Of a stretch of DNA of 64,000 nucleotides, positions 1 through 64,000 are shown in pieces. Each line of letters begins with the position of its first letter. Positions within the stretch are counted from its first letter, which is position 1. A program made the translations under genes and the position numbers. Below the pieces are notes generated by a model. That model searched no databases and had not been told where the DNA came from. It worked only from the letters and a program-made list of their open reading frames with translations. Origin of the DNA: Candidatus Omnitrophota bacterium (GTDB taxonomy: Bacteria; Omnitrophota; Gorgyraeia; Aquiviventales; Aquiviventaceae); contig JAHFGV010000005.1 of the NCBI GenBank assembly GCA_023247255.1, forward strand, positions 6,067-70,066, given 5' to 3'.

Positions 1-75
1 ATGAGACAGCACGGCAGATCGACCCAGCCACCGGCGACTTCATAAACACAGGGCACAGCTACCCTGATACAGAAA

Positions 76-1071
76 ATGCCTGATCTTCGTGTGAAGATTG
101 GTTCCCTGACGTTACCGAATCCGGTCTTGGTTGCGGCAGGGACCTTTGGTTACGGCCTTGAGTTTACCTCAGCCATCCGCTTGGATCATCTCGGTGCGTT
201 GATTACAAAAACCTTAACCGCAACGCCGCGATCGGGTCATTTGCCCCCCCGTCTTGCCGTTACTCCTTCAGGGATGCTTAACTCTGTTGGGCTGCAGAAC
301 ATTGGACTTGAGGCATTTCTTGAGACGAAGCTTCCACAACTGCGCCGGTATTCGGTGGCAGTGATCGTAAGCGTGTTGGGGGAATCGGCCAAGGAGCTGG
401 CAGAGATGGTCGGACGAATCGATCGTGCCGATGGCGTTTCCGGAGTCGAACTGAATATGTCGTGTCCCAACCTCGAAGAGGGACAGGGGACGGGGGGCGG
501 GGGGCAGGGGGGGGATTCCAGCATTCCCCTGCCCCCTGTCTCGCGCCCCTTGCCCCGTCTTATTGCGCAGGATGCTGAGGCGACGGCTGCGATGGTGCAG
601 GCGGCCCGGGCAAAAACCAGCAAACTTTTGATCGCGAAATTGAGTCCCGACGTCACCGATCTAAGGCCCATCGCGCGAGCGGCCGAGCGGGCAGGGGCCG
701 ATGCCTTGAGCGTGGGGAATACTTTCATCGGGATGAGCCTGGATCCAGAAACCCGTCGGTCCCGTCTGGGTTCCCTCACCGGCGGTTTAAGCGGACCCGC
801 GATTCGTCCGCTTTCACTTTATAGGGTGTGGTATACTGCCCCGGTTGTTCGCATTCCGGTAATCGGTGCAGGGGGTATCGTACAGGCCAAGGATGCCGTT
901 GAGTATTTCCTGGCCGGAGCCAAAGCCGTTGCAGTGGGTACCGCAAACTTTGTGCGACCGGATGCCGCCAGGCAAATCGTCCACGGTATCGAGCGCTACA
1001 TGATTCGACACAAACTAAGCGCCATACACGAACTTTATGGAGCCATCGATTTCCATTCCCCATGGCCGTAA
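76..1071 (+). CDS. pyrD: Dihydroorotate dehydrogenase catalytic subunit (class 1 PyrD), with an in-frame Gly/Pro-rich insertion of about 25 aa after the NMSCPN motif
   Basis: ORF translation has typical PyrD motifs (GYGLEF, NMSCPN, KLSPDV, IGAGGI). The insertion GQGTGGGGQGGDSSIPLPPVSRPLPR is encoded by a G-rich/C-rich foldback at nt ~479-560. Confidence 0.85.
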   Translation: MPDLRVKIGSLTLPNPVLVAAGTFGYGLEFTSAIRLDHLGALITKTLTATPRSGHLPPRLAVTPSGMLNSVGLQNIGLEAFLETKLPQLRRYSVAVIVSVLGESAKELAEMVGRIDRADGVSGVELNMSCPNLEEGQGTGGGGQGGDSSIPLPPVSRPLPRLIAQDAEATAAMVQAARAKTSKLLIAKLSPDVTDLRPIARAAERAGADALSVGNTFIGMSLDPETRRSRLGSLTGGLSGPAIRPLSLYRVWYTAPVVRIPVIGAGGIVQAKDAVEYFLAGAKAVAVGTANFVRPDAARQIVHGIERYMIRHKLSAIHELYGAIDFHSPWP

Positions 1072-1832
1072 GGCAGCTCAAATCAGGCGTTCCTGTAGAT
1101 TATCGAGGCACGGTTGACCATCCCCGAGTTGCTTCCGACCGTTTGATCGTGGCGTTGGACTCCGCTGATTTGCCATCCGCGCTTGCCATGGCCAGGCGCC
1201 TTAAGGGTATCGTACGGATGGTTAAAATCGGAAGCGTCCTTTTCACCGCTTGTGGGCCTGTGGCGATTCGTAAAATAAAACAGTTGGGCTTCGACGTCAT
1301 GTTGGATTTGAAATTTTTCGATATCCCCTCCACCATCGAGATGAGTTGCCGCGCGGCCGCGCGTCATCGAGTGTCTTTGCTTACGGTGCATGCCACCGGC
1401 CAGCGTCCGATGTTAGAGGCGGCTGTGCGCGGAGCAACCGAGGAGGCTTGGCGTCTTGGCTTGCCTGTTCCAGATGTGCTTGCCGTTACCGTTCTGACCA
1501 GTGTGGGAGAAAACAACCGGCGTTCGATAAGCGCCCAGGTGCTGAGATTGGCTGAGCAAGCAAGACAAGCCCATTGCCCAGGGGTAGTGGCATCCGCACA
1601 GGAAGCGGCGAAGCTTCGCAAGCGTTTTGGCCAGCAGCTGAGGATTCTCTGCCCAGGCATCCGAGCATCCAGCGCTGGAGGGGACGATCAGCACCGGGTG
1701 GCAACACCCAGCCAGGCGCTCTTGGCCGGGGCCGATTGGTTGGTGGTGGGTCGACCCATCACTGCGTCTGTCGATCCGCGTCAGGCTACGAAGCGGATCC
1801 TCAAGGAGATGGAGGCGGCAACGGAATGTTGA
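1062..1832 (+). CDS. pyrF: Orotidine 5'-phosphate decarboxylase; start codon uncertain, overlaps the pyrD stop
   Basis: LIVALD...KIGSVLF...DLKFFDIPSTIE...LTVH motifs typical of PyrF. Confidence 0.8.
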   Translation: MAVRQLKSGVPVDYRGTVDHPRVASDRLIVALDSADLPSALAMARRLKGIVRMVKIGSVLFTACGPVAIRKIKQLGFDVMLDLKFFDIPSTIEMSCRAAARHRVSLLTVHATGQRPMLEAAVRGATEEAWRLGLPVPDVLAVTVLTSVGENNRRSISAQVLRLAEQARQAHCPGVVASAQEAAKLRKRFGQQLRILCPGIRASSAGGDDQHRVATPSQALLAGADWLVVGRPITASVDPRQATKRILKEMEAATEC

Positions 1833-2422
1833 CACGCGATCAGCTTCTTGCCATCTTTCGCCAGTGCAACGCCCTTCAGCGAGGGCATTTTGAACTCTCT
1901 TCAGGGCTGCATAGTGGGCACTACTTTCAATGCGCGCAGTTTTTGCAACACCCGAAACTAGCTGCTACCGTCTGCCGCGAGCTTGCCCGGCGATTTGTGT
2001 CGCGCAAGCCAACCGTCGTGATCGGTCCGGCGACGGGAGGCATCATCGTGGCGTATGAAGTTGCCCGAGCCCTGAGGGGCAGGGCCCTCTACGCCGAGCG
2101 GGTCGATGCCGAGATGCAATTGCGTCGCGGGTTCACCGTGACGAAGTTGGATCGGGTGCTTTTAGTGGAAGATGTGGTCACAACCGGAGAGTCTGCCCGG
2201 AAGGTGGCGGAGTTGGTAGAGGCTATGGGTGCGAAGGTAGTCGGCATCGGTGCCGTTGTGGATCGCTCCGGCGGCAAGGTTCGTTTCCGAGGCTGTCGTT
2301 ACGAAAAGCTGCTGGAACTGGACTTTGAGCACTTCGGACCGCACGACTGCCCCCTGTGTAACGAGCACATCCCTTTGACCCATCCGGGTCGGCCGAAAAA
2401 AGGCATGTTCCAAGAGAAATAA
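1826..2422 (+). CDS. pyrE: Orotate phosphoribosyltransferase
   Basis: ATG at 1826 in the frame of ORF 1574..2422. PRPP-binding motif VLLVEDVVTTGES. Confidence 0.85.
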   Translation: MLTRDQLLAIFRQCNALQRGHFELSSGLHSGHYFQCAQFLQHPKLAATVCRELARRFVSRKPTVVIGPATGGIIVAYEVARALRGRALYAERVDAEMQLRRGFTVTKLDRVLLVEDVVTTGESARKVAELVEAMGAKVVGIGAVVDRSGGKVRFRGCRYEKLLELDFEHFGPHDCPLCNEHIPLTHPGRPKKGMFQEK

Positions 2423-2429
2423 TAATGAG

Positions 2430-2644
2430 GATTGTGTCCTATTCCAAGAGAAGTAATGAGGATTGTGTCATGTTTCATGAGTCATGTGTCATGAGAGACT
2501 GTTTCATGTGTTATGTGTCATGAAAAAAGCAGAAAATAAACAGGCATCTCAAGCACGGCCAAAGTACGCCTTTTGCTTTCCATGACTCATGACACATAAA
2601 ACATGAAACATGACACAGACGTGAGTACTGGAGCTTAGAACCGT
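2430..2644. repeat. Cluster of short inverted/direct repeats built on CATGACACAT / ATGTGTCATG motifs, forming a long imperfect palindrome around a central A-rich core
   Basis: Seen directly: tcatgtttcatgagtcatgtgtcatg (2466-2492) versus catgactcatgacacataaaacatgaaacatgacaca (2581-2617), and a tandem ggattgtgtc duplication at 2431-2470. Confidence 0.6.
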
Positions 2645-2699
2645 GACTCATGAAACAGACGTGAGCACTGCCACTAACCGCGATGCATTTTGAAAACCC
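2645..2699 (+). repeat. 55-bp dispersed repeat, copy 1 (near-identical copy at 40158-40213), immediately upstream of the nuoJ start
   Basis: gactcatgaaacagacgtgagcactgccactaaccgcgatgcattttgaaaaccc versus 40158-40213 with 2 mismatches. Confidence 0.6.
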
Positions 2700-2719
2700 T
2701 CAGATCTAAGAGGTTCACC

Positions 2720-3247
2720 ATGCCTCACGAGTCGATCATCCGAGCCACGGTCGGCGTACTCTTAAGCGGCCTGATCCTCACGGCCGCCTTTTGGGTCGTG
2801 GCGTTACGGAATCTTTTTCGCGCCACCCTCAGCTTAGGGCTTGTCTTGGTCGGGGTGGCTTGTGTCTTTCTTTTGCTTGAAGCGGAGTTCTTGGCATTTG
2901 TTCAGATTTTGGTCTATGTGGGTGCGATTCTGACTTTGGTTGTGTTCGCCGTCATGTTAACGGCTCGTCTGCACATCAGCCCCGCCACACGGGTGACTCA
3001 CCGCCAAGATTCCTGGCTCGCGGGTGCGGCAGCCCTAGCCCTGTTTGGATTATTGGTCTGGGCCACGCAATCGTTGACATTTCCCCAGCGCTTGGCCGTG
3101 GAGTCGGTCCGGTTAACCGCTGTGGGCCAGCAATTCATTACGACTCTGATTTTACCCTTTGAGGCGATCTCCCTGATTTTTGTGGCGGCCATGGTAGGTG
3201 CCATTGCTTTGGTGACTCGTCAATTCCCGCCGTCGGCTGAGCCCTAA
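2720..3247 (+). CDS. nuoJ: NADH-quinone oxidoreductase subunit J
   Basis: RBS aagagg 8 nt upstream of the ATG at 2720. Motif FVQILVYVGAILTLVVFAVML. Confidence 0.8.
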   Translation: MPHESIIRATVGVLLSGLILTAAFWVVALRNLFRATLSLGLVLVGVACVFLLLEAEFLAFVQILVYVGAILTLVVFAVMLTARLHISPATRVTHRQDSWLAGAAALALFGLLVWATQSLTFPQRLAVESVRLTAVGQQFITTLILPFEAISLIFVAAMVGAIALVTRQFPPSAEP

Positions 3248-3287
3248 CAGGTTACAGGAAAATGCCCTGTTTGCTCAAAGCTAACAA

Positions 3288-3550
3288 TGGGGGGAACGGG
3301 GTGGGAGACGTGGGGCGTGGGAGAACAGATTACAAGAGATAAAAAGTCCTACAACCGGTTTTAAAAAAGGGTTCTTCTGGTTTTGCAGTGGGTAAAAGGA
3401 GCAACACTTCCCTCTCCCAAAGGGAGAGGGAGAAGGGCATGCCCATATATCCCGGAAGCGCCTAAAAAAGAACGGGCGATGTCTAGCTTTCAAGATTTAT
3501 GGAGTGCTATTCGCACTTCCCTCGCCCCCCGCCCCGTTCCCTTTACCCCG
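3288..3550. repeat. G-rich / C-rich inverted-repeat element (MITE/REP-like) with an internal perfect 9-bp hairpin, splitting nuoJ from nuoK
   Basis: Arm ggggaacggggtgggagacgtggggcgtgggag (3291-3323) versus arm ccctcgccccccgccccgttccc (3519-3541). Hairpin ccctctccc-aaa-gggagaggg at 3411-3431. Confidence 0.55.
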
Positions 3551-3603
3551 GATGCGGGTTTTTCAGCAGTCTGCTGATAGCAAGGATATTGAAACGTAAA
3601 CTC

Positions 3604-3903
3604 ATGGAGCTGCGGATTCTACTTTGGTTGTCTTGCGGTTTGTTCTCGATTGGGGTCTACGGGATGCTGACTCGGCGACACGCGATCGGTCTTTTGCTTG
3701 CCCTGGAACTCATGCTCAACGCCGCGGCCTTGAACTTCGTGCTCTTTAGTCGATGGTTCGGCCATGTGCAGGCGCAAGCCTTCGCGCTTTTCATCATCGC
3801 CCTGGCTGCCTGTGAGGCGGTGGTTGGGCTTGCGATTATCATCAGCCTGGCCCGCAGCGCCCACACCGTACTCGTCGATGAAGCGAGCCTCTTAAAAGGA
3901 TGA
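3604..3903 (+). CDS. nuoK: NADH-quinone oxidoreductase subunit K
   Basis: MELRILLWLS...LELMLNAAALNFV, about 99 aa. Confidence 0.85.
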   Translation: MELRILLWLSCGLFSIGVYGMLTRRHAIGLLLALELMLNAAALNFVLFSRWFGHVQAQAFALFIIALAACEAVVGLAIIISLARSAHTVLVDEASLLKG

Positions 3904-5816
3904 AGATGCTTTTGTGGATTCCAGGCCTGCCTTTGTTGGCCGCTGCGATATTGCTGCTCGTTGGCAGACGCTTGGGACGCTGGAGTTCTCATGTGGCGAT
4001 TGCCGCCATGAGTGGTTCGGCGGCGTTGGTCTTCTTGATAGGGAGCTGGATTCTCGATGGTCATCGGTTAGGGGTGCGCTGGATATGGTTGTCCGCGCAA
4101 AAGCCACAGTGGTCGCTGGGTCTGGCCGTCGACGGATTGAGCTGGATCATGCTCGTTGTCGTTACCCTGATCGGTACGATGATTATGGTCTACTCAGTGG
4201 GCTACATGCACGCAGACGCACGGTTCAGTCGGTTTTTCGCCTACCTGTGTCTTTTCTGTGCTTCCATGCTGGGGTTGGTGATGGCCGATCATTTTTTACT
4301 GCTCTATGGCTGCTGGGAGCTCGTCGGGCTGTGTTCCTATTTATTGATCAGCTTCTGGTTTGAAAAGCCGGCTGCAGCCGCCGCGGGCCGGAAGGCTTTT
4401 ATCACGACTCGCATTGGGGATACGGGGCTGTTGCTGGGCATCTTTCTCTTAGCCCTGACGGTTGGCGATCTTCGTCTTCAGAATCTGGAAGTTATCCGTG
4501 CGCAGTTGAGCGAACGTTCCTGGCTCTTGACTCTGATCAGTACATTGATTTTTGTGGGAGCCATGGGCAAGTCCGCGCAAATTCCTCTTCATGTCTGGCT
4601 GCCGGATGCGATGGAGGGTCCGACTGCCGTATCCGCCCTCATCCATGCAGCGACGATGGTAGCGGCCGGGGTGTATCTTGTGGCGCGCAGTTTTGTTTTG
4701 TTCACCCCGCAGAGCCTCCAGGGGGTGTTGATCGTCGGACTGCTTACCCATCTTTTGGCCGGGACCGTCGCCCTGACGATGACCGACATCAAAAAGGTCC
4801 TGGCCTACTCGACCATCAGCCAGTTGGGGTTGATGATGACGGCCCTGGGTCTTGGGGCGCAGGCGGCGGCGATGTTTCACCTGTTCACTCATGCGTTCTT
4901 CAAGGCACTTTTGTTTTTGGCGGCCGGCAGCGTCATCCATGCTACCCATCAACAGGATCTTTCCCAGCTCGGTGGACTCTTCCGAAAGATGCGCGCGACG
5001 GCGATTTTGTTTCTCATCGGCGTTCTGTCGATGAGCGGTTTTCCCTTTCTGAGCGGATTCTGGAGCAAGGATGCAATCTTGGCGGCTGCGTTACACGATG
5101 TGCCGGCGCTCTTCTGGACGTTACTGGCTGGGGCGGTTTTGACAGCGAGTTATACATTCCGGTTGTTTCTGCGGTGCTTTCACGGCGAGTCGGCAGACGC
5201 AAGAGGGCACACAGCACACAGCGTGCATGAATCGCCGGCTATCATGCTTATACCCATGGCGGTCTTGGCTCTTGGAGCGGTCTTCGCCGGTCTTTTAGGA
5301 TCGCCGTGGCTGCATCAGCCGATCTTTCATCTGCTCGGTTCAAAACGCCTGCATGAAGGGATCGATGTGCCGATTTTGCTTTTGTCGAGCGGCGCTGTGG
5401 CTGTCGGATTCGCTCTGGCGTGGCTTTCGGGTTTCAAACGCCAGCTGCACCTGCCTGAATCCTTGCGTCCGTTGGGTCAATTTTTCTATCGGCTTTCGGT
5501 GAACAAATACTATGTGGATGAGGCTTATGACCGCTGGATCGTTCAGCCGTTTCAAGCAGCGACCCGCCGATTGTCCCAGTTTGATCAGCGCGTCATTGAT
5601 GGCAGCGTCAATGGGGTCGCCGAGTTGGGCTGGAAGCTCGGTCAGGGGAAAGAGCGTTTTGACGCCAAGGTTATCGATCGGCTCGTCAACGGCATTGCCA
5701 GTTCCACGCGCCGGATGGCGATGGGGCTTCGGCTGATTCAAACCGGTGTGATTCAAAACTACCTGCTGGCTGTTGTGGTCTCAGTGGTTGTGTTCGCCTG
5801 GCTGTTGCGTCCATAA
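3900..5816 (+). CDS. nuoL: NADH-quinone oxidoreductase subunit L
   Basis: 638 aa. WLPDAMEGPTAVSALIHAATMVAAGVYL motif. Confidence 0.9.
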   Translation: MKMLLWIPGLPLLAAAILLLVGRRLGRWSSHVAIAAMSGSAALVFLIGSWILDGHRLGVRWIWLSAQKPQWSLGLAVDGLSWIMLVVVTLIGTMIMVYSVGYMHADARFSRFFAYLCLFCASMLGLVMADHFLLLYGCWELVGLCSYLLISFWFEKPAAAAAGRKAFITTRIGDTGLLLGIFLLALTVGDLRLQNLEVIRAQLSERSWLLTLISTLIFVGAMGKSAQIPLHVWLPDAMEGPTAVSALIHAATMVAAGVYLVARSFVLFTPQSLQGVLIVGLLTHLLAGTVALTMTDIKKVLAYSTISQLGLMMTALGLGAQAAAMFHLFTHAFFKALLFLAAGSVIHATHQQDLSQLGGLFRKMRATAILFLIGVLSMSGFPFLSGFWSKDAILAAALHDVPALFWTLLAGAVLTASYTFRLFLRCFHGESADARGHTAHSVHESPAIMLIPMAVLALGAVFAGLLGSPWLHQPIFHLLGSKRLHEGIDVPILLLSSGAVAVGFALAWLSGFKRQLHLPESLRPLGQFFYRLSVNKYYVDEAYDRWIVQPFQAATRRLSQFDQRVIDGSVNGVAELGWKLGQGKERFDAKVIDRLVNGIASSTRRMAMGLRLIQTGVIQNYLLAVVVSVVVFAWLLRP

Positions 5817-5849
5817 ATTCCGCAGTTTTTAGCAGGATGCTAAAAGACC

Positions 5850-6330
5850 CACGGGATGCTAGAGTGCCTAACATAATGATCGCATGGTCGCGCTGGGCGT
5901 AATTGCTTCGATGCGCAAGACGCCAGGAGGAAGCCGTACTGATCCATAGAAGTACGGTGACGACGAGCAACGCAGCGCGGCGAAGCAATTCCGCCCAGCC
6001 CTTAGGGTTGCACTGAAAGATGGCCATCTGCTGCGTCGTTCCTCCTCGGCGTAGCGCTCCTTCGGCTACGCCTTCGTCGTCACTCCTTGCATCTGGGCCA
6101 TCTTTCAGTGCAACGCGGCCATGTGCTCATTATGTTAGGCACTCTTAGGCTGCTCAAAAAGGTGCGAGATGCAAGGCGCAGCTCGATTCGGCTGAGTCCT
6201 TTGACTATCGCTCAGGACTCAGCCCTGAGCAACGTCGAAGGGCTGAGGAGGCGCGTACTTTCAAGTACGCTGACGAAGCCGTCAGGCATACAACGCAGCA
6301 GATGTGTCTTTTTCAGCAGCCTGCTTAGGG
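5850..6330. repeat. Hairpin-dense nested inverted-repeat element (MITE-like or structured RNA) in the nuoL-nuoM intergenic region
   Basis: Terminal inverted repeat agagtgcctaacataatga (5861-5879) / tcattatgttaggcactct (6126-6144). Inner inverted repeat gttgcactgaaagatggcc (6007) / ggccatctttcagtgcaac (6097). Further hairpins at 5893/5979, 5933-5960, 6181-6215 and 6247-6290. Confidence 0.6.
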
Positions 6331-6340
6331 AGATGCGCAC

Positions 6341-7792
6341 ATGCTAAGTGTTTTGTTACTGTGTCCACTCATCGGGATGTTGGTGGTCTTGGCCTTGCCC
6401 AAGACAGCCGTGCGGGCCATTCGGTTTGTCGCTTTGCTCGCAAGCGGGCTGGCCTTGGCTTTTGCGATCCAGTTGTTCCAGTTCTTCCGGCCACAAGAGG
6501 CAATCCAGTTAGTCGAGCGGATAGTCTGGATCCCGCAGATGCGCATTTTCTATCACGTCGGTGTGGATGGGCTTAGCCTGCCTCTTGTGTTTTTAACCGT
6601 TCTGTTAGGGTTCATCGCCTGTCTGGCTTCCGCCTCCATCACCGAGCGTCAGAAAGAGTACTACGCCCTGTACCTGCTGTTGGAGATGGGGATGCTGGGC
6701 ACGTTCATGGCATTGGATTTTTTCTTGTTCTATGTCTTCTGGGAAGTGGTGTTGGTGCCGATGTATTTCTTGATCGGCATCTGGGGCGGCGGTCGTCGGG
6801 AATACTCGGCTTTTAAGTTTTTTGTCTACACCCTCGCCGGCAGCCTGGCGATATTGTTGGCCATCTTGATGCTTTATTTCCGCACGGGGACCTTTGATAT
6901 GGTTGCCCTTGCGCAGATGGGACCGTTGCTAGAGCCGGATCTCCAACGACTGCTTTTTGTGGCGTTCTTCTTGGGATTCGCCATCAAGGTTCCGGTTTTT
7001 CCATTCCACACCTGGCTTCCGGATGCGCACGTCGATGCCCCCACCCCGATCAGCGTCCTGTTGGCCGGGGTGTTGCTGAAAATGGGAGGCTACGGCTTTT
7101 TCCGTATCGCCTATCCTATCTGCCCTGAGGGGGCGCAATGGGCAGCAGGGGCGATGGCCGTTTTGGGGATGATCAACATTGTCTACGGCGCTTTCGTTGC
7201 GATGGCCCAGACCGATTTTAAGAAACTCGTCGCCTACTCTTCCGTTTCCCATATGGGATTTGTCCTGCTTGGGCTGGCGAGCCTTCAGACGGAAGGCGTC
7301 AACGGGGCATTGTTGCAGATGTTCAATCACGGCACGATCACCGGTGGCATGTTCTTGTTAGTCGGCGTGCTCTATGATCGGGCGCACACCCGAGACCTCA
7401 ATGCCTTCGGCGGGCTGGGCGCGCACATGCCTAAGTTTTCAGGATTGCTTATTTTTTTCGGGCTGGCTTCTTTAGGGCTTCCGGGTTTGAGTGGATTTGT
7501 GGGGGAATTTTTGTCTCTGCTGGGGGCCTTCGGGGTCTGGCGATGGCAGACGGTCGTCTCAGTGCTAGGAATCGTCGTCGCGGCGGCCTATATCCTCACG
7601 GCGATTCAGCGAGTCTTGCTGGGGCCGCCAAACGAACGCTGGAAAAATCTGCCGGATGTCAATCCGAGAGAGATGGCCAGCTTGATCCCGCTCGTTGTGC
7701 TTATCTTGGCGTTGGGGGTTTATCCTTTGTTATTGATCGATCTTCAGGATGGAGCGGTTCAGCAGTTTATCGCCCACGTCAAAGGACCGTAG
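6341..7792 (+). CDS. nuoM: NADH-quinone oxidoreductase subunit M
   Basis: 483 aa. HTWLPDAHVDAPTPISVLLAG motif. Confidence 0.9.
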   Translation: MLSVLLLCPLIGMLVVLALPKTAVRAIRFVALLASGLALAFAIQLFQFFRPQEAIQLVERIVWIPQMRIFYHVGVDGLSLPLVFLTVLLGFIACLASASITERQKEYYALYLLLEMGMLGTFMALDFFLFYVFWEVVLVPMYFLIGIWGGGRREYSAFKFFVYTLAGSLAILLAILMLYFRTGTFDMVALAQMGPLLEPDLQRLLFVAFFLGFAIKVPVFPFHTWLPDAHVDAPTPISVLLAGVLLKMGGYGFFRIAYPICPEGAQWAAGAMAVLGMINIVYGAFVAMAQTDFKKLVAYSSVSHMGFVLLGLASLQTEGVNGALLQMFNHGTITGGMFLLVGVLYDRAHTRDLNAFGGLGAHMPKFSGLLIFFGLASLGLPGLSGFVGEFLSLLGAFGVWRWQTVVSVLGIVVAAAYILTAIQRVLLGPPNERWKNLPDVNPREMASLIPLVVLILALGVYPLLLIDLQDGAVQQFIAHVKGP

Positions 7793-7879
7793 TTTGTCTT
7801 TCGTGAAACACCCCTCGATAAGGATAGACATAAACTATAGAGAGCTTCTCCTTCACGAGATACGCTACGAGCTACGAAA

Positions 7880-9383
7880 AATGAGTGCTCTGTTACTTGA
7901 GAGTCTACGCGCTTGGTGGCCTGAAACTATCCTAAGCTTCGGGGCATTGGGGGTGTTGCTACTGGGAGCCTGGGTCCGTCCGGCTGGTCCCTCGAAGGCC
8001 ACAAGCAACGGCGGCCTCTTTGCCGCCGAGACGTCTACCACGAGTACCCGTCTATTTTGGATCGCAAGTGGGGTGATCCTCGTTGCCTCAGGGGTGGCGC
8101 TTTGGTTTTCTCCGACGAGCCCGGACAGCGAGACCTTCTTTGGTTTGATCATCTGCGATCCGCTCAGCCGGGTTCTTCGGTGGATTGCCTTGGCAACGAC
8201 GGCTTTGGTTATCCTGATGGTCGTAGATTCCCGTGAGGTTGTTTCCCATCGCAGGGGTGAGTACGTGGGGCTTTTGCTGCTGATCGGTCTGGGGCTCATG
8301 CTCATGGCGGAGGCGAATCATCTGCTGATGGCCTATGTGGCGATGGAGCTGGTCAGTTTGAGTTCTTATGTCTTGGTGGGGTTCTTGGACCAGCGGCGAT
8401 CCGCCGAGGCGGCGCTCAAGTATCTGTTCTTCGGAGCCTTGTCCTCAGCGGTGATGCTTTTCGGGATGTCTCTTCTGTTCGGGCTCACAGGGCAGTTGGG
8501 TTTCCCCGACATCCTTCAAGCGCTGATGCGTCCGGTAGCCGGTTCAGGGGCGCTGATGATGGTGGCCGTGACCTTTCTTCTGGCAGGGCTCGCCTTTAAG
8601 ATTTCCATGGTGCCTTTTCACATGTGGACGCCGGATGCCTACGAAGGGGCTCCGGTGCCTGTGGCTGCTTTTTTGTCCGTAGGTCCTAAAGCGGCGGGGC
8701 TTGCCCTGTTGCTTCGAGTAATGACTGCGCTGGGGCCGAGATGGCCGGATCTGGAGCCGCTTATCCTGAGCCTTACGATTGTGACGATGACTTTAGGCAA
8801 TCTGGTAGCCATTGTGCAGACGAATGTGAAGCGGCTGCTTGCCTATTCGACGATCGCTCAGGTGGGCTATCTTTTGATTGGATTCTCTGTCAATTCCAAC
8901 CTGGGATTGCAAGCCATCCTCGTTTACCTGGTGGCTTACATGTTCATGAATCTGGGGGTTTTTGCTTGTGCGGTGGCGGTCGTGAATGATTCGGGAAACG
9001 AATCCCTGGAGGCCTTTCGAGGGCTGGCGCAACGCTCGCCGGTCCTTGCGTTTTTATGCACGCTGTTTCTCCTTTCCTTGGCGGGCATTCCCCCGCTTCT
9101 GGGATTTTTCGGAAAGTTCCTTCTCTTCGGGGCCGCGGTCGAATCGGGACAGATCGTTCTTGCTATCGCGGGCGTCGTAAACAGCGCGGTGGCGCTCTAC
9201 TACTATATCAACCTGGTACGACTGATGTACCTATTGGATCCTCAACAGGCTCGCCCCCTGCATCTTAAGCTTCCCCTGCGGCTGGCTGTGGTTCTCTGCG
9301 GGGTCGGGACACTATGGCTTGGCTTATTCCCCAACGAGTTGGTGGCGTTGCTTCGAGGGTCTTCGTTCATCAGCTTGTTCTAA
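7880..9383 (+). CDS. nuoN: NADH-quinone oxidoreductase subunit N; start taken at the internal ATG 7880
   Basis: MVPFHMWTPDAYEGAPVPVAAF motif. The upstream part of ORF 7749.. overlaps nuoM and is likely not coding. Confidence 0.85.
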
Positions 9384-9395
9384 GCCGTGAAAATT

Positions 9396-9425
9396 TTCAC
9401 AAAGCGAAGGCTCTTGTGTTATAAT
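9396..9425 (+). promoter_or_regulatory. Candidate sigma70-type promoter for the atp operon (TTCACA - 18 nt - TATAAT)
   Basis: -35 ttcaca at 9396-9401 and -10 tataat at 9420-9425, followed by the GC hairpin ccccccacctgtggggg. Confidence 0.35.
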
Positions 9426-9445
9426 CCCCCCACCTGTGGGGGATC

Positions 9446-9676
9446 ATGCGTGCCGATTGGTCGACTTGGGCCCAGCAAGCGGGATTGTTGACGTCCATTC
9501 CCTTTGTATTGCTAGTCGGTCCCGCGATCGGCTACTCTCTCGGTGCTGCCTTAGATCATCGATGGCCCTATACTCCTTGTGGATTGGTGGGAGGAATTGT
9601 CTTAGGATTTCTCGCAAGTGGTAAGGTAACGATTCAATTGATTCGTCAGGCGCAGAAACTCAATCGCAATGGGTGA
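9446..9676 (+). CDS. AtpZ-like small membrane protein at the head of the ATP synthase operon
   Basis: 76 aa, two predicted TM helices, immediately upstream of atpI/atpB. Confidence 0.5.
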   Translation: MRADWSTWAQQAGLLTSIPFVLLVGPAIGYSLGAALDHRWPYTPCGLVGGIVLGFLASGKVTIQLIRQAQKLNRNG

Positions 9677-10073
9677 CGCATTCATTCGACGACTGTGGCG
9701 CTTGGGCAGTACCCTCTTGTTAGTCAGTGGAGGGCTTGCCGGTTCTTTTTACGGTATTCGGGGTGCGCTCGGTGTGCTCTCAGGAGGGTTCTGGAATTTA
9801 ATCAACCTCTGGTGCCTTCAGAATTTGCTCAACGCTTGGTTAGGCACTACGCGCTCTACCCGTCGAGTTGTGGGGTGGATAGTGCTTAAGTTCTTATTCC
9901 TCTATGGGCTCGTAGTGCTCCTGTTGCGCCATCCAGCCATTTCCCTCATGGGGTTTGGTATTGGGTTTACTATTATATTGATCAGCGCCATCGGTATCTT
10001 TGCGGTCCAAGCAAGGGGTTTGATTGTCACTGTTTCCCAAGCAGGTCCCGGTGCAGTCCGTGGCTATCGCTGA
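9669..10073 (+). CDS. atpI: ATP synthase protein I (AtpI-like)
   Basis: 134 aa hydrophobic protein between atpZ-like and atpB. Confidence 0.5.
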   Translation: MGDAFIRRLWRLGSTLLLVSGGLAGSFYGIRGALGVLSGGFWNLINLWCLQNLLNAWLGTTRSTRRVVGWIVLKFLFLYGLVVLLLRHPAISLMGFGIGFTIILISAIGIFAVQARGLIVTVSQAGPGAVRGYR

Positions 10074-10076
10074 AAA

Positions 10077-10928
10077 TTGACAGATATGATCGCTGAAGCC
10101 CTCGAACGCGCTTCCCACCCAGTCGAACAAGCGACCGCGCATGCGGCAGCGTCCGCTGGATCTCACGGGACAGAGATTCCGGAACTCGCTAACTGGATCA
10201 GTCTGATAAATCATCGCCTTGCTGACTCAGCCTTTGTTGCGTGGCTTCATCACTGGGAGGATTTAGCTTTTTCACTGTTGGTGGGTCTTATGCTTTGTGC
10301 CATCAGTTGGCTCTATGCGAGAAAACCCTCAATGGTACCGCGGGGCCCGCAAAACCTCCTGGAGCTTTTAGTCGAAAGTATCGACCAATCTGTGCAAGGT
10401 ATCCTGGGTAAGGCAGGACGGCGCTACACACCCTTTATCGGCACGCTGTTTCTATACATCTTGCTTATGAACCTGTCTGTGTTGATTCCTGGTATGAAAT
10501 CCGCAACGTCCCGATTGAACACAACGCTTGGGTTGGCTCTGGTTGTTTTCTGCCACGTGCAGTGGATTGGCATAAAATCCAGAGGGTTCCTTAAGTATCT
10601 CGATCATCTGGCCGGCTCGCCACGAGATGCCGTTGGCTGGACGCTGATACCCCTGATGTTTCCGATCCATCTGTTGGGTGAGATCGTCAAGCCCATGAGC
10701 CTGAGCTTGCGACTCGGCTTCAATGTTTTTGCGGAAGATGTGCTGTTGGCGGTCCTGGTGGGTTTGGGGCTCTCGGCAGGCTTGTTACTCCATTTGCCCG
10801 TTGGCCTGCCGCTTCAGACGTTTGTTGTCCCTTTGGTTTTGATCTTTAGTACGGTGCAGGCTCTGGTATTCAGCCTGCTGAGTACAATTTACATCGCACT
10901 TTTGTTACCTCACGAAGCGCATCATTAG
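10077..10928 (+). CDS. atpB: F0F1 ATP synthase subunit a
   Basis: 283 aa. C-terminal LSLRLGFNVFAEDVLL typical of subunit a. N-terminal extension, so the start is uncertain. Confidence 0.85.
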   Translation: MTDMIAEALERASHPVEQATAHAAASAGSHGTEIPELANWISLINHRLADSAFVAWLHHWEDLAFSLLVGLMLCAISWLYARKPSMVPRGPQNLLELLVESIDQSVQGILGKAGRRYTPFIGTLFLYILLMNLSVLIPGMKSATSRLNTTLGLALVVFCHVQWIGIKSRGFLKYLDHLAGSPRDAVGWTLIPLMFPIHLLGEIVKPMSLSLRLGFNVFAEDVLLAVLVGLGLSAGLLLHLPVGLPLQTFVVPLVLIFSTVQALVFSLLSTIYIALLLPHEAHH

Positions 10929-10956
10929 TACACTAGAAACAAGGAGGAGAATCGCT

Positions 10957-11199
10957 ATGCCACAGACGTATCAAGCGATGTTGGCACTCACTGTGCCGTT
11001 AGCCTTAGGGTTAGCCGCGATGGCCTCGGCGTTCGGCTTGGGCCGAGCAGTGAGTGCTGCCATGGAAGCCATTGCGCGTCAGCCAGAAGCCGGTGGACAG
11101 ATCCAAACCACTATGATCATCGGCTGCGCCCTCATCGAAGCGTTGACGATCTATGTTCTTGTCATCGCCTTCGTCCTTCAAGGCAAGATTACCGTCTAG
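10957..11199 (+). CDS. atpE: F0F1 ATP synthase subunit c
   Basis: 80 aa. GLGRAVSAAMEAIARQPEA...IEALTIY. Confidence 0.9.
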   Translation: MPQTYQAMLALTVPLALGLAAMASAFGLGRAVSAAMEAIARQPEAGGQIQTTMIIGCALIEALTIYVLVIAFVLQGKITV

Positions 11200-11260
11200 A
11201 AAACTGCCTGTTTGTATGCTTTCCAGTCACTGGTCACTGACCACGGATCTCTGAATTTCG

Positions 11261-11773
11261 ATGCCTCCTATTCTGCAACTGGACGTCCAGCAGATTATTT
11301 CACAGGCCATCAGCTTTCTAATCCTGCTGTGGGTGCTTAAGCGTTTTGCCTGGCGTCCGCTGCTTTCGATGCTCGATCAGCGTCGGGAGCGTATCGATCA
11401 GGACTTAGCGCAGGCGGCGGCCAAGAAAGAAGAGCTGACGCGCCTTGAGGAAGACTACCGCAAGCGCTTGGCGGCGATCGACCAGGAAGCCCGGCTAAAG
11501 ATTCAGGAAGCTGTTCAGGAAGGCAAACAGGTGGCTATGGAGATTCAAGGACAGGCGCGTGTTGCGGCTCAAAACATCCTGGCGAAAGCCCAGGAAACGG
11601 TAGAGATGGAACTCTCCAAGGCTAAAGTTACATTGAGGGATCAAGTGGTTGAGATGACTTTAGAGGCGCTCGAACGCATGCTGCGCAAAAAACTCGACGC
11701 CCAGACGGATCGTCTGCTCATCGAAGCGTCCCTCGAAGAGCTGGAGCAGCAACAATCCACGAAGACTTCGTGA
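11261..11773 (+). CDS. atpF: F0F1 ATP synthase subunit b
   Basis: N-terminal TM helix followed by a long coiled-coil, 170 aa. Confidence 0.8.
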   Translation: MPPILQLDVQQIISQAISFLILLWVLKRFAWRPLLSMLDQRRERIDQDLAQAAAKKEELTRLEEDYRKRLAAIDQEARLKIQEAVQEGKQVAMEIQGQARVAAQNILAKAQETVEMELSKAKVTLRDQVVEMTLEALERMLRKKLDAQTDRLLIEASLEELEQQQSTKTS

Positions 11774-11780
11774 ATTGCCG

Positions 11781-11885
11781 ATTTTCGATTTTGGGCTGAG
11801 AGAATTTTCGATTGTAGATTTTAGATTGTCGATTGGAAAACACGACAAATCGACAATCGAAAATTGACAATCGACGATTCGTTGG
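11781..11885. repeat. Palindromic AATCGACAATCG repeat cluster (same family as 19266-19350)
   Basis: ttttcgattgtagattttagattgtcgattgg...aaatcgacaatcgaaaattgacaatcgacgattcg. Confidence 0.5.
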
Positions 11886-11940
11886 GCCTTAAGCCAAAAG
11901 CCTTGAGCAAACAGATATTTTCCGTAGCCTGCTAGTACGA

Positions 11941-12489
11941 ATGGTAATGAATCCCATCGCGAGTCGCTACGCCGAAGCCCTCTTAGAAGTATCCAAGGAT
12001 GCAGATGCGGTTGATGAGACGCTGGGGCAACTCCTCATCATCCGCCAGGCGCTTCAGGAACATCCCGATGCTCGGGGGCTGTTCTACAATCCTGACGTGA
12101 CGCCCAAGGAGAAAGTGGCGGTGTTGGATCGATCGGTGCAAGGTCAATGGACGGGCTTAGTGCGTTCCTTCATCCAAGTGGTCGCTTCCTTTAACCGCGC
12201 CGAATGCCTCGATGAGATCATTGAGGCTTTTGGGCAAGCGGTGGATGCTGCGCAGGGACGTCTGCGAGTCACCGTTCGCTCAGCGTCCGCGATTTCCGAA
12301 GAACTCCTGGAACGTTTGCGCCTGAGCTTGGCTAAGCGGGAAGGCAAGGAGATTCTCCTGCGCAGGGAACTGGACGCGCAGCTTATCGGAGGCTTGCAGA
12401 TCGTTTTGGATCATCGCGTCATCGATGGTTCGCTGCGTCGGCAGTTGACGGAGTTGCGCCAGCGTCTGCGTCGTGTGAGGGTCCACTAA
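11941..12489 (+). CDS. atpH: F0F1 ATP synthase subunit delta
   Basis: [13 protein letters not shown]-terminus typical of delta/OSCP, 182 aa. Confidence 0.8.
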
Positions 12490-12493
12490 GAAA

Positions 12494-14038
12494 ATGGCTC
12501 GATTACATCCTGAAGAAGTCTCACTTGCCTTAAAGCAAGAGATTGAACGTTACAAGAGCCAGGTGCGCTTAGATTCTGTTGGGCGCGTCATCCAGGTGGG
12601 GGATGGGATTGCCCGCATCTATGGCCTCGACGATGCGATGGCTGGGGAGCTTTTGGAATTTCCCGGGCAAACGATGGGGATGGTCTTCAACCTGGAAGAA
12701 CATCACGTCGGCGCGGTCATCTTTGGATCCGACAGACACATCAAGGATGGGGATGGGGTTAAACGCACCAACCGCATCGCCTCTGTTCCGGTTGGAGCAG
12801 CCCTTTTGGGACGTGTGGTGGACGCCTTGGGCCGGCCGCTCGATGGGAAAGGGCCGATCGTCACCGATCATTTTCGCCCGATCGAGTCACGATCCCCCAA
12901 CGTGGTGCAGCGTCAGCCGGTCAAGGAACCAGTGCAGACGGGAATCCAGGCGATCGATGCGATGATTCCCATCGGCCGCGGCCAGCGTGAGCTCATCCTC
13001 GGGGACCGTCAGATCGGAAAGACTGCCATTCTCATCGATACCCTGCTCAACCAGAAGGGCAAAGACCTGTTCTGTATTTATGTCGCCATCGGCCAGAAGC
13101 TCTCCAGCGTCGTTGCCGTCGTGGAAACGCTCCAAAAATACGACGCCATGGATTACACGATCGTCGTCGTAGCGTCCGCGGAAGATCCCGCATCCCTGCA
13201 ATACCTCGCTCCCTATGCCGGCTGCGCGATGGGCGAGGAGTTTATGGCCGTCGGCAAACATGCCCTGTGCGTGTACGACGATCTTTCCAAGCACGCCCAG
13301 GCTTATCGGCAACTCTCCTTGCTTCTGCGTCGTCCTCCTGGCCGCGAGGCCTATCCGGGCGACGTCTTCTACCTCCACTCGCGTCTTTTGGAACGCGCGG
13401 CCAAGCTCCGCGAGGATCTGGGTGGGGGCAGCCTCACCGCCATTCCTGTGATCGAAACTCAGGCGGGTGACGTTTCAGCCTATATTCCAACCAACGTCAT
13501 TTCGATTACGGACGGGCAGATCTACCTCGAAGGGGATCTTTTCTACTCCGGCGTGCGTCCGGCCATCAACGTCGGGCTATCCGTCTCGCGTGTCGGGGGA
13601 AGCGCCCAGACAAAGGCCATGAAAAAAGTGGCCGGCCGTTTGCGTCTCAACCTGGCCCAGTACCGGGAACTGGTTGCATTCACGCAATTCGGCTCGGAAC
13701 TCGATCGAGCGACGCAAGCCCAACTGACGCGTGGGGAGCGAATGGTCGAGATCCTCAAGCAAGGCCAGTATGAGCCCATGAGCCTGGCGCATCAGGTGGC
13801 GATCATTTATGTCGGAGGCCAGGGTCATCTCGACGATATCCCCAAAGATCAGGTCAAGCCATTCGAGGAGGCCTTCCACCGTTTTATCGACGAGCACTAC
13901 CCGGACGTCATTCATGAAATCGAAAAGACCAAAGACCTCTCCGAAACGATTGCCAAGCGCTTGGATGAGGCCGCCGTCAAATGCAAGCAACAATTTTTAT
14001 CAGCAATAGCAAATGGCTCGATGGCACATAGCAGATAG
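12494..14038 (+). CDS. atpA: F0F1 ATP synthase subunit alpha
   Basis: P-loop GDRQIGKT. 514 aa. Confidence 0.95.
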
Positions 14039-14160
14039 TAAAGAGCAAAGAATCCGCGCAACACTTATGGCACAAGAAAAGAGAATTCACGAACGACGTA
14101 CTTTTCTTTGCTATTTGCTATCGAGCTATCTGCTAAGTGCTGTGTGTTGATTGGTGGATT

Positions 14161-15060
14161 ATGGCTTCCTTGCGTCAACTCCGGCAACGCATCAAGAGCG
14201 TTCAAAATAGCTCGCAGATCATGCGGGCGATGCAATTGGTTTCCGCCTCAAAGCTCAAGCGCACGCAGGTGAAACTCCTTCGCTCTCGCGAGGTTATGCA
14301 GTTTCTCGATGATCTACTCCAGCGCGTACTGGCGGCATCTGCCGATCTGTCGCACCCTTTATGCGTCTCGCGCAAGGAAGGCCCTTGTGCCCTGGTTCTG
14401 TTTACATCGGACGCCGGCTTGAGCGGCTCTTACAACACCCGTCTGATTCAATTAGCCGAGGCGCACTTAAGGCGGGACAGTCTATCTCCGACGCAGCTTT
14501 ATTTCATCGGAAAGAAAGGCTACCGTTATTTCACCAAGCGAGGCTTTGCAGCTACGCAGGCCTATACGGATTTGGCGGGCCGGTTTGAGCCGAAAAAGAC
14601 TCTACCCATCGCCCAGGATTTGATGGACCGTTTTCTTTCCGGAAAACTCGCCGCCATCGAGTTCCTCTACTGCCGATTTGTCTCCGCCGCCGTTTATCAT
14701 CCGACTATCGTTTCATGGCTTCCCATCCAATTCAGCAGACAGCACGTAGCAGACAGCACACAGAAAATCAGCAATCAGCGCTCAACGATCAGTGAACCGA
14801 CGGAGTATATCTTCGAGCCATCCCCTCAAGCCATCTTTGAGGATTTGCTGCCGCGCTGGGCGATGGCTAAGTTTCAATGTATTCTGCTTGAGGCTTTTAC
14901 CTCCGAGCACAGCGCCCGCATGATCGCCATGAAAAACGCCACGGAAAACGCGCAAGAAATCCTCAAGACCCTGACGATGCAGCGCAACAAAATCCGCCAA
15001 GCATCCATCACCAAGGAACTGAGCGAAATCGTCGGCACCGCGGAAGCCCTCAAGGAGTGA
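14161..15060 (+). CDS. atpG: F0F1 ATP synthase subunit gamma; start at ATG 14161
   Basis: MASLRQLRQRIKSVQNSSQIMRAMQLVSASKL typical gamma N-terminus. Confidence 0.9.
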   Translation: MASLRQLRQRIKSVQNSSQIMRAMQLVSASKLKRTQVKLLRSREVMQFLDDLLQRVLAASADLSHPLCVSRKEGPCALVLFTSDAGLSGSYNTRLIQLAEAHLRRDSLSPTQLYFIGKKGYRYFTKRGFAATQAYTDLAGRFEPKKTLPIAQDLMDRFLSGKLAAIEFLYCRFVSAAVYHPTIVSWLPIQFSRQHVADSTQKISNQRSTISEPTEYIFEPSPQAIFEDLLPRWAMAKFQCILLEAFTSEHSARMIAMKNATENAQEILKTLTMQRNKIRQASITKELSEIVGTAEALKE

Positions 15061-15131
15061 GCCGTTGACAGGCGTCAAGAAGCAAGGTATCCTTTTTTAT
15101 GGATTATCCAGAAGAAAGGAGGTGCGGTACG

Positions 15132-15392
15132 ATGACCAAGGGACTGGTGGCGCCGATATCCTCCAAGGGGCAGGTGACACTCCCAAAAGGTGTGCGCGAG
15201 CTCCTTCACGTAGAGCGTGGCGACTATATCCGCTTTGAGCCAAAGGTTGACGGAGTATGGGTCACAAAAATCCGGCTTGAGCCAGAGGGGTTCTCTGAGA
15301 ATGAGTGGAAGACCCTTGAGCGTTTAGCGCGTCAGAAAGGTAAGCGATACACCGATGCAAAGGCCTTTCTCAAAGATCTCGAAGCGCTCTGA
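15132..15392 (+). CDS. AbrB/MazE/SpoVT-fold antitoxin
   Basis: RBS gaaaggagg before ATG 15132. SSKGQVTLPKGVRE swapped-hairpin motif. Confidence 0.7.
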   Translation: MTKGLVAPISSKGQVTLPKGVRELLHVERGDYIRFEPKVDGVWVTKIRLEPEGFSENEWKTLERLARQKGKRYTDAKAFLKDLEAL

Positions 15393-15401
15393 TGCGTTCT
15401 G

Positions 15402-15680
15402 ATGCGTTATGAGCGCAAGCCATCCTTTAGCCGGTCTCTGCGACGTTTGCCCCCTGATCGGAAGGTACGCATCAAAGATGCGATTCGCAACCTTGTGATC
15501 TTCCTCGAAACCAAACAGCAGCCGCATGGGCTTGGCTTAAAACGTCTGCGAGCAGACTACTGGCAGGTGCGGGCAGGATTGGGGGATCGGGTTATCTTCC
15601 GACTGGTCGATGACCTCATTGAGTTTGTGATTGTTGGGAGTCATGATGAGATCCAACGGTTTCTACGTCATTCCGTTTGA
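15402..15680 (+). CDS. RelE/ParE-superfamily type II toxin
   Basis: 92 aa. KRLRADYWQVRAGLGDRVIFRLVDDLIEFVIVGSHDE matches the RelE/ParE core pattern. Sits directly after the antitoxin. Confidence 0.7.
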   Translation: MRYERKPSFSRSLRRLPPDRKVRIKDAIRNLVIFLETKQQPHGLGLKRLRADYWQVRAGLGDRVIFRLVDDLIEFVIVGSHDEIQRFLRHSV

Positions 15681-15711
15681 ATCGTCGGCACGGCCGAGGC
15701 CCTCAAGTGAC
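15681..15711 (+). repeat. Imperfect direct repeat of the atpG 3' end (15030-15060), marking the insertion boundary of the toxin-antitoxin cassette
   Basis: aatcgtcggcacggccgaggccctcaagtga versus aatcgtcggcaccgcggaagccctcaaggagtga. Confidence 0.55.
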
Positions 15712-15715
15712 ATGA

Positions 15716-17239
<1,524 letters not shown>

Positions 17240-17320
17240 CCCCACCCCCTGTCTGCGTGCTGAAGGCACGCCACGTTGTACAGGATCCCCAGGCTGCTGA
17301 TCAGTGAAGAGAGTCAATCC

Positions 17321-17611
17321 ATGACGATGACATTGCGGGTGCTGACGCCGGAAGGCCTCTACATGAAAGAGGAAGCTACAGCCATCCGTGCGCCCGGCAC
17401 TTTGGGTTACCTCGGTGTTCTCCGAAATCACGCGCCGCTGGTCACTACCATTCAACCGGGCAAACTCACCTGGAAGACAACCACCGGAGAGTCTCACGGG
17501 TTGCTCCTCGAGAGCGGTCTGATGGAAGTGATGCGCAACCAGGTGACCCTTCTCGTCGATCGTGTGCGGCCATTCGATTCATCAAAGACCCGCAGCGGGG
17601 CAACGCCATGA
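17321..17611 (+). CDS. atpC: F0F1 ATP synthase subunit epsilon, short form of about 96 aa
   Basis: ATG 17321. N-terminal beta-sandwich-like sequence. Appears to lack the usual C-terminal helical hairpin. Confidence 0.75.
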   Translation: MTMTLRVLTPEGLYMKEEATAIRAPGTLGYLGVLRNHAPLVTTIQPGKLTWKTTTGESHGLLLESGLMEVMRNQVTLLVDRVRPFDSSKTRSGATP

Positions 17612-19023
17612 GCAGCGACTGGATTTCCGCCAAGCGAGACTGGATCGGGTACGCCCTTTGCGTCGGGCTCACGCCTGTTTTGCTTTCCCGCCTCGGGCTG
17701 ACGGGGAGGCAAGTCATCGCCGTGGGTGGCTTCTGCACCATCCTGTATGGAGCGATCTTTTTTTGGAAGTGGCGGCTGGCCTTCGCGTGCTTCGGCATCA
17801 GTTTCCTTCTGAGTTTGGGCCTATTGGATGTGCCGCATCTGGTTGAGTTCGCCGGGCTAGACATCATCCTATTTCTCATCGCGATGATGACCGTTATCGG
17901 TTTCTTGGAAGAGAAACATTTTTTCGAGTTCGTGATCGATCGCCTCTTGCTTCTCATCGGCCCGCACCCGAAGCGCATCATGGTGGTGATGATGGTGATG
18001 GCCGCTGTTTCTGCTGCCCTGGTGGATGAGGTCACCTCGATTCTCTTCATGGTCGCGGCGATGCTCAATCTGCTCGGCCGTGCGAAGATCAATCCTGCCC
18101 CGTTTATTCTCATGCTCGTCTTCACGACCAACGTCGGATCCAGCGCAACCGTCGTGGGCAATCCGGTCGGTGTCATCATCGCGCTTCGCAGCGGGCTTAC
18201 CTTCATGGATTTTCTCCGATGGGCAACACCGATCTCTGCACTCTGTCTGGCGTTGACCATCTATCTGTGTCTGCGCCTTTTTAAGCGGGACATCAAAGCC
18301 CTCAAGACGGTCCTGGCCGGCCCCAGAGGGGAGCGTCGGCTCGAAGCGATCGTTGAGGAAGAACATCTCACCAAGCGAGGCGTGCGGCAAGCCGGTTGGT
18401 TGTTTGGGTCGGTAATCGTTGGGCTGGTTCTTCATCATCCTCTGGAGTATCTGTTGCATCTTCCGAACAACACCATGCTTTTGGGAGTTGCCCTCATCGG
18501 TGCAGGGATAGCCCTTGGCCTAATCGGCGACAAAGCCAGGGATCTCGTCGAAAAGCGGGTGGACTGGTGGACGCTTACTTTCTTTATCTTTCTATTTGCC
18601 TCGGTGGGGACACTCAAACAGACTGGTGTCACCAGTGTTATTGCCCGCAGCATCATCGAGCTTTCAGGGGGAAGCATCGCTGTGTTGACGAGTCTGTTTG
18701 CGTGGAGCTCGGGTATTCTTACCTCGGTGATGGACAACGTTCTTGCCGTCGCCACCTTCGTGCCGATTATCAGCGACGTTTCCCAGCAGGGGATTCAAAC
18801 CTTTCCCCTCTGGTGGGCGATGCTGATGGGAGGGACCTTGATGGGAAACGCGACGCTGATTGGTTCAACCGCCAATATCGTGGCTGTAGGGGTCATGGAG
18901 CGTCGAAAGCTCGGGGAAATTACCTTTGCGCAGTGGTTAGGCCCTGGCATGCTCATCGGCATCGCGACACTCCTTCTGGCTAACCTCCTTGTACTTGCGC
19001 AACTTCCGATCATGCCGCAGTGA
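17608..19023 (+). CDS. ArsB/NhaD/CitMHS-superfamily permease (ion or anion transporter)
   Basis: 471 aa polytopic membrane protein with a duplicated-halves pattern typical of this superfamily. Confidence 0.65.
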   Translation: MSSDWISAKRDWIGYALCVGLTPVLLSRLGLTGRQVIAVGGFCTILYGAIFFWKWRLAFACFGISFLLSLGLLDVPHLVEFAGLDIILFLIAMMTVIGFLEEKHFFEFVIDRLLLLIGPHPKRIMVVMMVMAAVSAALVDEVTSILFMVAAMLNLLGRAKINPAPFILMLVFTTNVGSSATVVGNPVGVIIALRSGLTFMDFLRWATPISALCLALTIYLCLRLFKRDIKALKTVLAGPRGERRLEAIVEEEHLTKRGVRQAGWLFGSVIVGLVLHHPLEYLLHLPNNTMLLGVALIGAGIALGLIGDKARDLVEKRVDWWTLTFFIFLFASVGTLKQTGVTSVIARSIIELSGGSIAVLTSLFAWSSGILTSVMDNVLAVATFVPIISDVSQQGIQTFPLWWAMLMGGTLMGNATLIGSTANIVAVGVMERRKLGEITFAQWLGPGMLIGIATLLLANLLVLAQLPIMPQ

Positions 19024-19139
19024 CCTGTAGCGCCCACGTCTTTAGTGACGCCGTCTCACACGCCGTCTCTCTAAGTTTGGTTCCATCGCCCACAGCAGGT
19101 ATAATAAAAACTCGTTAACGGCTTTAATCTTAACGCTTC

Positions 19140-19213
19140 GGGCGGTTAGCTCAGTTGGTTAGAGCGTCTGATTTACATTCAGAAGGTCGGGGGTTCGAGT
19201 CCTCCACCGCCCA
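19140..19213 (+). tRNA. tRNA-Val (anticodon TAC)
   Basis: Manual cloverleaf: acceptor GGGCGGT/ACCGCCC, D arm GCTC-AGTTGGTTA-GAGC, anticodon arm TCTGA-TTTACAT-TCAGA, T arm GGGGG-TTCGAGT-CCTCC. Confidence 0.85.
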
Positions 19214-19265
19214 GGTTTTTAACCTCCTGGTGTGGAGGATTCGAAGGGAGCCGAGCCTTCGGTCA

Positions 19266-19350
19266 ATCAAGAGAGCCGAGGGAATTGTCGATTGACGATT
19301 GTCGATTTTTGATTGAACGGCCGTCTTCCAATCGACAATCCAAAATCGAC
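19266..19350. repeat. Palindromic AATCGACAATCG repeat cluster (same family as 11781-11885)
   Basis: attgtcgattgacgattgtcgatttttgattg...caatcgacaatccaaaatcgacaatcgaaaatt. Confidence 0.45.
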
Positions 19351-19434
19351 AATCGAAAATTCCCAGGCTGTTTCATGATTCCTTAGGCGAGGCGGATGGC
19401 CGACCGGAACGAGCCGAAGGCGAGTGAAGGCGCC

Positions 19435-19450
19435 GAGTCCTCCACCGCCC
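19435..19450 (+). repeat. 16-nt direct repeat of the tRNA-Val 3' end (att-like remnant)
   Basis: gagtcctccaccgccc is identical to 19197-19212. Confidence 0.5.
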
Positions 19451-19516
19451 GTATAAATTTTGCTTCGAAATGTGAGTGACCCGTTCATTAGTTTTATAGA
19501 TAAAGGACATTAGGAT

Positions 19517-20803
19517 ATGTGTGCGCGACTTGTTTTATTCGTTATTAGTCTGCTCCTCGGTTGGTTCAGTAGTCACAGGTTTTGTGCCGCTCAATCCCAA
19601 ACATCCGTTGCCCAAGATTCCAGCGGTTCGTACAACGCCGGGCTCACGCTGGTCGATGTTCCTTATCCGTCGGGGCGCGGTGAGGAAGCGATCATCACAA
19701 CGGCGGTGTGGTATCCGACCCGACAAGCCCAGGATGAATACGCCTATCGATTGACCCAAGACTATATCAGCCAAGTCGCACTGGATGCTCCGGTTGCTCC
19801 AGGAGAGCCTTATCCTTTGGTTATCTATATCCACGGTGGTTTCTCCTCCGGATTCGCCTCATCGTTTTTCACGGAGGAGCTGGCCCGTCACGGCTATGTG
19901 GTGGTGGCCCCGGATTATGTGGATACGATCCCACCGGATTATACGCAGTCCTTGGCCTTCAGCCGGATGCGCCAGGGAAAGACTGCCCGGAATATCCAGG
20001 TTCTCAAAGCCGCCAAGCAATGGGTGGCTGACATGAACGCGGATTCAGATTTCTTTCTCTCTTATCTGGCGGCCCATCGGCTTCCGCAGACCTCGTTTAT
20101 CATCGACTGGATGCTCAGGCAGAATGCTCAGTCTAGCTCGATGTTCTACCAGGCTGTTGATTCCCAGGCGATCGGAGCCATTGGCTGGTCTGAGGGAGGC
20201 GTGACTATTTTGGCAAAGATTGGAGCCCATCCCGATCCATCCGTTCAGGATTCCAGGATCCGCGCAGCCCTGTTACTTTCATCTCCCGCCTTTCCGGATC
20301 GGTTTCAGCGGATTCGCATTCCCATCATGCTCATGGCTGGAGACGATGATGCTCCGGCAGTTCACCCTGAGAATCCCAGGCGTTTGATTGTTGACCAAGC
20401 GCCGGCGCAGAAATATCACCTCGTCCTTAAAGACACGAACCACTTTGATTTTGGTAACCGCGTCTGTGGCAACACCCCGTTGTATCTAGCCGTTACCCAA
20501 AAACCCAAGGCTCGGGTGATTTTCCAGTATGGGTATACCTTTTTTCAAAAACATCTACGTGGGGATTCCTCAGCCGACCGACGATTGACGCAAGCGGATT
20601 CTCTTTTAGCGTATTATCTATACGACACGAATCCTGCGGCCGAAGGGGTGGTTGAATTTGGAAAGGAGCCAGTATCCTCGGGCCGATCTTTAGGATTGGG
20701 TCATCGATTGCGTCAGCGGTCTGGATCGCAAGAGCAAGGTGGGGGAGGATCCAGCCGGCCGCTACGTCAGTTATTTCAGCGCTTGCGCAATCGCTCCGAA
20801 TAA
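19517..20803 (+). CDS. Secreted alpha/beta-hydrolase (dienelactone hydrolase / PAF-acetylhydrolase-like)
   Basis: Signal peptide. GWSEGG nucleophile elbow (GxSxG). 428 aa. Confidence 0.6.
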   Translation: MCARLVLFVISLLLGWFSSHRFCAAQSQTSVAQDSSGSYNAGLTLVDVPYPSGRGEEAIITTAVWYPTRQAQDEYAYRLTQDYISQVALDAPVAPGEPYPLVIYIHGGFSSGFASSFFTEELARHGYVVVAPDYVDTIPPDYTQSLAFSRMRQGKTARNIQVLKAAKQWVADMNADSDFFLSYLAAHRLPQTSFIIDWMLRQNAQSSSMFYQAVDSQAIGAIGWSEGGVTILAKIGAHPDPSVQDSRIRAALLLSSPAFPDRFQRIRIPIMLMAGDDDAPAVHPENPRRLIVDQAPAQKYHLVLKDTNHFDFGNRVCGNTPLYLAVTQKPKARVIFQYGYTFFQKHLRGDSSADRRLTQADSLLAYYLYDTNPAAEGVVEFGKEPVSSGRSLGLGHRLRQRSGSQEQGGGGSSRPLRQLFQRLRNRSE

Positions 20804-21067
20804 ATTTCGCTGCGCGAATCTATCAGTACCGAACACGTTCAAACCGAGGTGGACGGAAGCTGCGATTCACGATACTATCGTCACTCCGACTGAAATCAGA
20901 GATTTTCTCCGTTACGCGTTTCGCATTGCACGGTTTTTCAGGAGGCGCAGCTCAATGGGTTAGGCGTAGCCCCCGCAGCTTTGATCTGTCCCTAGAAATC
21001 GCGAAGCGATTTCAGGGATCAAATCCGAAATGCTTTGCATTCCATGGGACGAAGCAAATCAGTGGGA

Positions 21068-21106
21068 GGTGGCGGCCTATCGAGCCGTAGGTTGCGGGTT
21101 AGAGCC
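21068..21106 (+). repeat. Partial copy of tRNA-Asp (anticodon arm to T arm) - att-type duplication for the downstream inserted segment
   Basis: ggtggcggcctatcgagccgtaggttgcgggttagagcc versus tRNA-Asp agtggcggcctgtcgagccgtaggttgcgggttcgagcc (3 mismatches). A weaker tRNA-5'-like fragment lies at 20945-20974. Confidence 0.6.
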
Positions 21107-21134
21107 AAGCAGACGGTGGTAAGTATTAGATCTG

Positions 21135-22136
21135 TTGCACAATTGCCCAATTTGTAGCATCCTATCCTTAACGCAGAGGAGGAACAAAGGCATGCTACGA
21201 TTTGCCAAACTCGTGCACCACCCGAGGAAACTCTACAGAATGACGGGACTTACGCTTGACCAGTTCCAGACGCTGACGAATCGGCTCACCCCGCTGTGGG
21301 AGCAAGCGGAACGGATGTGCCTCTCGCAGCGCAAGCGAAAGCCACGCCATCGGGAAAGAGTACCAAGTACAAGCTCTCCACGATGGCGGACAAACTCCTG
21401 TGCGTGCTCAGCTTCTACCGCTTCTACCTCTACCTTTGAGCTGCTCGGCTATCTCGTCGGCCTGGATGCCAGCAATATCTGTCGGCTAAAGCCTCGGCTC
21501 GAACCGCTCATTGAGCAGGCAGCCGATCCAAGCCTGGGGCTGTCGCTCCGCCGTCGGCTCCCGCCCGGCGTCAAGAGAATCGGCACCTGGGAGGAACTCG
21601 TGGAGCGCTGTCCGGACTTCGCAGACGTGGTCACTGATGCGACCAAGCAGGCACGACTCCGTCCACCGCGACGCACCCAGCGGCGCTGGTACTCCGGCAA
21701 ACGTAAGCGCCACACACTCAAGACGCAGTTGAGCATCACTCGGCAGAGTGGCCGGATCCTCCATATCAGTTCAACCGTCCCGGGCCGTGTCCATGACTAC
21801 GCGCTCTTGAAGCGGACGCGACTGGACGAACGGCTGCCGCCGAAGACGCGCCTCACCCTGGATCGGGGGTATGATGGTGCCATGACGGACTATCCGACTC
21901 CCGCTATCGCGCTGCCCGTCAAGCGTCGAGGCAACCACCAGGTCCTGACGCGCTCGGAGCGGGCATTCAACCGCCTCCAGGCGCGGCAGCGGATCATCGT
22001 GGAGCATGTCCCAAGTTGCGTGAAGAAGTACCAGCTCCTCGCGCAGGTCTACCGCCACCGGATCGCGGACTACAACCACCGCTTTCGCAACATTGCGGCC
22101 TTGACGAACTTCCGCCTAACGCCGACGGTGACGTAA
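21135..22136 (+). mobile_element. IS5-family (DDE) transposase gene. The ORF is open, but an approximately 95-nt internal stretch reads in the ancestral frame only when shifted
   Basis: LTLDQF...LWEQAE...RKRK...YSGKRKRHTLK motifs. The conserved KLSTMADKLLCVLSFYRFYL block appears only in an alternate frame around 21345-21435, then returns to TFELLGYLVG. Confidence 0.7.
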
Positions 22137-22178
22137 CCGAACCCGGACGCGCGGAGCCTTCATCGTGTCAAGGGCAAC

Positions 22179-22198
22179 TGCGCAATAGGTCTATTGAA
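22179..22198 (+). repeat. 20-bp direct repeat, copy 1 (tgcgcaataggtctattgaa)
   Basis: Identical 20-mer at 24102-24121. Confidence 0.5.
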
Positions 22199-22278
22199 TT
22201 AGCTCATGTTGAAATGTAGTGGAACTTGTAGTGGCTGAGCTAACGTGAAAGTACAGTTTCGTAGATGAGGAGCTAACC

Positions 22279-22812
22279 GTGAAGAAGCTATCGCTGGCAA
22301 TTAGGCTCATAGCGGTCTTGCTAATTCTTAATGGAGCGGGAAGGGTAGCTGTTGTTGCTTTTGGCCTGGTAGTCTTTTCAAGAGCGATGGAACCAATCGA
22401 GCTATCGCCAGAGTGGGAAAAGGTCTTGAGCAGAACAGTCCAACGGGGCGCGATTTCACCCGAAGAAGCTGTGCAAAGGAGAGAGCAGGCTAAAAAGGTA
22501 CGTGAGCAGCAAGGGGCGTTCCCTGAGTTTAGGTCTTGGGGTGCAGTACAGGTGCTTGCGCTCATAACCAGTTTACTTGGCATGGGGAAGCTGATTGCTG
22601 GTATCGGTATCTTAATGCTGAGGGATTGGGCGCGGACGTTAGCCGTGTGGCAGTCTGGATTGTGGATTGCGTTTAGTTTTTCGTTCCAGTTATTGCTCAG
22701 GGTTTCTCAAAAGTTCCATAATGTTATCCTAGGCCATCAACAAGTAGGCCATACGGTTGGTCAATGGGTCATGTTCTTCTGCTGGGTTATCTTGAATGGC
22801 TACCTCATCTAG
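22279..22812 (+). CDS. Hypothetical 4-TM membrane protein (lower-GC, likely foreign)
   Basis: 177 aa. Flanked by similar 17-20-mers gtgaaagtacagtttcgtag (22243) and gtgaaagcacagtttcaaaag (22832). Confidence 0.45.
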   Translation: MKKLSLAIRLIAVLLILNGAGRVAVVAFGLVVFSRAMEPIELSPEWEKVLSRTVQRGAISPEEAVQRREQAKKVREQQGAFPEFRSWGAVQVLALITSLLGMGKLIAGIGILMLRDWARTLAVWQSGLWIAFSFSFQLLLRVSQKFHNVILGHQQVGHTVGQWVMFFCWVILNGYLI

Positions 22813-22888
22813 CTTTTCCTTCAACCTTCGGTGAAAGCACAGTTTCAAAAGCAAACGTAGCTCGTTTCGTCAGCTTTCACACTTAAAA

Positions 22889-23097
22889 TCACATCCTGCT
22901 CGACACTCCTCCTGACACCGCCACAGGAAATCGGTTAACATCCTTGTCGTACTCAGGTGAGAGATGCGCGTAATGCTCCATCGTAATTCTGGGGTTTGAG
23001 TGTCCCATCCATTTCTGGATTTTGAAAATGCTGACTTCTGCCTGAGCGACTTGGTGGTGAAGCGAAAGAGCTTGACGAATACAATAGAATATAATAC
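22889..23097 (-). pseudogene. C-terminal remnant of a tyrosine recombinase/integrase
   Basis: Minus-strand translation in a frame different from the listed ORF gives LHHQVAQAEVSIFKIQKWMGHSNPRITMEHYAHLSPEYDKDVNRF. This matches the conserved integrase C-terminus including the catalytic HY..Y region. Confidence 0.7.
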
Positions 23098-23123
23098 ATT
23101 ATAGATATATTCAGGAGGCTCCC

Positions 23124-23366
23124 ATGGCAAAAGTGGTCACGGTACGGCTTTCGGAGGAGGACTATCGAAAGATTGCAGCCGTCGCAAAACGTGAGCGGCG
23201 CCCGCTTTCGAACTTTATGACGCTGATGGTGATCAAGGGCATCGAGGAGGGCGATTACGTCGATGCCGTGGAGATGGATCAGATCCTCGCGGACAAGTCT
23301 CTGAGGGCTAAGTTACGGGCAGGGCACTACGACGCCAAGCGACGCAAAGGCAAGCTCGTTGGCTGA
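23124..23366 (+). CDS. Ribbon-helix-helix (CopG/ParD-like) antitoxin
   Basis: 80 aa. VTVRLSEEDYRKIAAVAKRERRPLSNFM RHH motif. Overlaps the toxin start. Confidence 0.7.
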   Translation: MAKVVTVRLSEEDYRKIAAVAKRERRPLSNFMTLMVIKGIEEGDYVDAVEMDQILADKSLRAKLRAGHYDAKRRKGKLVG

Positions 23367-23637
23367 TTTTCGTATCTTCGAGACCTCACAGTTTCAGAAG
23401 GACCTTCAGCAGGACTTCCGAGGGCAACAGGCGCGCATTGAACGCAAGCTCGCCACGTATGTCTATCCCCAGCTGCGAGCGAATTCCTACATCGGGAAGA
23501 ATATCAAGAAACTTCGGGATGCCGTTCCTGAGACCTGGCGGTATCGCATCGGGGATTACCGATTTTTCTACAGGGTCGATGAGCGGCAACGACTCATCTT
23601 TATGCTGACTGCCGACCATCGTGGTCACGCGTATTGA
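23359..23637 (+). CDS. RelE/ParE-family toxin
   Basis: 92 aa. RYRIGDYRFFYRVDERQRLIFMLTADHRGHAY. Confidence 0.75.
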   Translation: MADFRIFETSQFQKDLQQDFRGQQARIERKLATYVYPQLRANSYIGKNIKKLRDAVPETWRYRIGDYRFFYRVDERQRLIFMLTADHRGHAY

Positions 23638-23768
23638 ACGATAACCCTGAAGTGATCAGCTTAACAGTTGACGGCAGGAAAAATCCACGATACCATCATC
23701 CCCTCGACGAGAAGCTGGAAGATTTTCTCTCATTACACACTCCACCTTAAACATTACACAGCTTTTCA

Positions 23769-23842
23769 GGGGGCGTAGCTCAATTGGTTAGAGTGGCGGC
23801 CTGTCGAGCCGTAGGTTGCGGGTTCGAGCCCCGTCGCCCCCG
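23769..23842 (+). tRNA. tRNA-Asp (anticodon GTC)
   Basis: Manual cloverleaf: acceptor GGGGGCG/CGCCCCC, anticodon arm GCGGC-CTGTCGA-GCCGT, T arm GCGGG-TTCGAGC-CCCGT, discriminator G. Confidence 0.85.
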
Positions 23843-23889
23843 TTTTTGAACTGACGGAAGCCGTTATCTCGGAAGAGGTGACGGCTTCG

Positions 23890-24068
23890 TCGTCTTCTGG
23901 GATGAAAAAACGTAACCGGGTTGAAGCTGTTTTTATGATGATCCACAGCCAGCTCTTGTACGAAATTCTCAGCCGGTTGATCCATCGGACCGAGAAGTCG
24001 TGGAACGTGTAACCGCAGCGTTTACAGCGGTACCGTTTACCCACGATCCTTTGGTTTTTCAAGCACAC
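23890..24068 (-). pseudogene. N-terminal zinc-ribbon fragment of an IS1595/IS1-InsA-like transposase
   Basis: MCLKNQRIVGKRYRCKRCGYTFHDFSVRWINRLRISYKSWLWII. The remainder of the listed ORF is antisense of tRNA-Asp. Confidence 0.45.
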
Positions 24069-24101
24069 CAGCCGACCGGAGTTTGAGCACAGAAAACTGA
24101 T

Positions 24102-24121
24102 TGCGCAATAGGTCTATTGAA
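24102..24121 (+). repeat. 20-bp direct repeat, copy 2 (tgcgcaataggtctattgaa)
   Basis: Identical to 22179-22198. Confidence 0.5.
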
Positions 24122-24199
24122 GCCCGCGAGAGGGCTGCTCCATTGCGAGTCCTTCTCGTTCTCCTTGACGGTTGTGGCGCGTAGGCGTATTCTTCATGA

Positions 24200-24875
24200 G
24201 ATGGGTGACGAACCAAGAGCCTTCATGGGCCAATTCCTCTCTCGTATGGAGCCTTTCAGACGACTCAGCCAGGCTGAACGGCTACGGCTTGCTGCTGTCG
24301 CCCGTGAGAAACGCTATGACAAAGGCGACACCATCTTCCGCGCAGGTCAGCCAGCCGATGCCGTCTGCGTCGTCAGAGAAGGCCGCGTCCACTTGATGAA
24401 ATTTCTCGAAGGCGGGCAGGCGTCCACGACGTGCGTCATGACGCCCGGGGAAACGTTCTGTTGTCTGCCGGCGCTTGACGGAAAACCGTACCCCGTGGAT
24501 GCCGTCGCTGCAGTGGACTCCACGGTCATTTGCATTCCTACCAGCGCCTTCCATGAGCTCCTGCGCAAGAACCCCGCGTTCCTCCAAGACTCACTCTGCC
24601 TCTTCTGCGATCGGCTGCGCCAGGTCGAGGACAAGAGTTGCATGACCTACGACTCCGTCGAGCGGCGGCTGGCCAAATCACTCCTCATGCTCTCAAAGAA
24701 GTTCGGCCCGACGATTCCGCTGACCAAACAGGAGCTGGCCGAGCTGGCCAATACCACCCAGGAGACCACGATCCGAATTTTAAGCCAACTGAGCAAGCAA
24801 GGGGTGATTCGTTCCGCCCGCGGGAAAACCACGATCCTGCGCCCAGAGAAGCTCTCCGCCTTCCTCGACCCGTAA
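24200..24875 (+). CDS. Crp/Fnr-family transcriptional regulator
   Basis: cNMP-binding-like N-terminal domain. C-terminal HTH LAELANTTQETTIRILSQL. ATG at 24200. Confidence 0.8.
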
Positions 24876-24882
24876 GCCCTTC

Positions 24883-24896
24883 CTGACGGACGTCAT
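24883..24896. promoter_or_regulatory. Palindromic Crp/Fnr-type candidate operator CTGAC-GGAC-GTCAT
   Basis: Directly downstream of the Crp/Fnr gene. Member of a 4-site family. Confidence 0.35.
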
Positions 24897-25043
24897 AGAA
24901 ATCCTCTAGACCGCAAGGTATCGTTGCGGGTAGCCACGTCACAGAGGAGGTGACTCCGTCGGTTTTGCAAGACTACACTCATTGGACGACGAGGAGTTGC
25001 GGAAGCCTCCAAGGGAGATCCCACGCAACTCCATCATAATGAC

Positions 25044-25057
25044 ATGACGTACGTCAT
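25044..25057. promoter_or_regulatory. Palindromic candidate operator ATGAC-GTAC-GTCAT upstream of the hemerythrin-like gene
   Basis: Perfect 14-bp palindrome 41 bp upstream of ATG 25098. Confidence 0.4.
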
Positions 25058-25097
25058 AGAAGGATTCCCTGTTGAGCGCTACAGTTAGATATGAAAG

Positions 25098-25761
25098 GAG
25101 GCGCAGGATGAACGCGGTCGAGCGTCTGCGGCGGGATCACACGATCCTCAGAGCCAAGCTGAGCGTCTTGGAAGGGGCGCTGACCATGGGGTCGGAGACA
25201 TGGTTCGTGCTCCGGGAAATTTGCCACGCGCTCTCTCGCCAGCTCCAGGATCACATCAAACGTGAAGAGGAGCTGGTCACGGCGTGCAAAGAAGCACTGC
25301 CCGACGACGTGCTGGCCCATCTCACCGTCGGGCATAAGGACGAGCCTGCGTTGCTGCGGACGATCAACCGGCTGTTTATCGAGGAGCAGGGGCATTCTCT
25401 TGCGAGCATCAGGCCGTCGTTGACGAGGCTCATTCTCGGCCTGCGTGGTCACATGGACGAAGAGGAGGCCGAGTTGTTCCCGGCGATTGAAGGGGTCCTG
25501 AGCGACCATGAAGCAGCGGAGGTTCAAGAGCCGCTTCCGCCTGTCAGGCTGCGCGAGGAGATGACGGTCAACCATGTACTCCATACTTACCCGCAAACCA
25601 AACCACTCCTTGAACGGCTCTTCATCAACGTTCCGTATGAGGGCTACGACTGCCTAGATGAAGTCGCCTGGAGACGGGGAATGGACTGCTGCCAATTCAT
25701 CGGGCTGCTTGAGGAGGCGATCAGCGTGGCGTACCACTGTGATGAGATCGTAGCAGCATGA
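25098..25761 (+). CDS. Hemerythrin-like domain protein with a ScdA_N/DUF1858-like C-terminal domain
   Basis: RBS aaaggagg. HxxxE-type hemerythrin motifs in the N-terminal half. C-terminal YEGYDCLDEVAWRRGMDC. Confidence 0.55.
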
Positions 25762-25774
25762 GCTCGCTTTTGAC

Positions 25775-25803
25775 TTGACGAACCACGAGCTTGTTAATAA
25801 GAT
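25775..25803 (+). promoter_or_regulatory. Candidate sigma70 promoter (TTGACG - 17 nt - TAAGAT) upstream of hemA
   Basis: Spacing and hexamers read directly. Weak -10. Confidence 0.25.
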
Positions 25804-25848
25804 GAAACACGCGATGGGTCGACAGGGTGTTGTGAGGAGCCGTCCAGC

Positions 25849-26925
25849 GTGAACCTCCTCGTTGTGGGACTCAGTCATCGCACCGCGCCGCTCGAATTGC
25901 GCGAGCTGCTGGCGATCCCGTCACGCGAGTTGCCCGACACACTCGGCGATCTTCATACCCAGTTCGGGATCGATGAAGCGGTGATCCTGTCGACCTGCAA
26001 TCGGGTTGAGATCTACGTCATCACACCAGACCCCTCCGCAACCTCCTACGGCCTCATCGACTTCTTGAGTCATCGAAGCCACGTGGCCCCCGAGGCGTTC
26101 CAATCCCGGATGTATTGCCTAACGGGACCTGACGCGGTGAGACAGCTCTTTGGCGTCACTGCAGGGCTGGATTCGATGGTCCTTGGGGAGTCAGAAATCA
26201 CGGCCCAAGTGAAACAAGCCTATCGGGTGGCACAAACCGAAGAGACAACCGGGCTTGTGCTCCATCGCCTCTTCCAGAAAGCCTTGCACACGGCAAAGGT
26301 CATTCGATCCAAGACACGCTTAGGCTTTGGCCAAGCCTCCATCGGATCAATCGTTGTCGCGCTTGCCAGGAAACTCTTCGAAGGGCAACTTCAAAATTGC
26401 GAAGTCTTGCTTTGGGGAGCCGGAAAGGCGGCGGAATCGACTGCACGGTATCTCATCAAGAACGGGGTGGGCCAGTTGTGGATTGTCAACCGCACACCGC
26501 TCAAAGCGCGGGATCTTGCGACGCTTTGCCAAAGCGGCTGGCTCTCGTGGGAGCAGGCGTTGAAGCACCTCGCCCACGTCGATATTGCCATCGTCTGCAC
26601 CCAAGCGCCGCACTACGTCATCGATCAAGGCGACCTCGATGCGGTTGCGGCTCAGCGCGGCAGCCGCCCCCTGTGTCTCGTTGACCTGGCGGTGCCTCGC
26701 AACGTCGAGCCGTCCCTCGCGCGGCATCCCGGTGTGCGCCTCTACAACATCGATGATCTCCAAACCATTACGCAGGCTGCACAATCGCAGCGTGAACAGG
26801 AACGCGAACGCTCTGACGCGCTCATTCAGGAGCAGGTCAACCATTTCTCTCGTTGGTGGATGGCAGTTTCCCACAAGAAGGAGGATGTTCCATGCCGATC
26901 CGTCGAGGCCTTCTCGTCGGTGTGA
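25849..26925 (+). CDS. hemA: Glutamyl-tRNA reductase
   Basis: GLSHRTAPLELRE...STCNRVEIY...ESEITAQVKQAY. GTG start. Shortish C-terminus overlapping the next gene. Confidence 0.85.
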   Translation: MNLLVVGLSHRTAPLELRELLAIPSRELPDTLGDLHTQFGIDEAVILSTCNRVEIYVITPDPSATSYGLIDFLSHRSHVAPEAFQSRMYCLTGPDAVRQLFGVTAGLDSMVLGESEITAQVKQAYRVAQTEETTGLVLHRLFQKALHTAKVIRSKTRLGFGQASIGSIVVALARKLFEGQLQNCEVLLWGAGKAAESTARYLIKNGVGQLWIVNRTPLKARDLATLCQSGWLSWEQALKHLAHVDIAIVCTQAPHYVIDQGDLDAVAAQRGSRPLCLVDLAVPRNVEPSLARHPGVRLYNIDDLQTITQAAQSQREQERERSDALIQEQVNHFSRWWMAVSHKKEDVPCRSVEAFSSV

Positions 26926-28118
26926 GTCTCGTCGCGGCGCTTACGCTCGGAGAATCAGCGTGGGCAACGATCGAGAACCTCAAAAGCTACAAGGCAGCCT
27001 ATCCCGATAAAGATCCCAAGGCCTATTCGTGCAAGGCCTGCCACGAGGGCCTCATCGGGAAGAAAGACAACCTCAACGCCTATGGTCTCACCTTGCAGAA
27101 GTTCAAAGTGGATGCCGGGGCGAAGAAATTGACCGAAGAAGATTTTCGGGCGTTCGAGGCTGCGGATGCTGATGGGGATGGCGCCTCCAATCTTGATGAG
27201 CTGGACGCGGGCACTGATCTGAATGATCCCACGTCCGTGCCGGAGGGCGCTGGGCAAACGCCAGAAAAAAAAGAAGAAAGCCCAGGCACTGAGCAGCAGA
27301 CAAGCCCTCCAGGCGGCGCGTCGCAACTGAATCCAGGGACACTGAAACAGTTGCAGGCCTACCTGGAGGAGCAGATCGTCCCAGACGTTCAAGCGGCGCC
27401 AGAGGAATCGTCAGTGTCTAGGCGGCATGACGACAAAACAGCGTCCAACGCCAAATCCTCCCAACCCGAACAGGCTGAGTACGTGGGGATGGAGACCTGC
27501 GCGATGTGTCATAACAAGCAGCACCAGGAATTTCTCCACTCAACCCATGCCAGGATCGCAATCCCCGGAGAGACCAAGGCGCAAGGTTGTGAGACCTGTC
27601 ATGGGCCCGGCAGTCTGCACGTTGCTGCCGGTGGCGGTCGTGGCGTCGGTGGGATTATCAATCCGAAGAAGGATCCCGGCGCCTGTTTTGCCTGTCACCT
27701 CGACAAGAAAGCGGAATTTCGTTTGCCCCATCACCATCCCGTGATGGAAGGCAAGATGAGTTGTGCGGATTGCCACAATCCCCACGGTGAGGATGTGCGG
27801 CCGTGGTCAGCGACGACGCTGAAGGATATCAATGAGGCCTGCTTTCGGTGCCACAAGGAACAGCGCGGCCCATTCGCCTGGGAACACGAGGCGCTGCGGG
27901 AAGGTTGCACGACCTGTCACAAGGTTCATGGCTCGATTCACGAGAAGATGCTGCTCGTCCGGGACAACAACTTGTGCCTGCGCTGCCATACGCAGACGAA
28001 CTTCCCGACCATTGGCAGGTCCAGCCATGCTGGCCGGCTTCCCCAAGGGACGTGCTTTAGCGCGGGATGCCATACGGCGGTTCACGGATCGAACTTCGAC
28101 GATCACCTCCGCTACTAA
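26892..28118 (+). CDS. Periplasmic multiheme cytochrome c (about 8-9 CxxCH; MtrA/DmsE-like candidate) with an N-terminal acidic DxDxDG-repeat extension
   Basis: RBS aaggagga. Signal peptide. CxxCH x8 plus CFSAGCH. N-terminal region DADGDGASNLDELDAGTDLNDP. Confidence 0.8.
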   Translation: MPIRRGLLVGVSLVAALTLGESAWATIENLKSYKAAYPDKDPKAYSCKACHEGLIGKKDNLNAYGLTLQKFKVDAGAKKLTEEDFRAFEAADADGDGASNLDELDAGTDLNDPTSVPEGAGQTPEKKEESPGTEQQTSPPGGASQLNPGTLKQLQAYLEEQIVPDVQAAPEESSVSRRHDDKTASNAKSSQPEQAEYVGMETCAMCHNKQHQEFLHSTHARIAIPGETKAQGCETCHGPGSLHVAAGGGRGVGGIINPKKDPGACFACHLDKKAEFRLPHHHPVMEGKMSCADCHNPHGEDVRPWSATTLKDINEACFRCHKEQRGPFAWEHEALREGCTTCHKVHGSIHEKMLLVRDNNLCLRCHTQTNFPTIGRSSHAGRLPQGTCFSAGCHTAVHGSNFDDHLRY

Positions 28119-28130
28119 AGGAGACGCCTC

Positions 28131-30191
28131 ATGCGCGCGATGCTTTGTTGGACGTTGGGAGGAATTCTGGGTGTGAGTCTATGGTTACCCTCACGCCTTG
28201 CTGAGGCTGCGGACCCGGAGGTTTCCCTTTCCCTGGAGCCCATCCGTTATGCGTTCGTCAATGGCGACCGGGATAAGTTTAGCGCCCATCATTGGATGAA
28301 AGACAACTACGTCGGAGGCGTGAAGGAGTTTTCCTTCGACTACGCCCTTGCGGATGGAACGCAGCTCTCCGCAGAAAGCCACGCGCTCATTGATCAAAAC
28401 GATTTGGGCGCTGACGTCTCACTTAAGAAAGACTCACTGGGCTTTTTCAATCTCGGCTACTCCGAATTCCGCAAGTATTACGATAAAACCGGTGGTGTGT
28501 ACTATCCGTTTACCACCCTTCGCAGCAACGATACGTTTAAGGACCTTGCTCTGGACATCGGTCACCTCAGCCTTGAAAGCGGGTTGACCCTGGAAGGCTG
28601 GCCTGACCTGACCTTCGAGTACGAGCGCGAATTCAAGGATGGGGCGAAATCGCGCCTGAGCTGGGTCCCAACGAAGGAAGGGACCACCACCCGGAATATC
28701 GGTCCCTCGTGGCAAGATCTTGATGAGGTCGTCGACTCATTTGGCCTCAAAGCCGATCATGAGATCGCAGGATTCACTCTCAAGGGCGAGCAGCGATGGG
28801 AGTTCGTGCGGACCGAAACCTTTCGGGAGGAGAAATTTCTCGCGACAACAGGTGTCGCAGCAGACACCAAGATTCGACGGCAGGACCAAGCCCCGCAAGC
28901 CACCTTGATGACGACGACGTTAGGCGGGGAGCGTTCGTTCTTCGCTGACAAGATATTTACATCGATGGGCTACCATTTCGCCCACATGGATAATCGGGAA
29001 TTCGAGACAATCGTCGAGTCGAACGCGGCTGGAACCGTAACAAACTTTTCGAATCCGAAGCAGATCCGTAATGCGCGCGCCGATAACGACTACGATACCC
29101 ATACCTGGGTAGGGAACTTCATGATCAACCCCTGGAACTGGCTGAGCCTCGGGACCAAACTCAAGGCTGAAGCGATTCACCGGGAGAGCGACTCAAGCTA
29201 TCCGGCGGATGCCTCGCCGAACTCCACGGGCGGCAGCACCCCGAATGGGGCGATCGACTCTCTCGTGGCCAGTCTCAACAAGAACAAGGCCGTTCGCTGG
29301 GGGGAAGGAGTGTCCCTGCGGTTTTTTGGCATCCCACGCACCGCTCTCTACACTGATTTGGAGTTGGAGCAATCGCGAGTAATCTTGGCAGAGGATCGGA
29401 AAGATTTAGTGACGATCCCGAATGTCAACGAGGATTTCAGCCGCTACACTGTCACCAACGTCCGACGAGGGACGTGGACATTGGGCGGCCATGTCGCGCC
29501 GGGGTCGTTCCTCGATCTGACGACGCAGGTCCGGCGACGTGTCAACAACAACGACTACGATGACCAACGGGAAACCGTCGCCTCAGGGACGGCGCTGTCC
29601 GCATTCGTCGATATGCAGAACATCCATACGGATGAGTTCACCACGCGGGCCACGCTGCGGCCCTCTCGGTGGTTTCGCCCCTCGTTCCGGTACCAGTTCC
29701 GTAACGATAAATATGCGACTCGGACGGAAGCGCAGGATACCGTAAAGACGGGTATGCTCTCGAACATCTACACTTTTGACGTAACGGCACAACCGTTGCG
29801 AGACCTCACGACCACCGCCTCCTTCTCGCGTCAGACGGCCGTCACCACCACTCCCGCGGGTTCGGCGTCGTCAGCAAACGTTCCTGGGTTTCGCGCAAAT
29901 GTCAACACGTGGCTTTTCAGCACCGACTACAGCCCAAGGGCGAATGTGAGTATCACCAACGCGCTGCTCTATTCGCGCGCAAGAAACTTCAACGATTTTA
30001 CCGCCAGCGGGATGCCGTTCGGGACCTCGTTTGATCGGCTGGATGTGACCACAGGTCTGAAGTGGGCGCTGACCGAGGATACGTCTGTTGGCACCGAATA
30101 CGCATTCTACTCGTATCTGCCCAATTCGCTGACCGAAGTGGGCGACTACCATGCCCACGTCATCTGGCTCGAGTTGTCGAAGCAGTTTTGA
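28131..30191 (+). CDS. Large outer-membrane beta-barrel protein (candidate MtrB/PioB-type porin partner of the upstream cytochrome)
   Basis: 686 aa. Signal peptide. Alternating amphipathic beta-strand pattern. C-terminal aromatic residue (..LELSKQF). Confidence 0.55.
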   Translation: MRAMLCWTLGGILGVSLWLPSRLAEAADPEVSLSLEPIRYAFVNGDRDKFSAHHWMKDNYVGGVKEFSFDYALADGTQLSAESHALIDQNDLGADVSLKKDSLGFFNLGYSEFRKYYDKTGGVYYPFTTLRSNDTFKDLALDIGHLSLESGLTLEGWPDLTFEYEREFKDGAKSRLSWVPTKEGTTTRNIGPSWQDLDEVVDSFGLKADHEIAGFTLKGEQRWEFVRTETFREEKFLATTGVAADTKIRRQDQAPQATLMTTTLGGERSFFADKIFTSMGYHFAHMDNREFETIVESNAAGTVTNFSNPKQIRNARADNDYDTHTWVGNFMINPWNWLSLGTKLKAEAIHRESDSSYPADASPNSTGGSTPNGAIDSLVASLNKNKAVRWGEGVSLRFFGIPRTALYTDLELEQSRVILAEDRKDLVTIPNVNEDFSRYTVTNVRRGTWTLGGHVAPGSFLDLTTQVRRRVNNNDYDDQRETVASGTALSAFVDMQNIHTDEFTTRATLRPSRWFRPSFRYQFRNDKYATRTEAQDTVKTGMLSNIYTFDVTAQPLRDLTTTASFSRQTAVTTTPAGSASSANVPGFRANVNTWLFSTDYSPRANVSITNALLYSRARNFNDFTASGMPFGTSFDRLDVTTGLKWALTEDTSVGTEYAFYSYLPNSLTEVGDYHAHVIWLELSKQF

Positions 30192-30634
30192 TGTGTCCTC
30201 GTCAGCCCCTCAGTCGCCGGGTTTTCCTGGCGCTTTGCCTCAGGGGTGGTGGGCTTGCCCTGCTTGGGGCTGCGCTCTATCCCATCCTGCGGTATCTCTA
30301 TCCTCCCCGAGGCGTTGAATCCTCCGTCTCCAGCGTTGCGGCGGCGAAGGTGGGGGATCTGGCGACGAATACCGCGAAGATCTTCCGGTTCGGCAGTCGG
30401 CCCGGCCTCCTCATTCGTTCCCCCCAAGGCGAGCTCAAAGCCTTCTCGGCGGTGTGCACCCACCTCAACTGCACCGTTCAGTACGACAGCGACGCGAGCA
30501 TCATCTGGTGCGCCTGCCACAACGGCAAGTATGACTTAAACGGACAGGTCATCTCCGGCCCTCCCCCACGACCACTCGATGCCTACCAGGTGAACGTCCG
30601 CGGAGAAGACATCATCGTCTCCAAGACGTCCTAG
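30191..30634 (+). CDS. Rieske [2Fe-2S] protein with a Tat signal
   Basis: RRVFLAL twin-arginine motif. CTHLNC...CACHNG Rieske boxes. TGATG overlap with the porin stop. Confidence 0.8.
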   Translation: MCPRQPLSRRVFLALCLRGGGLALLGAALYPILRYLYPPRGVESSVSSVAAAKVGDLATNTAKIFRFGSRPGLLIRSPQGELKAFSAVCTHLNCTVQYDSDASIIWCACHNGKYDLNGQVISGPPPRPLDAYQVNVRGEDIIVSKTS

Positions 30635-30638
30635 CCTG

Positions 30639-31709
30639 ATGGGGTACTTCGAGCACCTACGCGCATTCTTGCATGAGCGCTACCGGCTGGGTGGCCTAGT
30701 GGATCTCGCCACGCATAAGACGGTCCCCATCCACCGCCACAGCGTCTGGTACTACTGGGGCGGCATGACGCTCGTGCTCATCGGCATCCAGATCATCAGC
30801 GGTGTGCTGCTGTTGCTGTACTACCGCCCATCAGCCCAGGAAGCCTTCGAGTCGGTTCGCTTCCTCATGACGCGGGTGCAATTCGGGTGGCTGGTGCGCT
30901 CCGTGCACGCGTGGGCGGCGAACCTGGCGATCTTCTGCGCGATGGTGCATCTGGCCAGCGTCTTTTTCCTGAAGGCGTATCGGCCACCCCGTGAACTGAC
31001 CTGGGTGACCGGGGTTGTGTTGTTGTTTCTGCTATTTGGTTTCGGATTTACCGGCTACCTCCTGCCGTGGAATACGCTGGCGTTTTTCGCCACCAAGGTC
31101 GGCACGGAAATCGCGGGGATTGTGCCCGTCGTCGGGCCTGTCGTTCAAATCTTTCTGCGCGGTGGAAGCGACGTTGGGGATGTGACGATCACGCGGTTCT
31201 TTTGGCTTCATGTCGCAATCCTGCCAATCGGCCTGATGACACTCTTAAGCCTTCATCTGCTCATGATCCAGCTCCAGGGCATGAGCAAACCGCCTTGGGT
31301 TAAGAGCAATCGGTCCATGCCGTTCTTTCCGAATTTTTTCCTGCGCGATCTGGTTGCCTGGTCACTCATACTGGGGATAGTGCTGTGTGTGAGCGTGCAC
31401 TGGCCCGCGACGCTCGGCGAAAAGGCCGATCCGTTCGCTCCGACACCCGTGGGCATCCAACCGGAATGGTATTTTCTCTGGATGTTTCAGACGCTCAAGA
31501 TTTTCCCTGGCCACCTGTTTGGTCTCGAGGGTGAGTTAGTCGCGGTGGGATTGACCGGACTGGCGGGTCTTGCGCTGCTACTCGTTCCATGGCTGGATCG
31601 CCCCGCCCGACGGGAGCAATCATCCTGGCTGGTATGGGCTGTTGGCGTGTTGGGCATTGCCTATGTCGTCGGGATGACCGGCTACGCGCTATGGGTGAAA
31701 CCTCACTGA
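30639..31709 (+). CDS. Cytochrome b (b6-type with fused subunit IV-like C-terminus) of a bc-type complex
   Basis: 356 aa. YYWGGMTLVLIGIQIISGVLL, His-containing TM helices. PEWY-like motif (QPEWYFLW). Confidence 0.85.
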   Translation: MGYFEHLRAFLHERYRLGGLVDLATHKTVPIHRHSVWYYWGGMTLVLIGIQIISGVLLLLYYRPSAQEAFESVRFLMTRVQFGWLVRSVHAWAANLAIFCAMVHLASVFFLKAYRPPRELTWVTGVVLLFLLFGFGFTGYLLPWNTLAFFATKVGTEIAGIVPVVGPVVQIFLRGGSDVGDVTITRFFWLHVAILPIGLMTLLSLHLLMIQLQGMSKPPWVKSNRSMPFFPNFFLRDLVAWSLILGIVLCVSVHWPATLGEKADPFAPTPVGIQPEWYFLWMFQTLKIFPGHLFGLEGELVAVGLTGLAGLALLLVPWLDRPARREQSSWLVWAVGVLGIAYVVGMTGYALWVKPH

Positions 31710-32995
31710 TGACAGGGTATCGTCTACGGGTGGCACTCGGACTTCTGCTGTGCCCTGGCTTTGTGTGGTCGGCTGAGAAGCCGAATAGTTGTGTCGAGTG
31801 CCACAAGCAGGTGGAGGGCCAAACGCGAGGGCCGGCCACACTGGCTGCAGAGGACGTGCATTTCCAGCGAGGCTTGTCCTGCGTGGATTGCCATGGCGGC
31901 GATCCAACAGCGATGGATCCTCAAGCCGCGATGGACCCGGCTAAAGGGTTCCTCGGTCGCCCGAGGCGGGAGCAGATTCCCCAGTTTTGCGCCCGGTGCC
32001 ACGCGGATCCGGCCACCATGCGCAAGTACAATCCCAATCTTCCGACTGACCAATACGCGAAGTACCTGACCAGTCAGCACGGGAAGCGCTTCAGTGTTGG
32101 CGATGCCGATGTGCCGGTCTGCATCAGTTGCCACGAGGCGCACGGCATCCGCTCGAAAAAAGACCCAGCCTCGCCGGTCTACCCGACGAACATCCCCGGA
32201 ACCTGCGCGAGCTGCCACAGCGACGCGTCGATCATGGACAAACACGGCTTGCCGGTGAACCAGCACTGGGACTACTCGCAGAGCGTCCACGGCCAGGCGC
32301 TGTTGTTCCGTGGCGATCGTGCGGCTCCCCATTGCGCGAGCTGCCACGGATCGCACGAAGCGGCCAAACCTAGGACGGTCGCAATCGGCAACGTCTGCGC
32401 TCAGTGCCATAGCCTCACGCGCGATCTGTTTGCAAAGAGTCCCCACAAGGCCGCGCATGAAGCCTTAGGGCTTCCGGAGTGCGAGGTCTGCCACGGCAAT
32501 CACCTGATCCGCAAGCCAAGCGACGAGATGCTTGGGACGGGACAAGATGCGGTGTGTGTCAGTTGTCACGAGCCAGGGTCGACCGGCTACGTCACCGCGC
32601 AGCAGATGCGCAGCGCCATCGAGCAACTGAAAACCCACATGGCCAGCGCTGAGGCAGCCGTCAGGCACGCAGCGGAGTTGGGCATGGATGTCGGTGACGC
32701 GGAATTTGAGCTTCGCGAGGCGATGACCCAACTCACGCAAGAGCGCACCTACGTCCACTCTTTCTCCGCCGCAACCATGGAACCCATTGCCGAGGAGGGA
32801 ACTCACCACGCCCTGCGGGCCGAGGGGCAAGCCCGCCAGGCGATCCGTGAGTTTCATTTCCGCCGTCAGGGCTTGTGGGTCACCCTGATCATTCTCGCCC
32901 TCGTGGTTTCTGGACTCCTTCTGAAGATTCGAGACTTGGAGCGATCGGACTCGACAGACAAGATGGACGACACATCCCCTCGCGACTCCTCGTAA
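31709..32995 (+). CDS. Multiheme cytochrome c (about 9 CxxCH) with a C-terminal TM anchor; third subunit of the bc complex
   Basis: ATG overlaps the cyt b stop (TGATG). CVECH, CVDCH, CARCH, CISCH, CASCH x2, CAQCH, CEVCH, CVSCH. C-terminal hydrophobic helix. Confidence 0.8.
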   Translation: MTGYRLRVALGLLLCPGFVWSAEKPNSCVECHKQVEGQTRGPATLAAEDVHFQRGLSCVDCHGGDPTAMDPQAAMDPAKGFLGRPRREQIPQFCARCHADPATMRKYNPNLPTDQYAKYLTSQHGKRFSVGDADVPVCISCHEAHGIRSKKDPASPVYPTNIPGTCASCHSDASIMDKHGLPVNQHWDYSQSVHGQALLFRGDRAAPHCASCHGSHEAAKPRTVAIGNVCAQCHSLTRDLFAKSPHKAAHEALGLPECEVCHGNHLIRKPSDEMLGTGQDAVCVSCHEPGSTGYVTAQQMRSAIEQLKTHMASAEAAVRHAAELGMDVGDAEFELREAMTQLTQERTYVHSFSAATMEPIAEEGTHHALRAEGQARQAIREFHFRRQGLWVTLIILALVVSGLLLKIRDLERSDSTDKMDDTSPRDSS

Positions 32996-33032
32996 AATCT
33001 GCCATTTCCGGCTATGATATCTGCGGAGCATC

Positions 33033-34550
33033 ATGAACCACACATCGATGCCAAAACCCCCCAGCCTCTTGCGCAACCCGCTGAGCTTTTTCGGCCTCGC
33101 CGTCGCCATCACGAGCACGGCGTTTGGCCTGCCCATGATGTTCGTCGACATGTTCAGTCGACGCACGCATCCGTATCTTGCTGTGCTCGTTTATCTCGTG
33201 CTGCCGTTCGTTGCAGCAGGCGGCGTCGGCTTAGTCCTGCTTGGAGCATTGTGGGAACGCCGTCGAAGACGCCGACGGCCTGGCATGGTAGTGCCACCCC
33301 TGCCATCCATCGATCTCAATCGAAGCGCCCACCAGATTGCTGTGGCTGGAGCACTCACAACGTTCATGACTATTGTGGCCATGCTCTCCGTGACCGGCTA
33401 CCGGGCGTACCACTTTACGGAGTCGGTCAAATTCTGCGGCCTGGTCTGTCACCAGGTGATGAAACCGGAGTATACGGCGTATCAGTATTCTCCGCATGCG
33501 CGCGTGGCCTGCACCCAGTGCCATGTCGGGCCTGGTGCAAGCTGGTTCGTGCGCTCAAAGATCACAGGAGCGTATCAGGTTTACGCGGTTACATTCAACA
33601 AGTACCCGCGCCCGATTCCCACACCCGTGAAGAGCCTGCGTCCGGCGCAAGAAACTTGCGAGCAATGCCACTGGCCGGCGAAGTTTTTTGGCGCGCAGCA
33701 GAAAACCTTCACGCACTACATGGCGGATGAGCACAACAGCCCGTGGCAGATTCAGATGCTGCTGAAAATCGGCGGCGGCGATCCGTCGGTTGGCGCTCCT
33801 GCGGGCATTCACTGGCACATGAACATCAAGAACGATATTTATTACATTGCCTCAGATGAGCAGCGGGAAACCATTCCGTGGGTGCGCGTGGTCGAGCCGC
33901 AGGGACGCATCGCCGAATATATGTCGATGGAAAGTCCGCTCTCGCCGGAGCAGATCGTAAAGAGCGAAGTGCGCCGCATGGACTGCGTGGATTGCCACAA
34001 CCGGCCCTCCCACATCTTTCGACCGCCGGATCGTGCGGTGGAGGAGGCCTTCGAGACCGGCCGGCTAGAGCGGTCCCTGCCGTATCTGAAGCGCGAAGCC
34101 ATAAGGTTGTTGGCGCAAGAGTACCCCTCGGAGGAGCAGGCGTTATCAGCCATCCTGAAAGGCTTGGCCGAGTTCTACCAGAAGGACTATCCAGAGGTGT
34201 ATCGCGAACAGGCAGTCGCTATTCAACAGGCCACAGCTGAGTTGCAACGCATCTATTCGAGGAATTTCTTTCCCGAGATGCGCGCCGATTGGCGCGCCCA
34301 TCCCAACCACATGGGCCATCTAAATGCCGAAGGCTGCTTCCGCTGCCACGATGGGCTGCACAAAAACCGCGAGGGCAAGGTGCTAACCAAAGACTGTACC
34401 GCCTGTCACACGATCTTGGCCCAGGGGCCACCTGAGGAGGTGGCGCAAGCCAAGCTTGAAGCGCAGCCGTTTCGCCACCCGGTCGACGTGGGGATGGACG
34501 TGACGGAATTTAAGTGCAGCCAGTGTCATACCGGCACGAGCGGTCTCTAG
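33033..34550 (+). CDS. Membrane-anchored heptaheme cytochrome c of the NapC/NirT/ImcH-like type
   Basis: 505 aa. 2-3 N-terminal TM helices. Seven CxxCH motifs. Size and architecture resemble the Geobacter inner-membrane cytochrome ImcH. Confidence 0.6.
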   Translation: MNHTSMPKPPSLLRNPLSFFGLAVAITSTAFGLPMMFVDMFSRRTHPYLAVLVYLVLPFVAAGGVGLVLLGALWERRRRRRRPGMVVPPLPSIDLNRSAHQIAVAGALTTFMTIVAMLSVTGYRAYHFTESVKFCGLVCHQVMKPEYTAYQYSPHARVACTQCHVGPGASWFVRSKITGAYQVYAVTFNKYPRPIPTPVKSLRPAQETCEQCHWPAKFFGAQQKTFTHYMADEHNSPWQIQMLLKIGGGDPSVGAPAGIHWHMNIKNDIYYIASDEQRETIPWVRVVEPQGRIAEYMSMESPLSPEQIVKSEVRRMDCVDCHNRPSHIFRPPDRAVEEAFETGRLERSLPYLKREAIRLLAQEYPSEEQALSAILKGLAEFYQKDYPEVYREQAVAIQQATAELQRIYSRNFFPEMRADWRAHPNHMGHLNAEGCFRCHDGLHKNREGKVLTKDCTACHTILAQGPPEEVAQAKLEAQPFRHPVDVGMDVTEFKCSQCHTGTSGL

Positions 34551-34627
34551 GCCTGCCCGCCTGTCGTCCAAAAGTGTGATCTGGGTCATAGTTCGTCTCC
34601 CTGCGTTCTGAGAAGATTACTTAGGCG

Positions 34628-36183
34628 ATGGGGGAGGCTCTGACGAGAAACGGCGGACGGATACGGCGCGTAGCGCTCTGCGCGCTCTTCACGTGCTGGA
34701 CCTGGGCGCCGCGGGCCATGGGAGAGGGCAGCGTCTCTCCAGCCGCGCAAGAGATCGACAACGCTGCCTGTCTGGCTTGCCATGGTGATCCCTCGGCAAT
34801 CCGCTTTGTGGACCACGCGAAGTTCGAGGCTTCCGTCCATGGGAGTTTTTCCTGCACTACCTGCCACGCGGATGTCGTCACCATTCCCCATGACGTGCCG
34901 CTGGAGTCGATCAGTCAGTCGCAGATCCCCCTCACGTGCGGCCAGTGCCATGAAGACATCAAGGCTGCCTACCAGCGGAGTATCCACGCTCAGGCGGTCG
35001 CCGCCGGCAAGCGCCATGCGCCCGTCTGCACCGACTGCCATGGTGAGCACTATGTGGCCCCGGTGAAAACGGAGGCGTCGAAAGTGTTTCCCTCGCACAT
35101 CCCGCAGACGTGCGCACAGTGCCACGCGGCGGAGCGCATCGTTACGAAGTATCGGTTGCCGGCGTACGTGGTCGATACGTACATGAGCAGCTTCCACGGC
35201 CTCATACACCAACTGGGATCCGTGACGGCCGCGAACTGCGCCTCCTGCCACGGGGCGCATGACATTCTCCCCGCGAACGACGAGCGTTCCTCGGTCAATC
35301 CGAAGAACCTGCCGAAAACCTGTGGCTCCTGCCATCCGGGCGTCGGCGCGTTCGTCGCACAGGGAAAGATTCACTCCGGCACACAGCCCGGAGCGGAACA
35401 TCCTGCGGTGACATTCGTTCGCCGGTTCTACCTCATCCTCATCGGTTTGGTCATTGGGGGCATGCTGATTCACAACGGTCTCGATTTCCGCAAAAAACTC
35501 TCGATCCATTACCAACGGATGGCCGCCAGCAGCGCGGTACAACGGATGAGTCTTAATGAGCGCCTTCAACATGGCGTGCTCTTGATCGCCTTTGCGACGC
35601 TCGCCTATACCGGATTTGCGTTAAAGTTCCCGCATGTCTGGTGGGCACGCCCCTTCATGGGCCGCGTCGACTGGCGCCGCCTGGGGCATCGGGGAGCGGC
35701 GGTCGTCTTCTGCCTGCTCGCCGGCTACCACCTCTGGTTCATGACGTGCACGAAACGGGGGCGGAGCGAGTTGCGCGCCTTGCGACCCGAACGAGCCGAC
35801 TTCACGCACCTGAGACGGATGCTCGGCTTCTATCTGGGTAGGAGCCGGGAGCAGCCGCGCGCGGCGCGGTACAGCTACGTGGAGAAAGCGGAGTATTGGG
35901 CGCGGTCTGGGGTTCAGTCATCATGGTGCTCACCGGCGGTCTGATGACCTGGCAGAATTGGACATTGCGCTTCCTGCCCAAGTGGGCGTTCGATGTTTTT
36001 ATCACGGTGCATTTTTATGAAGCACTCCTCGCATGCTTGGCGATCCTTATTTGGCACCTCTACTTCGTCATGTACGATCCCGATGAATACCCGATGAAGT
36101 GGACGTGGATCAGCGGCAAGGCCTCACCCACCGACGAGGCACATCGGCATCCAGGCGACGCCGAGGAAGGCAATCCAGGCTGA
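34628..36183 (+). CDS. Multiheme cytochrome c (7 CxxCH) fused to a diheme b-type membrane cytochrome domain (CbcL-like); apparent +/-1 frameshift near 35895-35945
   Basis: ORF 34628..35944 continues as ORF 35896..36183 in another frame. The C-terminal half has 4 TM helices with conserved His (formate dehydrogenase-gamma / Ni-Fe hydrogenase cyt b-like). Confidence 0.6.
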
Positions 36184-36269
36184 ATCCTCTAAGACTTAAC
36201 GCCGTGTTGGCGCAAAAACATACCTCGGAGGCGCAAACGTCCTCTGTATGATAAAATAGAAACCTTGCC

Positions 36270-38051
36270 ATGACACCCTTCGTCCGATTCCTTGGATCGC
36301 TGAGCATCGCGGTGCCGCTGCTGATCGTGATTGCCCTGGTGCTCGCATGGGGCACCATCTATGAAACCCGCTTTGGCACGGCGGCGGTTCAGCGCTTTGT
36401 CTACCACGCGTGGTGGTTTCAAGCGCTCCTCGGCTTTCTGGCGATCAACCTCGCCGTGGCTGCGCTCGAGCGCTATCCGTGGCAGCGTCGACACCTGCCG
36501 TTTGTCCTGGCCCACATCGGCATCATCCTCATCCTGATTGGGGGGATTATCGGAGCCCGATTCGGCATCGAGGGTCAGATGATCATTCCGGAAGCTCAGG
36601 CCGAGCGCGTCCTCGAGCAGCCAGGCAATGTCCTTGTAGTGCGCCAGCCAAACCCGGGTCTATCTATCATCATCCCCACGCAGTTTGAAACGCAGGCCTG
36701 GGTGCATGAGCCGAACGCGACCTTTCCCGTGACTCTCGATGGCCGGACGATTGCGCTCACCGTCGACCGCTACTATCCCGACGCGGTGACGGATGAAGAA
36801 ATCACAAGCGGTGGCGCTGAGGACAATCCGGCTCTCCACATGCTGCTTACGCACAACGAGCAGCAGGATGCGGTGTGGCTCATGAGCAGGGACTCTGAGC
36901 GTTTTGGTATGGGCTGGGGTGAGGCGCACGTGCTCTTCCTTGAACCAAGAACTGCTTCTGAAGTCGATCGGCTTACTGGGGCTGGGCGCTCACCTGGCGT
37001 CGCGTCTGCGCGAGGCGTGATCGTTATCCGCCTACCCGGGATGCATGCGCCACGCGAGATTCCGGTTCCCGATGAGCGCAACCGATCCGTCGACGTCACA
37101 GGCACGCCCTATCAGATCATCTTCAAGGATTACTTTCCCGATTTTGCGATTACCGAACAGGGGATCGTGAGCCGCTCGCTTGAGGCCAATAACCCTGCGG
37201 TTTCTTTCATCATCACCGGACCCGAGGGAACCGATGCGTATTTGCTGTTTGCGCTCCATCCCGATTTTCAAACGATCCATGGCTTCGAACATAAGATCGA
37301 CGCCCAGGTGAGTTATACCCACACCGCCAGCGCTGCGCTGCCTCCCAATTGTATCGGGCTCATCCGTGCACCATCAGGAACCTTAATCGGTATCTTGACC
37401 GGCAGCGGGACCGATCGATCCGTGATCAATCCGCTGGAACTTGGCAAACGGTACACCCACCCTTCGCTCGGCTATCAGTTTGAAGTCGCCACGTACTATC
37501 CCCGTGCGGTTCTCACGCAGCACGTCACCAACCGAGGAGATGAAATCAAAGCCGAAACGCTTCATCTCGTGGGACGTGAAGGTGATCAGAGCGCAGAGGC
37601 GTGGTTGGGTTTGCGCGGCTCGGCAGAATTCGCGTTGGGAAAGGAGCCGGTTACGATTGAGTACCGACCGGCCCGATGGGAGCTGCCGTTTACCATCAAG
37701 CTCTTGGACTTTCGCAAGATCGACTATCCAGGAACGCAGATGGCCTCGGCGTTTGAAAGCGACGTGGAGCTCACCGATTCTCAGCGGGGTGTCATCCTGA
37801 TGCGCAAGATTACGATGAACAACCCCCTGCGCTACCGCGGGTTTAGCGTGTACCAATCCAGCTACATCGAAGGCCCGACGGAAACCACAGTGCTCTCGGT
37901 GCGCAATGATCCAGGAACCCCATTTGTTTATGCGGGGTTCATCATTGTGATCGCCGGCGTCGTCAGTATGTTTGTGCTCGGCACCCCCTCCACGACCGCA
38001 ACCCCTCCGCCTTCGATCCGGCGAGTACGCAGAAGGAGCCGCTCTTCATGA
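36270..38051 (+). CDS. ccsB: Cytochrome c biogenesis protein CcsB/ResB (System II)
   Basis: 593 aa. N-terminal TMs, large periplasmic domain, C-terminal TM. Confidence 0.8.
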   Translation: MTPFVRFLGSLSIAVPLLIVIALVLAWGTIYETRFGTAAVQRFVYHAWWFQALLGFLAINLAVAALERYPWQRRHLPFVLAHIGIILILIGGIIGARFGIEGQMIIPEAQAERVLEQPGNVLVVRQPNPGLSIIIPTQFETQAWVHEPNATFPVTLDGRTIALTVDRYYPDAVTDEEITSGGAEDNPALHMLLTHNEQQDAVWLMSRDSERFGMGWGEAHVLFLEPRTASEVDRLTGAGRSPGVASARGVIVIRLPGMHAPREIPVPDERNRSVDVTGTPYQIIFKDYFPDFAITEQGIVSRSLEANNPAVSFIITGPEGTDAYLLFALHPDFQTIHGFEHKIDAQVSYTHTASAALPPNCIGLIRAPSGTLIGILTGSGTDRSVINPLELGKRYTHPSLGYQFEVATYYPRAVLTQHVTNRGDEIKAETLHLVGREGDQSAEAWLGLRGSAEFALGKEPVTIEYRPARWELPFTIKLLDFRKIDYPGTQMASAFESDVELTDSQRGVILMRKITMNNPLRYRGFSVYQSSYIEGPTETTVLSVRNDPGTPFVYAGFIIVIAGVVSMFVLGTPSTTATPPPSIRRVRRRSRSS

Positions 38052-39709
38052 AACGCGCCTTTATGACGATTATGACGATGGCGTTATTGTTCGGAGCCTT
38101 GGCGAGATTTATGAGCGTATTCGCAGATCAGCCCGTTGCCCTGCCGCGCGAGGCGCTCGAGACCATACGTCGCATGGCCATCCAACACAATGGACGCAAC
38201 AAACCCTTCGACAGCTTTGCGCGAGAAACCCTCCGACTCATCACCGGCTCAGCGCGCGTGGGAAATGAAGATCCTGTCGAAACCATCTTGACCCTCATGG
38301 CCAGTCCCGACCATGGGCAGCAGTTGCTGCTTGTGTCGGTTCCATTTATCCCTCTGCGAAAGGCTCTGGGCATGGATCCCAAGGCGACGCAGGTGTCCTA
38401 CAACGATTTGGTTGCGACACGCAAGCTCATGCGGCTGCTGCCCCCGATTGTCCAAAAGCAGCAGCGCGAAGAGAAACTTTCGATGCTGGAAGAAGAGACG
38501 ATGGATGTCTTCCAGCGATTTGCCACCCTGAGCACTCTGCTCGAGCAAAAGCTCAACCTCGTGCCTCCACCTGTTGGATCTGCAGAGCGTGTGTGGCAGC
38601 TTGTTGAGGAGCCGTCGGGCTATGCGCCAGCGCAGCAAGAGACCATTCGTACCGCATGGTCCGGGCTGATCGGTGCGGTGCAAGCTGGGCGGGGCGATGC
38701 GGTGATTACCTCAGCGCGTCATGCGGCAGATGCGCTGCGAGATCTGAGCCCTTCTCGCTATCCTCCTCGGTGGCGATTAGCGTTCGAGGTGTTCTACAAC
38801 CACGTCGCGCCATTTCGAATCGCCCAAGGGTTCTATCTGCTCTCAGCGATCCTGTTGTTTCTGAGCCTTGGCGCATTGAAGAAATTCCGGCCAGCGCTTT
38901 TGGGATTTGTCGCTTGCTGCTTCGCGTTTCTCGCGCATGGATCAGGTATCCTGATGCGCGTTGTTCTGGGTGAGCGTCCGCCGGTCTCGAATTTTTTTGA
39001 GACCACGCTGTGGCTGCCGTTCGTCGCAGTCGCCATTGCGCTCATCCTGGAACGTGTGTACCGGACTCGTTACATCGCCCTGGCTGCGGCGATCCTTGCG
39101 ACAATCACCCTGGTTCTCGCGGATCATCTGCCGCTGGACTCGAGCATCTCTCCGGTGGTCGCCGTGCTCCACAGCAATCTCTGGTTGACGATTCACGTGT
39201 TGACCATCGTGGCGAGCTACGGCGCGCTGACCCTGGCGATTGTGCTGGCGCACATGTATGGGGGGATGTACCTGAGTCGCCGCACGAGCGGCTCAACGTT
39301 AGATGCGTTGGGGACATTTCTCTATCGCGTCATCCAAGTCGGCGTCGTGTTATTGGCGGCGGGGATCATGCTGGGCGCCGTGTGGGCCAACGCCTCTTGG
39401 GGCCGTTACTGGGGCTGGGATCCGAAAGAGACCTGGGCGTTGATTACCCTCATCTGGTTCCTGGCGCTGCTGCACGGACGCTTCGCCGGATGGATCAGCG
39501 GTGTTGGCGTAGCCCTGTGCACCGTCGGCGGATTTTTTCTGCTGCTGATGACCTACTACGGTGTCAGCTTCTATCTCGTCGGTCTGCACAGCTATGCCGG
39601 TGCTCATGCCAAGCCCTTGCCCCCAGTTCTCATCGCCTACCTCATCGCTGAACTGGCGTTCATCATCGTGGTGAGCGTCTCAGCCATACTCCGCAGGCGG
39701 CCAGCGTAG
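38048..39709 (+). CDS. ccsA: Cytochrome c biogenesis protein CcsA/ResC (System II) with an N-terminal extension
   Basis: WGRYWGWDPKETW heme-handling WWD motif. Confidence 0.85.
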   Translation: MKRAFMTIMTMALLFGALARFMSVFADQPVALPREALETIRRMAIQHNGRNKPFDSFARETLRLITGSARVGNEDPVETILTLMASPDHGQQLLLVSVPFIPLRKALGMDPKATQVSYNDLVATRKLMRLLPPIVQKQQREEKLSMLEEETMDVFQRFATLSTLLEQKLNLVPPPVGSAERVWQLVEEPSGYAPAQQETIRTAWSGLIGAVQAGRGDAVITSARHAADALRDLSPSRYPPRWRLAFEVFYNHVAPFRIAQGFYLLSAILLFLSLGALKKFRPALLGFVACCFAFLAHGSGILMRVVLGERPPVSNFFETTLWLPFVAVAIALILERVYRTRYIALAAAILATITLVLADHLPLDSSISPVVAVLHSNLWLTIHVLTIVASYGALTLAIVLAHMYGGMYLSRRTSGSTLDALGTFLYRVIQVGVVLLAAGIMLGAVWANASWGRYWGWDPKETWALITLIWFLALLHGRFAGWISGVGVALCTVGGFFLLLMTYYGVSFYLVGLHSYAGAHAKPLPPVLIAYLIAELAFIIVVSVSAILRRRPA

Positions 39710-39820
39710 CGTTCTCGCCTTCTTCCCTAAGGGATCATGCGCCCAAGGAATTCTCATCTCCTCTTTATCCTTGACCTCCTCTACGGCACATCTTAGTTGT
39801 CCAGCCGACAAAAGGTCTCC

Positions 39821-39834
39821 ATGACGTTCGTCAT
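39821..39834. promoter_or_regulatory. Palindromic candidate operator ATGAC-GTTC-GTCAT (extended CCATGAC..GTCATGGAAGA)
   Basis: Same family as 25044 and 43309. Confidence 0.35.
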
Positions 39835-39927
39835 GGAAGACTCTTATCCGGAGCCGCTATCCTCTTTTTCATGACACATCCGTGAATCACGGCTACAAAT
39901 GGCCGACTTGCTGACGATAAGGTCGTT

Positions 39928-39962
39928 TCTCACAAAGTTCACACCCTGTGAACATTGTGAGA
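39928..39962. promoter_or_regulatory. 16-3-16 inverted repeat TCTCACAAAGTTCACA-ccc-TGTGAACATTGTGAGA upstream of feoB
   Basis: Near-perfect palindrome, one mismatch. Confidence 0.3.
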
Positions 39963-40157
39963 GGTACGTTACCGTCGACGAAGCGTGAAATTCCCGCCAG
40001 GTTTGCAACGGAGCTGTCCGGGAAGCGAGGCCGCTCCGACGAGACAGCGGTTGCCTTCGAACTCAATGTTCCCGGTTCCGTACGGTTTTGCAACACTTCT
40101 CGCTCCGCCATCGACGAGGAGCAGCGTAACTCAGACGCGATTCAGGACATAACACAG

Positions 40158-40213
40158 GACTCATGAAACAGACGTGAGCACTGCCACTAACCTCGATGCA
40201 TTTTGTAAAACCC
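40158..40213 (+). repeat. 55-bp dispersed repeat, copy 2 (see 2645-2699), immediately upstream of feoB
   Basis: Near-identical to copy 1. Confidence 0.6.
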
Positions 40214-40291
40214 CAGTTACGACTGACGCCTTCCAAGTCTTCTTGCACCTGCTGTAGTGAATCCATCTGCTGCAGCGAATCTCGCGAAAGG

Positions 40292-42250
40292 TTGACAGGC
40301 TTGTCTGGCCAGCGTCACACGCCGAGCCTCATCGTAACCGGCAACCCCAACGTCGGGAAAAGCGTCATCTTCCAGCTCCTCACCGGCCGCTACGCCACCG
40401 TGTCGAACTATCCGGGCACCACGGTTGCAGTTACCCGAGGATCGGCTTCGTTAGACGGCCGGGTGGTTCGCGTCTACGACACGCCAGGAATCAATAGCTT
40501 GTTCGCCGCCTCAGAAGATGAGCTGGTCGCACGCGATCTGCTGCTGGGTGAACGAACCACCGTGGTGCAGGTTAGCGATGCCAAGAACCTGCTACGTGCC
40601 CTCACACTGACCTTGGAACTGGCTGAAGCTGGACTTCCATCCGTCCTGGATCTGAACATGATGGACGAAGCCAGGGAACGTCGAATCAGCATTGATACGA
40701 AGAAGCTCTCAGGGTTACTTGGGATCTCGGTTGTGCCGACCATTGCAACGCAGCGGTGGGGTATCGAGCGGTTGCGTCGAGTGATCCTGCAGGCACAGCA
40801 GGCTCGGGTTGGCGTTTGCTACCCCAAAGTGATTGAAGATGCCATTGCCAAGATGGTGGAGGTCCTACCAAAGACGCTGGGCGTACGGAAAGCCCTGGCG
40901 TTGTTCTGGCTTGCTGGGGATCGGAACATCATCGAGCAGCTCAAGAAGCAATTCGACCCATCAATCATCGAGGCGCTGACGGCAATCGCTGCGCAGGCTC
41001 AAGAACAGACCTCTGGCCCATTAGGGTTGCTGATCAGTCAAGCCCGACTCCGCGAGGCCGAGCGACTCGTCAAGCAGGTGATGACGACTGCACCTCTGGA
41101 GCGCCAGCGGTGGTTTTACCGCCTGGGTGATTGGGCGATGCACCCGGTTTGGGGGGTGCCCATCCTCGTTGGCGTCCTGGTCATGATGTACTTCCTCGTC
41201 GGAAATCTCGCAGCTCAGCGTGGCGTAGATTTCCTAGAAGACGTGGTCTTTGGGCGCTACCTCACCCCAGTCTTTCAGTGGGTTGTTCAAGGGGCGATCC
41301 CTTGGGGGTGGCTCAAGGCGCTCTTCATCGGTGAGTACGGCCTGCTGACGATGGCTCTGCCCTACGCTTTTGCGATCATCCTGCCCATCGTGGGGATGTT
41401 CTTTCTCTGCTTCGGATTGCTTGAGGATGTGGGCTACCTTCCTCGACTAGCCGTGATGGCCAATCGCTTTTGTCGGCTCCTGGGTCTCAACGGCAAGGCG
41501 GTGCTCCCACTCGTGCTGGGGTTGGGATGCGACACAATGGCCACGATGACCGCCCGCATCCTCGACTCGGATCGGGATCGGATCATCACAACGCTCTTGT
41601 TGGCACTCGGCATCCCTTGTTCCGCTCAACTGGGCGTCATCCTAGCGATGCTGGCGGGCCGCCCGCCGTTGGCCCTGGGGATTTGGCTTGGCGTGTTACT
41701 CATGGTGATCATTGTGGTTGGTCAAGCCGCGTCAAGAATCCTGCCGGGCGAGGAGAGCCCGTTTCTCTACGAGATCCCACCGCTTCGCACGCCGAAGCTG
41801 TCGAATGTGCTGATCAAGACGCTGGGTCGCATCGAGTGGTATGTGAAAGAAGCCGTCCCGCTGTTCTTCCTGGGAACCCTGGTGTTATTCCTCCTCGATG
41901 TGACAGGAGCCCTGGCGGTCTTCGAGCGAATCGGGACCCCGCTCATTGTCTCGTGGCTCGGGCTGCCAGCCAAAGCGACCAGTGCATTTCTGGTGGGATT
42001 TCTCCGACGGGATTTTGGTGCGGCCGGGCTCTTCGCGCTTCAGCGAAACGGAATGTTATCTGGAGTCCAGACCGTCGTCAGCCTCGTTACCATCACGCTG
42101 TTTGTCCCCTGCATCGCCCAGTACTTCATGATGGTCAAAGAGCGCGGCTGGAAACTCGCAAATCTGATGGCGGGGTTTGTCTTCGGGATGGCGCTGCTTG
42201 TTGGAGGTCTCCTCTTGCGCGTTCTCACCCTGTTGCGAGTTACCCTATGA
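40292..42250 (+). CDS. feoB: Ferrous iron transporter FeoB; probable TTG start at 40292, upstream part of the listed ORF lies in the repeat
   Basis: G-domain GNPNVGKSVIFQLLTG...DTPG. Polytopic C-terminal permease domain. Confidence 0.85.
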   Translation: MTGLSGQRHTPSLIVTGNPNVGKSVIFQLLTGRYATVSNYPGTTVAVTRGSASLDGRVVRVYDTPGINSLFAASEDELVARDLLLGERTTVVQVSDAKNLLRALTLTLELAEAGLPSVLDLNMMDEARERRISIDTKKLSGLLGISVVPTIATQRWGIERLRRVILQAQQARVGVCYPKVIEDAIAKMVEVLPKTLGVRKALALFWLAGDRNIIEQLKKQFDPSIIEALTAIAAQAQEQTSGPLGLLISQARLREAERLVKQVMTTAPLERQRWFYRLGDWAMHPVWGVPILVGVLVMMYFLVGNLAAQRGVDFLEDVVFGRYLTPVFQWVVQGAIPWGWLKALFIGEYGLLTMALPYAFAIILPIVGMFFLCFGLLEDVGYLPRLAVMANRFCRLLGLNGKAVLPLVLGLGCDTMATMTARILDSDRDRIITTLLLALGIPCSAQLGVILAMLAGRPPLALGIWLGVLLMVIIVVGQAASRILPGEESPFLYEIPPLRTPKLSNVLIKTLGRIEWYVKEAVPLFFLGTLVLFLLDVTGALAVFERIGTPLIVSWLGLPAKATSAFLVGFLRRDFGAAGLFALQRNGMLSGVQTVVSLVTITLFVPCIAQYFMMVKERGWKLANLMAGFVFGMALLVGGLLLRVLTLLRVTL

Positions 42251-42359
42251 TTCCACCACCTGTGTGTTGGCCGCAGGCCGGGCGCTGGCGTGGCACGCGG
42301 CCCCCTCGATGGAGCCAGCGACCGGTTTCGCCTTCGGCGAAACCATATAGTGTGGTAGG

Positions 42360-42563
42360 ATGACCTGTCCGCTCTGCGGCTTTGCCTTCGGAGAGAGGGA
42401 GCAAACCTGGGCTTGTCAGCGTTGCCCCTTGGCGTCCGGCTGTCGACTTACCCGCTGCCCACGATGCGGCTATGAGTGGGCAGAGGAATCACGGTTGGTG
42501 AACTGGCTCAAAGAGCGCTGGCGTATCCTCGAACGCCCCAACGGTCATGACGATCCATCGTGA
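42360..42563 (+). CDS. Small Cys-rich zinc-ribbon protein (feo-associated?)
   Basis: 67 aa with CPLC...CQRC...CPRC. Confidence 0.4.
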   Translation: MTCPLCGFAFGEREQTWACQRCPLASGCRLTRCPRCGYEWAEESRLVNWLKERWRILERPNGHDDPS

Positions 42564-43254
42564 GCAGATTGAAGAGTTGCTGGAGCTGTGCTGGACAGCG
42601 GCAGAGGACGGCCTGGCGCCGCTTGATCGCCACCAGTTGCCGACGCAGCTTCTGTGTTTTCTTCCGCACCCCATTGAGCCAAACGGCGATGTCCAACAGG
42701 AAACTATCGATGTGATGGTTCAGGAAGGACTCCTGTTGAGTGACGGTCGGCGCATCCGATTAAGTGCGACGGGAACGCCCCAGGCCAAAGAGGTGGTCCG
42801 TCGGCATCGCCTTACCGAGGTGCTCCTCCATACCCTCCTTGACATCTCCGAAGAATCTATGGAGTCGACCGCTTGCCAAGTGGAGCATATCCTCAATGCC
42901 GAGGTGACCGAAGCGGTGTGCACATTCCTGGGTCATCCCCCGATCTGCCCGCATGGCCGTGCCATCCCACAGGGCCATTGCTGTGAAACTTCGCGCGCGA
43001 GGCTAGAGCCACTCATTGTTCCTTTAGCTCGCTTAACGATTGGCGAGACAGCGAGCGTCGCGTTTGTACACACCACGCGACACGCCTATCTTCAGCGTCT
43101 GAGCACGTTGGGGCTTGCACCCGGACGGCCCATTCGATTGCGTCAAACGCAACCTGCGCTTGTTGTGCAAGTGGGAGAAACCGAGCTCGCCTTAGATAAC
43201 GAGGCTGGCCAAGAAATCTTCGTGAGGCGAAACCCACACAACACCCCTGCGTAG
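42547..43254 (+). CDS. DtxR/IdeR-family metal-dependent regulator with a C-terminal FeoA/SH3-like domain
   Basis: RRHRLTEVLL...HILN...CPHG metal-site pattern. C-terminal LARLTIGETASV FeoA-like domain. Confidence 0.65.
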   Translation: MTIHREQIEELLELCWTAAEDGLAPLDRHQLPTQLLCFLPHPIEPNGDVQQETIDVMVQEGLLLSDGRRIRLSATGTPQAKEVVRRHRLTEVLLHTLLDISEESMESTACQVEHILNAEVTEAVCTFLGHPPICPHGRAIPQGHCCETSRARLEPLIVPLARLTIGETASVAFVHTTRHAYLQRLSTLGLAPGRPIRLRQTQPALVVQVGETELALDNEAGQEIFVRRNPHNTPA

Positions 43255-43308
43255 CCTTCCACACGACCCAAGTCCCCTGGACGCCGTGTAATCAGAATCT
43301 ATCCATCC

Positions 43309-43322
43309 ATGACTCCCGTCAT
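43309..43322. promoter_or_regulatory. Palindromic candidate operator ATGAC-TCCC-GTCAT overlapping the start of the HTH gene
   Basis: Extended similarity to 39821 (tccatgac...cgtcatggaaga). Confidence 0.35.
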
Positions 43323-43581
43323 GGAAGAGCCTAGAGCAGATGCTGTAGGCTTTGATGTGCAGATGGACACAGTGACGGTCCGTGAGAAAATTAAGCGGCT
43401 GAAGACTACTCGACAGGCGCTGAGCTGGTCCGAGGAGGTCTGTGCCTATCACCTGGGCGTGACGTACTCGACCTTGAACCGTTGGGAGCGCGGCGAGTCC
43501 TTGCCGAAGAGCCGCGCGGTGCTCAAAGCGATTGACCAGTTCATTGCCCGGCACAGCAAGGAACAAGTCGGAAGGAGGTAA
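43309..43581 (+). CDS. XRE-family helix-turn-helix regulator
   Basis: [29 protein letters not shown]_3 pattern. Start uncertain because the ATG lies inside a palindrome. Confidence 0.45.
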
Positions 43582-43586
43582 CAGGC

Positions 43587-43760
43587 ATGTTTGGGAATAT
43601 TGGGTTTCCAGAGCTGTTGGTGATTTTGTCGATCGTGCTCCTCCTCTTTGGGGCCAAGCGGCTGCCGGAGATTGCGCGTGGCTTGGGGAAGTCGCTCTCT
43701 GAATTCAAGAAGGGACTGAAGGAGATCGAGCACGACGTCAACGATGTCAAGAAGGTCTGA
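43587..43760 (+). CDS. tatA: Twin-arginine translocase subunit TatA/E (57 aa, below the ORF-track cutoff)
   Basis: RBS gaaggagg. [37 protein letters not shown]. Confidence 0.8.
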
Positions 43761-43766
43761 GCGAAG

Positions 43767-45365
43767 GTGGCGGCTCCGGTCAACCGGCCGATGACGGAAG
43801 CGTTGAGGATGCGTCTCGGTATGCTGATTGCGGTGGTTGCGCTAGGCTCAGGGTGCGCCAAGGAGCCATCCGCAACACTCTCGAGCGCGAAACCGTCTGT
43901 GACCCCGCAGATCGTTGAAATGGGCCGGCGGCTTTACAACAAGCAGTGCGCGGTCTGTCATGGCCCGAAGGGCGCGGGCGACGGCCAGGCAGCTTACCTC
44001 CTCTATCCTAAGCCGCGCGATTTCACACAAAACGAATTCCGACTTGTCTCGACCAGCACGATGCAGGCCACCGATGAAGATCTGTTTCTCACCATTACCC
44101 GTGGGACGCCCGGCTCCGCGATGCCCTCCTGGGAGACGCTGACGTCGGAGCAGCGCTGGGCGTTGGTGTATTACGTTCGCCACCTCACGGGTGCGAGCGA
44201 ATCCATTGATCCAGCCTCAATCATCCACGTCCCTCCAGAGACGCCGAAGACCCCCGAGAGCATCGCGCGTGGCCGCCAAATTTTTGTCCAGGCGTGCGCG
44301 TCCTGCCATGGGCCACAAGGCCGCGGTGATGGGCAGCAGGTCATGGCGGACAACGCCGGATATCCTATCAAGCCACGCGATCTCACCGCAGGCGTCTTTA
44401 AGGGGTCGTCTGAGAGCAACGATTTGTATTACCGAATTGTCGCTGGATTGCCGGGCAGCCCGATGCCAAGTTACGCTGACGTCTACACCGACGAGCAGTT
44501 GTGGGATCTCATCCACTACGTTCAATCGCTCGTACCGTCGGGAGTCGAGGATCGCGTCCGCATGCATGCACGGAGCATCCGCGCCCATCGGGTCAGAGGC
44601 GACATCCCATTAGAACCGACAGCGAAAATCTGGAGCACGAGACAACCGGTCTCTATCGCCCTCACACCATTGTGGTGGCGCGATCACCGAGTCGAAGGGG
44701 TCGAGGTCAAAGCGTTGCACAACGGCAAAGAGCTCGCGCTTCAATTGTCATGGAACGACCAGACGCGTGACAACTCGACCCTCACCCCGCAGGCGTTTTC
44801 CGATGGTGTCGCGGTAGAATTCTCCTTAGAACAGGACCCGCCGTTCTTTGGGATGGGTGACGCAAACGGAGTCGTGCAGATATGGCACTGGAAAGCCTCC
44901 TGGCAGGAGGACCTCAAGGGCTGGCAGGACGTGGAGACCGCCTACCCCAATGCTGCCGTGGATTGGTATCCCGCACAGCGTGACTATCAGCACGGTGAAC
45001 CCTCCGAGGTGAGCCAGTCGAGGACGGCCTCGCAGGACCCACGGTTCATGGGCGGATGGGGAGCGGGCAATCCCCTCTCCGATCCGAATCGAACGTCAGC
45101 GGCTGAGGAAGCGATGGCCAAGGGATTGGGGACGCTGACCTCACGCGCACCTTCGATGCAACGGATCCAAGCGGATGGTCTCTGGCAAGACGGTCGGTGG
45201 CAGGTCGTGCTGCATCGACCGCTTGCGCCCAACGAGGAGGGGGATCTGAGGCTGAAGCCTGGGCAGCAAGTCAGCGCGGCGTTTGCGATCTGGGATGGCC
45301 ATGCCGGGGATCGCAACGGCCAAAAGAGCGTGTCGATTTGGAACATCTTGGAGCTGGAGCGATAG
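43767..45365 (+). CDS. Lipoprotein-type diheme cytochrome c fused to a Trp-rich EB_dh/DOMON-like domain; candidate gamma/electron-transfer subunit for the adjacent molybdoenzyme
   Basis: LGSGC lipobox. CAVCHGPKGAGDG and CASCHGPQGRGDG. Approximately 270-aa C-terminal beta-rich W-rich domain. Confidence 0.6.
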   Translation: MAAPVNRPMTEALRMRLGMLIAVVALGSGCAKEPSATLSSAKPSVTPQIVEMGRRLYNKQCAVCHGPKGAGDGQAAYLLYPKPRDFTQNEFRLVSTSTMQATDEDLFLTITRGTPGSAMPSWETLTSEQRWALVYYVRHLTGASESIDPASIIHVPPETPKTPESIARGRQIFVQACASCHGPQGRGDGQQVMADNAGYPIKPRDLTAGVFKGSSESNDLYYRIVAGLPGSPMPSYADVYTDEQLWDLIHYVQSLVPSGVEDRVRMHARSIRAHRVRGDIPLEPTAKIWSTRQPVSIALTPLWWRDHRVEGVEVKALHNGKELALQLSWNDQTRDNSTLTPQAFSDGVAVEFSLEQDPPFFGMGDANGVVQIWHWKASWQEDLKGWQDVETAYPNAAVDWYPAQRDYQHGEPSEVSQSRTASQDPRFMGGWGAGNPLSDPNRTSAAEEAMAKGLGTLTSRAPSMQRIQADGLWQDGRWQVVLHRPLAPNEEGDLRLKPGQQVSAAFAIWDGHAGDRNGQKSVSIWNILELER

Positions 45366-45366
45366 C

Positions 45367-48300
45367 CATGTATCTGACGCGTCGTCAGTTTTTAAAACTC
45401 TCAGGAGCTACTGGAATCGGGTTGTATCTCGCCTCACGCGAGGTCTCGCTCTGGGCGCTGGAGCCGGTGAGCGAGATAGAGAATCCGCTCGCCTACTATC
45501 CTTCGCGAGACTGGGAGAAGCTCTACCGCGACCAGTACCGGTATGACAGCACCTTCTCCTGGGTCTGCTCGCCCAACGACACGCACGCCTGCCGGGTCCT
45601 GGCGTACGTGAGAAACGGCGTCGTGGTGCGTCTTGGCTCAGAGTACAACTATGAAACCTACGCCGACCTGTACGGAAACAAGGCCACTCCCAACTGGAAC
45701 CCGCGCCAGTGCGCCAAAGGTTTCACCTTTCATCGGCTCATCTACGGTCCTTACCGCTTGAAACATCCCATCATCCGTAACGGTTGGAAGCGCTGGGCCG
45801 ACGACGGATTCCCAACGCTGACCCCTGAGAAAAAGACACAATACAAGTTTGACTCGCGCGGCACAGACACTTTTGAAAAAATCAGTTGGGAGGATATCTA
45901 CGGCTACATTGCCCGCGGCCTCATCGCTATCGCTACGCGCTACAGCGGCGAGCCGGGCATAACACTCCTGCGCGCACAGGGCTATCCCGAGGAAATGATC
46001 CAAGCGATGGGTGGGGCCGGGACACGGACCTTGAAGTTCCGCGGCGGGATGGGCCTGCTTGGGGTGTTTGGCAAGTACGGCATGTACCGACTGGCGAACA
46101 CGATGGCGCTTCTCGATGTCCACCTGCGCGGTGTCAAGCCTGAGGAGGCGAAGGCCGGACGGACGTGGTCCAACTACACGTGGCACGGCGATCAGGCGCC
46201 GGGGCATCCCTGGGTGCATGGATTGCAGAACGCCGACTGCGATTTCAACGACCTTCGTTTTTCCAAGCTGATCATCCAGGACGGCAAGAACCTCTGCGAG
46301 AACAAGATGACCGACTCGCACTGGTTCATTGAATGTATGGAGCGTGGGGCAAAGCTGGTGACGATCGCGCCCGAATACAGCCCGCCGGCGTCGAAGTCGG
46401 ACTATTGGATTCCGATTCGCCCGCAGACCGATGCCGCGCTCTTCTTGGGTATCACGCGCCTCATGATCGACCGAGGCTGGTACGACCGGGAGTTTATCCT
46501 GAACTTCACCGACTTTCCGCTCTTGGTGCGAACCGACACCCTGCGGCGCCTTCGAGCGAATGAGATCCTGCCGGGCTACCAAGGGCAGTTGTCCAAGGAC
46601 GGCCCAAGCTACAAGCTCCAGGGATTGAAGGACGAGCAGTATGCCAAGTTGGGGGACTTCGTCGTCTGGGATGAATCCTCCGGAGCGCCCGCCGCAATCA
46701 CACGCGACGACGTCGGCAAGCGTCTCGTACAGAAAGGCGTCCACCCCGCGCTTGAAGGGACGTTTACACTCAACACGGTGGATGGGAAGCGTATTGAGGT
46801 GATGACGCTCTTTTCGCTCTATCAACTCCACCTCAAGGACTACGACCTTGATACCGTGCATGAGATCACTCGCGCGCCGAGAGAGCAGATCGAACAACTC
46901 GCGAAGGACATCGCCACTATCTCGCCAGTCGCGATCCACCAAGGCGAGGGCATCAACCACTACTTCCACGCCACCGAGGCCAATCGCGCCGCCTATCTGC
47001 CGCTGATGCTGACCGGCAACATCGGCCAACGCGGTGCTGGCTGCTACGGATGGGCCGGCAACTACAAGGCTGCGCTTTTCCAAGGCTCTCCATGGACCGG
47101 TCCGGGATTCAAAGGCTGGGTGGCCGAGGATCCGTTTGAGCCTAACCTTGACCCCAACGCGCACGGGAAAGACATCCACGCGCACGCCTACTTCAAGGAC
47201 GAAGAGCCGGCTTATTGGAACCACGGGGATAAGCCGCTGATCGTCGAGACGCCCAAGGGCGGCCGCAAGGTCTTCACCGGCAACACTCACATGCCCACAC
47301 CCACAAAGGCGATGCTTTTCACCAACGTGAACCTCATCAACAATGCCAAGTGGGTCTATGAGATGCTCAAGAACGTCAACCCGAATGTCGAGATGATCCT
47401 TTCTATCGACATCCAAATGACCGCTTCGATCGAATACGCGGACTTAGCACTGCCGGCGAATAGCTGGCTTGAGTTCGAGGGGCTGGAGGTTACGGCGTCA
47501 TGCTCCAACCCTTTCCTCCAGATCTGGAAGGGCGGGATTCCGCCTGTGTTCGACAGCCGGGATGATCTGGTGATTCTCGCCCAGATCGCCGAAGCGCTCG
47601 GCAAGGAAATCGGCGATACGCGCTGCAGCGACTACTGGAAGTTTGCGCTCGAGGGCAAGCGCGAAGTCTACATCCAGCGGCTGCTGGATTCCTGCACGAC
47701 GACGGTTGGCTATCGTCTGGAGGACATCATGGCGGGCAAGTACGGGCCGCCGGGGGCGGCACTCATGCTCTTTCGCACCTATCCCCGGATCCCCTTCTGG
47801 GAGCAGGTGCACGAGGACTTACCTTTCTACACCGACCACGGGAGGCTTTCGGCCTACACCGATGTGCCCGAGGCGATCGAGTACGGCGAGAATTTCATCG
47901 TCCACCGTGAAGGTGCGGAGGCGACACCCTACCTGCCGAACGTCATCGTCAGCAGCAACCCGTACATCCGCCCCAACGATTACGGTATTCCCTTATCGGC
48001 GGAGCACTGGGATGACCGCACGGTGCGCAACGTGAAGATGCCGTGGGATCAGGTCAAAGGCACAAAGAATTTCCTCTGGGAAAAGGGCTTTCAGTTTTAC
48101 TGTCTAACTCCCAAGAGCCGCCATCGCGTCCACTCGCTTTGGAGCAACGTGGACTGGCACCAAATCTGGGACTCCAACTTCGGCGATCCCTACCGGATGG
48201 ACAAACGCAGCCCTGGTGTTGGCGAACACCAGGTTCACATGAATCCCCAGGCGGCAAAGGATTTAGGGATCAATGACGGCGATTACGCCTATGTCGATGC

Positions 48301-48820
48301 GAATCCAGCAGATCGTCCCTACATTGGGGCGAAACCTGACGATCCGTTCTATCGGGTGGCGCGGCTGATGCTGCGTGTCAAGTACAACGCAGCCTACCCG
48401 TACAACGTCGTCATGATGAAGCACGGGACCTATATTGCCACCGAGAAATCTGTGAAGGCCCACGAGACGCGCAAGGATGGACGGGCCCTCTCCGCTGACA
48501 CCGGCTACCAGGCGAACTTCCGCTACGGGTCGCAGCAGAGTGTCACGCGCAACTGGCACATGCCGATGCACCAGACCGACTCACTCTTCCACAAGGCGAA
48601 GGTCTTCATGGGCTTTCTCTTCGGCGGCGAGGCGGACAATCACGCGGTCAACACGGTTCCGAAAGAGACGCTGGTGCGCGTGACGAAAGCGGAAGACGGC
48701 GGGTTGGGTGGCCAGGGCGTGTGGGCTCCGGCGACGACCGGCTATACCCCGGCCAACGAGAACGACACGATGAAGAAGTACCTCGAAGGCCGGTTCGTTG
48801 AGGAGAGCAAGAAATGGTAA
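45367..48820 (+). CDS. Tat-exported NarG/NxrA-like molybdopterin oxidoreductase alpha subunit (type II DMSO-reductase family; about 1151 aa)
   Basis: ATG 45367 gives MYLTRRQFLKLSGATGIGL, a twin-arginine signal. N-terminal Cys/His FS0-type cluster region. Length and Tat signal fit periplasmic Nxr/Nar-like enzymes rather than cytoplasmic NarG. Confidence 0.8.
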
Positions 48821-49521
48821 ACGAGAGCCGCGCTTACCGCAATCGATGGAAATATCTATGTGCAGGGCTTACGAGCGTCATGCTCGTTCTAGGACTCACT
48901 CCAATGAGCTGGGCGAGGGATGATCTCCAGGTGTGGAATACCATCGAGCTCAGCAAGCGGCTCGGTCCACATTGGGAGGTGTTTTTCCTTCCGGAGATAC
49001 GGATACGCGATGATGCGGGCGAGTTCTTTTACCACGAGTACCGCCAGGGTGTGCGCTACAAGCCCTCCAAACACTGGCAACTCGGGCTCAATTACCTATT
49101 CGTTCGCAACGAGTCCTCCGGCAAACCGCTCGAGGAGCATACCGGCGAGCTCGACCTCACGCCTAAAACGACGCTAGGCCCCCTCGAGGTCTCTCTGCGA
49201 GGGCGGCTGGCGCTGCGGACCATTCAAGGCAGCACCGGCGAGCAGGAATGGCAGTTTCGAGTGATGCCGAAGGTCGCGTATCCGACCCAGTTCGTCGGTC
49301 ACAAGCTCATCCCCTACGCCGCCGATGATCTGTACTACGACTACACCCGCGACGCGTGGAACCAGAACCGGGTGTTCCTTGGTCTTGCCATCCCCATGGG
49401 CAAGGCGCTTGGCGCCGAGACGACGGTGGATGTCTACTACATGCTCCAGAGTCAACTCGGCAAACGGCACGACTGGAGCAGCAGCCACGTCCTGGGGACG
49501 AAACTGAGTGTCAGATTTTGA
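48814..49521 (+). CDS. Exported beta-rich protein (possible small outer-membrane barrel or heme-b gamma-like subunit), interposed between the alpha and beta genes
   Basis: Signal peptide. Alternating hydrophobic pattern. C-terminal ...LSVRF. Confidence 0.35.
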   Translation: MVNESRAYRNRWKYLCAGLTSVMLVLGLTPMSWARDDLQVWNTIELSKRLGPHWEVFFLPEIRIRDDAGEFFYHEYRQGVRYKPSKHWQLGLNYLFVRNESSGKPLEEHTGELDLTPKTTLGPLEVSLRGRLALRTIQGSTGEQEWQFRVMPKVAYPTQFVGHKLIPYAADDLYYDYTRDAWNQNRVFLGLAIPMGKALGAETTVDVYYMLQSQLGKRHDWSSSHVLGTKLSVRF

Positions 49522-49541
49522 CGAGATGAGGCGTGTGAGCG

Positions 49542-49818
49542 ATGCCGTATAAGGAACCCGAACCGGATGATCCTTTGGAGCTGACGGGAGTCGTCCTACC
49601 TGCTTCGGACGAGACGTCACTGAAGGAAATGGCCGTGTGTTTCGTCGAAGAGTTCCTGCGCGACGGCTGGTCGGATGAGCAGCTTCGTGCGATGTTCCGC
49701 AATCCCTACTACCGAGGTCCCTACCTCGTGTGGCGGCAGAAGGGCGATGCATACGTGGAGGCTGTGATCCAGGAAGTCCGTCACATCTGGCGCCCCAACG
49801 CAGCCGGAGGAGCGACTC

Positions 49819-49826
<8 letters not shown>
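49542..49826 (+). CDS. Small hypothetical protein (94 aa)
   Basis: Overlaps the beta subunit start. No recognisable motif. Confidence 0.3.
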
Positions 49827-51057
<1,231 letters not shown>

Positions 51058-51087
51058 ATTTTGCTGCGCAACATTTATTAACCGGAT

Positions 51088-51867
51088 ATGAATCCTACGA
51101 TAAATCTTCCTTCGGAAAATTTAATTGAGGACCTGCTGGCGAGAAGCGCCGTCTATCATGCGCTGTCGCTGCTGCTGCGCCATCCAGACGCGGCCGCCAT
51201 GAAGTGGCTGTCGATGCGGGAATATCAGCGGCTGGCTGAGGTCGTGGAGATGCTGACGAAGGAACGAAAGGGATCATTGCACGAGGCTGTGCGGTATATG
51301 ATGACGGCGTTCGAGGGGGTGTCGATTGCGGAGTGGACCCGCGACTATGAACGGATCTTCGGACACTCGGTCCAGAGCGCGGCGCCACCCTATGAACTGG
51401 AGTACGGCGAGGAGCACAGCCATCGGCAGCCGCAGGAGCTGGGCGATATCGCGGCATTCTATCGAGCGTTCGGCCTTCGCGTGGCCTTTGCCTCGCATGA
51501 GCGGATCGATCATATCGTCACGGAGTGCGACTTCATGCAGTACCTGCTCTATAAGCAAGCCTGTGCACTTGATGAGGGGAGCGAGGAGCGGGCGGATGTG
51601 TGCGAAACGGCAGCCCAGCAGTTCCTCGCTGATCACCTCGGTCGCTGGGGTCCGGCCTTTGCCCTAAGACTCTCGCGAGCGGCTGAGCAGAGAGTCTTGG
51701 GAGCGCTTGCCGATACGACCCTGGCATGGCTGGTGCAGGATTGCGAGCGTATGCAGGTGCCTACCGGATCACGCGACCTCCCGCTGCGACTGCCCAAGGA
51801 ACGGGATGAGGTGGGATGCGCAGCGTGCGCACCTCAGCAGCTAGGAAATACTGATGGCAAGCGTTGA
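51088..51867 (+). CDS. NarJ/TorD-family redox-enzyme maturation chaperone
   Basis: 259 aa. Position after beta. Acidic helical protein with the EYxRLF-type pattern (ERIFG). Confidence 0.55.
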   Translation: MNPTINLPSENLIEDLLARSAVYHALSLLLRHPDAAAMKWLSMREYQRLAEVVEMLTKERKGSLHEAVRYMMTAFEGVSIAEWTRDYERIFGHSVQSAAPPYELEYGEEHSHRQPQELGDIAAFYRAFGLRVAFASHERIDHIVTECDFMQYLLYKQACALDEGSEERADVCETAAQQFLADHLGRWGPAFALRLSRAAEQRVLGALADTTLAWLVQDCERMQVPTGSRDLPLRLPKERDEVGCAACAPQQLGNTDGKR

Positions 51868-52801
51868 TGTCCAGTTTGATCCAGCATTTGTGGAAGAGAC
51901 GGTTTTCCTTGAATTGAGGAACCGGGAAGCCCTCGGCAATTGCGCGATGGCGCAGGCGTTTCATGTACAGCGCAGCGCCCTCTATGACACCACGACCGCA
52001 ACAGGCGAGCGCGAGGCGCGATTTCAGCAGCTGGCAGCCCGCTATTTCCAGGAGCTTGGATTCTCCGAGCTCTTTGCGAAACGGTTCGAAGAGTTTCCGC
52101 TGATCGGAGCGCATGTTCCTGTTGCGCTGGTGCGACGCGCCTGGAGCCGCAAGGAAGAGCGCGTTGAGTTATACGTTCCCCCTACGCCCGGTGGGGGCTC
52201 AAGCCTCAAAGCTTTTCCGACGCTGTGGATCGGTTTTCAGGTCGCCCGGTGCTTAAATCGCGAGCAGCTCGTGGCGTTCCTGCGGCATGAGCTCATGCAC
52301 ATCTCTGATATGTTTGACCCGGCGTTCGGGTACCAACCGCATCCAGACTTCGGCGCGGAGTGTGAAACAGAAGAGGACCTAATCCGTAAGCGCTTCCGAT
52401 TGCTGTGGAACCTCGTTGTGGATGGGCGGATGCGCCGGAAGGGCTGGCCGGCCGTTGACCATGGAACGACACGTCTTCGGGAGTTTGAGCGGGCGTTTGC
52501 CTCCTGGGACCCGCAGCGCCGCGAGGCGGTGTGGCCGGATCTTGGCAACCGAGCATCCTGCACGCAACGTGAGCTCCTGGAACTGGCGAAGGACGAACGT
52601 CTCACCCGGATGCTGGGGCAAGGCGGCGTTCGCTGCCCCTTGTGCCATTTTCCGACGCGGGAGGGCGTGTGCGATTGGCGTGGCGAACGCGCGGCTGTTG
52701 CTGAAGCGATCCAAACGGATTACGCCTGGTGGGATCCGGTTCAGGGAGCATGCCGGCAGTGCTTCGAGTTGTATCGCGCAAGGCTACCGGTGATGGGATG
52801 A
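51854..52801 (+). CDS. Hypothetical protein with an HExxH motif and a C-terminal Cys4 zinc-ribbon
   Basis: LRHELMHISDMFDP. CPLCHF-x9-C...CRQC. Confidence 0.45.
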   Translation: MASVDVQFDPAFVEETVFLELRNREALGNCAMAQAFHVQRSALYDTTTATGEREARFQQLAARYFQELGFSELFAKRFEEFPLIGAHVPVALVRRAWSRKEERVELYVPPTPGGGSSLKAFPTLWIGFQVARCLNREQLVAFLRHELMHISDMFDPAFGYQPHPDFGAECETEEDLIRKRFRLLWNLVVDGRMRRKGWPAVDHGTTRLREFERAFASWDPQRREAVWPDLGNRASCTQRELLELAKDERLTRMLGQGGVRCPLCHFPTREGVCDWRGERAAVAEAIQTDYAWWDPVQGACRQCFELYRARLPVMG

Positions 52802-53172
52802 CGCGCGAAGACGCAAATGCGACGAACGGCGAAATCAATCGGCGCACGTTTCTCGCCTCGGCGCCTCGGCACCTGCTGGACGGGCTGAGAGCGCTGATGA
52901 GCGATCTCAGAGGGCTCTCGCCGCCTGTCTTGGATGACCAGGCATGGCCGCTTCCTCGAAAGGTGGCGATGCTGGATGTCTCGCGGTGTCTCGCGTGGGG
53001 AGGAGGGGGCTGTCAGGTGTGTTATCTCCGGTGTCCCCTGCGTGAGCGTGCGATGGTGTTTGAGGATGGCAAACCAACGGTGGTGGCTTCCATGTGCGAC
53101 GGCTGTGGTGTCTGTGTCGAGGCGTGCGAAGCCGTCAATGACCTTGGAGCGATGACGCGTGTGAGTGTATGA
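52799..53172 (+). CDS. Tat-signal ferredoxin-like protein with two [4Fe-4S] motifs (NapF/NapG-like accessory)
   Basis: NRRTFLAS twin-arginine. CLAWGGGGCQVCYLRCP and CDGCGVCVEAC. Confidence 0.55.
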
Positions 53173-53888
53173 CGCGCGTCAGGGTTCTTTGGGGTGTGAT
53201 CGCGTAGGGTACGTGGTGGGATGACAATTCGAAACGACGCTCCGAGTTCAGCGACCTAAGCTCGCGTGATGGCGGGGATGGTCCCTGAACCCCTGTCCCA
53301 CACGCAACGCCGCGTGTAGGACCGGGCCGGGAAGGAAACGACTCGGCCTCCTCGTGTTCGGAAAGGAGACGGCAGGCTGGAGTATCGTCAAGCCAGCTTC
53401 TCTTTCCACACGAGGAGCTGGCTTGTTTCGTCACTGAGGGACGGTACCCGATGCAGGAACAACGTGTGACGCTCTGGTGCAAGGTGTTGGGTCGGCTGGT
53501 TGAGGTGGTCATCGCCAGGAATCACCATGCCCAGCCACCAGTCCCAGGGGTCCCTGAAGGCTGGAAGGTAACGGAGTGTCTGGAGAAAGACACGCCGTGT
53601 TTTGGCAAGGGCTGTCCGTTCACTACGGATGGTGGAGAGTCCCCCTTTGGGGAGGCGGGCGAGCTGCCCGATCTCTCCTCTGAGTCGTTCGATCCGCTCG
53701 CTGAACCAGGGTCTGAGGGAAAGGGTAGTTGACCCCACCACCTGTCTGTCAAGGCAGCTCCGTTGTTCCACGCTGACAGGATGCCTTGATGGACGTGACA
53801 GGGAATCGGACACGATGTTTCGGTATACAGTAAAAAGATTAGTAGGCACGTCCAAGACCGCCGTCTGCGGTTCCAGCCAGGTGGTGCG

Positions 53889-54875
53889 GTGATGGGCGCA
53901 CTCTGCGATCGGTTTGGCCGTCGCATCGAGTACCTGCGCATCTCGGTGACGGATCGGTGTAACCTCCGCTGCATCTATTGCCTGCCGGCGTGCGGAATCA
54001 AGTGGCTGCCGCGCGAGGAGATCCTGCGGTTTGAGGAGATCCGGGAAATCGTTCGCGTTGGGATAGCCCTGGGACTCACCCATGTGCGGCTGACCGGCGG
54101 CGAGCCACTCATCCGCGAAGGCCTTGCCGAGCTCGTCCAGATGCTCGCGGCGATCCCACACCTCGAAGACCTCTCCTTGAGTACGAACGGGGTGTTGCTC
54201 TCGCGAGACGCGAGGACGCTTGCGCGCGCCGGCCTTCGGCGCGTCAACATCAGCCTCGACACGCTAAAGGCTGAGCGGTTTCATGCCATCACGCGCTTCG
54301 GCGCGGTGTCCGATGTCCAGGCGGGGATTGAAGCTGCCTTGGAAGTGGGGCTTGATCCGGTCAAGCTCAATGTCGTGGTCATGCGCGGAATCAACGACGA
54401 TGAACTCGTTGAACTGGGTCGCCTCACAATCGATCGACCACTCCATGTGCGCTTTATCGAGCTGATGCCCATCGGGGATTTCTTCTCACGGGAGCGCCTG
54501 GTGCCGTCCGAGGAAATCCTCGCGTGTCTGGGCGCGTTGGGTGAGCTGTGGCCGAGTAGTGGCCCAGGTGGTTGCGGCCCGGCGAGAACGTTTGCGTTGG
54601 ACAAAGCGCAGGGAACCATCGGCATCATCGGGGCGGTAACGCAGGCCTTCTGTGCGCAGTGCAATCGGCTTCGGCTGACGGCAACCGGCCAGTTGCGGCC
54701 GTGTCTTGATGATACCGCAGCGGTTGATCTCAAACCCGCGCTGCGCCCCGCGATTGATCCCGGGCGGCTCGCTGAGTTGGTGCAACAGGCCGTAGAAGCA
54801 AAACCAGAGCAGCACAGCATGGCGCAACGGGATGCGGGGACCCCCCGCTTCTGCATGGCGGGAGTCGGCGGATGA
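53889..54875 (+). CDS. moaA: GTP 3',8-cyclase MoaA
   Basis: CNLRCIYC radical-SAM motif. C-terminal CAQCNRLRLTATGQLRPC. Confidence 0.9.
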   Translation: MMGALCDRFGRRIEYLRISVTDRCNLRCIYCLPACGIKWLPREEILRFEEIREIVRVGIALGLTHVRLTGGEPLIREGLAELVQMLAAIPHLEDLSLSTNGVLLSRDARTLARAGLRRVNISLDTLKAERFHAITRFGAVSDVQAGIEAALEVGLDPVKLNVVVMRGINDDELVELGRLTIDRPLHVRFIELMPIGDFFSRERLVPSEEILACLGALGELWPSSGPGGCGPARTFALDKAQGTIGIIGAVTQAFCAQCNRLRLTATGQLRPCLDDTAAVDLKPALRPAIDPGRLAELVQQAVEAKPEQHSMAQRDAGTPRFCMAGVGG

Positions 54876-55348
54876 AGATGGTTTCGACGCAGCGTCGACA
54901 CAACGCGCAGGTGCGCATGGCGGATGTAAGCGCGAAGTCCCCAATCCTCCGGACGGCGGTGGCGCGGTGTGAACTGGTGATGAAGCCAAGGACGCTGGCG
55001 ACCATTAAGGCGGGCAAACTGCCAAAGGGCGATGTATGGCCGGTCGCCCAGGTCGCGGGGATTCTGGCGACGAAGCGAACGGCCGAGCTCATCCCCCTGT
55101 GCCATCCAATTTCAATCAACCATGTCACCTTGCGTCAGGAATTGAATGGGCGATGTGTGACAATTGAAGCTGAGGTCACCACGACGGCGCCCACAGGCCC
55201 GGAAATGGAAGCCCTGACGGCGGCGGCCGTCGCGGCGCTTACGGTCTACGACATGTGCAAAGTCATCGAACGGGGCATCGTGATTCGACAGCTGTATCTG
55301 GTGAGCAAGTCAGGTGGTAAGAGCGGCACGTGGAGGCGACATCAGTAA
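54872..55348 (+). CDS. moaC: Cyclic pyranopterin monophosphate synthase MoaC
   Basis: 158 aa. LIPLCHPI motif. Confidence 0.9.
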   Translation: MKMVSTQRRHNAQVRMADVSAKSPILRTAVARCELVMKPRTLATIKAGKLPKGDVWPVAQVAGILATKRTAELIPLCHPISINHVTLRQELNGRCVTIEAEVTTTAPTGPEMEALTAAAVAALTVYDMCKVIERGIVIRQLYLVSKSGGKSGTWRRHQ

Positions 55349-55584
55349 TGTGGTCACGCTGTTGGTGGGCGACCTGGGTGTCAGGGTTCTTCGGGATCGC
55401 CGGTGTCTTGCATGTGGCGAGGTTCTTCTTCCGCGTTCCCGTGCGGGTCGGGACGTATGATGTCCCGCTCAGGGTCAGCGTGCTGGTTGGCGTGGTGTTC
55501 GTCAGCATCTCAGCGGGGTTGCTCTGGATCGAGGTCCAGCGTGAGCGAACCAAGCGTCGCTCAGTGGGAGAACAGAAGGCGTAA
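55330..55584 (+). CDS. Possible small 2-TM membrane protein
   Basis: Two hydrophobic helices. No other support. Confidence 0.25.
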   Translation: MEATSVMWSRCWWATWVSGFFGIAGVLHVARFFFRVPVRVGTYDVPLRVSVLVGVVFVSISAGLLWIEVQRERTKRRSVGEQKA

Positions 55585-55585
55585 G

Positions 55586-56068
55586 ATGACGTGGGAGGTG
55601 GGGATTCTGACCGTCAGCGACACGCGCTCTCAAGGCATCCGGGCAGACACGGCGACAGCGCTCATCCGCCAACTCTTGGAGAAGGCCGGGTTTGCGGTGT
55701 GCGAGACCCTCCTGGTTCCAGATGATGTCCGGCAGATTCAAGAGCTGCTCATCGACTTCGCCGATCGGCGGAAGCTTCCACTCGTTATCACAACCGGGGG
55801 GACAGGCTTTGGGCCACGCGACGTGACCCCGGAGGCGACGTGTCGTGTGATCGAACGCGAGGTGCCGGGTTTGCCTGAAGCGATGCGAGTGGCCACGGCA
55901 GAACGAAATCCTCTAGCTTGGTTATCACGTGGCGTGGCGGGACTGCGAGGCCGCACCCTGATCGTCAATCTCCCAGGTAATCCCGATGGCGCAATGGAGT
56001 GCTTAGAGGCGCTCCTGCCGCTATTGCCGCATGCACTTGAGATGGTCAACGGATGCGCTCATGGGTGA
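55586..56068 (+). CDS. moaB: MoaB/MogA-family molybdopterin adenylyltransferase
   Basis: ITTGGTGFGPRDVTPEA motif. ATG 55586. Confidence 0.8.
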   Translation: MTWEVGILTVSDTRSQGIRADTATALIRQLLEKAGFAVCETLLVPDDVRQIQELLIDFADRRKLPLVITTGGTGFGPRDVTPEATCRVIEREVPGLPEAMRVATAERNPLAWLSRGVAGLRGRTLIVNLPGNPDGAMECLEALLPLLPHALEMVNGCAHG

Positions 56069-56705
56069 CCATCAGCACCACGCGCAGACCATTCGGCACT
56101 TTGGGCACCTGGCCGCCCACTACGACCATCGGCATCGGCACTATAACCAGGTGACCTTGAGCCGGGCGGTGGAAGCGCTAAAGCTCTCTCCGGCGGGATG
56201 TGTGCTCGACGTGGGGTGTGGGACCGGGGAGCTGATGCGGCTCGTGCAGAGTCACCATCCGCAGGCAACCCTCGTCGGGATCGGTGTGACGCCTGAGATG
56301 ATTGCGGTCACACGGGAGAAATTTCAGCACGTGCCTCGGGTGAGGTTGTGCCTCGCGGAAGCCGAGGCGCTGCCGTTTGCTGCGGAAAGTTTCGAGGCGG
56401 TCGTCTCCTGTAACATGTTGCATCATGTGCACGCGATCGACCAGTTGTTTCGCGAATGTGCGCGGGTCCTGCGACCCCAGGGTCAATTGGTCGTTGTCGA
56501 CTGGTCCCGGGACTTCTGGCACTGCCAGCTGGCCCACTACTGTCTCCGTCTTGTCAAGCGTAGCTACGTGAAGATGTACCGCGCGTCCGAACTCGTCAAG
56601 CTCGCTGCGCCGCTTGGCCTAGCCGTGGAGGATGTCAGCCGGTTCTTCGTGCCACCCTATTTCGGGATGATGCGGGTGGTGGCCACAAGGCAGGAGACGC
56701 CTTGA
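56061..56705 (+). CDS. Class I SAM-dependent methyltransferase
   Basis: VLDVGCGTGEL motif I. Confidence 0.7.
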   Translation: MGDHQHHAQTIRHFGHLAAHYDHRHRHYNQVTLSRAVEALKLSPAGCVLDVGCGTGELMRLVQSHHPQATLVGIGVTPEMIAVTREKFQHVPRVRLCLAEAEALPFAAESFEAVVSCNMLHHVHAIDQLFRECARVLRPQGQLVVVDWSRDFWHCQLAHYCLRLVKRSYVKMYRASELVKLAAPLGLAVEDVSRFFVPPYFGMMRVVATRQETP

Positions 56706-56706
56706 G

Positions 56707-57440
56707 ATGGACGGCCTGTGGTGGCTTGTCCCTGTGTTTTTTGTGATTGCCCTGGCATACGCTTCGGTGGGGCACGGGGGCGCATCGGGGTATCTGGCGG
56801 CGCTGTCGTTTTTCGCCTTCTGTCCGGATGAAATGGCCACGACGGCGCTCACGTTGAATCTCTTCGTAGCTGGCATAGCCCTGATGAGCTTTGCGCGGGC
56901 AGGCCATTTTGTCGGCCGACTCACGTGGCCGTTTGTCGTCGCGTCGGTCCCAGCCGCTTTTCTGGGAGGGCTCATCCCTGTGTCGGTTCGCTTCTATCAG
57001 GTGCTGCTCGCGATCGCCTTGGGCGTGGCGGCGGTCCGTCTTTCCCTGGATCTCCGTGGCCGAGAAGAGGGTCGTGTCGTGAGGCCCAGCTTGGCGCTCG
57101 CGTTGCCGACCGGCGGCGGAATCGGGTGGCTCTCGGGAGTAGTCGGCGTAGGAGGAGGGATTTTCCTGAGCCCCTTTCTGCTGTTATTGCGCTGGGCTAC
57201 CCCAAAGCAGACAGCCGCCGCTTCAGCCGCGTTCATCCTCATCAATTCAGCCGCCGGTCTTTGCGGGCGGTCAGATCCGGCCTTGAGTATGGAACCCTGT
57301 GGCCGTTGCTCGCAGCCGCCCTGATCGGTGGATGGGTTGGCGCACACCTGGGCGCGAACCATTTCTCTGGACAGATACTAAAACGGCTCCTGGCGGTCAT
57401 ACTTCTCATCGCAGCTGCCAAGTTGCTTATCAGCCAATGA
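56707..57440 (+). CDS. TauE/SafE-family (sulfite exporter-like) membrane protein, split by an apparent frameshift near 57255-57290
   Basis: Two overlapping ORFs (56707..57324 and 56925..57440) together reconstruct a TauE-like protein. Confidence 0.5.
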
Positions 57441-58690
57441 GCGCACACAGGACACAGGTTCACGTTTCGGCACCCCGCCTCACCCGTGTTGACGAAGCCA
57501 GACGCATCGTGCTGGCGCAGGCCACGACGCTTGGCCCAGAACGGGTGCGGTTGGAGGATGGCATCGGCCGGGTCCTTGCGCAAGACGTCATCGCCGAGGC
57601 GAGCTTACCTCCCTTTGACAACTCGGCGATGGATGGCTATACCGTTCGATCCGCCGATACGGCTGGTGCGTCACGAGAACAACCCGTGAGGCTGAAGCTT
57701 GTCGGTAAGGTGGCTGCTGGTCAGACGCTGGAACGTGAGGTCAACCGAGGCGAGGCGGCCAAGATCATGACCGGGGCGCCGCTTCCGATCGGGGCCGATA
57801 GCGTCGTGATGTTAGAAGAAGCGCGGTTCCGTGATGGGATCGTCGAGATCCGAAGTCCCGTGGCGCCTGGGAGCCACATCCGCAAAGTAGGTGAGGATAT
57901 CCCGGCGGGCAACAGCGTCCTCACGGCGGGGTCCCGGATTCGCCTCCAGCATCTCGGTCTGCTCGCTGGGTTGGGATATGCGACGCTTCCGGTCTATCGC
58001 TCGCCCACCGTCGTGGTCCTGGCGACCGGCAGCGAACTCGTGAACATCGACGAGCCACTGGCGCCAGGAAAGATCCGCAACTCCAACGGCTTGGTGCTGG
58101 CTGCCCTCCTGCGCCAGCTTGGGATCCAGCCCCTTGATCTGGGCACGGCGGTTGATGAACGAGTGCGCATCCAGCGAAAGCTCCAGGAAGCTGCCGCGTC
58201 TGACGTCATCCTGATTTCTGGAGGCGTGTCAGTTGGCGAACACGATCTCGTGAAGCGCATTCTGCGGGATCTGGGGATGGAGATATTCTTCTGGCGGGTC
58301 AACATGAAACCCGGAAAGCCGCTGCTCTTCGGGCGCTGGCGAGGCAAAGTGATATTTGGGTTGCCAGGCAATCCCATTTCCTGTGTGGTGTGTTTTCTGG
58401 AATTCATCAGTCCGTTTCTGAGAAAAGTGATGGGGGAACGGGACGTGGATCAGGGACGGGTTCACGCACGGCTCACTCAGTCGATCAGGAAGAAAGAGCC
58501 ACGTAGGCAACTCTTCACGGCGAAGCTCGAAGAGGATCAGGGCGGGCTTTCGGTGACGCCGACACCGCAGCAGGGCTCAGGGATGCTCAACAGCCTTGCG
58601 CAGGCGAATGCCTTCATCGTCGTTCCTGAGGAAACGATGCGACTTGAGGCCAGTGATCTCGTCGAAGTCCTACCACTGTGGGGTGACTGA
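57437..58690 (+). CDS. moeA: Molybdopterin molybdotransferase MoeA
   Basis: ATG 57437 (AATGA overlap). LPPFDNSAMDGY and GGVSVGEHD motifs. Confidence 0.85.
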   Translation: MSAHRTQVHVSAPRLTRVDEARRIVLAQATTLGPERVRLEDGIGRVLAQDVIAEASLPPFDNSAMDGYTVRSADTAGASREQPVRLKLVGKVAAGQTLEREVNRGEAAKIMTGAPLPIGADSVVMLEEARFRDGIVEIRSPVAPGSHIRKVGEDIPAGNSVLTAGSRIRLQHLGLLAGLGYATLPVYRSPTVVVLATGSELVNIDEPLAPGKIRNSNGLVLAALLRQLGIQPLDLGTAVDERVRIQRKLQEAAASDVILISGGVSVGEHDLVKRILRDLGMEIFFWRVNMKPGKPLLFGRWRGKVIFGLPGNPISCVVCFLEFISPFLRKVMGERDVDQGRVHARLTQSIRKKEPRRQLFTAKLEEDQGGLSVTPTPQQGSGMLNSLAQANAFIVVPEETMRLEASDLVEVLPLWGD

Positions 58691-59172
58691 TGGCGCTCGT
58701 GGTGAGTATCTATGGCCCGTCAGGCAGCGGTAAGACGACGCTGATCGAACGTTTGATCCCTCGGCTTGTGGCACGTGGCCTCAAGATCGGTGTGATCAAG
58801 CATACTCACCACGGCCTTACGGTGGATCCTCAAGGGAAGGATAGCTGGCGAATATGGCAGGCTGGCGCGCAGGCGGTGCTTCTGGCTGCGCCACAGGAAA
58901 TTCTACTGAGGCAGCGGAGTTCGGAACCTTCCTTTGGCAGCGCACTGGCACTGATGCCCGGTGATCTGGATTGCATTTTTGTCGAGGGGTTTGCAGGTGA
59001 CACCACAGCACCGCAAGCGAATGTGCAATTACGGCTGGCCGTTTCTCATGAGGGTGTGTGGCTCAACGGGAGGCAGCGATCTCGCGATGATCTTGCCGCT
59101 GTTGAAGAAGCCATCATTGAGTTGATGAAGGGTTCTACGGGTGCCGACCTGATCAGAATGATGCAGGGATGA
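58690..59172 (+). CDS. mobB: Molybdopterin-guanine dinucleotide biosynthesis adapter MobB
   Basis: P-loop GPSGSGKTTL. 160 aa. Confidence 0.8.
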   Translation: MALVVSIYGPSGSGKTTLIERLIPRLVARGLKIGVIKHTHHGLTVDPQGKDSWRIWQAGAQAVLLAAPQEILLRQRSSEPSFGSALALMPGDLDCIFVEGFAGDTTAPQANVQLRLAVSHEGVWLNGRQRSRDDLAAVEEAIIELMKGSTGADLIRMMQG

Positions 59173-59441
59173 CCGTTTCGAGCATAGCAGTCCAAATGTC
59201 CGTCCGAGTTCTGTCGTTTGCCCAGTTACGGGGGCTGTTTGGAGCCGACGAGCTGGTCGTGTCCCTGCCGGGTGGATCGACTGGTCGGGACGTGATGAGA
59301 TGGTTTGTCCAACGCAACCCTAAGGTGGAAGATTTGCTTTCGGTTTCGCGGCTGGCGGTCAACGGTGAGTACGTGTCGTTGGAGCAGGTATTGAAGGATC
59401 GGGATGAGGTCGTGATCATCCCTCCGGTGAGCGGAGGCTGA
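59169..59441 (+). CDS. moaD: Molybdopterin synthase sulfur carrier subunit MoaD
   Basis: 90 aa ending in the diglycine ...PPVSGG. Confidence 0.75.
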   Translation: MTVSSIAVQMSVRVLSFAQLRGLFGADELVVSLPGGSTGRDVMRWFVQRNPKVEDLLSVSRLAVNGEYVSLEQVLKDRDEVVIIPPVSGG

Positions 59442-59443
59442 CG

Positions 59444-59872
59444 ATGGCCTTTTTGACGCATGACCCCATTTCAGTGACCGAGTGGCACGACATTACTGTT
59501 GATCAGCGCAACGGTGCCTCTGTGGAGTTTCTGGGGATTGTGCGCGGACACGAGGGGAATCGAGCGATCGTCTATCTCGAGTATGAGGCGTATGAGCCGA
59601 TGGCAGAGCGGCTCATCGCCCAGTTTGTTAAGGAAGCTAAAACGCGCTGGCCTCTTCACCAGGTCTACGCGCGTCATCGCTTGGGCCGAGTGGATGTGGG
59701 AGAGATTGCCGTGCTGATCGGCGTCCAGGCGCCACACCGGGACCAAGTGTTTGAAGCGTGCCGCTTCCTCATCGACGCCATCAAACGTGATGCGCCGATC
59801 TGGAAGATAGCCTATGACGCAACCGGCGAAGTCGCCCAGGAATACCATGTCTACGAAGGCCGAAATCACTGA
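59444..59872 (+). CDS. moaE: Molybdopterin synthase catalytic subunit MoaE
   Basis: 142 aa. GIVRGHEGNRAIVYLEYEAYEPMA. Confidence 0.85.
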   Translation: MAFLTHDPISVTEWHDITVDQRNGASVEFLGIVRGHEGNRAIVYLEYEAYEPMAERLIAQFVKEAKTRWPLHQVYARHRLGRVDVGEIAVLIGVQAPHRDQVFEACRFLIDAIKRDAPIWKIAYDATGEVAQEYHVYEGRNH

Positions 59873-60644
59873 CACAATCGCACACCCAGCGCCTGCAACA
59901 TTAGCAGAAGATCGACTACTTTCAACTGAAGATCGTAAGCTCTCGATCCTTGGGCACCTCGAAGAACTCAGGCGGCGTCTGTGGGTCTGCCTGCTCGCCG
60001 TCGCTGGGGCGTCGGCGGTGAGCTTCACATGGGTCGGGCAACTCATCGAGTGGCTGAAACGGCCGGCTGGTGCGGCATTGCCAAAGCTGGCGTTCTTCAG
60101 CCCTCCTGAGGCGCTCCTCGCCTACATGAAGGTGGCTGTGACGGCGGGGCTGTTCCTTTGCATGCCGGTCGTGCTCTATGAGCTGTGGGCTTTTGTGAAA
60201 CCTGGCCTGAGCCGTCAGGAGGGCCGCTACGGCGTGGCGTTTGTCTGGTGGGGCAGCGTGCTCTTTCTGGCAGGTGGTGCCTTTGCCTATTGGGTACTCC
60301 TGCCTGTATCGCTGAAGTTCCTGCTCGGCTTTGGCGGGGGGACCCTTGAGCCGATCATCTCGATCAGCAAGTACCTGTCGTTCACCGTGGCGGTCATTCT
60401 GGCCTGTGGGATGGTGTTCCAGCTTCCGCTATTGATCTTCCTGCTGGCGAAACTGGATCTGGTGAAGCCGCGCACGCTCCGGAGCAAGTGGCGCCATGCC
60501 GTGGTGGCGATGGTGGTTGCCGCAGCCCTGCTGACGCCGACCACCGATGTTGCCACGATGCTGCTGCTGGTCGTGCCGATGCTCGCACTCTACGAAGTCT
60601 CAATCTGGATCGCGGGCGTTGCAACACCCAAAGGACGGATGTAA
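59847..60644 (+). CDS. tatC: Twin-arginine translocase subunit TatC
   Basis: ATG 59847. Six TM helices. HLEELRRRL N-terminus typical of TatC. Confidence 0.85.
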   Translation: MSTKAEITDTIAHPAPATLAEDRLLSTEDRKLSILGHLEELRRRLWVCLLAVAGASAVSFTWVGQLIEWLKRPAGAALPKLAFFSPPEALLAYMKVAVTAGLFLCMPVVLYELWAFVKPGLSRQEGRYGVAFVWWGSVLFLAGGAFAYWVLLPVSLKFLLGFGGGTLEPIISISKYLSFTVAVILACGMVFQLPLLIFLLAKLDLVKPRTLRSKWRHAVVAMVVAAALLTPTTDVATMLLLVVPMLALYEVSIWIAGVATPKGRM

Positions 60645-61435
60645 TGGCAGCCGGAGTGACTGGAATCATCCTGGCAGGGGGTGAGAGCCGGCGCATGGGC
60701 CGGAACAAAGCGTTCCTGCCGTGGGGAGACACCACGCTCATCGAACATCTGCTTGAGCGGCTTAAGCCCGTGACGGATGAGCTGATCGTGGCGGTGAAGG
60801 ATGCGCGGGCGTTCCGGAATCTCAAGGCGAGGGTCGTGGAGGATTGCGTGCCGGATGCGCATGCGCTCGGCGGGCTTTACACCGGTTTGCGGACGGCATC
60901 GCATGAGCTGTGCTTCGTGTGTGGATGCGACGCGCCGTTCGTCAGCCCAGGACTGGTGTCTGCGCTGGCCGGACTCAGTGACGGCCATGATCTTGTCATC
61001 CCTCGGAGCCCACGCGGACTCGAGCCGCTTCACGCAGTCTATGCACGCTCATCGTCGCTGCCGGCGATCGAATGGCAACTACGGCGGCAGGTGTGGGATC
61101 TGCTGGTTCTGGTCTCGCGGCTTCGCGTGCGCATCGTGGAAGGCGAGGCGCTTCGGCGGATCGATCCGGCGGGACGCTGCTTCGTGAACCTCAACACCGA
61201 GGCGGACTACGCGATGGCGGAGGCCGTGAGGGTCAGACTTGCGCGGCGCGGGCAAGCAGCGGATGAGAGGTCAGCAGCGCGATCCAGACGCGACGAGCCT
61301 CCCTGCACGCCAGGCGTTTGGCCGCAACCTGTTCCTTCAAGGTCAGCAGGGATGTTTGGGAAGCTTCGGAGAGGGTCTCGCGCAATCGGCGGTACTCCTT
61401 CTCCCAGCGTTCCCATTCGTACAGGGCGGCCTTGA
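60644..61435 (+). CDS. mobA: Molybdenum cofactor guanylyltransferase MobA; 3' end uncertain, no stop until 61435, last ~200 nt low-complexity
   Basis: GIILAGGESRRMGRNKAFLPW N-terminus. TAATG overlap with the tatC stop. Confidence 0.7.
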   Translation: MAAGVTGIILAGGESRRMGRNKAFLPWGDTTLIEHLLERLKPVTDELIVAVKDARAFRNLKARVVEDCVPDAHALGGLYTGLRTASHELCFVCGCDAPFVSPGLVSALAGLSDGHDLVIPRSPRGLEPLHAVYARSSSLPAIEWQLRRQVWDLLVLVSRLRVRIVEGEALRRIDPAGRCFVNLNTEADYAMAEAVRVRLARRGQAADERSAARSRRDEPPCTPGVWPQPVPSRSAGMFGKLRRGSRAIGGTPSPSVPIRTGRP

Positions 61436-62384
61436 GCGTCGCATACCGCTCACGAACCAGCTCCAGCAAGCGAGGGCCTTCGGTTACACGCTGGCCTCCC
61501 AGGGTCCGCTCAATCCGCTGGTGTTCCGCGGCCGCCTTCGCCGCCAGGATGGCATGCTGGGGTGTCCGGTAGAGCTTCCGTGCAAGGCCGCACCACCTCA
61601 TGGCCGCGATGAGCCATTTGCTGGGATCCCAGTGATACCACCGCACCCCGTTGCGGTAGTCGCTGGCGAAGCGATGGTGGAAGTTGTGGTAGCCTTCGCC
61701 GTTGGTGATGAGCGCCACCAGCCAGTGATCGCGGGCCGTGGCGTCGATGTCATAGGTGGCTCTGCCGAAGACGTGGCAGACGGAATTGATGCACCAGGTG
61801 GAGTGGTGGACGAAGGTGAGCCTCCCCACAACCCCCAAGAGGAAGGCGCCTAAGAGATGATCCGTCGCGGCGCCGATGGCCAGTGGCACCAGCACCCCGG
61901 CGGTGATGGCCCATAACAAGTAGTAGCGGTGCTGATGCATGACCAGGGCGTCGGCCTGGAGGTCCTTGACGTTGCTGTAGTCGGGCGCGGAGCGCCAGAA
62001 CAGGAGCCACCCCCAATGGGCGTGCCAAAAGCCCTGCTTGATGTTGTAGGGATCACGTTCCGTGTCGACATAGCGGTGATGATCGCGATGAAGGGACGAC
62101 CACCACAGGGCTGACTGCTCGAAGGCGGCCGCCCCGAAGAAGAGGTTCAGGAGCGTCACGAGGGGATGGGCCTGGAACGAGCGATGGGCGAACAGACGGT
62201 GGTAGCCGACGGTGATACTGCAGCCCGTCAGGATGACGAACGCTAGAAATAAGCCCCACTCCGCGCGGGAAATGCCGACCCGCATGGCGTACCACGGCAG
62301 CGCGGTGAGGCTTACCAGCAGCAACGTCCCAAAGAAGCAGAGGTTGACCACATTGACTGTTCGAACCATACGAACGGGTGACAT
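61233..62384 (-). CDS. Membrane fatty-acid desaturase (acyl-lipid/acyl-CoA delta-9-like) with a C-terminal extension
   Basis: His boxes HRLFAHRSF, HRDHHRY, HNFHHRF. N-terminal TM pairs. Confidence 0.8.
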   Translation of the reverse strand: MSPVRMVRTVNVVNLCFFGTLLLVSLTALPWYAMRVGISRAEWGLFLAFVILTGCSITVGYHRLFAHRSFQAHPLVTLLNLFFGAAAFEQSALWWSSLHRDHHRYVDTERDPYNIKQGFWHAHWGWLLFWRSAPDYSNVKDLQADALVMHQHRYYLLWAITAGVLVPLAIGAATDHLLGAFLLGVVGRLTFVHHSTWCINSVCHVFGRATYDIDATARDHWLVALITNGEGYHNFHHRFASDYRNGVRWYHWDPSKWLIAAMRWCGLARKLYRTPQHAILAAKAAAEHQRIERTLGGQRVTEGPRLLELVRERYATLKAALYEWERWEKEYRRLRETLSEASQTSLLTLKEQVAAKRLACREARRVWIALLTSHPLLARAAQV

Positions 62385-62532
62385 CTCTCTGGGGCCTCCG
62401 GCTGTGGGCCTGATCGGCCGTGTGTTGCGCTTGATCCCACATGTTCTCTGGATCCGCGCATGTTGTCCATGATCGCGGTCATGGTCAGGGCCAACGGCGA
62501 TGGAGACAATCTTTCCGAGAGGAGGATCTTAC

Positions 62533-63255
62533 ATGCGTAGAAACGCTTTACTGGTCGTGGGGGTTGCGGTTGGGATGCTCGGTATCCAACCGGCGGATGC
62601 GGCGGAAGGAGAGGGTGTGGGAGGGACGATCGCCGGGCAGGTGCAGTTTGCAGGAACACCGCCGGCCCGCGCGCCGGTGAAGATGAGCGCGGATCCGACC
62701 TGCCAACAGAAACACGCAGAGCCGGTATTGTCAGAGGACGTTATCGTCAACGATAACGGAACGCTCCGCAACGTGTTCGTCTACGTCAAGGAGGGTCTGG
62801 CTGGATCATTTCCACCATCCACCACGCCCGTTGTGCTAGATCAAGATGGTTGCCGCTATCGACCGCGGGTGGTAGGCCTGCAGGTAAGCCAACCGCTGGA
62901 AATCCGCAATAGCGATTCGACGTTGCACAACGTGAACGCCAAACCCAGCACCAACAAGCCCTTCAACCTGGCTCAGCCGGTGCAAGGAATGAAAACCACC
63001 AAAACCTTCAGCTCTCCAGAAGTGATGGTGGAGTTCAGATGCAACGTCCATCCATGGATGCGGGCCTATGTCGGTGTGGTAGCGTACCCTTTCTTCGCGG
63101 TGTCGGATGAGACCGGCGCATTTGGTATCTCCGGCCTGCCGGCGGGGAGCTACACGCTCGAGGCCTGGCACGAGGTCTACGGCACGCAGTCCCAGACGGT
63201 CACGGTGGCGGCGGGCCAGAGTGCGTCTGTCACGTTTTCGTTTTCCGCCAACTAA
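62533..63255 (+). CDS. Exported cupredoxin-like protein (type-1 copper C-x2-H-x2-M motif) with a C-terminal carboxypeptidase-regulatory-like beta domain
   Basis: RBS aggagga. Signal peptide. CNVHPWM motif. Confidence 0.45.
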   Translation: MRRNALLVVGVAVGMLGIQPADAAEGEGVGGTIAGQVQFAGTPPARAPVKMSADPTCQQKHAEPVLSEDVIVNDNGTLRNVFVYVKEGLAGSFPPSTTPVVLDQDGCRYRPRVVGLQVSQPLEIRNSDSTLHNVNAKPSTNKPFNLAQPVQGMKTTKTFSSPEVMVEFRCNVHPWMRAYVGVVAYPFFAVSDETGAFGISGLPAGSYTLEAWHEVYGTQSQTVTVAAGQSASVTFSFSAN

Positions 63256-63340
63256 TCTGGGCTGGCGTAGTCAGCCAACCTCAATGATCTCCATCATGGA
63301 AGTCCTGGAGGGATAGTTGTATTATGTGAATTTAGCGTAA

Positions 63341-63988
63341 ATGAGCATGGGGGCGTTTCCGAAAGAGACCGCGCCTCTTGAACAGACGGAGGTACGGCGA
63401 ATCGGTCCGGACCTCTACGCGGAGGCTCTGAACCGATTCCGGACGTTGCTTGAGCGCGCACAGCGCTGCGGCCTGCCGGAACCGACGGCCATAACGCTGG
63501 CAACGACCGATGGCCAGGGATACCCATCGGACCGGACCGTGCTGCTGAAAGCTGTCGATGAGCGAGGCTTCGTGTTCTACACGAGCCTGGCGAGCCGGAA
63601 GGCGCGACAGCTTGCCGCCAATCCACAGGCCGCACTGTGCTTCTTCTGGCAACCCCTCATGGAGCAAGTGCTGGTTGAAGGGGCGGTCGAGCAGGTCTCT
63701 GACGAGGAAGCGGATGCGTATTGGGCGTCCCGGCCACGCACGCACCAGCTTGGCGTCTGGGCGTCGTGGCAGTCCAGTCGGTTAGACGGTCCGAGGACCC
63801 TGGACCTGCGTTGGGTGGAGCAAGCGCTGAGATTCTTGGGGCAGCCGGTGCCGCGGCCCGCCTATTGGAGAGGATTTCGCGTCGTGCCGCACCGTATCGA
63901 GTTCTGGAAACGTCGCGCGGCTCGCTTGCACGAGCGCGTGTACGAACGGCACGAGGCTCAGTGGACCAAAGCGTGGCTTGCTCCATGA
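63341..63988 (+). CDS. pdxH: Pyridoxamine 5'-phosphate oxidase
   Basis: C-terminal RIEFWKRRAARLHERVYER typical of PdxH. Confidence 0.85.
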   Translation: MSMGAFPKETAPLEQTEVRRIGPDLYAEALNRFRTLLERAQRCGLPEPTAITLATTDGQGYPSDRTVLLKAVDERGFVFYTSLASRKARQLAANPQAALCFFWQPLMEQVLVEGAVEQVSDEEADAYWASRPRTHQLGVWASWQSSRLDGPRTLDLRWVEQALRFLGQPVPRPAYWRGFRVVPHRIEFWKRRAARLHERVYERHEAQWTKAWLAP

Positions 63989-64000
63989 GGACGATTTATC

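Follow-up and report, generated by a model that had tools for sequence, protein, structure and literature searches.

A putative trans-envelope electron conduit encoded by a multihaem cytochrome operon of an uncultured Omnitrophota bacterium

A 64,000-nucleotide stretch of DNA (the window) from an uncultured Omnitrophota bacterium of the WOR_2 lineage carries a dense run of multihaem cytochrome genes. The question it raises is whether these genes encode a single electron conduit across the cell envelope and, if so, in which direction electrons would cross it. A preliminary description had placed seven plus-strand genes at 26892-36183, with hemA upstream and a System II cytochrome c biogenesis pair downstream, and all of these genes are present. 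Its comparison groups, Nitrospirota and Desulfuromonadia, do not include the organism, which is a member of Omnitrophota. The block and its immediate neighbours are the following.

24117..24875, + strand: Crp/Fnr-family regulator (NCBIfam FixK/Fnr-type matches, all below cut-offs)
25072..25761, + strand: hemerythrin-domain protein (PF01814, 44 bits)
25849..26925, + strand: hemA, glutamyl-tRNA reductase (TIGR01035, 314 bits, above the cut-off of 209)
26892..28118, + strand: MHC1, MtrA/DmsE-type multihaem cytochrome, 408 aa, Sec signal peptide
28131..30191, + strand: outer-membrane beta-barrel, MtrB-like by fold, 686 aa, signal peptide, ending in SKQF
30191..30634, + strand: Rieske 2Fe-2S subunit, Tat motif SRRVFL, transmembrane helix 11-29 as anchor
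30639..31709, + strand: cytochrome b, fused b6-like and subunit-IV-like parts (PF00033, 165 bits; PF00032, 36 bits)
31709..32995, + strand: MHC2, 9-haem cytochrome c, nine CxxCH, C-terminal transmembrane helix 389-407
33033..34550, + strand: ImcH-type inner-membrane multihaem quinol dehydrogenase, 505 aa
34628..36183, + strand: CbcL/MtoC/MtrH-type protein, seven CxxCH and a cytochrome b561, FdnI/HydC-like domain
36270..38051, + strand: ResB/Ccs1, System II cytochrome c biogenesis (PF05140, 107.6 bits)
38048..39709, + strand: CcsA (TIGRFAM name CcsB), System II haem lyase subunit (TIGR03144, 159 bits, below the cut-off of 188)

The seven genes of the block are tightly packed. The successive junctions from hemA to the CbcL-like gene measure -34, +12, -1, +4, -1, +37 and +77 nt, and these overlaps and short gaps indicate translational coupling across the block. 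The start of MHC1 lies within the end of hemA, and the MHC2 start codon overlaps the cytochrome b stop codon. The four cytochrome genes together contain 30 CxxCH motifs. One further CxxCH occurs elsewhere in the window, in a 315-aa ORF, according to a rough list of non-overlapping ORFs that left out an NxrC-like gene (43767-45365) with two more. Such a density of haem motifs is not due to chance. The reading favoured here, to which we give a probability of about 0.6, is that the block is one operon encoding a trans-envelope conduit, most likely used for outward respiration of extracellular acceptors. The electron-transfer function advanced by the preliminary description is supported by the MtrA homology of MHC1, the barrel model, the architecture of the ImcH- and CbcL-like proteins and conserved synteny.

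MHC1 has eight CxxCH motifs and one CX4CH. Its core holds eight haems (seven CxxCH and the terminal CX4CH), and an N-terminal extension holds the ninth together with a TSP3-like acidic motif and a low-complexity linker. Its closest homologue of solved structure is MtrA from MtrCAB (6r2q_A, E 4.2e-32, phmmer against PDB) and not NrfA or HAO, as expected of an electron-conduit cytochrome. The alignment spans MtrA residues 61-325 and takes in the C-terminal haem of MtrA that lies near the surface. Of 36 related loci, 33 keep the CX4CH motif; masked sequence shortens one of the remaining three. The description of MHC1 as an MtrA-like cytochrome of about nine haems directly before the 686-aa protein is thus accurate.

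The 686-aa protein, for which a soluble propeller had been named as the alternative fold, is confidently predicted to be a large plug-less outer-membrane beta-barrel of about 26 strands (pLDDT 90). Among solved structures it matches MtrB best (Foldseek E 5e-13, TM 0.63/0.67). No link to MtrB or PioB was found at the sequence level: a profile search against PDB gave no match and PF11854 (MtrB_PioB) matched just 1 of 47 family members. The 686-aa protein itself matched no Pfam or NCBIfam family. For the cytochrome, the highest-scoring NCBIfam model is that of the DmsE family (TIGR03508, 162 bits, below the cut-off of 192). Structural likeness is common among large barrels in general.

From homology and fold, we infer that the eight-haem core of MHC1 is threaded through the MtrB-like barrel. 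Haems 1-8 would then form the wire across the outer membrane, with the last, family-specific CX4CH haem at the cell surface. The N-terminal haem domain of this lineage, on its long flexible linker, would probably link the inner-membrane modules to the conduit as a tethered relay.

Three alternative quinol/quinone:cytochrome c oxidoreductases would connect the quinone pool to the periplasmic haems. The first is a Rieske/cytochrome b complex with an anchored 9-haem subunit, in which the motif, domains and transmembrane helix claimed earlier are all present. The Rieske protein is PetC-like in NCBIfam (PF00355, 50.9 bits), and cytochrome b scores 222 bits on the cytochrome b6 model and 210 bits on ExtP, both below cut-offs. 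MHC2, whose gene accompanies those of the Rieske protein and cytochrome b in related loci, takes the place of cytochrome c1/f. The second is the ImcH-like protein, and its assignment holds at the level of defining architecture. Its predicted features are exactly those of ImcH: three N-terminal transmembrane helices (20-38, 51-69, 102-120), a CX3CH at 135, six CxxCH and a NapC/NirT-like segment (PF03264, 35 bits, above cut-off; NrfH 2j7a, E 1.4e-4), in a protein of the same length class as Geobacter ImcH. It shares 77% identity with P0159, a 505-aa protein with the name prefix A3I71_03..., in agreement with entry A3I71_03655 of the table of ImcH homologues in PMC6295460. The third has the organization of CbcL, MtoC and MtrH, with an N-terminal multihaem c domain and a C-terminal FdnI/HydC-like dihaem b domain (FdnI 1kqf_C, E 1.2e-4). 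It has seven haem motifs, whereas CbcL has nine and close relatives in Omnitrophota have 11. This architecture stands for the intact gene, represented in other assemblies by an otherwise identical 518-aa copy (P0126; PF01292, 51 bits, cut-off 30). The single gene announced earlier is here interrupted by a 1-bp deletion near 35903, located against loci L005, L008 and L010, and reads as the ORFs 34628-35944 and 35896-36183. PMC6295460 describes ImcH and CbcL as oxidising quinol in Fe(III) reducers. The different quinol oxidases would serve acceptors of different potential, as in Geobacter, and the acceptors would be Fe(III)/Mn(IV) minerals, humics or a partner cell in anaerobic respiration.

A comparison of related loci supports a functional unit, the arrangement being kept in more than 30 of them. 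In each of the 34 related loci with readable upstream DNA, the cytochrome and barrel genes are direct neighbours. The modules near this pair vary: ImcH-like in about 20 loci, which makes it the commonest, bc in about 13, CbcL-like in seven and ACIII-like in two. A fixed pair with variable modules is the pattern expected of a constant exit with interchangeable entries. Gene order is identical in L005, L008 and L010; L002, which has no CbcL-like gene, and L006, whose contig ends inside the ImcH-like gene, agree as far as readable (identities across the five, 49-84%). A class-I monohaem cytochrome follows the barrel in seven loci, all without the N-terminal extension of MHC1, and in distant relatives the N-terminus of the barrel is fused to a monohaem domain. 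No homology was detectable among the three monohaem modules, and each of the three arrangements places a single haem at the periplasmic mouth of the barrel.

As in MtrAB, MtoAB and PioAB, a periplasmic multihaem cytochrome gene lies directly upstream of a large outer-membrane barrel gene, and the barrel resembles MtrB in fold, size and strand number. In contrast with MtrAB of Shewanella (6R2Q), the wire has eight haems instead of 10, its last haem is a conserved CX4CH instead of CxxCH, MHC1 of this lineage has the additional haem domain and linker, and the barrel is missed by the MtrB_PioB model and PDB profile search. The host phylum, Omnitrophota, also differs from the hosts of MtoAB (Sideroxydans), PioAB (Rhodopseudomonas) and MtrCAB (Shewanella). 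The Pcc complex of Geobacter sulfurreducens (OmaB/OmbB/OmcB) is described as a trans-outer-membrane conduit of an 8-haem periplasmic cytochrome and a porin-like barrel (PMC4245776). The block likewise pairs an 8-haem core with a barrel, but the 12-haem outer-surface lipoprotein cytochrome of Pcc is absent. By its sequence, MHC1 clearly belongs to the MtrA/DmsE type.

The direction of electron flow is the point on which the main competing explanation differs. We lean towards outward flow and metal respiration, although such conduits are reversible. The same conduit run inwards, taking up electrons from Fe(II), a mineral, a cathode-like surface or a partner cell in the manner of MtoAB and PioAB, is a possible but clearly less probable reading. 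The electrons would then pass downhill to a terminal reductase in the periplasm, for example the Nxr/Nar-like enzyme encoded nearby, or uphill to the quinone pool via the Rieske/cytochrome b complex and the CbcL/MtoC-type enzyme. Neither the cluster nor the rest of the window encodes an extracellular cytochrome of the MtrC, OmcA or OmcB type; MtoAB and PioAB are also encoded without an MtrC-type surface cytochrome, an absence more typical, among known systems, of Fe(II) oxidisers than of mineral reducers. The Rieske/cytochrome b complex within the operon and the small monohaem cytochrome of seven related loci, at the position of MtoD, also argue for uptake. So do the occurrence of the CbcL/MtoC/MtrH family in both oxidisers and reducers (PMC6295460) and of iron-oxidation as well as iron-reduction genes in Omnitrophica according to FeGenie surveys (PMC8478452). 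The neighbouring enzyme (molybdoenzyme genes 45368-51057) is a Tat-exported member of the type II DMSO-reductase family, periplasmic and Nxr/Nar-like as claimed earlier, and the two c-type haem domains fused to its gamma subunit offer an entry point. Its genes lie 4 kb downstream of the block, beyond feoB and dtxR, but Nxr-like genes occur within 10 kb of the pair in no other related locus. Also against uptake, the commonest module is ImcH-type, for which quinol oxidation in Fe(III) reducers is the only role so far implied (PMC6295460), and within the window no carbon-fixation or oxidase genes could be linked to the cluster.

DmsEF of Shewanella are MtrAB paralogues that feed an extracellular DMSO reductase. 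That the pair here similarly feeds a secreted or surface reductase of a soluble substrate (e.g. an oxyanion), or that the barrel is a solute channel accompanied by periplasm-only cytochromes, is improbable. DmsE is the best NCBIfam match of MHC1 and a DMSO-reductase-family enzyme is encoded nearby, but this enzyme is of the Nxr/Nar-like class and its genes are not conserved beside the pair. In locus L012, a 791-aa ORF with a Tat-type motif and a 4-haem protein directly follow the barrel. Across the loci, however, molybdoenzyme association varies while pair adjacency does not. The Geobacter cluster extHIJKLMNOPQS, linked to selenite/tellurite reduction, combines the porin ExtI, the cytochromes ExtKL/M/N/S, the Rieske protein ExtO and the cytochromes b ExtP/Q (PMC5877670). 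The block shares this combination of porin, multihaem cytochromes and Rieske/cytochrome b pair as well as an ExtP-like cytochrome b, but the ExtP and ExtM scores stay below cut-offs and the ext cluster has neither an MtrA-type cytochrome paired with its porin nor ImcH or CbcL genes. Co-location of respiratory cytochrome genes by chance is scarcely credible: the inner-membrane modules vary by locus and promoter and terminator scans of the block performed no better than chance, but junctions are overlapping or nearly abutting throughout, gene order recurs in divergent loci and the pair is invariant.

The trans-envelope conduit proposed here is a new form of those already known, with a barrel family and a terminal CX4CH haem that seem undescribed. 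The claim that the operon had not been described stands in so far as no description of the operon, the barrel family or the conserved CX4CH haem was found in the literature. It needs restricting, since homologues of ImcH/CbcL and, by FeGenie, 'metal-reducing cytochromes' have already been reported from Omnitrophica in surveys, and the ext-type combination is known. The imcH and cbcL genes are scattered in Geobacter, and a 2018 survey did not find mtrAB/mtoAB beside imcH (PMC6295460). Here, by contrast, and in about 20 related loci, less than 10 kb separates an ImcH-type gene from the pair, and in the simplest loci the gene and the pair are immediate neighbours. If the conduit reading is true, electrons most likely move between the Omnitrophota cell and minerals outside.

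The haem and cytochrome c biogenesis genes beside the block also speak for the conduit reading. Glutamyl-tRNA reductase catalyses the first step of haem synthesis, so hemA would supply the haem that ResB and CcsA, whose genes overlap by 4 nt at the ResB stop codon, would attach. hemA precedes the pair in 12 related loci and ResB adjoins it in about 14. The Crp/Fnr-family gene probably starts at an internal Met, and a Crp-like gene lies upstream of the pair in L005, L006, L008, L017, L021, L023 and L035. The hemerythrin-domain protein is a possible O2, NO or iron sensor, and its gene is also found upstream in L005 and L006.

An uninterrupted series of plus-strand genes, whose domain assignments were confirmed with Pfam and NCBIfam, runs from hemA to CcsA (25849-39709):

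25849-26925, +, hemA (Pfam/NCBIfam)
26892-28118, +, MHC1, MtrA-like multihaem cytochrome (408 aa, Sec signal peptide, eight CxxCH and one CX4CH)
28131-30191, +, barrel protein (686 aa, signal peptide, C-terminal ...SKQF)
30191-30634, +, Rieske protein (Tat motif SRRVFL)
30639-31709, +, cytochrome b
31709-32995, +, MHC2, cytochrome with nine CxxCH and a C-terminal transmembrane helix
33033-34550, +, ImcH-like cytochrome (505 aa, three N-terminal helices, one CX3CH, six CxxCH)
34628-36183, +, CbcL-like cytochrome (seven CxxCH, then a membrane cytochrome b domain)
36270-38051, +, ResB
38048-39709, +, CcsA

The seven-gene electron-transfer block announced in the preliminary description was thus located correctly (26892-36183), as judged from ORFs, haem motifs and Pfam/NCBIfam domains, and the flanking hemA and System II ccs genes were found at 25849-26925 and 36270-39709. 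The successive junctions from hemA to CcsA measure -34, +12, -1, +4, -1, +37, +77, +86 and -4 nt, with TGATG-type overlaps at several of them, and the overlapping or near-abutting junctions of the block indicate co-translation. The four cytochrome genes of the block contain 30 CxxCH motifs. A rough, non-overlapping ORF list of the rest of the window yields one further CxxCH, in a 315-aa ORF, and the NxrC-like gene, absent from that list, carries two. A promoter and terminator scan of 23500-40500 gave counts no better than those of shuffled sequence, which yield no operon boundaries. The GC content of the block (0.57-0.62) does not depart from that of the remainder of the window. A transposase gene (DDE_Tnp_4, 21135-22136) is located about 4.7 kb before the operon.

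The best solved homologue of MHC1 is MtrA of the Shewanella MtrCAB complex (6r2q_A, E 4.2e-32, phmmer against the PDB). The alignment with 6R2Q chain A consists of two stretches, MtrA residues 61-167 and 177-325, and reaches the C-terminal end of MtrA. The sole other solved match of MHC1 is the electron-transfer subunit NrfB. Reading the cytochromes as NrfA/HAO-type enzymes, the outcome that the preliminary description had opposed to its own, was rejected: MHC1 is closest to MtrA, and the only Nrf-type matches are weak and concern the electron-transfer proteins NrfB and NrfH, none of them a catalytic subunit. On TIGR03508, the model of the MtrA/DmsE decahaem cytochrome family, MHC1 scores 161.9 bits, below the cut-off of 192.2 (best stretch at profile positions 114-257 of 258), and its core carries seven CxxCH and one CX4CH where that family has ten CxxCH.

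The conserved part of MHC1 was delineated in a synteny set of 36 loci, taken from species-representative genomes and each encoding a relative of the barrel. This core measures about 250-285 aa; its haem motifs are seven CxxCH and, at the end, one CX4CH (C-F-S-A-G-C-H). The terminal motif is present in 33 of the 36 loci, one of the remaining three being shortened by masked sequence, and it aligns where MtrA has its last CxxCH. In MtrCAB, the last haem of MtrA is the one at the cell-surface end. With CX4CH in this position, the atypical haem specific to the family is predicted to face the substrate. In the sub-lineage of the window, the core is preceded by an N-terminal extension with a ninth haem, bound by a CxxCH (window 26892-27500, MHC1 residues 1-200). 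The extension includes an acidic stretch, DADGDGASNLDELDAGTDLNDP, resembling a Ca-binding TSP3 repeat, and a low-complexity linker of roughly 80 aa rich in Pro, Glu and Ser. This N-terminal domain has no significant Pfam family (TSP3-like match, E 0.04) and weakly matches the N-terminus of the 'GEGP motif dihaem protein' (NF041762).

The 686-aa protein encoded next belongs to no Pfam or NCBIfam family. PF11854 (MtrB/PioB) is not matched by the window protein even at E <= 1 and is matched by one of the 47 members of the barrel family (E 3.5e-7), and the 47-member profile has no match at E <= 10 among all PDB sequences. The AlphaFold2 model built on the 47-sequence alignment (mean pLDDT 90, pTM 0.79) is all-beta and plug-less with 26 long strands, 28 being possible given a few short extra strands, i.e. 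a large barrel of the size and type of MtrB. With Foldseek against the PDB, MtrB (6r2q_B) is the top match by a wide margin (E 4.7e-13, TM 0.63/0.67), and the TonB-dependent transporters among the matches listed have TM values of 0.37-0.47. This confident prediction bears out the earlier proposal of an outer-membrane barrel. As modelled, the barrel is MtrB-like by every structural criterion available and not recognisable as a member of the MtrB family in sequence; since no sequence match to MtrB was found, the link between the two is one of fold only. Homology and gene pairing suggest that the barrel would enclose MHC1. An exhaustive profile search retrieved 892 cluster representatives of the barrel family at E <= 1e-3 and 378 at E <= 1e-30, making it a sizeable, unannotated family.

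The association of the two proteins is strict, as an MtrA-type cytochrome gene lies directly upstream of the barrel gene in all 34 loci with readable upstream DNA (the gap in the window is 12 nt). The inner-membrane genes around this pair are variable. An ImcH-like gene is found within 10 kb of it in about 20 loci and is, in the simplest loci, the sole inner-membrane partner, together with ccs genes; the Rieske/cytochrome b/9-haem set occurs in about 13 loci and a CbcL-like gene in seven. Two loci have another module between the barrel and Rieske genes (L003, 4680-9650; L014, 13244-18237), made of a 5-haem protein, a Tat-signal protein of 754 aa and a membrane subunit of 457 aa, which by size and gene order looks like an Alternative Complex III. 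In L012, a 791-aa Tat protein and a 4-haem cytochrome follow the barrel. The order in the window is Crp-like, hemerythrin, hemA, MHC1, barrel, Rieske, cytochrome b, MHC2, ImcH-like, CbcL-like, ResB, CcsA. This full order recurs with small omissions in L005, L008 and L010, and as far as present in L002, which has no CbcL-like gene, and in L006, whose contig ends in the ImcH-like gene (identity 49-84% across the five loci). A trans-envelope electron path would predict just this combination, a constant outer-membrane pair with interchangeable quinone-linked modules.

The closest known systems are MtrAB, MtoAB and PioAB for the pair formed by MHC1 and the barrel, and ImcH and CbcL of Geobacter for two of the inner-membrane modules. 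The ImcH-like protein has all the features by which Zhong and Shi (2018; PMC6295460) define ImcH (495-519 aa, three N-terminal transmembrane helices, a CX3CH beside the third, six CxxCH). Its helices span residues 20-38, 51-69 and 102-120, and its haem motifs are the CX3CH at 135 and CxxCH at 160, 209, 318, 435, 455 and 495. Its NapC/NirT-like segment, around the third helix and the first haems, scores 35.4 bits on PF03264 (cut-off 24.1) and residues 112-236 match NrfH (2j7a_C, E 1.4e-4), so that the original assignment holds on length, helices, haem motifs and this segment. The protein is 77% identical to the database homologue P0159 (505 aa), whose source name begins with 'A3I71_03'. Name prefix and length fit A3I71_03655, an Omnitrophica WOR_2 protein of 505 aa in the supplementary ImcH table of Zhong and Shi (2018; PMC6295460), the motif and helix positions of which are within one residue of those in the window protein.

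The CbcL-like gene encodes the fusion that defines the CbcL/MtoC/MtrH family, an N-terminal multihaem c domain followed by a HydC/FdnI-like membrane cytochrome b (FdnI 1kqf_C, E 1.2e-4). It has seven CxxCH versus eleven haem motifs in close relatives, 3-23 being accepted in the family (Zhong and Shi 2018; PMC6295460). The identification proposed earlier stands for this fusion; the reading frame is split in this assembly into ORFs of 438 and 95 aa by a 1-bp deletion, which was placed near 35903 by reference to L005, L008 and L010, where the orthologues are in frame. Window 35890-35920 reads GCGCGGTC, and GCGCTGGTC would restore ...EYWALVWGSVIM... in the product. An intact, otherwise identical protein of 518 aa (P0126; PF01292, cytochrome b561, 51.1 bits, cut-off 30.1) is encoded in further assemblies, from this organism or one nearly identical to it; the break is therefore likely an assembly error or a strain variant and not a feature of the system. 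The third module comprises a Rieske protein and a cytochrome b with both N- and C-terminal domains (PF00355, PF00033 and PF00032, all above cut-offs). The two are b6f-like and ExtP-like, with scores below the cut-offs of equivalog NCBIfam models. The c1/f subunit of this bc complex is replaced by the nine-haem, C-terminally anchored MHC2, for which the PDB offered a marginal match only (E 0.007) and no specific relative could be named.

An origin of the system in Nitrospirota or Desulfuromonadia was rejected, as the named homologues come mostly from Omnitrophica/Omnitrophota MAGs. Those of the 686-aa protein are Candidatus Omnitrophica/Omnitrophota MAGs or TPA bins labelled Planctomycetales, Planctomycetia or uncultured bacterium, and two bear labels of other phyla. 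Omnitrophica also supply the top-ranking named relatives of the ImcH-like protein, and the NxrB-like protein of the window clusters at 90% identity with 'nitrate oxidoreductase subunit beta [Omnitrophica WOR_2 bacterium ...]'. Parts of the system had been reported in these bacteria: FeGenie detected 'metal-reducing cytochromes' in 10 of 23 Omnitrophia species (Seymour et al. 2023), Omnitrophica were among the iron-cycling MAGs of Casar et al. (2021; PMC8478452), and Zhong and Shi (2018; PMC6295460) listed three ImcH and three CbcL homologues in Omnitrophica. The latter survey did not find mtrAB or mtoAB adjacent to imcH, a statement that, going by the predicted structure, does not hold for Omnitrophota once the barrel is recognised. 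That domain databases miss the barrel family is a plausible reason why no mtrAB-type pair was seen beside imcH. A full-text literature search, whose coverage excluded most subscription journals, brought up survey-level mentions and no paper on the operon itself, on the barrel family or on the CX4CH signature. The contention that this is not a described operon is upheld to that extent and has to be tempered, since the components already figure in surveys and the Geobacter ext cluster (PMC5877670), also among the closest known systems, is a described locus that already unites a porin with cytochromes and a Rieske/cytochrome b pair.

The cluster overturns no concept and is not conceptually surprising; conduits of porin and cytochrome were known before, as were ImcH and CbcL. 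Its usefulness lies in Omnitrophota physiology and in annotating extracellular electron transfer. Omnitrophota occur widely in groundwater and in sediments; to our knowledge, none of them has been cultured, and what is known of their energy metabolism comes from coarse gene surveys only. The cluster supplies a concrete, conserved and testable set of genes for their electron exchange with the outside and delimits a barrel family absent from current domain databases. It also draws attention to an atypical haem, specific to the family, where the wire is predicted to do its work. The quinone modules, mixed and matched around an outer-membrane exit that stays constant, amount to a natural experiment in pathway assembly, and the parts lend themselves to heterologous testing in Shewanella or E. 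coli.

Besides the MHC1 extension, single-haem modules accompany the pair in two other forms. A monohaem class-I cytochrome of 92-125 aa is encoded directly after the barrel in seven loci, all with a short MHC1, and in none of the 11 loci whose MHC1 carries the haem-bearing extension:

L011, 11998-12336, downstream monohaem cytochrome (weak, sub-threshold SoxA/TsdA-type Pfam match)
L013, 3486-3860, downstream monohaem cytochrome
L016, 3264-3545, downstream monohaem cytochrome
L018, 12056-12433, downstream monohaem cytochrome
L019, 12021-12299, downstream monohaem cytochrome
L028, 6110-6424, downstream monohaem cytochrome
L031, 12056-12388, downstream monohaem cytochrome

In distant relatives of the barrel (about 790-915 aa), the N-terminus is extended by one PSCyt1 monohaem cytochrome c domain or by two (P0349, P0351, P0352, P0360, P0367, P0370, P0376, P0393, P0405, and locus L038, 1057-3429). 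A 263-aa Paired_CXXCH, MtrA-like cytochrome is encoded upstream of P0351. The result is a barrel of MtrB size that is cytochrome and porin in one protein, with an MtrA-like partner; no description of this arrangement was found. The three modules (MHC1 N-terminus, downstream cytochrome, PSCyt1) match one another by BLAST at E values of at least 0.005 in a tiny database, which is consistent with a recurring arrangement and does not establish a common origin.

From the homology, fold, topology, gene coupling and synteny observed, we infer the following electron path. Whichever inner-membrane module is expressed would link the quinone pool to periplasmic haems; electrons would traverse the periplasm and then the barrel, along the eight-haem MHC1 core, and reach the surface on the CX4CH haem. 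By homology with MtrA, the MHC1 N-terminus would lie in the periplasm, where its haem domain, carried on a long linker, is in a good position to serve as a tethered relay in the window lineage. This proposal is supported by the occurrence elsewhere of a monohaem cytochrome after the barrel or of a PSCyt1 fusion.

Outward respiration is the preferred direction, with a probability of roughly 55%, and is argued for by the ImcH-like protein as commonest partner and by the Crp/Fnr-type regulator conserved upstream. The only role attributed to ImcH so far is quinol oxidation in Fe(III) reducers, and CbcL and ImcH of Geobacter serve acceptors of different potential (Zhong and Shi 2018; PMC6295460). 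Electron uptake through the conduit is possible and distinctly less probable. It would agree with the operon containing a Rieske/cytochrome b complex, with no MtrC/OmcB-type surface cytochrome having been found among the cluster genes and in the window ORF list, and with the MtoD-like monohaem cytochrome of related loci, which follows the barrel as MtoD does in the Mto pathway. A Tat-exported Nxr/Nar-like enzyme of the type II DMSO-reductase family with a dihaem-c-fused gamma subunit, encoded 4 kb downstream, points the same way, but Nxr-like genes lie within 10 kb of the pair in no other related locus. The invariant two-component conduit and surface-facing CX4CH haem, with no MtrC-type partner, could further suggest a device for electron uptake or cell-to-cell exchange, drawing on Fe(II) minerals or partner cells and here possibly feeding the Nxr/Nar-like enzyme; we consider this unlikely. 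If true, it would constitute a nitrate-dependent pathway of extracellular iron or electron oxidation outside Proteobacteria, and the monohaem module, whether tethered, fused or free, would represent a novel type of periplasmic relay, in bacteria that are poorly understood, largely ultra-small and possibly host-associated. Readings other than outward or inward electron flow are quite improbable.

The Nxr/Nar-like gamma subunit (43767-45365; haem b, EB_dh) is fused to two N-terminal class-I cytochrome c domains, through which electrons would enter or leave the enzyme directly by c-type haem. The long ORF of the Mo-subunit (45197-48820) overlaps the upstream gene; its likely start Met, at about 45368, is followed by a Tat motif (MYLTRRQFLK), which indicates a periplasmic enzyme. 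The alpha-like and beta-like subunit genes are separated by an unusual insertion (48814-49521), the gene of a DUF2490 protein of 235 aa with a signal peptide, and weak DUF2490 matches also occur in three members of the barrel family. Between the cytochrome and Nxr-like operons (40196-43254) lie feoB, a ferrous iron transporter gene scoring above cut-off, and a gene for a DtxR/MntR-type metalloregulator. Apparent NADH dehydrogenase membrane subunits and an F-type ATP synthase, recognised from ORF sizes and N-terminal sequences, are encoded at 3900-19023.

Follow-up and report, generated by a model that had tools for sequence, protein, structure and literature searches.

Nitrite:nitrate oxidoreductase (NXR) makes almost all nitrate on Earth, and its periplasmic form has never been expressed heterologously, its assembly factors being unknown (PMC8387239). 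For the enzyme of Kuenenia stuttgartiensis (KsNXR; PDB 7B04), the Mo ligand, Asn70 and the FS0 residues were named by Chicano 2021, and nitrate reduction in vitro is about 25 times faster than nitrite oxidation (PMC8387239). Two ORFs lie between nxrA and nxrB in this organism (PMC6423088). The alternative gamma subunits of Nitrospina gracilis and Nitrospira defluvii carry one to three heme-c sites next to a DMSO-reductase-type heme-b domain, and according to Lucker et al. 2013 the genes conserved together with NXR include those for an alternative NxrC bearing heme-c sites, for a TorD-like chaperone and for a putative zinc-finger protein (PMC3578206). For the selenate reductase SerABC, a diheme cytochrome c4 acts as redox partner (role cited in PMC3578206).

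The locus described here lies in a 64-kb stretch of Omnitrophota DNA, referred to below as the window. Judging from its sequence, the region very probably encodes a complete periplasmic NXR (pNXR) of the Nitrospira/Nitrospina/anammox type together with conserved maturation genes. With Kuenenia NXR-ABC (PMC8387239) it shares a Tat-exported NxrA with Asp275, Asn70 and a 3Cys/1Asp FS0 site, an NxrB Fe-S subunit and a Met/Lys EB_dh heme-b subunit, as well as additional coding sequence between nxrA and nxrB, although kustd1701/1702 and orf94 are compared by gene position alone. It differs in that the gamma gene lies upstream, is fused to a diheme cytochrome c and has a possible lipid anchor, and in that it has neither an NXR-T tubule subunit nor an anammoxosome, and no genes for a bd-like oxidase or cupredoxin in the cluster; whereas the Kuenenia cluster has 15 genes, that of the window is compact and comes with tatA, ferredoxin, DUF2490 and Moco genes. 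The likeness to the NXRs of N. gracilis and N. defluvii (periplasmic location, alternative NxrC, TorD-like chaperone, zinc-finger protein) is drawn from published description, as is that between the 315-aa protein of the window and the zinc-finger protein of Lucker 2013 (PMC3578206), which are likened by description only. In these cultured nitrite oxidizers nxrAB(C) lie side by side, apart from the accessory genes, whereas the window has all of them in one operon, with the c-heme fusion as the only gamma candidate. SerABC plus cytochrome c4 and ethylbenzene dehydrogenase have the same periplasmic alpha-beta-gamma plan with an EB_dh gamma, but Ser/Ebd-type alpha subunits are distant from the window NxrA, their substrates differ, and in the window the diheme cytochrome c partner is fused to gamma.

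Organization of the locus

All listed ORFs between 43587 and 53172 are tightly packed on the + strand, and consecutive genes overlap by up to 14 nt or are separated by at most 30 nt, consistent with a single operon. The features of the locus are as follows.

43309..43581, + strand: XRE-type HTH regulator, 90 aa (Pfam HTH_31, E=1e-6), directly 5' of tatA
43587..43760, + strand: TatA, 57 aa (TIGR01411, 72 bits; cut-off 53.9)
43767..45365, + strand: predicted triheme gamma subunit, 532 aa (Pfam Cytochrom_C twice, EB_dh PF09459)
45368..48820, + strand: NxrA, Mo-bisMGD catalytic subunit, 1150 aa (full-length match to PDB 7B04_B)
48814..49521, + strand: DUF2490 putative outer-membrane beta-barrel, 235 aa (PF10677, E=1.8e-24)
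49542..49826, + strand: orf94, small cytoplasmic protein of 94 aa between nxrA and nxrB (conserved position)
49819..51057, + strand: NxrB, Fe-S electron-transfer subunit, 412 aa (7B04_A, Fer4_11, TIGR03478)
51088..51867, + strand: TorD/NarJ-type chaperone, NxrD-like, 259 aa (PF02613, E=1.4e-19; TIGR03482, the type II DMSO-reductase chaperone model, E=1.8e-22)
51854..52801, + strand: cytoplasmic protein of 315 aa, putative zincin-like core and C-terminal 4-Cys zinc ribbon
52798..53172, + strand: Tat-signal 2x[4Fe-4S] ferredoxin, 124 aa (NRRTFLA, 8 Cys, Fer4_10 E=3.6e-6)
53228..53385, + strand: Moco riboswitch (Rfam RF01055, 61.6 bits; gathering threshold 36)

The HTH regulator, which occupies the equivalent position in the closest relatives (L005, L039, L082 and L083), presumably controls the operon. 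Only 6 nt separate the end of tatA from the gamma-fusion gene. The Moco riboswitch opens a downstream Moco-biosynthesis/tatC unit that reaches about 60644 and includes moaA, moaC, mog/moaB, moeA, mobB, moaD, moaE and tatC, while ResB/CcsA genes are located upstream of the nxr cluster. Every gene that an earlier note on this DNA had read from the letters alone was recovered where that note had placed it, among them tatA, the TorD-like chaperone, the zinc-ribbon protein and the Tat-ferredoxin.

The catalytic and electron-transfer subunits

In a comparison with the PDB, NxrA matched KsNXR-A (7B04_B) over residues 1-1145 with 1848 bits, and with 64% identity over the first 900 aa, compared with 185 bits for PcrA, 160 bits for EbdA and 96 bits for NarG. 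The start of the protein, MYLTRRQFLK, contains the Tat motif RRQFLK and narrowly exceeds the cut-off of the Tat model TIGR01409 (16.8 versus 16.7 bits); the twin arginine is kept in 75 of 81 homologues. Translation truly begins at the ATG at 45368: GGAG stands 5' of it, residue 1 of mature-numbered KsNXR-A lines up with it, and public assemblies (P0001) call the same start. The earlier assignment of the alpha subunit as a Tat-exported, periplasmic NXR type and not a cytoplasmic NarG is borne out by the conserved twin arginine and by the scores against KsNXR-A and NarG. Inspection of the residues around the Mo-ligating Asp, which had been proposed as a check, found all of them retained: Cys67, Asn70, Asp71, Cys75 and Asp275 are invariant in 81 aligned homologues, the window protein included, with Asp275 as Mo ligand, Asn70 facing the substrate and the unusual 3Cys/1Asp set at the FS0 site. 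The Mo-site pattern Y-4x-D-11x-QN, described for Nitrospira defluvii (PMC6050957), could also be read directly from the sequence.

Among curated models, the broad type II family model TIGR03479 gave 341 bits against a cut-off of 984.75, so that no curated model formally names NxrA; the EbdA model (168 bits, cut-off 2000) and the NarG model TIGR01580 (129.8 bits, cut-off 1084) also scored below their cut-offs. These comparisons place NxrA within the broad type II DMSO-reductase family and outside its Pcr, Clr, Ser, Ebd and Ddh branches. The substrate is almost certainly nitrite/nitrate, because the full-length match is to the biochemically characterized KsNXR-A and the active-site and FS0 residues are identical; the same evidence makes this couple by far the likeliest where the earlier note had considered the substrate undecidable.

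NxrB matched KsNXR-B (7B04_A) over its full length with 625 bits, aligned Cys motifs and 65% identity, in addition to Pfam Fer4_11 and TIGR03478. The 532-aa protein upstream of NxrA had been proposed to join a gamma subunit and a cytochrome in one polypeptide, and its domain content agrees with this, with two Cytochrom_C matches in a diheme cytochrome c region (aa ~47-257) and an NxrC-type EB_dh heme-b region (aa ~306-532), the EB_dh model PF09459 that had been suggested as a check matching at aa 306-521 (E=2.1e-27). Its PDB matches are the diheme cytochrome 6H5L_B (E=5e-49) and KsNXR-C (7B04_C, E=4e-30), the NxrC domain being 36% identical to Kuenenia NxrC. By alignment, the heme-b ligands Met363 and Lys520 correspond to Met155/Lys305 of Kuenenia, and both CxxCH motifs, both distal Met residues, Met363 and Lys520 are invariant in 61 homologues. 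The gamma subunit is predicted to be a three-heme protein in which a Met/Lys heme-b EB_dh domain is fused to a diheme cytochrome c, and its signal peptide with a lipobox-like LGSGC30 suggests a possible lipid anchor. In KsNXR, Met/Lys coordination of heme b has been reported as a likely contributor to the high redox potential. A diheme cytochrome c of class I joined to a heme b with Met/Lys ligation, as in the fusion, would be as well suited to nitrite oxidation as to nitrate reduction.

Taken as a working complex, NxrA would receive its cofactor in the cytoplasm with the assistance of the TorD-like chaperone, and conserved gene order suggests that orf94 and the 315-aa zinc-ribbon/zincin-like protein probably also assist in loading. 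The Tat system, with tatA upstream and tatC downstream, would export NxrA together with NxrB, whereas the gamma fusion would be exported via Sec, possibly to be lipid-anchored, and would obtain its c hemes from the ResB/CcsA system encoded upstream. The periplasmic complex would then interconvert NO2- + H2O and NO3- + 2H+ + 2e-, with electrons moving along Mo, FS0, FS1-4, heme b and the two c hemes to and from an external partner.

Conservation of the gene order

Of 80 related loci, which come from more than 10 phyla including Omnitrophota, Methylomirabilota, Binatia, Planctomycetota and Acidobacteriota, nearly all have the order [cyt c2-NxrC]-NxrA-orf94-NxrB-TorD-like-[315-aa zinc-ribbon protein]. 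The recurrence of this order in about 80 independent loci puts the cluster far beyond chance. While the six-gene order is common to the window and to these NXR-like clusters of metagenome-assembled genomes (MAGs), the DUF2490 insertion is shared only with the two closest metagenome contigs, adjoining Moco genes are limited to the Omnitrophota-like clade, and an upstream tatA is limited to its nearest members. Outside the six-gene core, Rrf2 regulators (in at least 17 loci) and CRP/FNR-type regulators are found beside related clusters, and unrelated genes, among them toxin-antitoxin-like genes and hemerythrin, can be inserted in the nxrA/orf94/nxrB slots. The window NxrA is 72-92% identical to its counterparts in uncultured MAGs, some of which (P0017, for instance) are already annotated by NCBI as 'nitrate oxidoreductase subunit alpha'. 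Together with a few flanking genes, nxr of the window resembles that of MAGs assigned to Omnitrophota. The description of the architecture as unusual in the earlier note does not hold up against this comparison, since gamma fusion, alpha, orf94, beta, chaperone and zinc-ribbon protein follow one another in nearly all 80 loci and companions of this kind were already published. Most of the seemingly odd accessory genes are standard, conserved NXR companions in many environmental genomes, and the locus is otherwise an ordinary, already-sequenced representative of a known enzyme family.

Direction of the reaction

Given that this enzyme type is reversible in vitro, the direction of the reaction would be set by the host. 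Use of the enzyme for respiratory or dissimilatory nitrate reduction is the reading towards which we lean, at what we would call even chances. The hints are weak and contextual: the ferredoxin of the operon is Tat-exported and of a low-potential type, upstream there are genes for NapC/NirT-like proteins and for a cytochrome b/multiheme fusion, NapH-like Fer4_5 proteins sit downstream in Phycisphaerae loci, related clusters are flanked by Rrf2 and CRP/FNR-type regulators, one Omnitrophota relative has an anaerobic ribonucleotide reductase close to its cluster, and KsNXR reduces nitrate faster in vitro (PMC8387239). Against this lean, none of the operon's own genes codes for a quinol dehydrogenase, a terminal oxidase or a nitrite reductase.

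It is possible, if doubtful, that the host is instead an unrecognized nitrite oxidizer in which the complex runs oxidatively, either to conserve energy or to detoxify nitrite, and its electrons reach a terminal oxidase or some other acceptor of high potential by way of heme b and the fused diheme cytochrome c. The closest characterized enzymes are nitrite-oxidizing NXRs, and the Y-4x-D-11x-QN pattern is that of Nitrospira defluvii (PMC6050957). The fused c hemes are moreover a candidate for the high-potential cytochrome c that Kitzinger 2018 lists as a further requirement, a periplasmic orientation energetically favors oxidation, and the window encodes a fatty-acid desaturase that depends on O2, a hint that the host meets oxygen. 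Against this, no terminal oxidase or CO2-fixation genes were found in the window or in the retrieved flanks, the operon includes a ferredoxin-type carrier, and related loci have NapH-like proteins, FNR/Rrf2 regulators or anaerobic RNR genes. The module also spans many phyla, reaching a recognized nitrite-oxidizing lineage only via one Nitrospinota MAG, and NXR is reversible (PMC8387239).

Accessory proteins

The position of orf94 is retained in 77 of the 80 loci, and both orf94 and the 315-aa protein keep their places across more than 10 phyla at 26-50% sequence identity, with start and stop codons that overlap the neighboring nxr genes. Searches of Pfam and NCBIfam with the 315-aa protein gave no match; its family comprises about 1170 representative clusters and is without a Pfam model. 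The zinc ribbon that had been noticed in this protein was found, with four Cys, but the HExxH motif reported with it is not conserved: homologues have Y, Q, S, F, R or G in place of its first His. E146 alone is invariant, while at least 90% of homologues retain H149. By this motif the protein does not qualify as a zincin (HExxH) metalloprotease, for which both His residues would have to be conserved; its core may have a zincin-like fold.

A signal-peptide protein of 235 aa and a 94-aa ORF do lie between alpha and beta, as previously described, but the check for EB_dh that had been suggested for the former came out negative: it yielded no EB_dh match and was assigned to DUF2490 (86.9 bits, Pfam cut-off 29.8), a family listed as putative porin, TC 1.B.81 (PMC4827864). 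Its sequence has a hydrophobic N-terminal signal and ends in SVRF, with a C-terminal Phe, and its reading frame overlaps the nxrA stop codon. The gene, a lineage-specific insertion, is absent from all 80 genome loci compared, whereas L082 and L083, the closest two of the metagenome contigs, have it at the equivalent place with 85-86% identity. The Tat-ferredoxin is found mainly in the Omnitrophota-like clade, and also in locus L079. It shows weak NapG/RnfB similarity, far under the cut-offs (NapG 26.6 bits against 269; mauM_napG 16.1 against 178.85), and was not accepted as NapG/MauM, its eight Cys accounting for two clusters where the family requires four Fe-S clusters; what the two have in common is only Tat export and the ferredoxin fold. 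As for tatA, it lies upstream of the cluster only in the nearest clade and downstream in other Omnitrophota loci. The DUF2490 barrel, the Tat-ferredoxin and the position of tatA are clade-restricted additions.

That orf94, the 315-aa protein, DUF2490 and the ferredoxin are all unrelated neighbors of the NXR system is unlikely. None of the four has a characterized homologue, DUF2490 and the ferredoxin have the narrow distributions just given, and the nxrA/orf94/nxrB slots do accept foreign genes, but the first two proteins hold their positions across more than 10 phyla and their genes overlap adjoining nxr genes. For DUF2490 and the ferredoxin alone the same explanation is plausible, if not the one we favor; against it, DUF2490 overlaps the nxrA stop codon, and its counterparts in the two closest relatives have kept 85% identity. 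A bolder reading, which we regard as improbable, would have Omnitrophota and the other lineages with the six-gene module be unrecognized nitrite oxidizers, or anaerobic nitrite oxidizers that pass electrons via the fused c hemes to adjacent multiheme-cytochrome machinery, with orf94 and the 315-aa protein as the missing dedicated pNXR maturation factors.

Alternative assignments of the enzyme

Activity on another type II DMSO-reductase substrate (chlorate, perchlorate, selenate, dimethylsulfide or a hydrocarbon) is very unlikely. In its favor, members of the family differ widely in function, no NCBIfam equivalog model scores the alpha subunit above its curated cut-off, and an EB_dh-type gamma is common to Ebd, Ser, Clr and Ddh; however, the similarity to KsNXR-A is about ten times that to PcrA or EbdA, Asn70, Asp275, the 3Cys/1Asp FS0 site and the Y-4x-D-11x-QN pattern are all kept, and the Rrf2 regulators flanking the cluster in at least 17 loci are putative NsrR-like N-oxide sensors. 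A canonical cytoplasmic NarG with the Tat motif upstream of its true start is scarcely credible and was rejected: NarG proteins do bear vestigial Tat-like motifs and the longest ORF begins 57 codons upstream, at a GTG at 45197, but the evidence for the ATG at 45368 and the conserved twin arginine speak against it, as do NarG scores of only 96-130 bits, a gamma subunit of EB_dh type in the absence of a NarI gene, Cys/Asp at FS0 (Cys67/Asp71) where NarG has His, and the flanking tatA and tatC.

Implications

The window presents a compact, apparently self-contained cassette of tatA, three-heme gamma, alpha, orf94, beta, chaperone, zinc-ribbon protein and ferredoxin, followed by the Moco riboswitch, Moco biosynthesis genes and tatC. 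Within it, orf94 and the 315-aa family, uncharacterized and almost obligatorily linked to NXR across more than 10 phyla, present themselves as concrete candidate factors for NXR maturation; taken together, they would give a minimal set of genes with which to attempt expression. For the lineages of this clade (Omnitrophota, Methylomirabilota, Binatia, Planctomycetota and Acidobacteriota), metagenomic 'nxrA' matches should not be equated with nitrite oxidation without physiological evidence.

Identity of the enzyme and content of the operon

All open reading frames that the earlier note had reported were found on the plus strand between 43587 and 53172; the spacing of consecutive genes ranges from a 14-nt overlap to a 30-nt gap. 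Domains were assigned with Pfam and NCBIfam scans.

Genes of the operon, with Pfam/NCBIfam assignments
43587-43760, +, TatA
43767-45365, +, 532-aa protein (gamma fusion): two cytochrome c domains, then EB_dh at the C-terminus (E=2.1e-27)
45368-48820, +, molybdopterin oxidoreductase (alpha subunit, NxrA)
48814-49521, +, DUF2490 protein (E=1.8e-24)
49542-49826, +, 94-aa ORF (orf94), no match
49819-51057, +, 4Fe-4S beta subunit (NxrB)
51088-51867, +, NarJ/TorD-type chaperone
51854-52801, +, 315-aa protein, no match
52798-53172, +, small ferredoxin with an NRRTFLA Tat motif and eight Cys

For the alpha subunit, the start codon is the ATG of MYLTRRQFLK; a GGAG ribosome-binding site precedes it, and public gene calls use this start too (the public match P0001, 1150 aa, 100% identical). 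The ENA contig ERZ27280021:k141_5670910 has the sequence of the window save for a few SNPs and one indel. Scans for promoters and terminators yielded signals no higher than background.

The class of the alpha subunit was assigned by contrasting its PDB and NCBIfam scores. In a sequence search of the PDB, it matched subunit A of the Kuenenia stuttgartiensis nitrite oxidoreductase (KsNXR; 7B04_B) with 1848 bits over residues 1-1145, versus 185 bits for the perchlorate reductase PcrA, 160 for ethylbenzene dehydrogenase and about 96 for E. coli NarG. Placement with NarG, named beforehand as the result that would speak against an Nxr-like enzyme, is not what these scores give. NxrB aligned end to end with KsNXR-B (625 bits), and BLASTP against Kuenenia sequences re-typed from printed alignments gave identities of 64% for NxrA (first 900 aa), 65% for NxrB and 36% for the NxrC domain. 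In KsNXR, Asp275 is the Mo ligand and Asn70 faces the substrate, the unusual FS0 cluster is held by three Cys and Asp71, with Cys67 in place of the NarG His, and heme b is bound by Met155 and Lys305 of NXR-C (Chicano et al. 2021, PMC8387239). Alignments located all these key residues in the window proteins, and they are invariant across the related loci (81 NxrA and 61 gamma-fusion homologues). The window NxrA also carries the Mo-site pattern Y-4x-D-11x-QN (YTWHGDQAPGHPWVHGLQN) described for Nitrospira defluvii (PMC6050957). Judged by sequence, the locus encodes a periplasmic nitrite/nitrate oxidoreductase of the NXR type that is unlikely to act on other substrates; the earlier view that the substrate could not be decided was mistaken, given the full-length match to KsNXR-A and the retained key residues.

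The proposed fusion of cytochrome c and gamma subunit likewise stands, since the C-terminal domain does show the EB_dh similarity whose absence had been named as counting against it. Its diheme cytochrome c domain (aa 47-257; window 43767-44540) is 41% identical to chain B of PDB entry 6H5L (E=5e-49). We take this chain to be the diheme partner Kustc0457; if it is, NXR gamma-type cytochromes would connect to the anammox nitrite-reducing system. The 6H5L entry is a Kuenenia HAO structure according to a 2026 preprint.

Conservation of the architecture among relatives

A scan with one genome per species returned at least 590 confirmed stretches encoding relatives. The best 80 of these, with NxrA identities of 72-87%, come from MAGs of Omnitrophota, Methylomirabilota, Binatia, Planctomycetota/Phycisphaerae, Acidobacteriota, Sumerlaeota, Verrucomicrobiota, Gemmatimonadota, Hydrogenedentota, Eiseniibacteriota and one Nitrospinota. 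Among these 80, tblastn recovered the order [cyt c2-EB_dh fusion]-NxrA-orf94-NxrB-chaperone-315-aa protein in essentially all sufficiently long loci, orf94 being present in 77; contrary to what had been supposed, the architecture is therefore not unusual. Its components are already in the literature. An 'alternative NxrC', a TorD-like chaperone and a putative zinc-finger protein are common, along with NxrABC, to Kuenenia, Nitrospira and Nitrospina, and the Nitrospina alternative NxrC copies have one to three heme-c sites and a heme-b domain (Lucker et al. 2013, PMC3578206); two unnamed Kuenenia ORFs, kustd1701 and kustd1702, sit between nxrA and nxrB (PMC6423088). Database entries for close relatives already exist under the name 'nitrate oxidoreductase subunit alpha [Omnitrophica]', and literature searches for NXR in Omnitrophota, or for this clade in other phyla, gave generic metagenomic annotations only. 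On one Methylomirabilota contig (L027, 16608-22883), another type II DMSO-reductase cluster, more divergent (alpha 43% and beta 50% identical) and with its own EB_dh gamma subunit and chaperone, lies directly downstream of the NXR-like cluster.

Two members of the conserved set belong to uncharacterised families. The 315-aa protein, which carries a Zn ribbon, matched nothing in Pfam, NCBIfam or PDB sequences, and its homologues are annotated 'hypothetical' throughout, as they are in cluster look-ups; a profile search places it in a family of 1174 representative clusters, 665 of them at E<=1e-30 and nearly all of about 300-330 aa. The orf94 product, a small helical bundle with a conserved N-terminal MPYxDPDPxDP motif, had no useful match among PDB sequences and no informative one in a fold search. 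orf94 and the 315-aa protein might be homologues of kustd1701/kustd1702 and of the zinc-finger protein of Lucker et al., respectively, which we offer as a lead.

Clade-restricted genes and insertions

The 235-aa ORF between nxrA and orf94 had been suggested to be EB_dh-like; its Pfam match is DUF2490, and its candidacy as a second EB_dh/gamma subunit was rejected. The gene is missing from all of the best 80 of the at least 590 loci, and occupies the identical position in the two closest metagenome contigs (85-86% identity; their NxrA is 91-92% identical), so it is a genuine gene that was gained recently. The protein carries a signal peptide and has Phe as its last residue; among PDB sequences it found no useful match. 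Its family comprises putative outer-membrane porins of unassigned function (TC 1.B.81; PMC4827864), or outer-membrane beta-barrels according to a 2026 preprint; a role as nitrite/nitrate anion channel is speculation.

The Tat-ferredoxin and adjacent Moco genes occur only in the Omnitrophota-like clade, except that the ferredoxin also has matches in a further related locus (L079), and the upstream tatA only in the nearest members of that clade. The same inter-gene slots hold other insertions in other lineages. In Phycisphaerae and Sumerlaeota a hemerythrin gene (PF01814, E ~1e-21 to 1e-23) lies between orf94 and nxrB (related loci L055, 13871-14464; L061, 5431-6093; L056; L028), and in some loci the slots contain small opposite-strand ORFs resembling, by eye, toxin-antitoxin and nucleotidyltransferase genes. 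In the window, hemerythrin is encoded separately (25072-25761), by a gene adjoining a CRP/FNR regulator (24117-24875).

Genomic context

Selected features flanking the operon
28131-30191, +, 686-aa protein without Pfam match
33033-34550, +, NapC/NirT-like protein (multiheme cluster)
34628-36183, +, multiheme cytochrome c/cytochrome b561 fusion (multiheme cluster)
53228-53385, +, Moco riboswitch (RF01055, 61.6 bits)

The Moco riboswitch, followed directly 3' by a terminator-like hairpin (~53390-53435), separates the nxr operon from a Moco-biosynthesis/tatC string (53451-60644) in the order moaA, moaC, mog/moaB, methyltransferase, TauE, moeA, mobB, moaD, moaE, tatC. On the 5' side lie feoB with a DtxR/FeoA regulator, a ResB/CcsA heme-c maturation system and a cluster of multiheme c-type cytochromes (26853-36183, +), perhaps a module for quinol-linked or extracellular electron transfer, in which the 686-aa protein is possibly the porin of a porin-cytochrome complex. 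A 1-nt indel at ~35903, due to misassembly or to a frameshift at the strain level, splits the window copy of the cytochrome c/b fusion gene, which is intact (518 aa) in the near-identical ENA contig L001. Farther 5' are complex I nuoJKLMN and an F-type ATP synthase operon, whose atpG-atpD gap holds two small genes (15099-15680, +; 97 and 92 aa) resembling, by eye, an AbrB/SpoVT-like antitoxin and a toxin. Not far from tRNA genes (19140-19213, 23769-23842) is a DDE-family transposase (21135-22136, +; DDE_Tnp_4, E=6e-21).

Across the related loci, the most frequent non-core neighbour is an Rrf2-family regulator just 5' of the gamma-fusion gene, found in at least 17 (e.g. L055, 7670-8128; L085, 7808-8200; L086, 7839-8327); in the window an XRE-type HTH gene (43309-43581) takes its place. 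In five Phycisphaerae loci (L048, 16958-18898, and four others), a NapH-like membrane polyferredoxin (Fer4_5 and Fer4_10) fused to TPR repeats lies 3' of the 315-aa gene and could serve the NXR-like complex as a quinol-linked partner.

Direction of the reaction

KsNXR works both ways, and is faster as a nitrate reductase with artificial redox partners (PMC8387239). For the window enzyme, we give nitrate reduction in vivo roughly an even chance: the operon includes a Tat-exported ferredoxin, NapH-like Fer4_5 membrane proteins lie 3' of the cluster in Phycisphaerae loci, Rrf2 and, in several loci, CRP/FNR-type regulators precede the cluster, an anaerobic ribonucleotide reductase lies near it on a 2-Mb Omnitrophota contig, and the window encodes NapC/NirT-type cytochromes. 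Nitrite oxidation, a more doubtful reading, would fit the c-type cytochromes fused to gamma, the periplasmic orientation and the Met/Lys heme b, a ligation tied to high potential by Chicano et al. (PMC8387239); operation in both directions depending on conditions appears less probable still. No oxidase, nitrite reductase or CO2-fixation genes were found in the window or retrieved flanks, and what was retrieved of the contig beyond the window, checked for oxidases and nitrite reductases, carried housekeeping genes only.

Significance

The interest of the locus lies in its compact, self-contained cassette, in the two tightly linked uncharacterised families, which are candidate NXR maturation factors, and in the role of this widespread clade in bacteria without a reputation as nitrifiers.

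Follow-up and report, generated by a model that had tools for sequence, protein, structure and literature searches.

The molybdenum cofactor (Moco) genes in the analysed DNA, a 64,000-nucleotide stretch from a Candidatus Omnitrophota bacterium (GCA_023247255.1, hereafter the window), are best read as a single Moco-riboswitch-gated operon, spanning positions 53228–61435 and lying head-to-tail behind an NXR-type operon. This unit would be old and lineage-conserved, and neither recently acquired nor a self-contained mobile module, a reading to which a probability of about 0.78 is assigned. Since a riboswitch lies between the two gene blocks, the "island" of the original prediction is more appropriately described as a putatively feedback-gated operon appended to the operon of its client enzyme. 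The arrangement is tidy but ordinary for a lineage-conserved locus, and its features are collected in Table 1.

Table 1. Features of the NXR-type block, the spacer and the Moco operon, with positions counted from the first nucleotide of the window.
Feature	Position	Strand	Evidence or remark
XRE/HTH_31-type regulator	43309–43581	+	Pfam; immediately 5' of tatA
tatA, 57 aa	43587–43760	+	PF02416 on called gene
nxrC-like gamma subunit	43767–45365	+	Pfam/NCBIfam; PDB 7b04_C and 6h5l_B
nxrA-like bis-MGD catalytic subunit, 1150 aa	45368–48820	+	Tat signal TRRQFLK
DUF2490 gene, inserted between nxrA and orf94	48814–49521	+	Pfam
orf94, small conserved ORF	49542–49826	+	Synteny
nxrB-like Fe-S subunit	49819–51057	+	Pfam, NCBIfam
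nxrD, NarJ/TorD-type chaperone (type II DMSO-reductase-family)	51088–51867	+	Pfam, NCBIfam
orf315, conserved cytoplasmic protein	51854–52801	+	Synteny
Small 4Fe-4S ferredoxin-like protein, twin-arginine motif NRRTFL	52798–53172	+	Pfam, NCBIfam
Moco riboswitch aptamer, RF01055	53228–53385	+	Covariance model 1–135 of 135
Intrinsic-terminator-type expression platform	53389–53431	+	14-bp stem
orf93, small Cys-motif protein	53451–53732	+	First ORF past riboswitch
moaA	53889–54875	+	Pfam: Radical_SAM and Mob_synth_C
moaC	54872–55348	+	Pfam
78-aa membrane ORF, two hydrophobic helices	55348–55584	+	"Small membrane ORF" of the original prediction
mog/moaB (molybdopterin adenylyltransferase type)	55586–56068	+	Pfam, NCBIfam
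Class I SAM methyltransferase (UbiE-like)	56061–56705	+	Pfam, NCBIfam; alternative start 56031
TauE/SafE (TSUP) permease, frame change ~57270	56707–57440	+	Pfam
moeA	57437–58690	+	Pfam
mobB, Walker A GPSGSGKT	58690–59172	+	Pfam
moaD, ThiS fold, C-terminal GG (...VSGG)	59169–59441	+	Pfam
moaE	59444–59872	+	Pfam
tatC	59814–60644	+	PF00902, 217.9 bits
mobA	60644–61435	+	Pfam, NCBIfam

The upstream block (43309–53172) is assigned by homology to a putatively periplasmic NXR-type operon of the type II DMSO reductase family, whose enzyme may work in either direction, nitrite oxidation or nitrate reduction. The match of NxrA to Kuenenia NxrA (PDB 7B04_B) extends over the full length (1848 bits, residues 1–1145), which bears out the proposal that mobA and mobB fit a bis-MGD enzyme, while the NxrC-like subunit combines two cytochrome c domains and an EB_dh haem-b domain in one fused chain. 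The small orf94, for which searches of Pfam and PDB returned no match, sits between nxrA and nxrB in almost every related locus, and the DUF2490 insertion ahead of it is particular to the present genome, being found in none of 80 related loci. The product of orf315 contains an HExxH-like motif and an invariant four-Cys ribbon, and the ferredoxin-like gene closes the block. Synteny indicates that the XRE/HTH_31-type regulator is conserved in three related loci (labelled L002, L005 and L006).

Downstream, the Moco genes named in the original prediction (moaA, moaC, moaB/mog, moeA, mobB, moaD, moaE and mobA) were all recovered by Pfam and NCBIfam as a contiguous series on one strand, interleaved as described with tatC, a SAM methyltransferase, a frameshifted TauE-like permease and a small membrane ORF, and tatA indeed stands at the front of the nxr genes. 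The bis-MGD set is complete for MoaA, MoaC, MoaD, MoaE, Mog/MoaB, MoeA, MobA and MobB. Adjacent genes from moaA to mobA overlap or are separated by at most 3 nt, and the series is therefore read as one operon. MoaA carries the motif CNLRCIYC and ends in GG, the true starts of mog/moaB and mobA are at 55586 and 60644, respectively, and MobA has a low-complexity C-terminal tail of about 60 aa that overlaps a convergent desaturase gene. The 78-aa membrane ORF recurs as a conserved gene in L005, at the same position and with 83% identity, as well as in L002 (60%) and L169, and the methyltransferase occupies this operon position in the window, L005 and L006 only. The Moco genes had been placed directly after the NXR genes; they do form the next block on the same strand, but a 717-nt spacer (53173–53888) intervenes, containing the riboswitch, a terminator and the 93-aa ORF.

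The description of the module as self-sufficient is not supported by its gene content. Among the scanned window ORFs of at least 150 aa, neither moeB/thiF nor a sulfur donor/cysteine desulfurase was present, and no modABC or other ABC-type molybdate uptake genes were found in the 64-kb window, where the sole candidate for uptake is the frameshifted permease. A class-V aminotransferase gene follows mobA in L002 and L005 and is absent in the window; additionally, the L005 homologue of orf93 adjoins a cysteine desulfurase gene. The view that export functions are packed with one enzyme is likewise not supported. The Tat translocase genes of the window are tatA and tatC, and twin-arginine motifs occur on a Rieske protein (SRRVFL) and the small ferredoxin as well as on NxrA; given these two further Tat-type signals, TatC is not dedicated to NXR, and TatA and TatC probably serve the Rieske protein too, judging by its motif.

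Reliance on functions encoded elsewhere bears on a different explanation, possible although on the whole unlikely, according to which the island duplicates the Moco pathway for the sole use of NXR and the housekeeping set is located elsewhere in the genome. Perchlorate reducers offer a parallel, as their island moaA coexists with a chromosomal copy (PMC4623255). Among the relatives, L013 and L016 retain next to NXR only moaA together with MOSC and mobA-like or tatC genes, so that the rest of the pathway must be elsewhere, and L011 has a second molybdoenzyme, preceded by a Moco riboswitch of its own, indicating that more than one Moco client can exist in the group. Against this explanation, no other Moco gene or molybdoenzyme was found within the 64-kb window, the functions of the island are of single-copy type (tatC, moaD/E, moeA), and the absence of moeB implies that the island relies on the rest of the genome instead of duplicating it. 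The present locus is somewhat more likely than not the only Moco locus of the genome.

The claim that the Moco genes are wired to the molybdoenzyme operon is borne out by synteny, the order NXR–riboswitch–Moco recurring in 11 related Omnitrophota-type loci, and a physical and evolutionary linkage of the two blocks is thereby supported. The relatives fall into the same two groups by NxrA identity (83–90% versus 78–82%) and by MoaA identity (69–77% versus 35–42%). Linkage is not universal within the Omnitrophota-type clade, since L009, L011, L017, L018 and L025 are without Moco genes within 8–10 kb and L013 and L016 have only the reduced set described above, which is a point against the favoured reading. 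L002 shares with the window upstream genes outside the NXR operon (feoB, 81%; DtxR/FeoA, 70%).

The original prediction held that NXR, Moco and Tat genes form a self-sufficient module moving between genomes as a unit, which is now regarded as improbable. Several observations are in line with such movement: the NXR core nxrC-A-orf94-B-D-orf315 occurs at 65–90% identity in Omnitrophota, Acidobacteriota, Binatia, Methylomirabilota, Planctomycetota and Syntrophobacteraceae-labelled genomes, published work accepts that NXR is transferred horizontally (PMC11009272), relatives differ in what flanks the NXR–Moco block, and moaA accompanies a type II DMSO reductase in the island of perchlorate reducers (PMC4623255). 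The NXR and Moco block of L010 and L012 lies 4–9 GC points above its flanks, a possible trace of an earlier transfer of the entire block. The full linkage, however, is confined to Omnitrophota-type genomes: in about 30 NXR-core loci of other phyla, each with 8 kb or more of downstream sequence, no Moco island was seen (mobB only, or nothing). It is the NXR core that is patchy across phyla, the Moco island accompanying it only in Omnitrophota-type loci. Nor does composition set the block apart. The codon usage of the island, proposed earlier as a check, does not stand out from the spread shown by the window's other gene groups, with a GC3 of 0.695 compared with 0.655–0.738 and tetranucleotide correlations (r) of 0.90–0.94 with neighbouring segments, and in related loci the GC of both blocks follows that of the host from 45 to 66%, amounting to amelioration across a 20-point span. 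At the block borders, no integrase, transposase or conjugation genes, tRNA target or att-like repeats were found; the nearest transposase gene (21135–22136) is 21 kb upstream, tRNAs are situated at 19140 and 23769, and flanking repeats are at chance level only. The missing moeB, sulfur donor and modABC, and the probable use of TatA/TatC by the Rieske protein, weigh in the same direction. Border features, deviant composition and cross-lineage patchiness as a unit, by which a mobile genomic island is recognised, are all lacking at this locus.

The reading as a riboswitch-gated, lineage-conserved operon draws support from the leader. The aptamer scored 61.6 bits against RF01055 (E 2e-12), exceeding the gathering score of 36 by 25 bits. 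A third hairpin, matched by the model and predicted to form an extended stem, is equated with P3 from the stem order in the model, and on this basis the predicted P3 stem places the aptamer as Moco-type rather than Tuco-type, after Regulski et al. In 12 related loci (L001, L002, L005, L006, L007, L010, L012, L013, L015, L016, L024 and L169), the same riboswitch separates the NXR block from the Moco genes. Alignment of 13 instances revealed the conserved cores CUCCGAG, CCUAA, GGAAAC, GCCUCC and GGAAAGGAG, with compensatory changes in five pairs of the GAAA-tetraloop stem, to which the covariation assessment applies, the MAFFT alignment being poor in the variable stems. Past the aptamer, the terminator stem leads into a U tract that is short and weak (UUUCGU); the hairpin has a predicted folding energy of -31.5 kcal/mol (z -4.2), and its formation competes against an alternative pairing with the aptamer's 3' part, as seen in the minimum-free-energy fold of the whole leader. 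Across the related loci, the expression platforms are of two standard kinds: the window, L002, L005 and L006 share the conserved terminator hairpin, and L010 and L024 have classical U-tract terminators, while in L001, L007, L012, L013, L015 and L016 the aptamer reaches into the moaA start with its 3' end. In the window, aptamer and terminator precede the series from orf93 and moaA to mobA, and tatC likewise lies 3' of the riboswitch in L006, L010, L013 and L024. The riboswitch would make the Moco block a separately gated unit. It and the terminator had been overlooked in the original prediction. Counting against the favoured reading are the weakness of the U tract in the window and a 450-nt insert with orf93 that separates the terminator from moaA there, unlike in L002, L005 and L006.

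That the island merely forms the tail of the NXR operon, with a riboswitch match devoid of regulatory role, is highly improbable: although all genes share one strand and the aptamer begins only 55 nt past the ferredoxin stop, a gap in which no terminator-like site was found, the score far above the curated cut-off, the recurrence of 13 instances in this position, which share conserved cores and show compensatory changes, and the two standard kinds of expression platform all speak against it.

Under the favoured model of a gated operon behind its client, the Moco operon would encode the bis-MGD branch of molybdenum-cofactor synthesis, in which MoaA and MoaC would convert GTP to cPMP, MoaD and MoaE would convert cPMP to molybdopterin (MPT), Mog would form MPT-AMP, MoeA would insert molybdenum and MobA with MobB would form bis-MGD. 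It would additionally supply TatC, a TauE-family permease (a likely pseudogene here), the SAM methyltransferase, the 78-aa membrane protein and the Cys-motif product of orf93. The NXR operon would contribute the client NxrA with its twin-arginine signal, the NarJ/TorD-type chaperone NxrD and TatA. Transcripts covering the spacer may begin at a local promoter or extend from the NXR operon, or both routes may operate. As long as apo-NxrA keeps free Moco low by consuming it, the 3' part of the aptamer would pair with the terminator arm and the operon would be read; upon accumulation of Moco, the aptamer would close, the terminator would form, and cofactor synthesis and TatC expression would drop. 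Both the read-through from NXR and this OFF-switch logic are inferred from predicted structures. As for its origin, accretion next to the client operon followed by inheritance with the host genome appears most likely.

Moco riboswitches with a P3 stem are known to repress moa operons via RBS-occluding or terminator platforms (PMC2408646). The present leader resembles that of E. coli moaABCDE and other RF01055 regulons (Regulski et al. 2008, PMC2408646) in P1–P5, the GAAA-tetraloop stem and the optional P3, in the position of the aptamer 5' of moaA, in the occurrence of both platform types within the group, and in its OFF logic, which here is predicted. In contrast to those regulons, a single leader here would control the entire bis-MGD pathway (moaA, C, D, E, mog, moeA, mobA, mobB) as well as tatC, the TauE-family permease, the methyltransferase and small ORFs, the unit lies directly 3' of the operon of its client enzyme, and the carrier is an uncultured Omnitrophota-type lineage. 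Compared with the Kuenenia NXR (PDB 7B04) and NxrABC plus NxrD operons (PMC11009272), NxrA resembles 7B04_B over its full length, NxrC resembles 7B04_C, and NxrB, a NarJ/TorD-type NxrD and the Tat signal of NxrA are likewise present, whereas the present NxrC includes a fused dihaem cytochrome c, a DUF2490 gene follows nxrA, and a Moco/TatC operon is appended. The perchlorate reduction genomic island (PMC4623255) also co-locates a type II DMSO-reductase-family respiratory enzyme with Moco biosynthesis; that island has moaA only, besides a chromosomal copy, and clear mobility signatures, whereas the present locus has the full pathway and no mobility signature was found.

The TauE-family permease gene (PF01925, 78 bits) is a likely pseudogene in the present genome. 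Its first frame stops at 57324, and the tail continues in another frame to 57440, aligning with intact orthologues of 245–251 aa; the identical frameshift occurs in a second assembly, which at other sites shows 10 SNPs and one indel. The original frame has its stop overlapping the ATG of moeA, and the frameshift breaks translational coupling to moeA, which also counts against the favoured reading. The permease lies within the predicted riboswitch-controlled operon in at least 10 loci. Members of the TauE/SafE (TSUP) family include TK06_RS10770 of P. fluorescens, involved in sulfate uptake (PMC11535334), and OsDISMO1 of rice, involved in Mo transport (PMC12227400), which provide precedent for the transport of tetrahedral oxyanions, molybdenum species included. 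The Pfam TauE domain is common to both, a likeness at the level of the family, and the window copy differs in being frameshifted. By analogy, and only tentatively, the riboswitch regulon of NXR-bearing Omnitrophota might extend beyond biosynthesis, with the permease, possibly together with the adjacent two-TM ORF, acting as a non-ABC molybdate importer that replaces ModABC, and with TatC dosage following free Moco; one demand-sensing RNA would then set cofactor supply, metal uptake and export capacity together. The most interesting lead is this possible role of the TauE-like permease in molybdate import. A homologue with 60% identity, located in a separate Moco/formate-dehydrogenase cluster of an Armatimonadota MAG, is in line with this role; against it, six of seven sampled permease homologues outside Omnitrophota have neither Moco context nor riboswitch, and the gene is a likely pseudogene in the present genome itself.

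The molybdenum cofactor (Moco) genes from moaA to mobA overlap by 1-59 nt or are separated by gaps of at most 3 nt, the pattern expected of a single operon. Domain assignments bear out the gene content previously read from the sequence, comprising the moa, moe and mob set together with tatC, a methyltransferase, a permease and a small membrane ORF, all on the forward strand, as well as the position of tatA at the front of the preceding nitrite-oxidoreductase-type (NXR) block. The original prediction is thus confirmed as an observation, while its interpretation is only partly supported. The Moco genes do not lie directly after the NXR genes as described; a riboswitch, a terminator hairpin and a 93-aa ORF (orf93) are located between them.

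Features of the NXR-type operon, the intervening leader and the Moco/TatC operon (window coordinates)
Feature	Position	Strand	Remarks
HTH regulator	start of 43309-53172, before tatA	+	
tatA	43587-43760	+	second gene of NXR block
Gamma subunit (NxrC-like)	after tatA	+	dihaem cytochrome c fused to EB_dh domain; match to PDB 7B04_C
Alpha subunit (NxrA-like), 1150 aa	after gamma subunit	+	Tat signal TRRQFLK
DUF2490 gene	48814-49521	+	signal peptide; overlaps nxrA stop, precedes orf94
orf94, 94 aa	49542-49826	+	between nxrA and nxrB
Fe-S beta subunit (NxrB), then NarJ/TorD-type chaperone (NxrD)	after orf94	+	
orf315, 315 aa	51854-52801	+	after NxrD chaperone
Small ferredoxin	last gene of NXR block, ending 53172	+	NRRTFL motif
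Moco riboswitch RF01055	53228-53385		between NXR and Moco blocks
Terminator hairpin	53389-53431		3' of aptamer
orf93, 93 aa	53451-53732	+	Cys-motif ORF between terminator and moaA; first ORF behind riboswitch
moaA	first gene of 53889-61435	+	Radical_SAM + Mob_synth_C domains
moaC	second, after moaA	+	domain assignment
78-aa two-helix membrane ORF	55348-55584	+	after moaC; conserved among relatives
mog/moaB	true start 55586	+	after membrane ORF
Class I SAM methyltransferase	between mog/moaB and TauE gene	+	
TauE/SafE-family permease gene	between methyltransferase and moeA	+	frameshifted
moeA	start 57437	+	
mobB, moaD, moaE	in this order after moeA	+	moaD product ends in GG
tatC	between moaE and mobA	+	PF00902, 217.9 bits
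mobA	true start 60644, end 61435	+	last gene

On sequence grounds, the product of the operon at 43309-53172 is a periplasmic NXR-type bis-MGD enzyme, for which nitrite oxidation and nitrate reduction are both compatible, and its alpha subunit aligns over residues 1-1145 with Kuenenia NxrA (PDB 7B04_B; 1848 bits). Relatives were collected as 80 loci (numbered with the prefix L) from a genome scan with NxrB, onto which the window proteins were mapped by tblastn. The order nxrC-A-orf94-B-D-orf315-ferredoxin, followed by moaA-moaC-mog-TauE-moeA-(mobB)-moaD-moaE-(tatC)-mobA, recurs in L001, L002, L005, L006, L007, L010, L012, L014, L015 and L024, and also in the close relative L169, whose contig exceeds 200 kb; all of these loci are labelled Omnitrophota or group with Omnitrophota by NxrA/B identity. 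The placement of the window in Omnitrophota is itself based on the nearest loci and on the genes that flank them. The methyltransferase is found at its operon position in the window and, among the relatives, in L005 and L006 only. The Moco block has as neighbour a ferredoxin-type nitrite/sulfite reductase (NIR_SIR) in L001 (18627-20444, reverse strand) and L169 (15761-17608, forward strand), and a multicopper oxidase in L006 (20756-21262), which hints at a link between the enzyme and nitrogen oxides.

The element between the two blocks is a full-length Moco riboswitch (61.6 bits in Rfam, where the gathering score is 36; E 2e-12) that includes the third (P3) hairpin. Behind it come a 14-bp hairpin and a short, weak U tract (UUUCGU; -31.5 kcal/mol, z -4.2). 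When the complete leader is folded, this hairpin's 3' arm can alternatively pair with the aptamer segment GCCUCCUCGUG, which as modelled gives the choice between anti-terminator and terminator that is typical of OFF switches. The riboswitch occurs at the same position in 12 related loci; the terminator platform is seen in six (the window, L002, L005, L006, L010 and L024), the hairpin itself also being kept in L002, L005 and L006, and the aptamer overlaps the moaA start in six further loci. Since only 55 nt separate the ferredoxin stop from the aptamer, with no terminator found in this gap, read-through from the NXR promoter into the Moco operon is plausible, and a conserved TGACAAT box immediately 5' of the aptamer could, as a local -10 element, provide a promoter of its own. 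tatC is among the genes 3' of the riboswitch in L006, L010, L013 and L024 as well as in the window, and is the first gene behind it in L010 and L024. In L011 (16681-20888), a Moco riboswitch precedes not Moco genes but a 368-aa protein, a second molybdopterin oxidoreductase (737 aa) and the Fe-S subunit of that enzyme, indicating that this RNA is also used for a client enzyme in the Omnitrophota-type group. The product of orf93 carries the motif CL(D/E)KDxxCFGxxCxFTTDxGExP, and its sole homologue among the loci is found in L005 (18967-19113), behind mobA and directly before a class-V aminotransferase (cysteine desulfurase).

In the proposed mechanism, MoaA/MoaC, MoaD/MoaE, Mog, MoeA and MobA/MobB would produce bis-MGD, NxrD would insert it into apo-NxrA, and the folded NxrAB would be exported by TatA and TatC via the NxrA signal peptide. 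The riboswitch would sense free Moco, so that strong demand from apo-NxrA would keep free Moco low and the operon on, whereas excess Moco would close the aptamer and allow the terminator to form. The placement of cofactor genes beside a respiratory molybdoenzyme is a known design, as with moaA in the perchlorate reduction island (PMC4623255), and the operon is of the same type as described Moco-riboswitch-controlled moa-type operons (PMC2408646), although the unit in the window holds the whole bis-MGD pathway together with tatC and is placed behind the operon of its client enzyme. If correct, this would represent a compact case of demand-driven cofactor logistics, in which a single RNA sensor between the enzyme operon and the cofactor pathway ties cofactor synthesis to enzyme production, a coupling that would take in TatC in several genomes. 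Uncultured Omnitrophota would thereby gain a coherent pathway for maturing an NXR-type enzyme, and current understanding is not overturned by any of these findings.

The NXR, Moco and Tat genes had further been interpreted as a self-sufficient, possibly transferable module, a reading against which most of the evidence speaks. In favour of mobility, NXR as such undergoes horizontal transfer (PMC11009272), the block is flanked differently from relative to relative, and in L010 and L012 it exceeds its flanks by 4-9 points of GC. The composition check, however, gave no signal for the Moco block, whose GC3 (0.695, against 0.655-0.738 in other gene groups), synonymous-codon distances (0.49-0.61, inside the spread among other groups) and tetranucleotide profile (correlation of 0.90-0.94 with neighbouring segments) are undistinguished, and across relatives the GC of both blocks tracks that of the host from 0.45 to 0.66, as expected of amelioration. 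The relatives fall into two groups that are the same by NxrA as by MoaA identity, L002 has feoB and DtxR upstream in common with the window, and the block borders carry no integrase, transposase, tRNA or meaningful repeat. A search for att-like repeats around the block gave only short imperfect pairs; a pair at its two ends (43582 and 61347; 19/23 identical) was rejected as no better than 14 other chance-level families. Self-sufficiency is contradicted by the absence of moeB/thiF, cysteine desulfurase and modABC from the window (a cysteine desulfurase is present behind mobA in L002 and L005), and export is not dedicated to one enzyme, as twin-arginine motifs are present in the Rieske protein (SRRVFL) and in the small ferredoxin as well.

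Synteny qualifies the transferable-module reading in the same direction, for the linkage that recurs in Omnitrophota-type loci is absent from all loci of other phyla (labelled Acidobacteriota, Binatia, Methylomirabilota, Planctomycetota and Syntrophobacteraceae), which retain the NXR core, with NxrA identities of 65-78%. This comparison covers the 49 loci in which 8 kb or more follow nxrB; at least five Moco genes are found in 10 of them, moaA only in 4, mobB only in 9 and no Moco genes in 26. In L013 and L016, riboswitch-moaA-MOSC is accompanied by mobA-like or tatC genes. The unit demonstrably crossing phyla is therefore the NXR core, nxrC-A-orf94-B-D-orf315 without cofactor genes, rather than NXR plus Moco. 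In L029, L030, L035, L038, L039 and L048 (labelled Binatia or Syntrophobacteraceae), mobB stands alone about 1.5 kb downstream of orf315, which gives this core a Moco link of another, minimal kind. A metagenome scan with a MoaA alignment, asking whether the Moco block occurs without NXR, relied on generic MoaA motifs and serves as background only; the matches listed are at most 52% identical, lie in small, varied sub-operons, and in no case show the eight-gene-plus-TauE order.

The most useful practical lead is the TauE-family permease, which could be tested as a candidate for a new family of molybdate permeases in bacteria. At least 10 loci keep its gene within the riboswitch-controlled operon, and L163 (2599-14211, an Armatimonadota MAG) is an independent case of such a permease in a Moco/molybdoenzyme cluster, where an NAD-type formate dehydrogenase, MOSC and FdhD come after mobA-moaA-moaC/mog-moeA-MOSC-TauE and the permease homologue is 60% identical. 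As sulfate uptake (PMC11535334) and, in rice, molybdenum transport (PMC12227400) have been associated with proteins of the TauE family, import of molybdate is a reasonable hypothesis. It is weakened in that six of seven homologue contexts in other phyla are unrelated to Moco (one is Moco-linked), none of the seven has a riboswitch, and the gene is broken in the window genome. There, a frameshift at about 57270 leads to a stop at 57324, while a different frame, up to 57440, encodes the C-terminal 50 residues, which can be aligned with unbroken orthologues of 245-251 aa; the stop codon of the original frame overlaps the moeA ATG. The frameshift is probably real rather than an assembly error, judging from its identical occurrence in L081, an independent assembly that differs from the window elsewhere by 10 SNPs and one indel.

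Several smaller observations concern the ends and surroundings of the two blocks. The low-complexity C-terminal tail of mobA (61233-61435) shares about 200 nt with the 3' end of a fatty-acid desaturase gene that runs convergently, and is probably non-functional read-through; a vestigial tatA in this tail (MFGKL...) was rejected, as no hydrophobic segment follows. The DUF2490 gene is absent from all 80 related loci and from L169, which identifies it as a genome-specific insertion within the enzyme operon. Positions 1-43300 hold energy-metabolism genes, likewise all on the forward strand (pyrD/F/E, nuoJ/L/M/N, the ATP synthase operon, hemA, ResB/CcsA, feoB, DtxR, multihaem cytochromes and a Rieske/cytochrome b complex). 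The NXR-Moco block closes this respiratory supercluster, which spans roughly 60 kb. The first 24 kb, whose genes encode membrane proteins (nuo, atp), differ somewhat in composition from the rest, the tetranucleotide profile shifting somewhat thereafter, and a DDE transposase (21135-22136) lies between tRNA genes at 19140-19213 and 23769-23842. A multihaem cytochrome/cytochrome b561 fusion gene (34628-35944) has a one-base indel at 35904 relative to L081, giving 438 rather than 518 aa, by strain variation or assembly error.

Three proteins recur with the NXR clusters themselves. orf94 has no match in Pfam or the PDB; irrespective of phylum, nearly all of the 80 loci keep it at the nxrA-nxrB junction, with identities of 30-80%, which makes it a constant, though unannotated, component of periplasmic NXR clusters. 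orf315, located behind the NxrD chaperone in most phyla and ahead of nxrA in anammox-like loci, has four invariant cysteines and the motif LRHELMHxxDMxDP. With its AlphaFold model (pLDDT 92.5), Foldseek gave no PDB match (best E 0.47, with faint zincin-like hits); orf315 may act as a hitherto overlooked maturation factor of NXR. A CarboxypepD_reg-like domain protein (62500-63255), with no PDB sequence match, may be an additional NXR-associated periplasmic protein; it recurs near NXR clusters in many loci, immediately behind the ferredoxin in L007, L008, L011, L019, L021 and L024, and on the upstream side in L005 and Planctomycetia-labelled loci.
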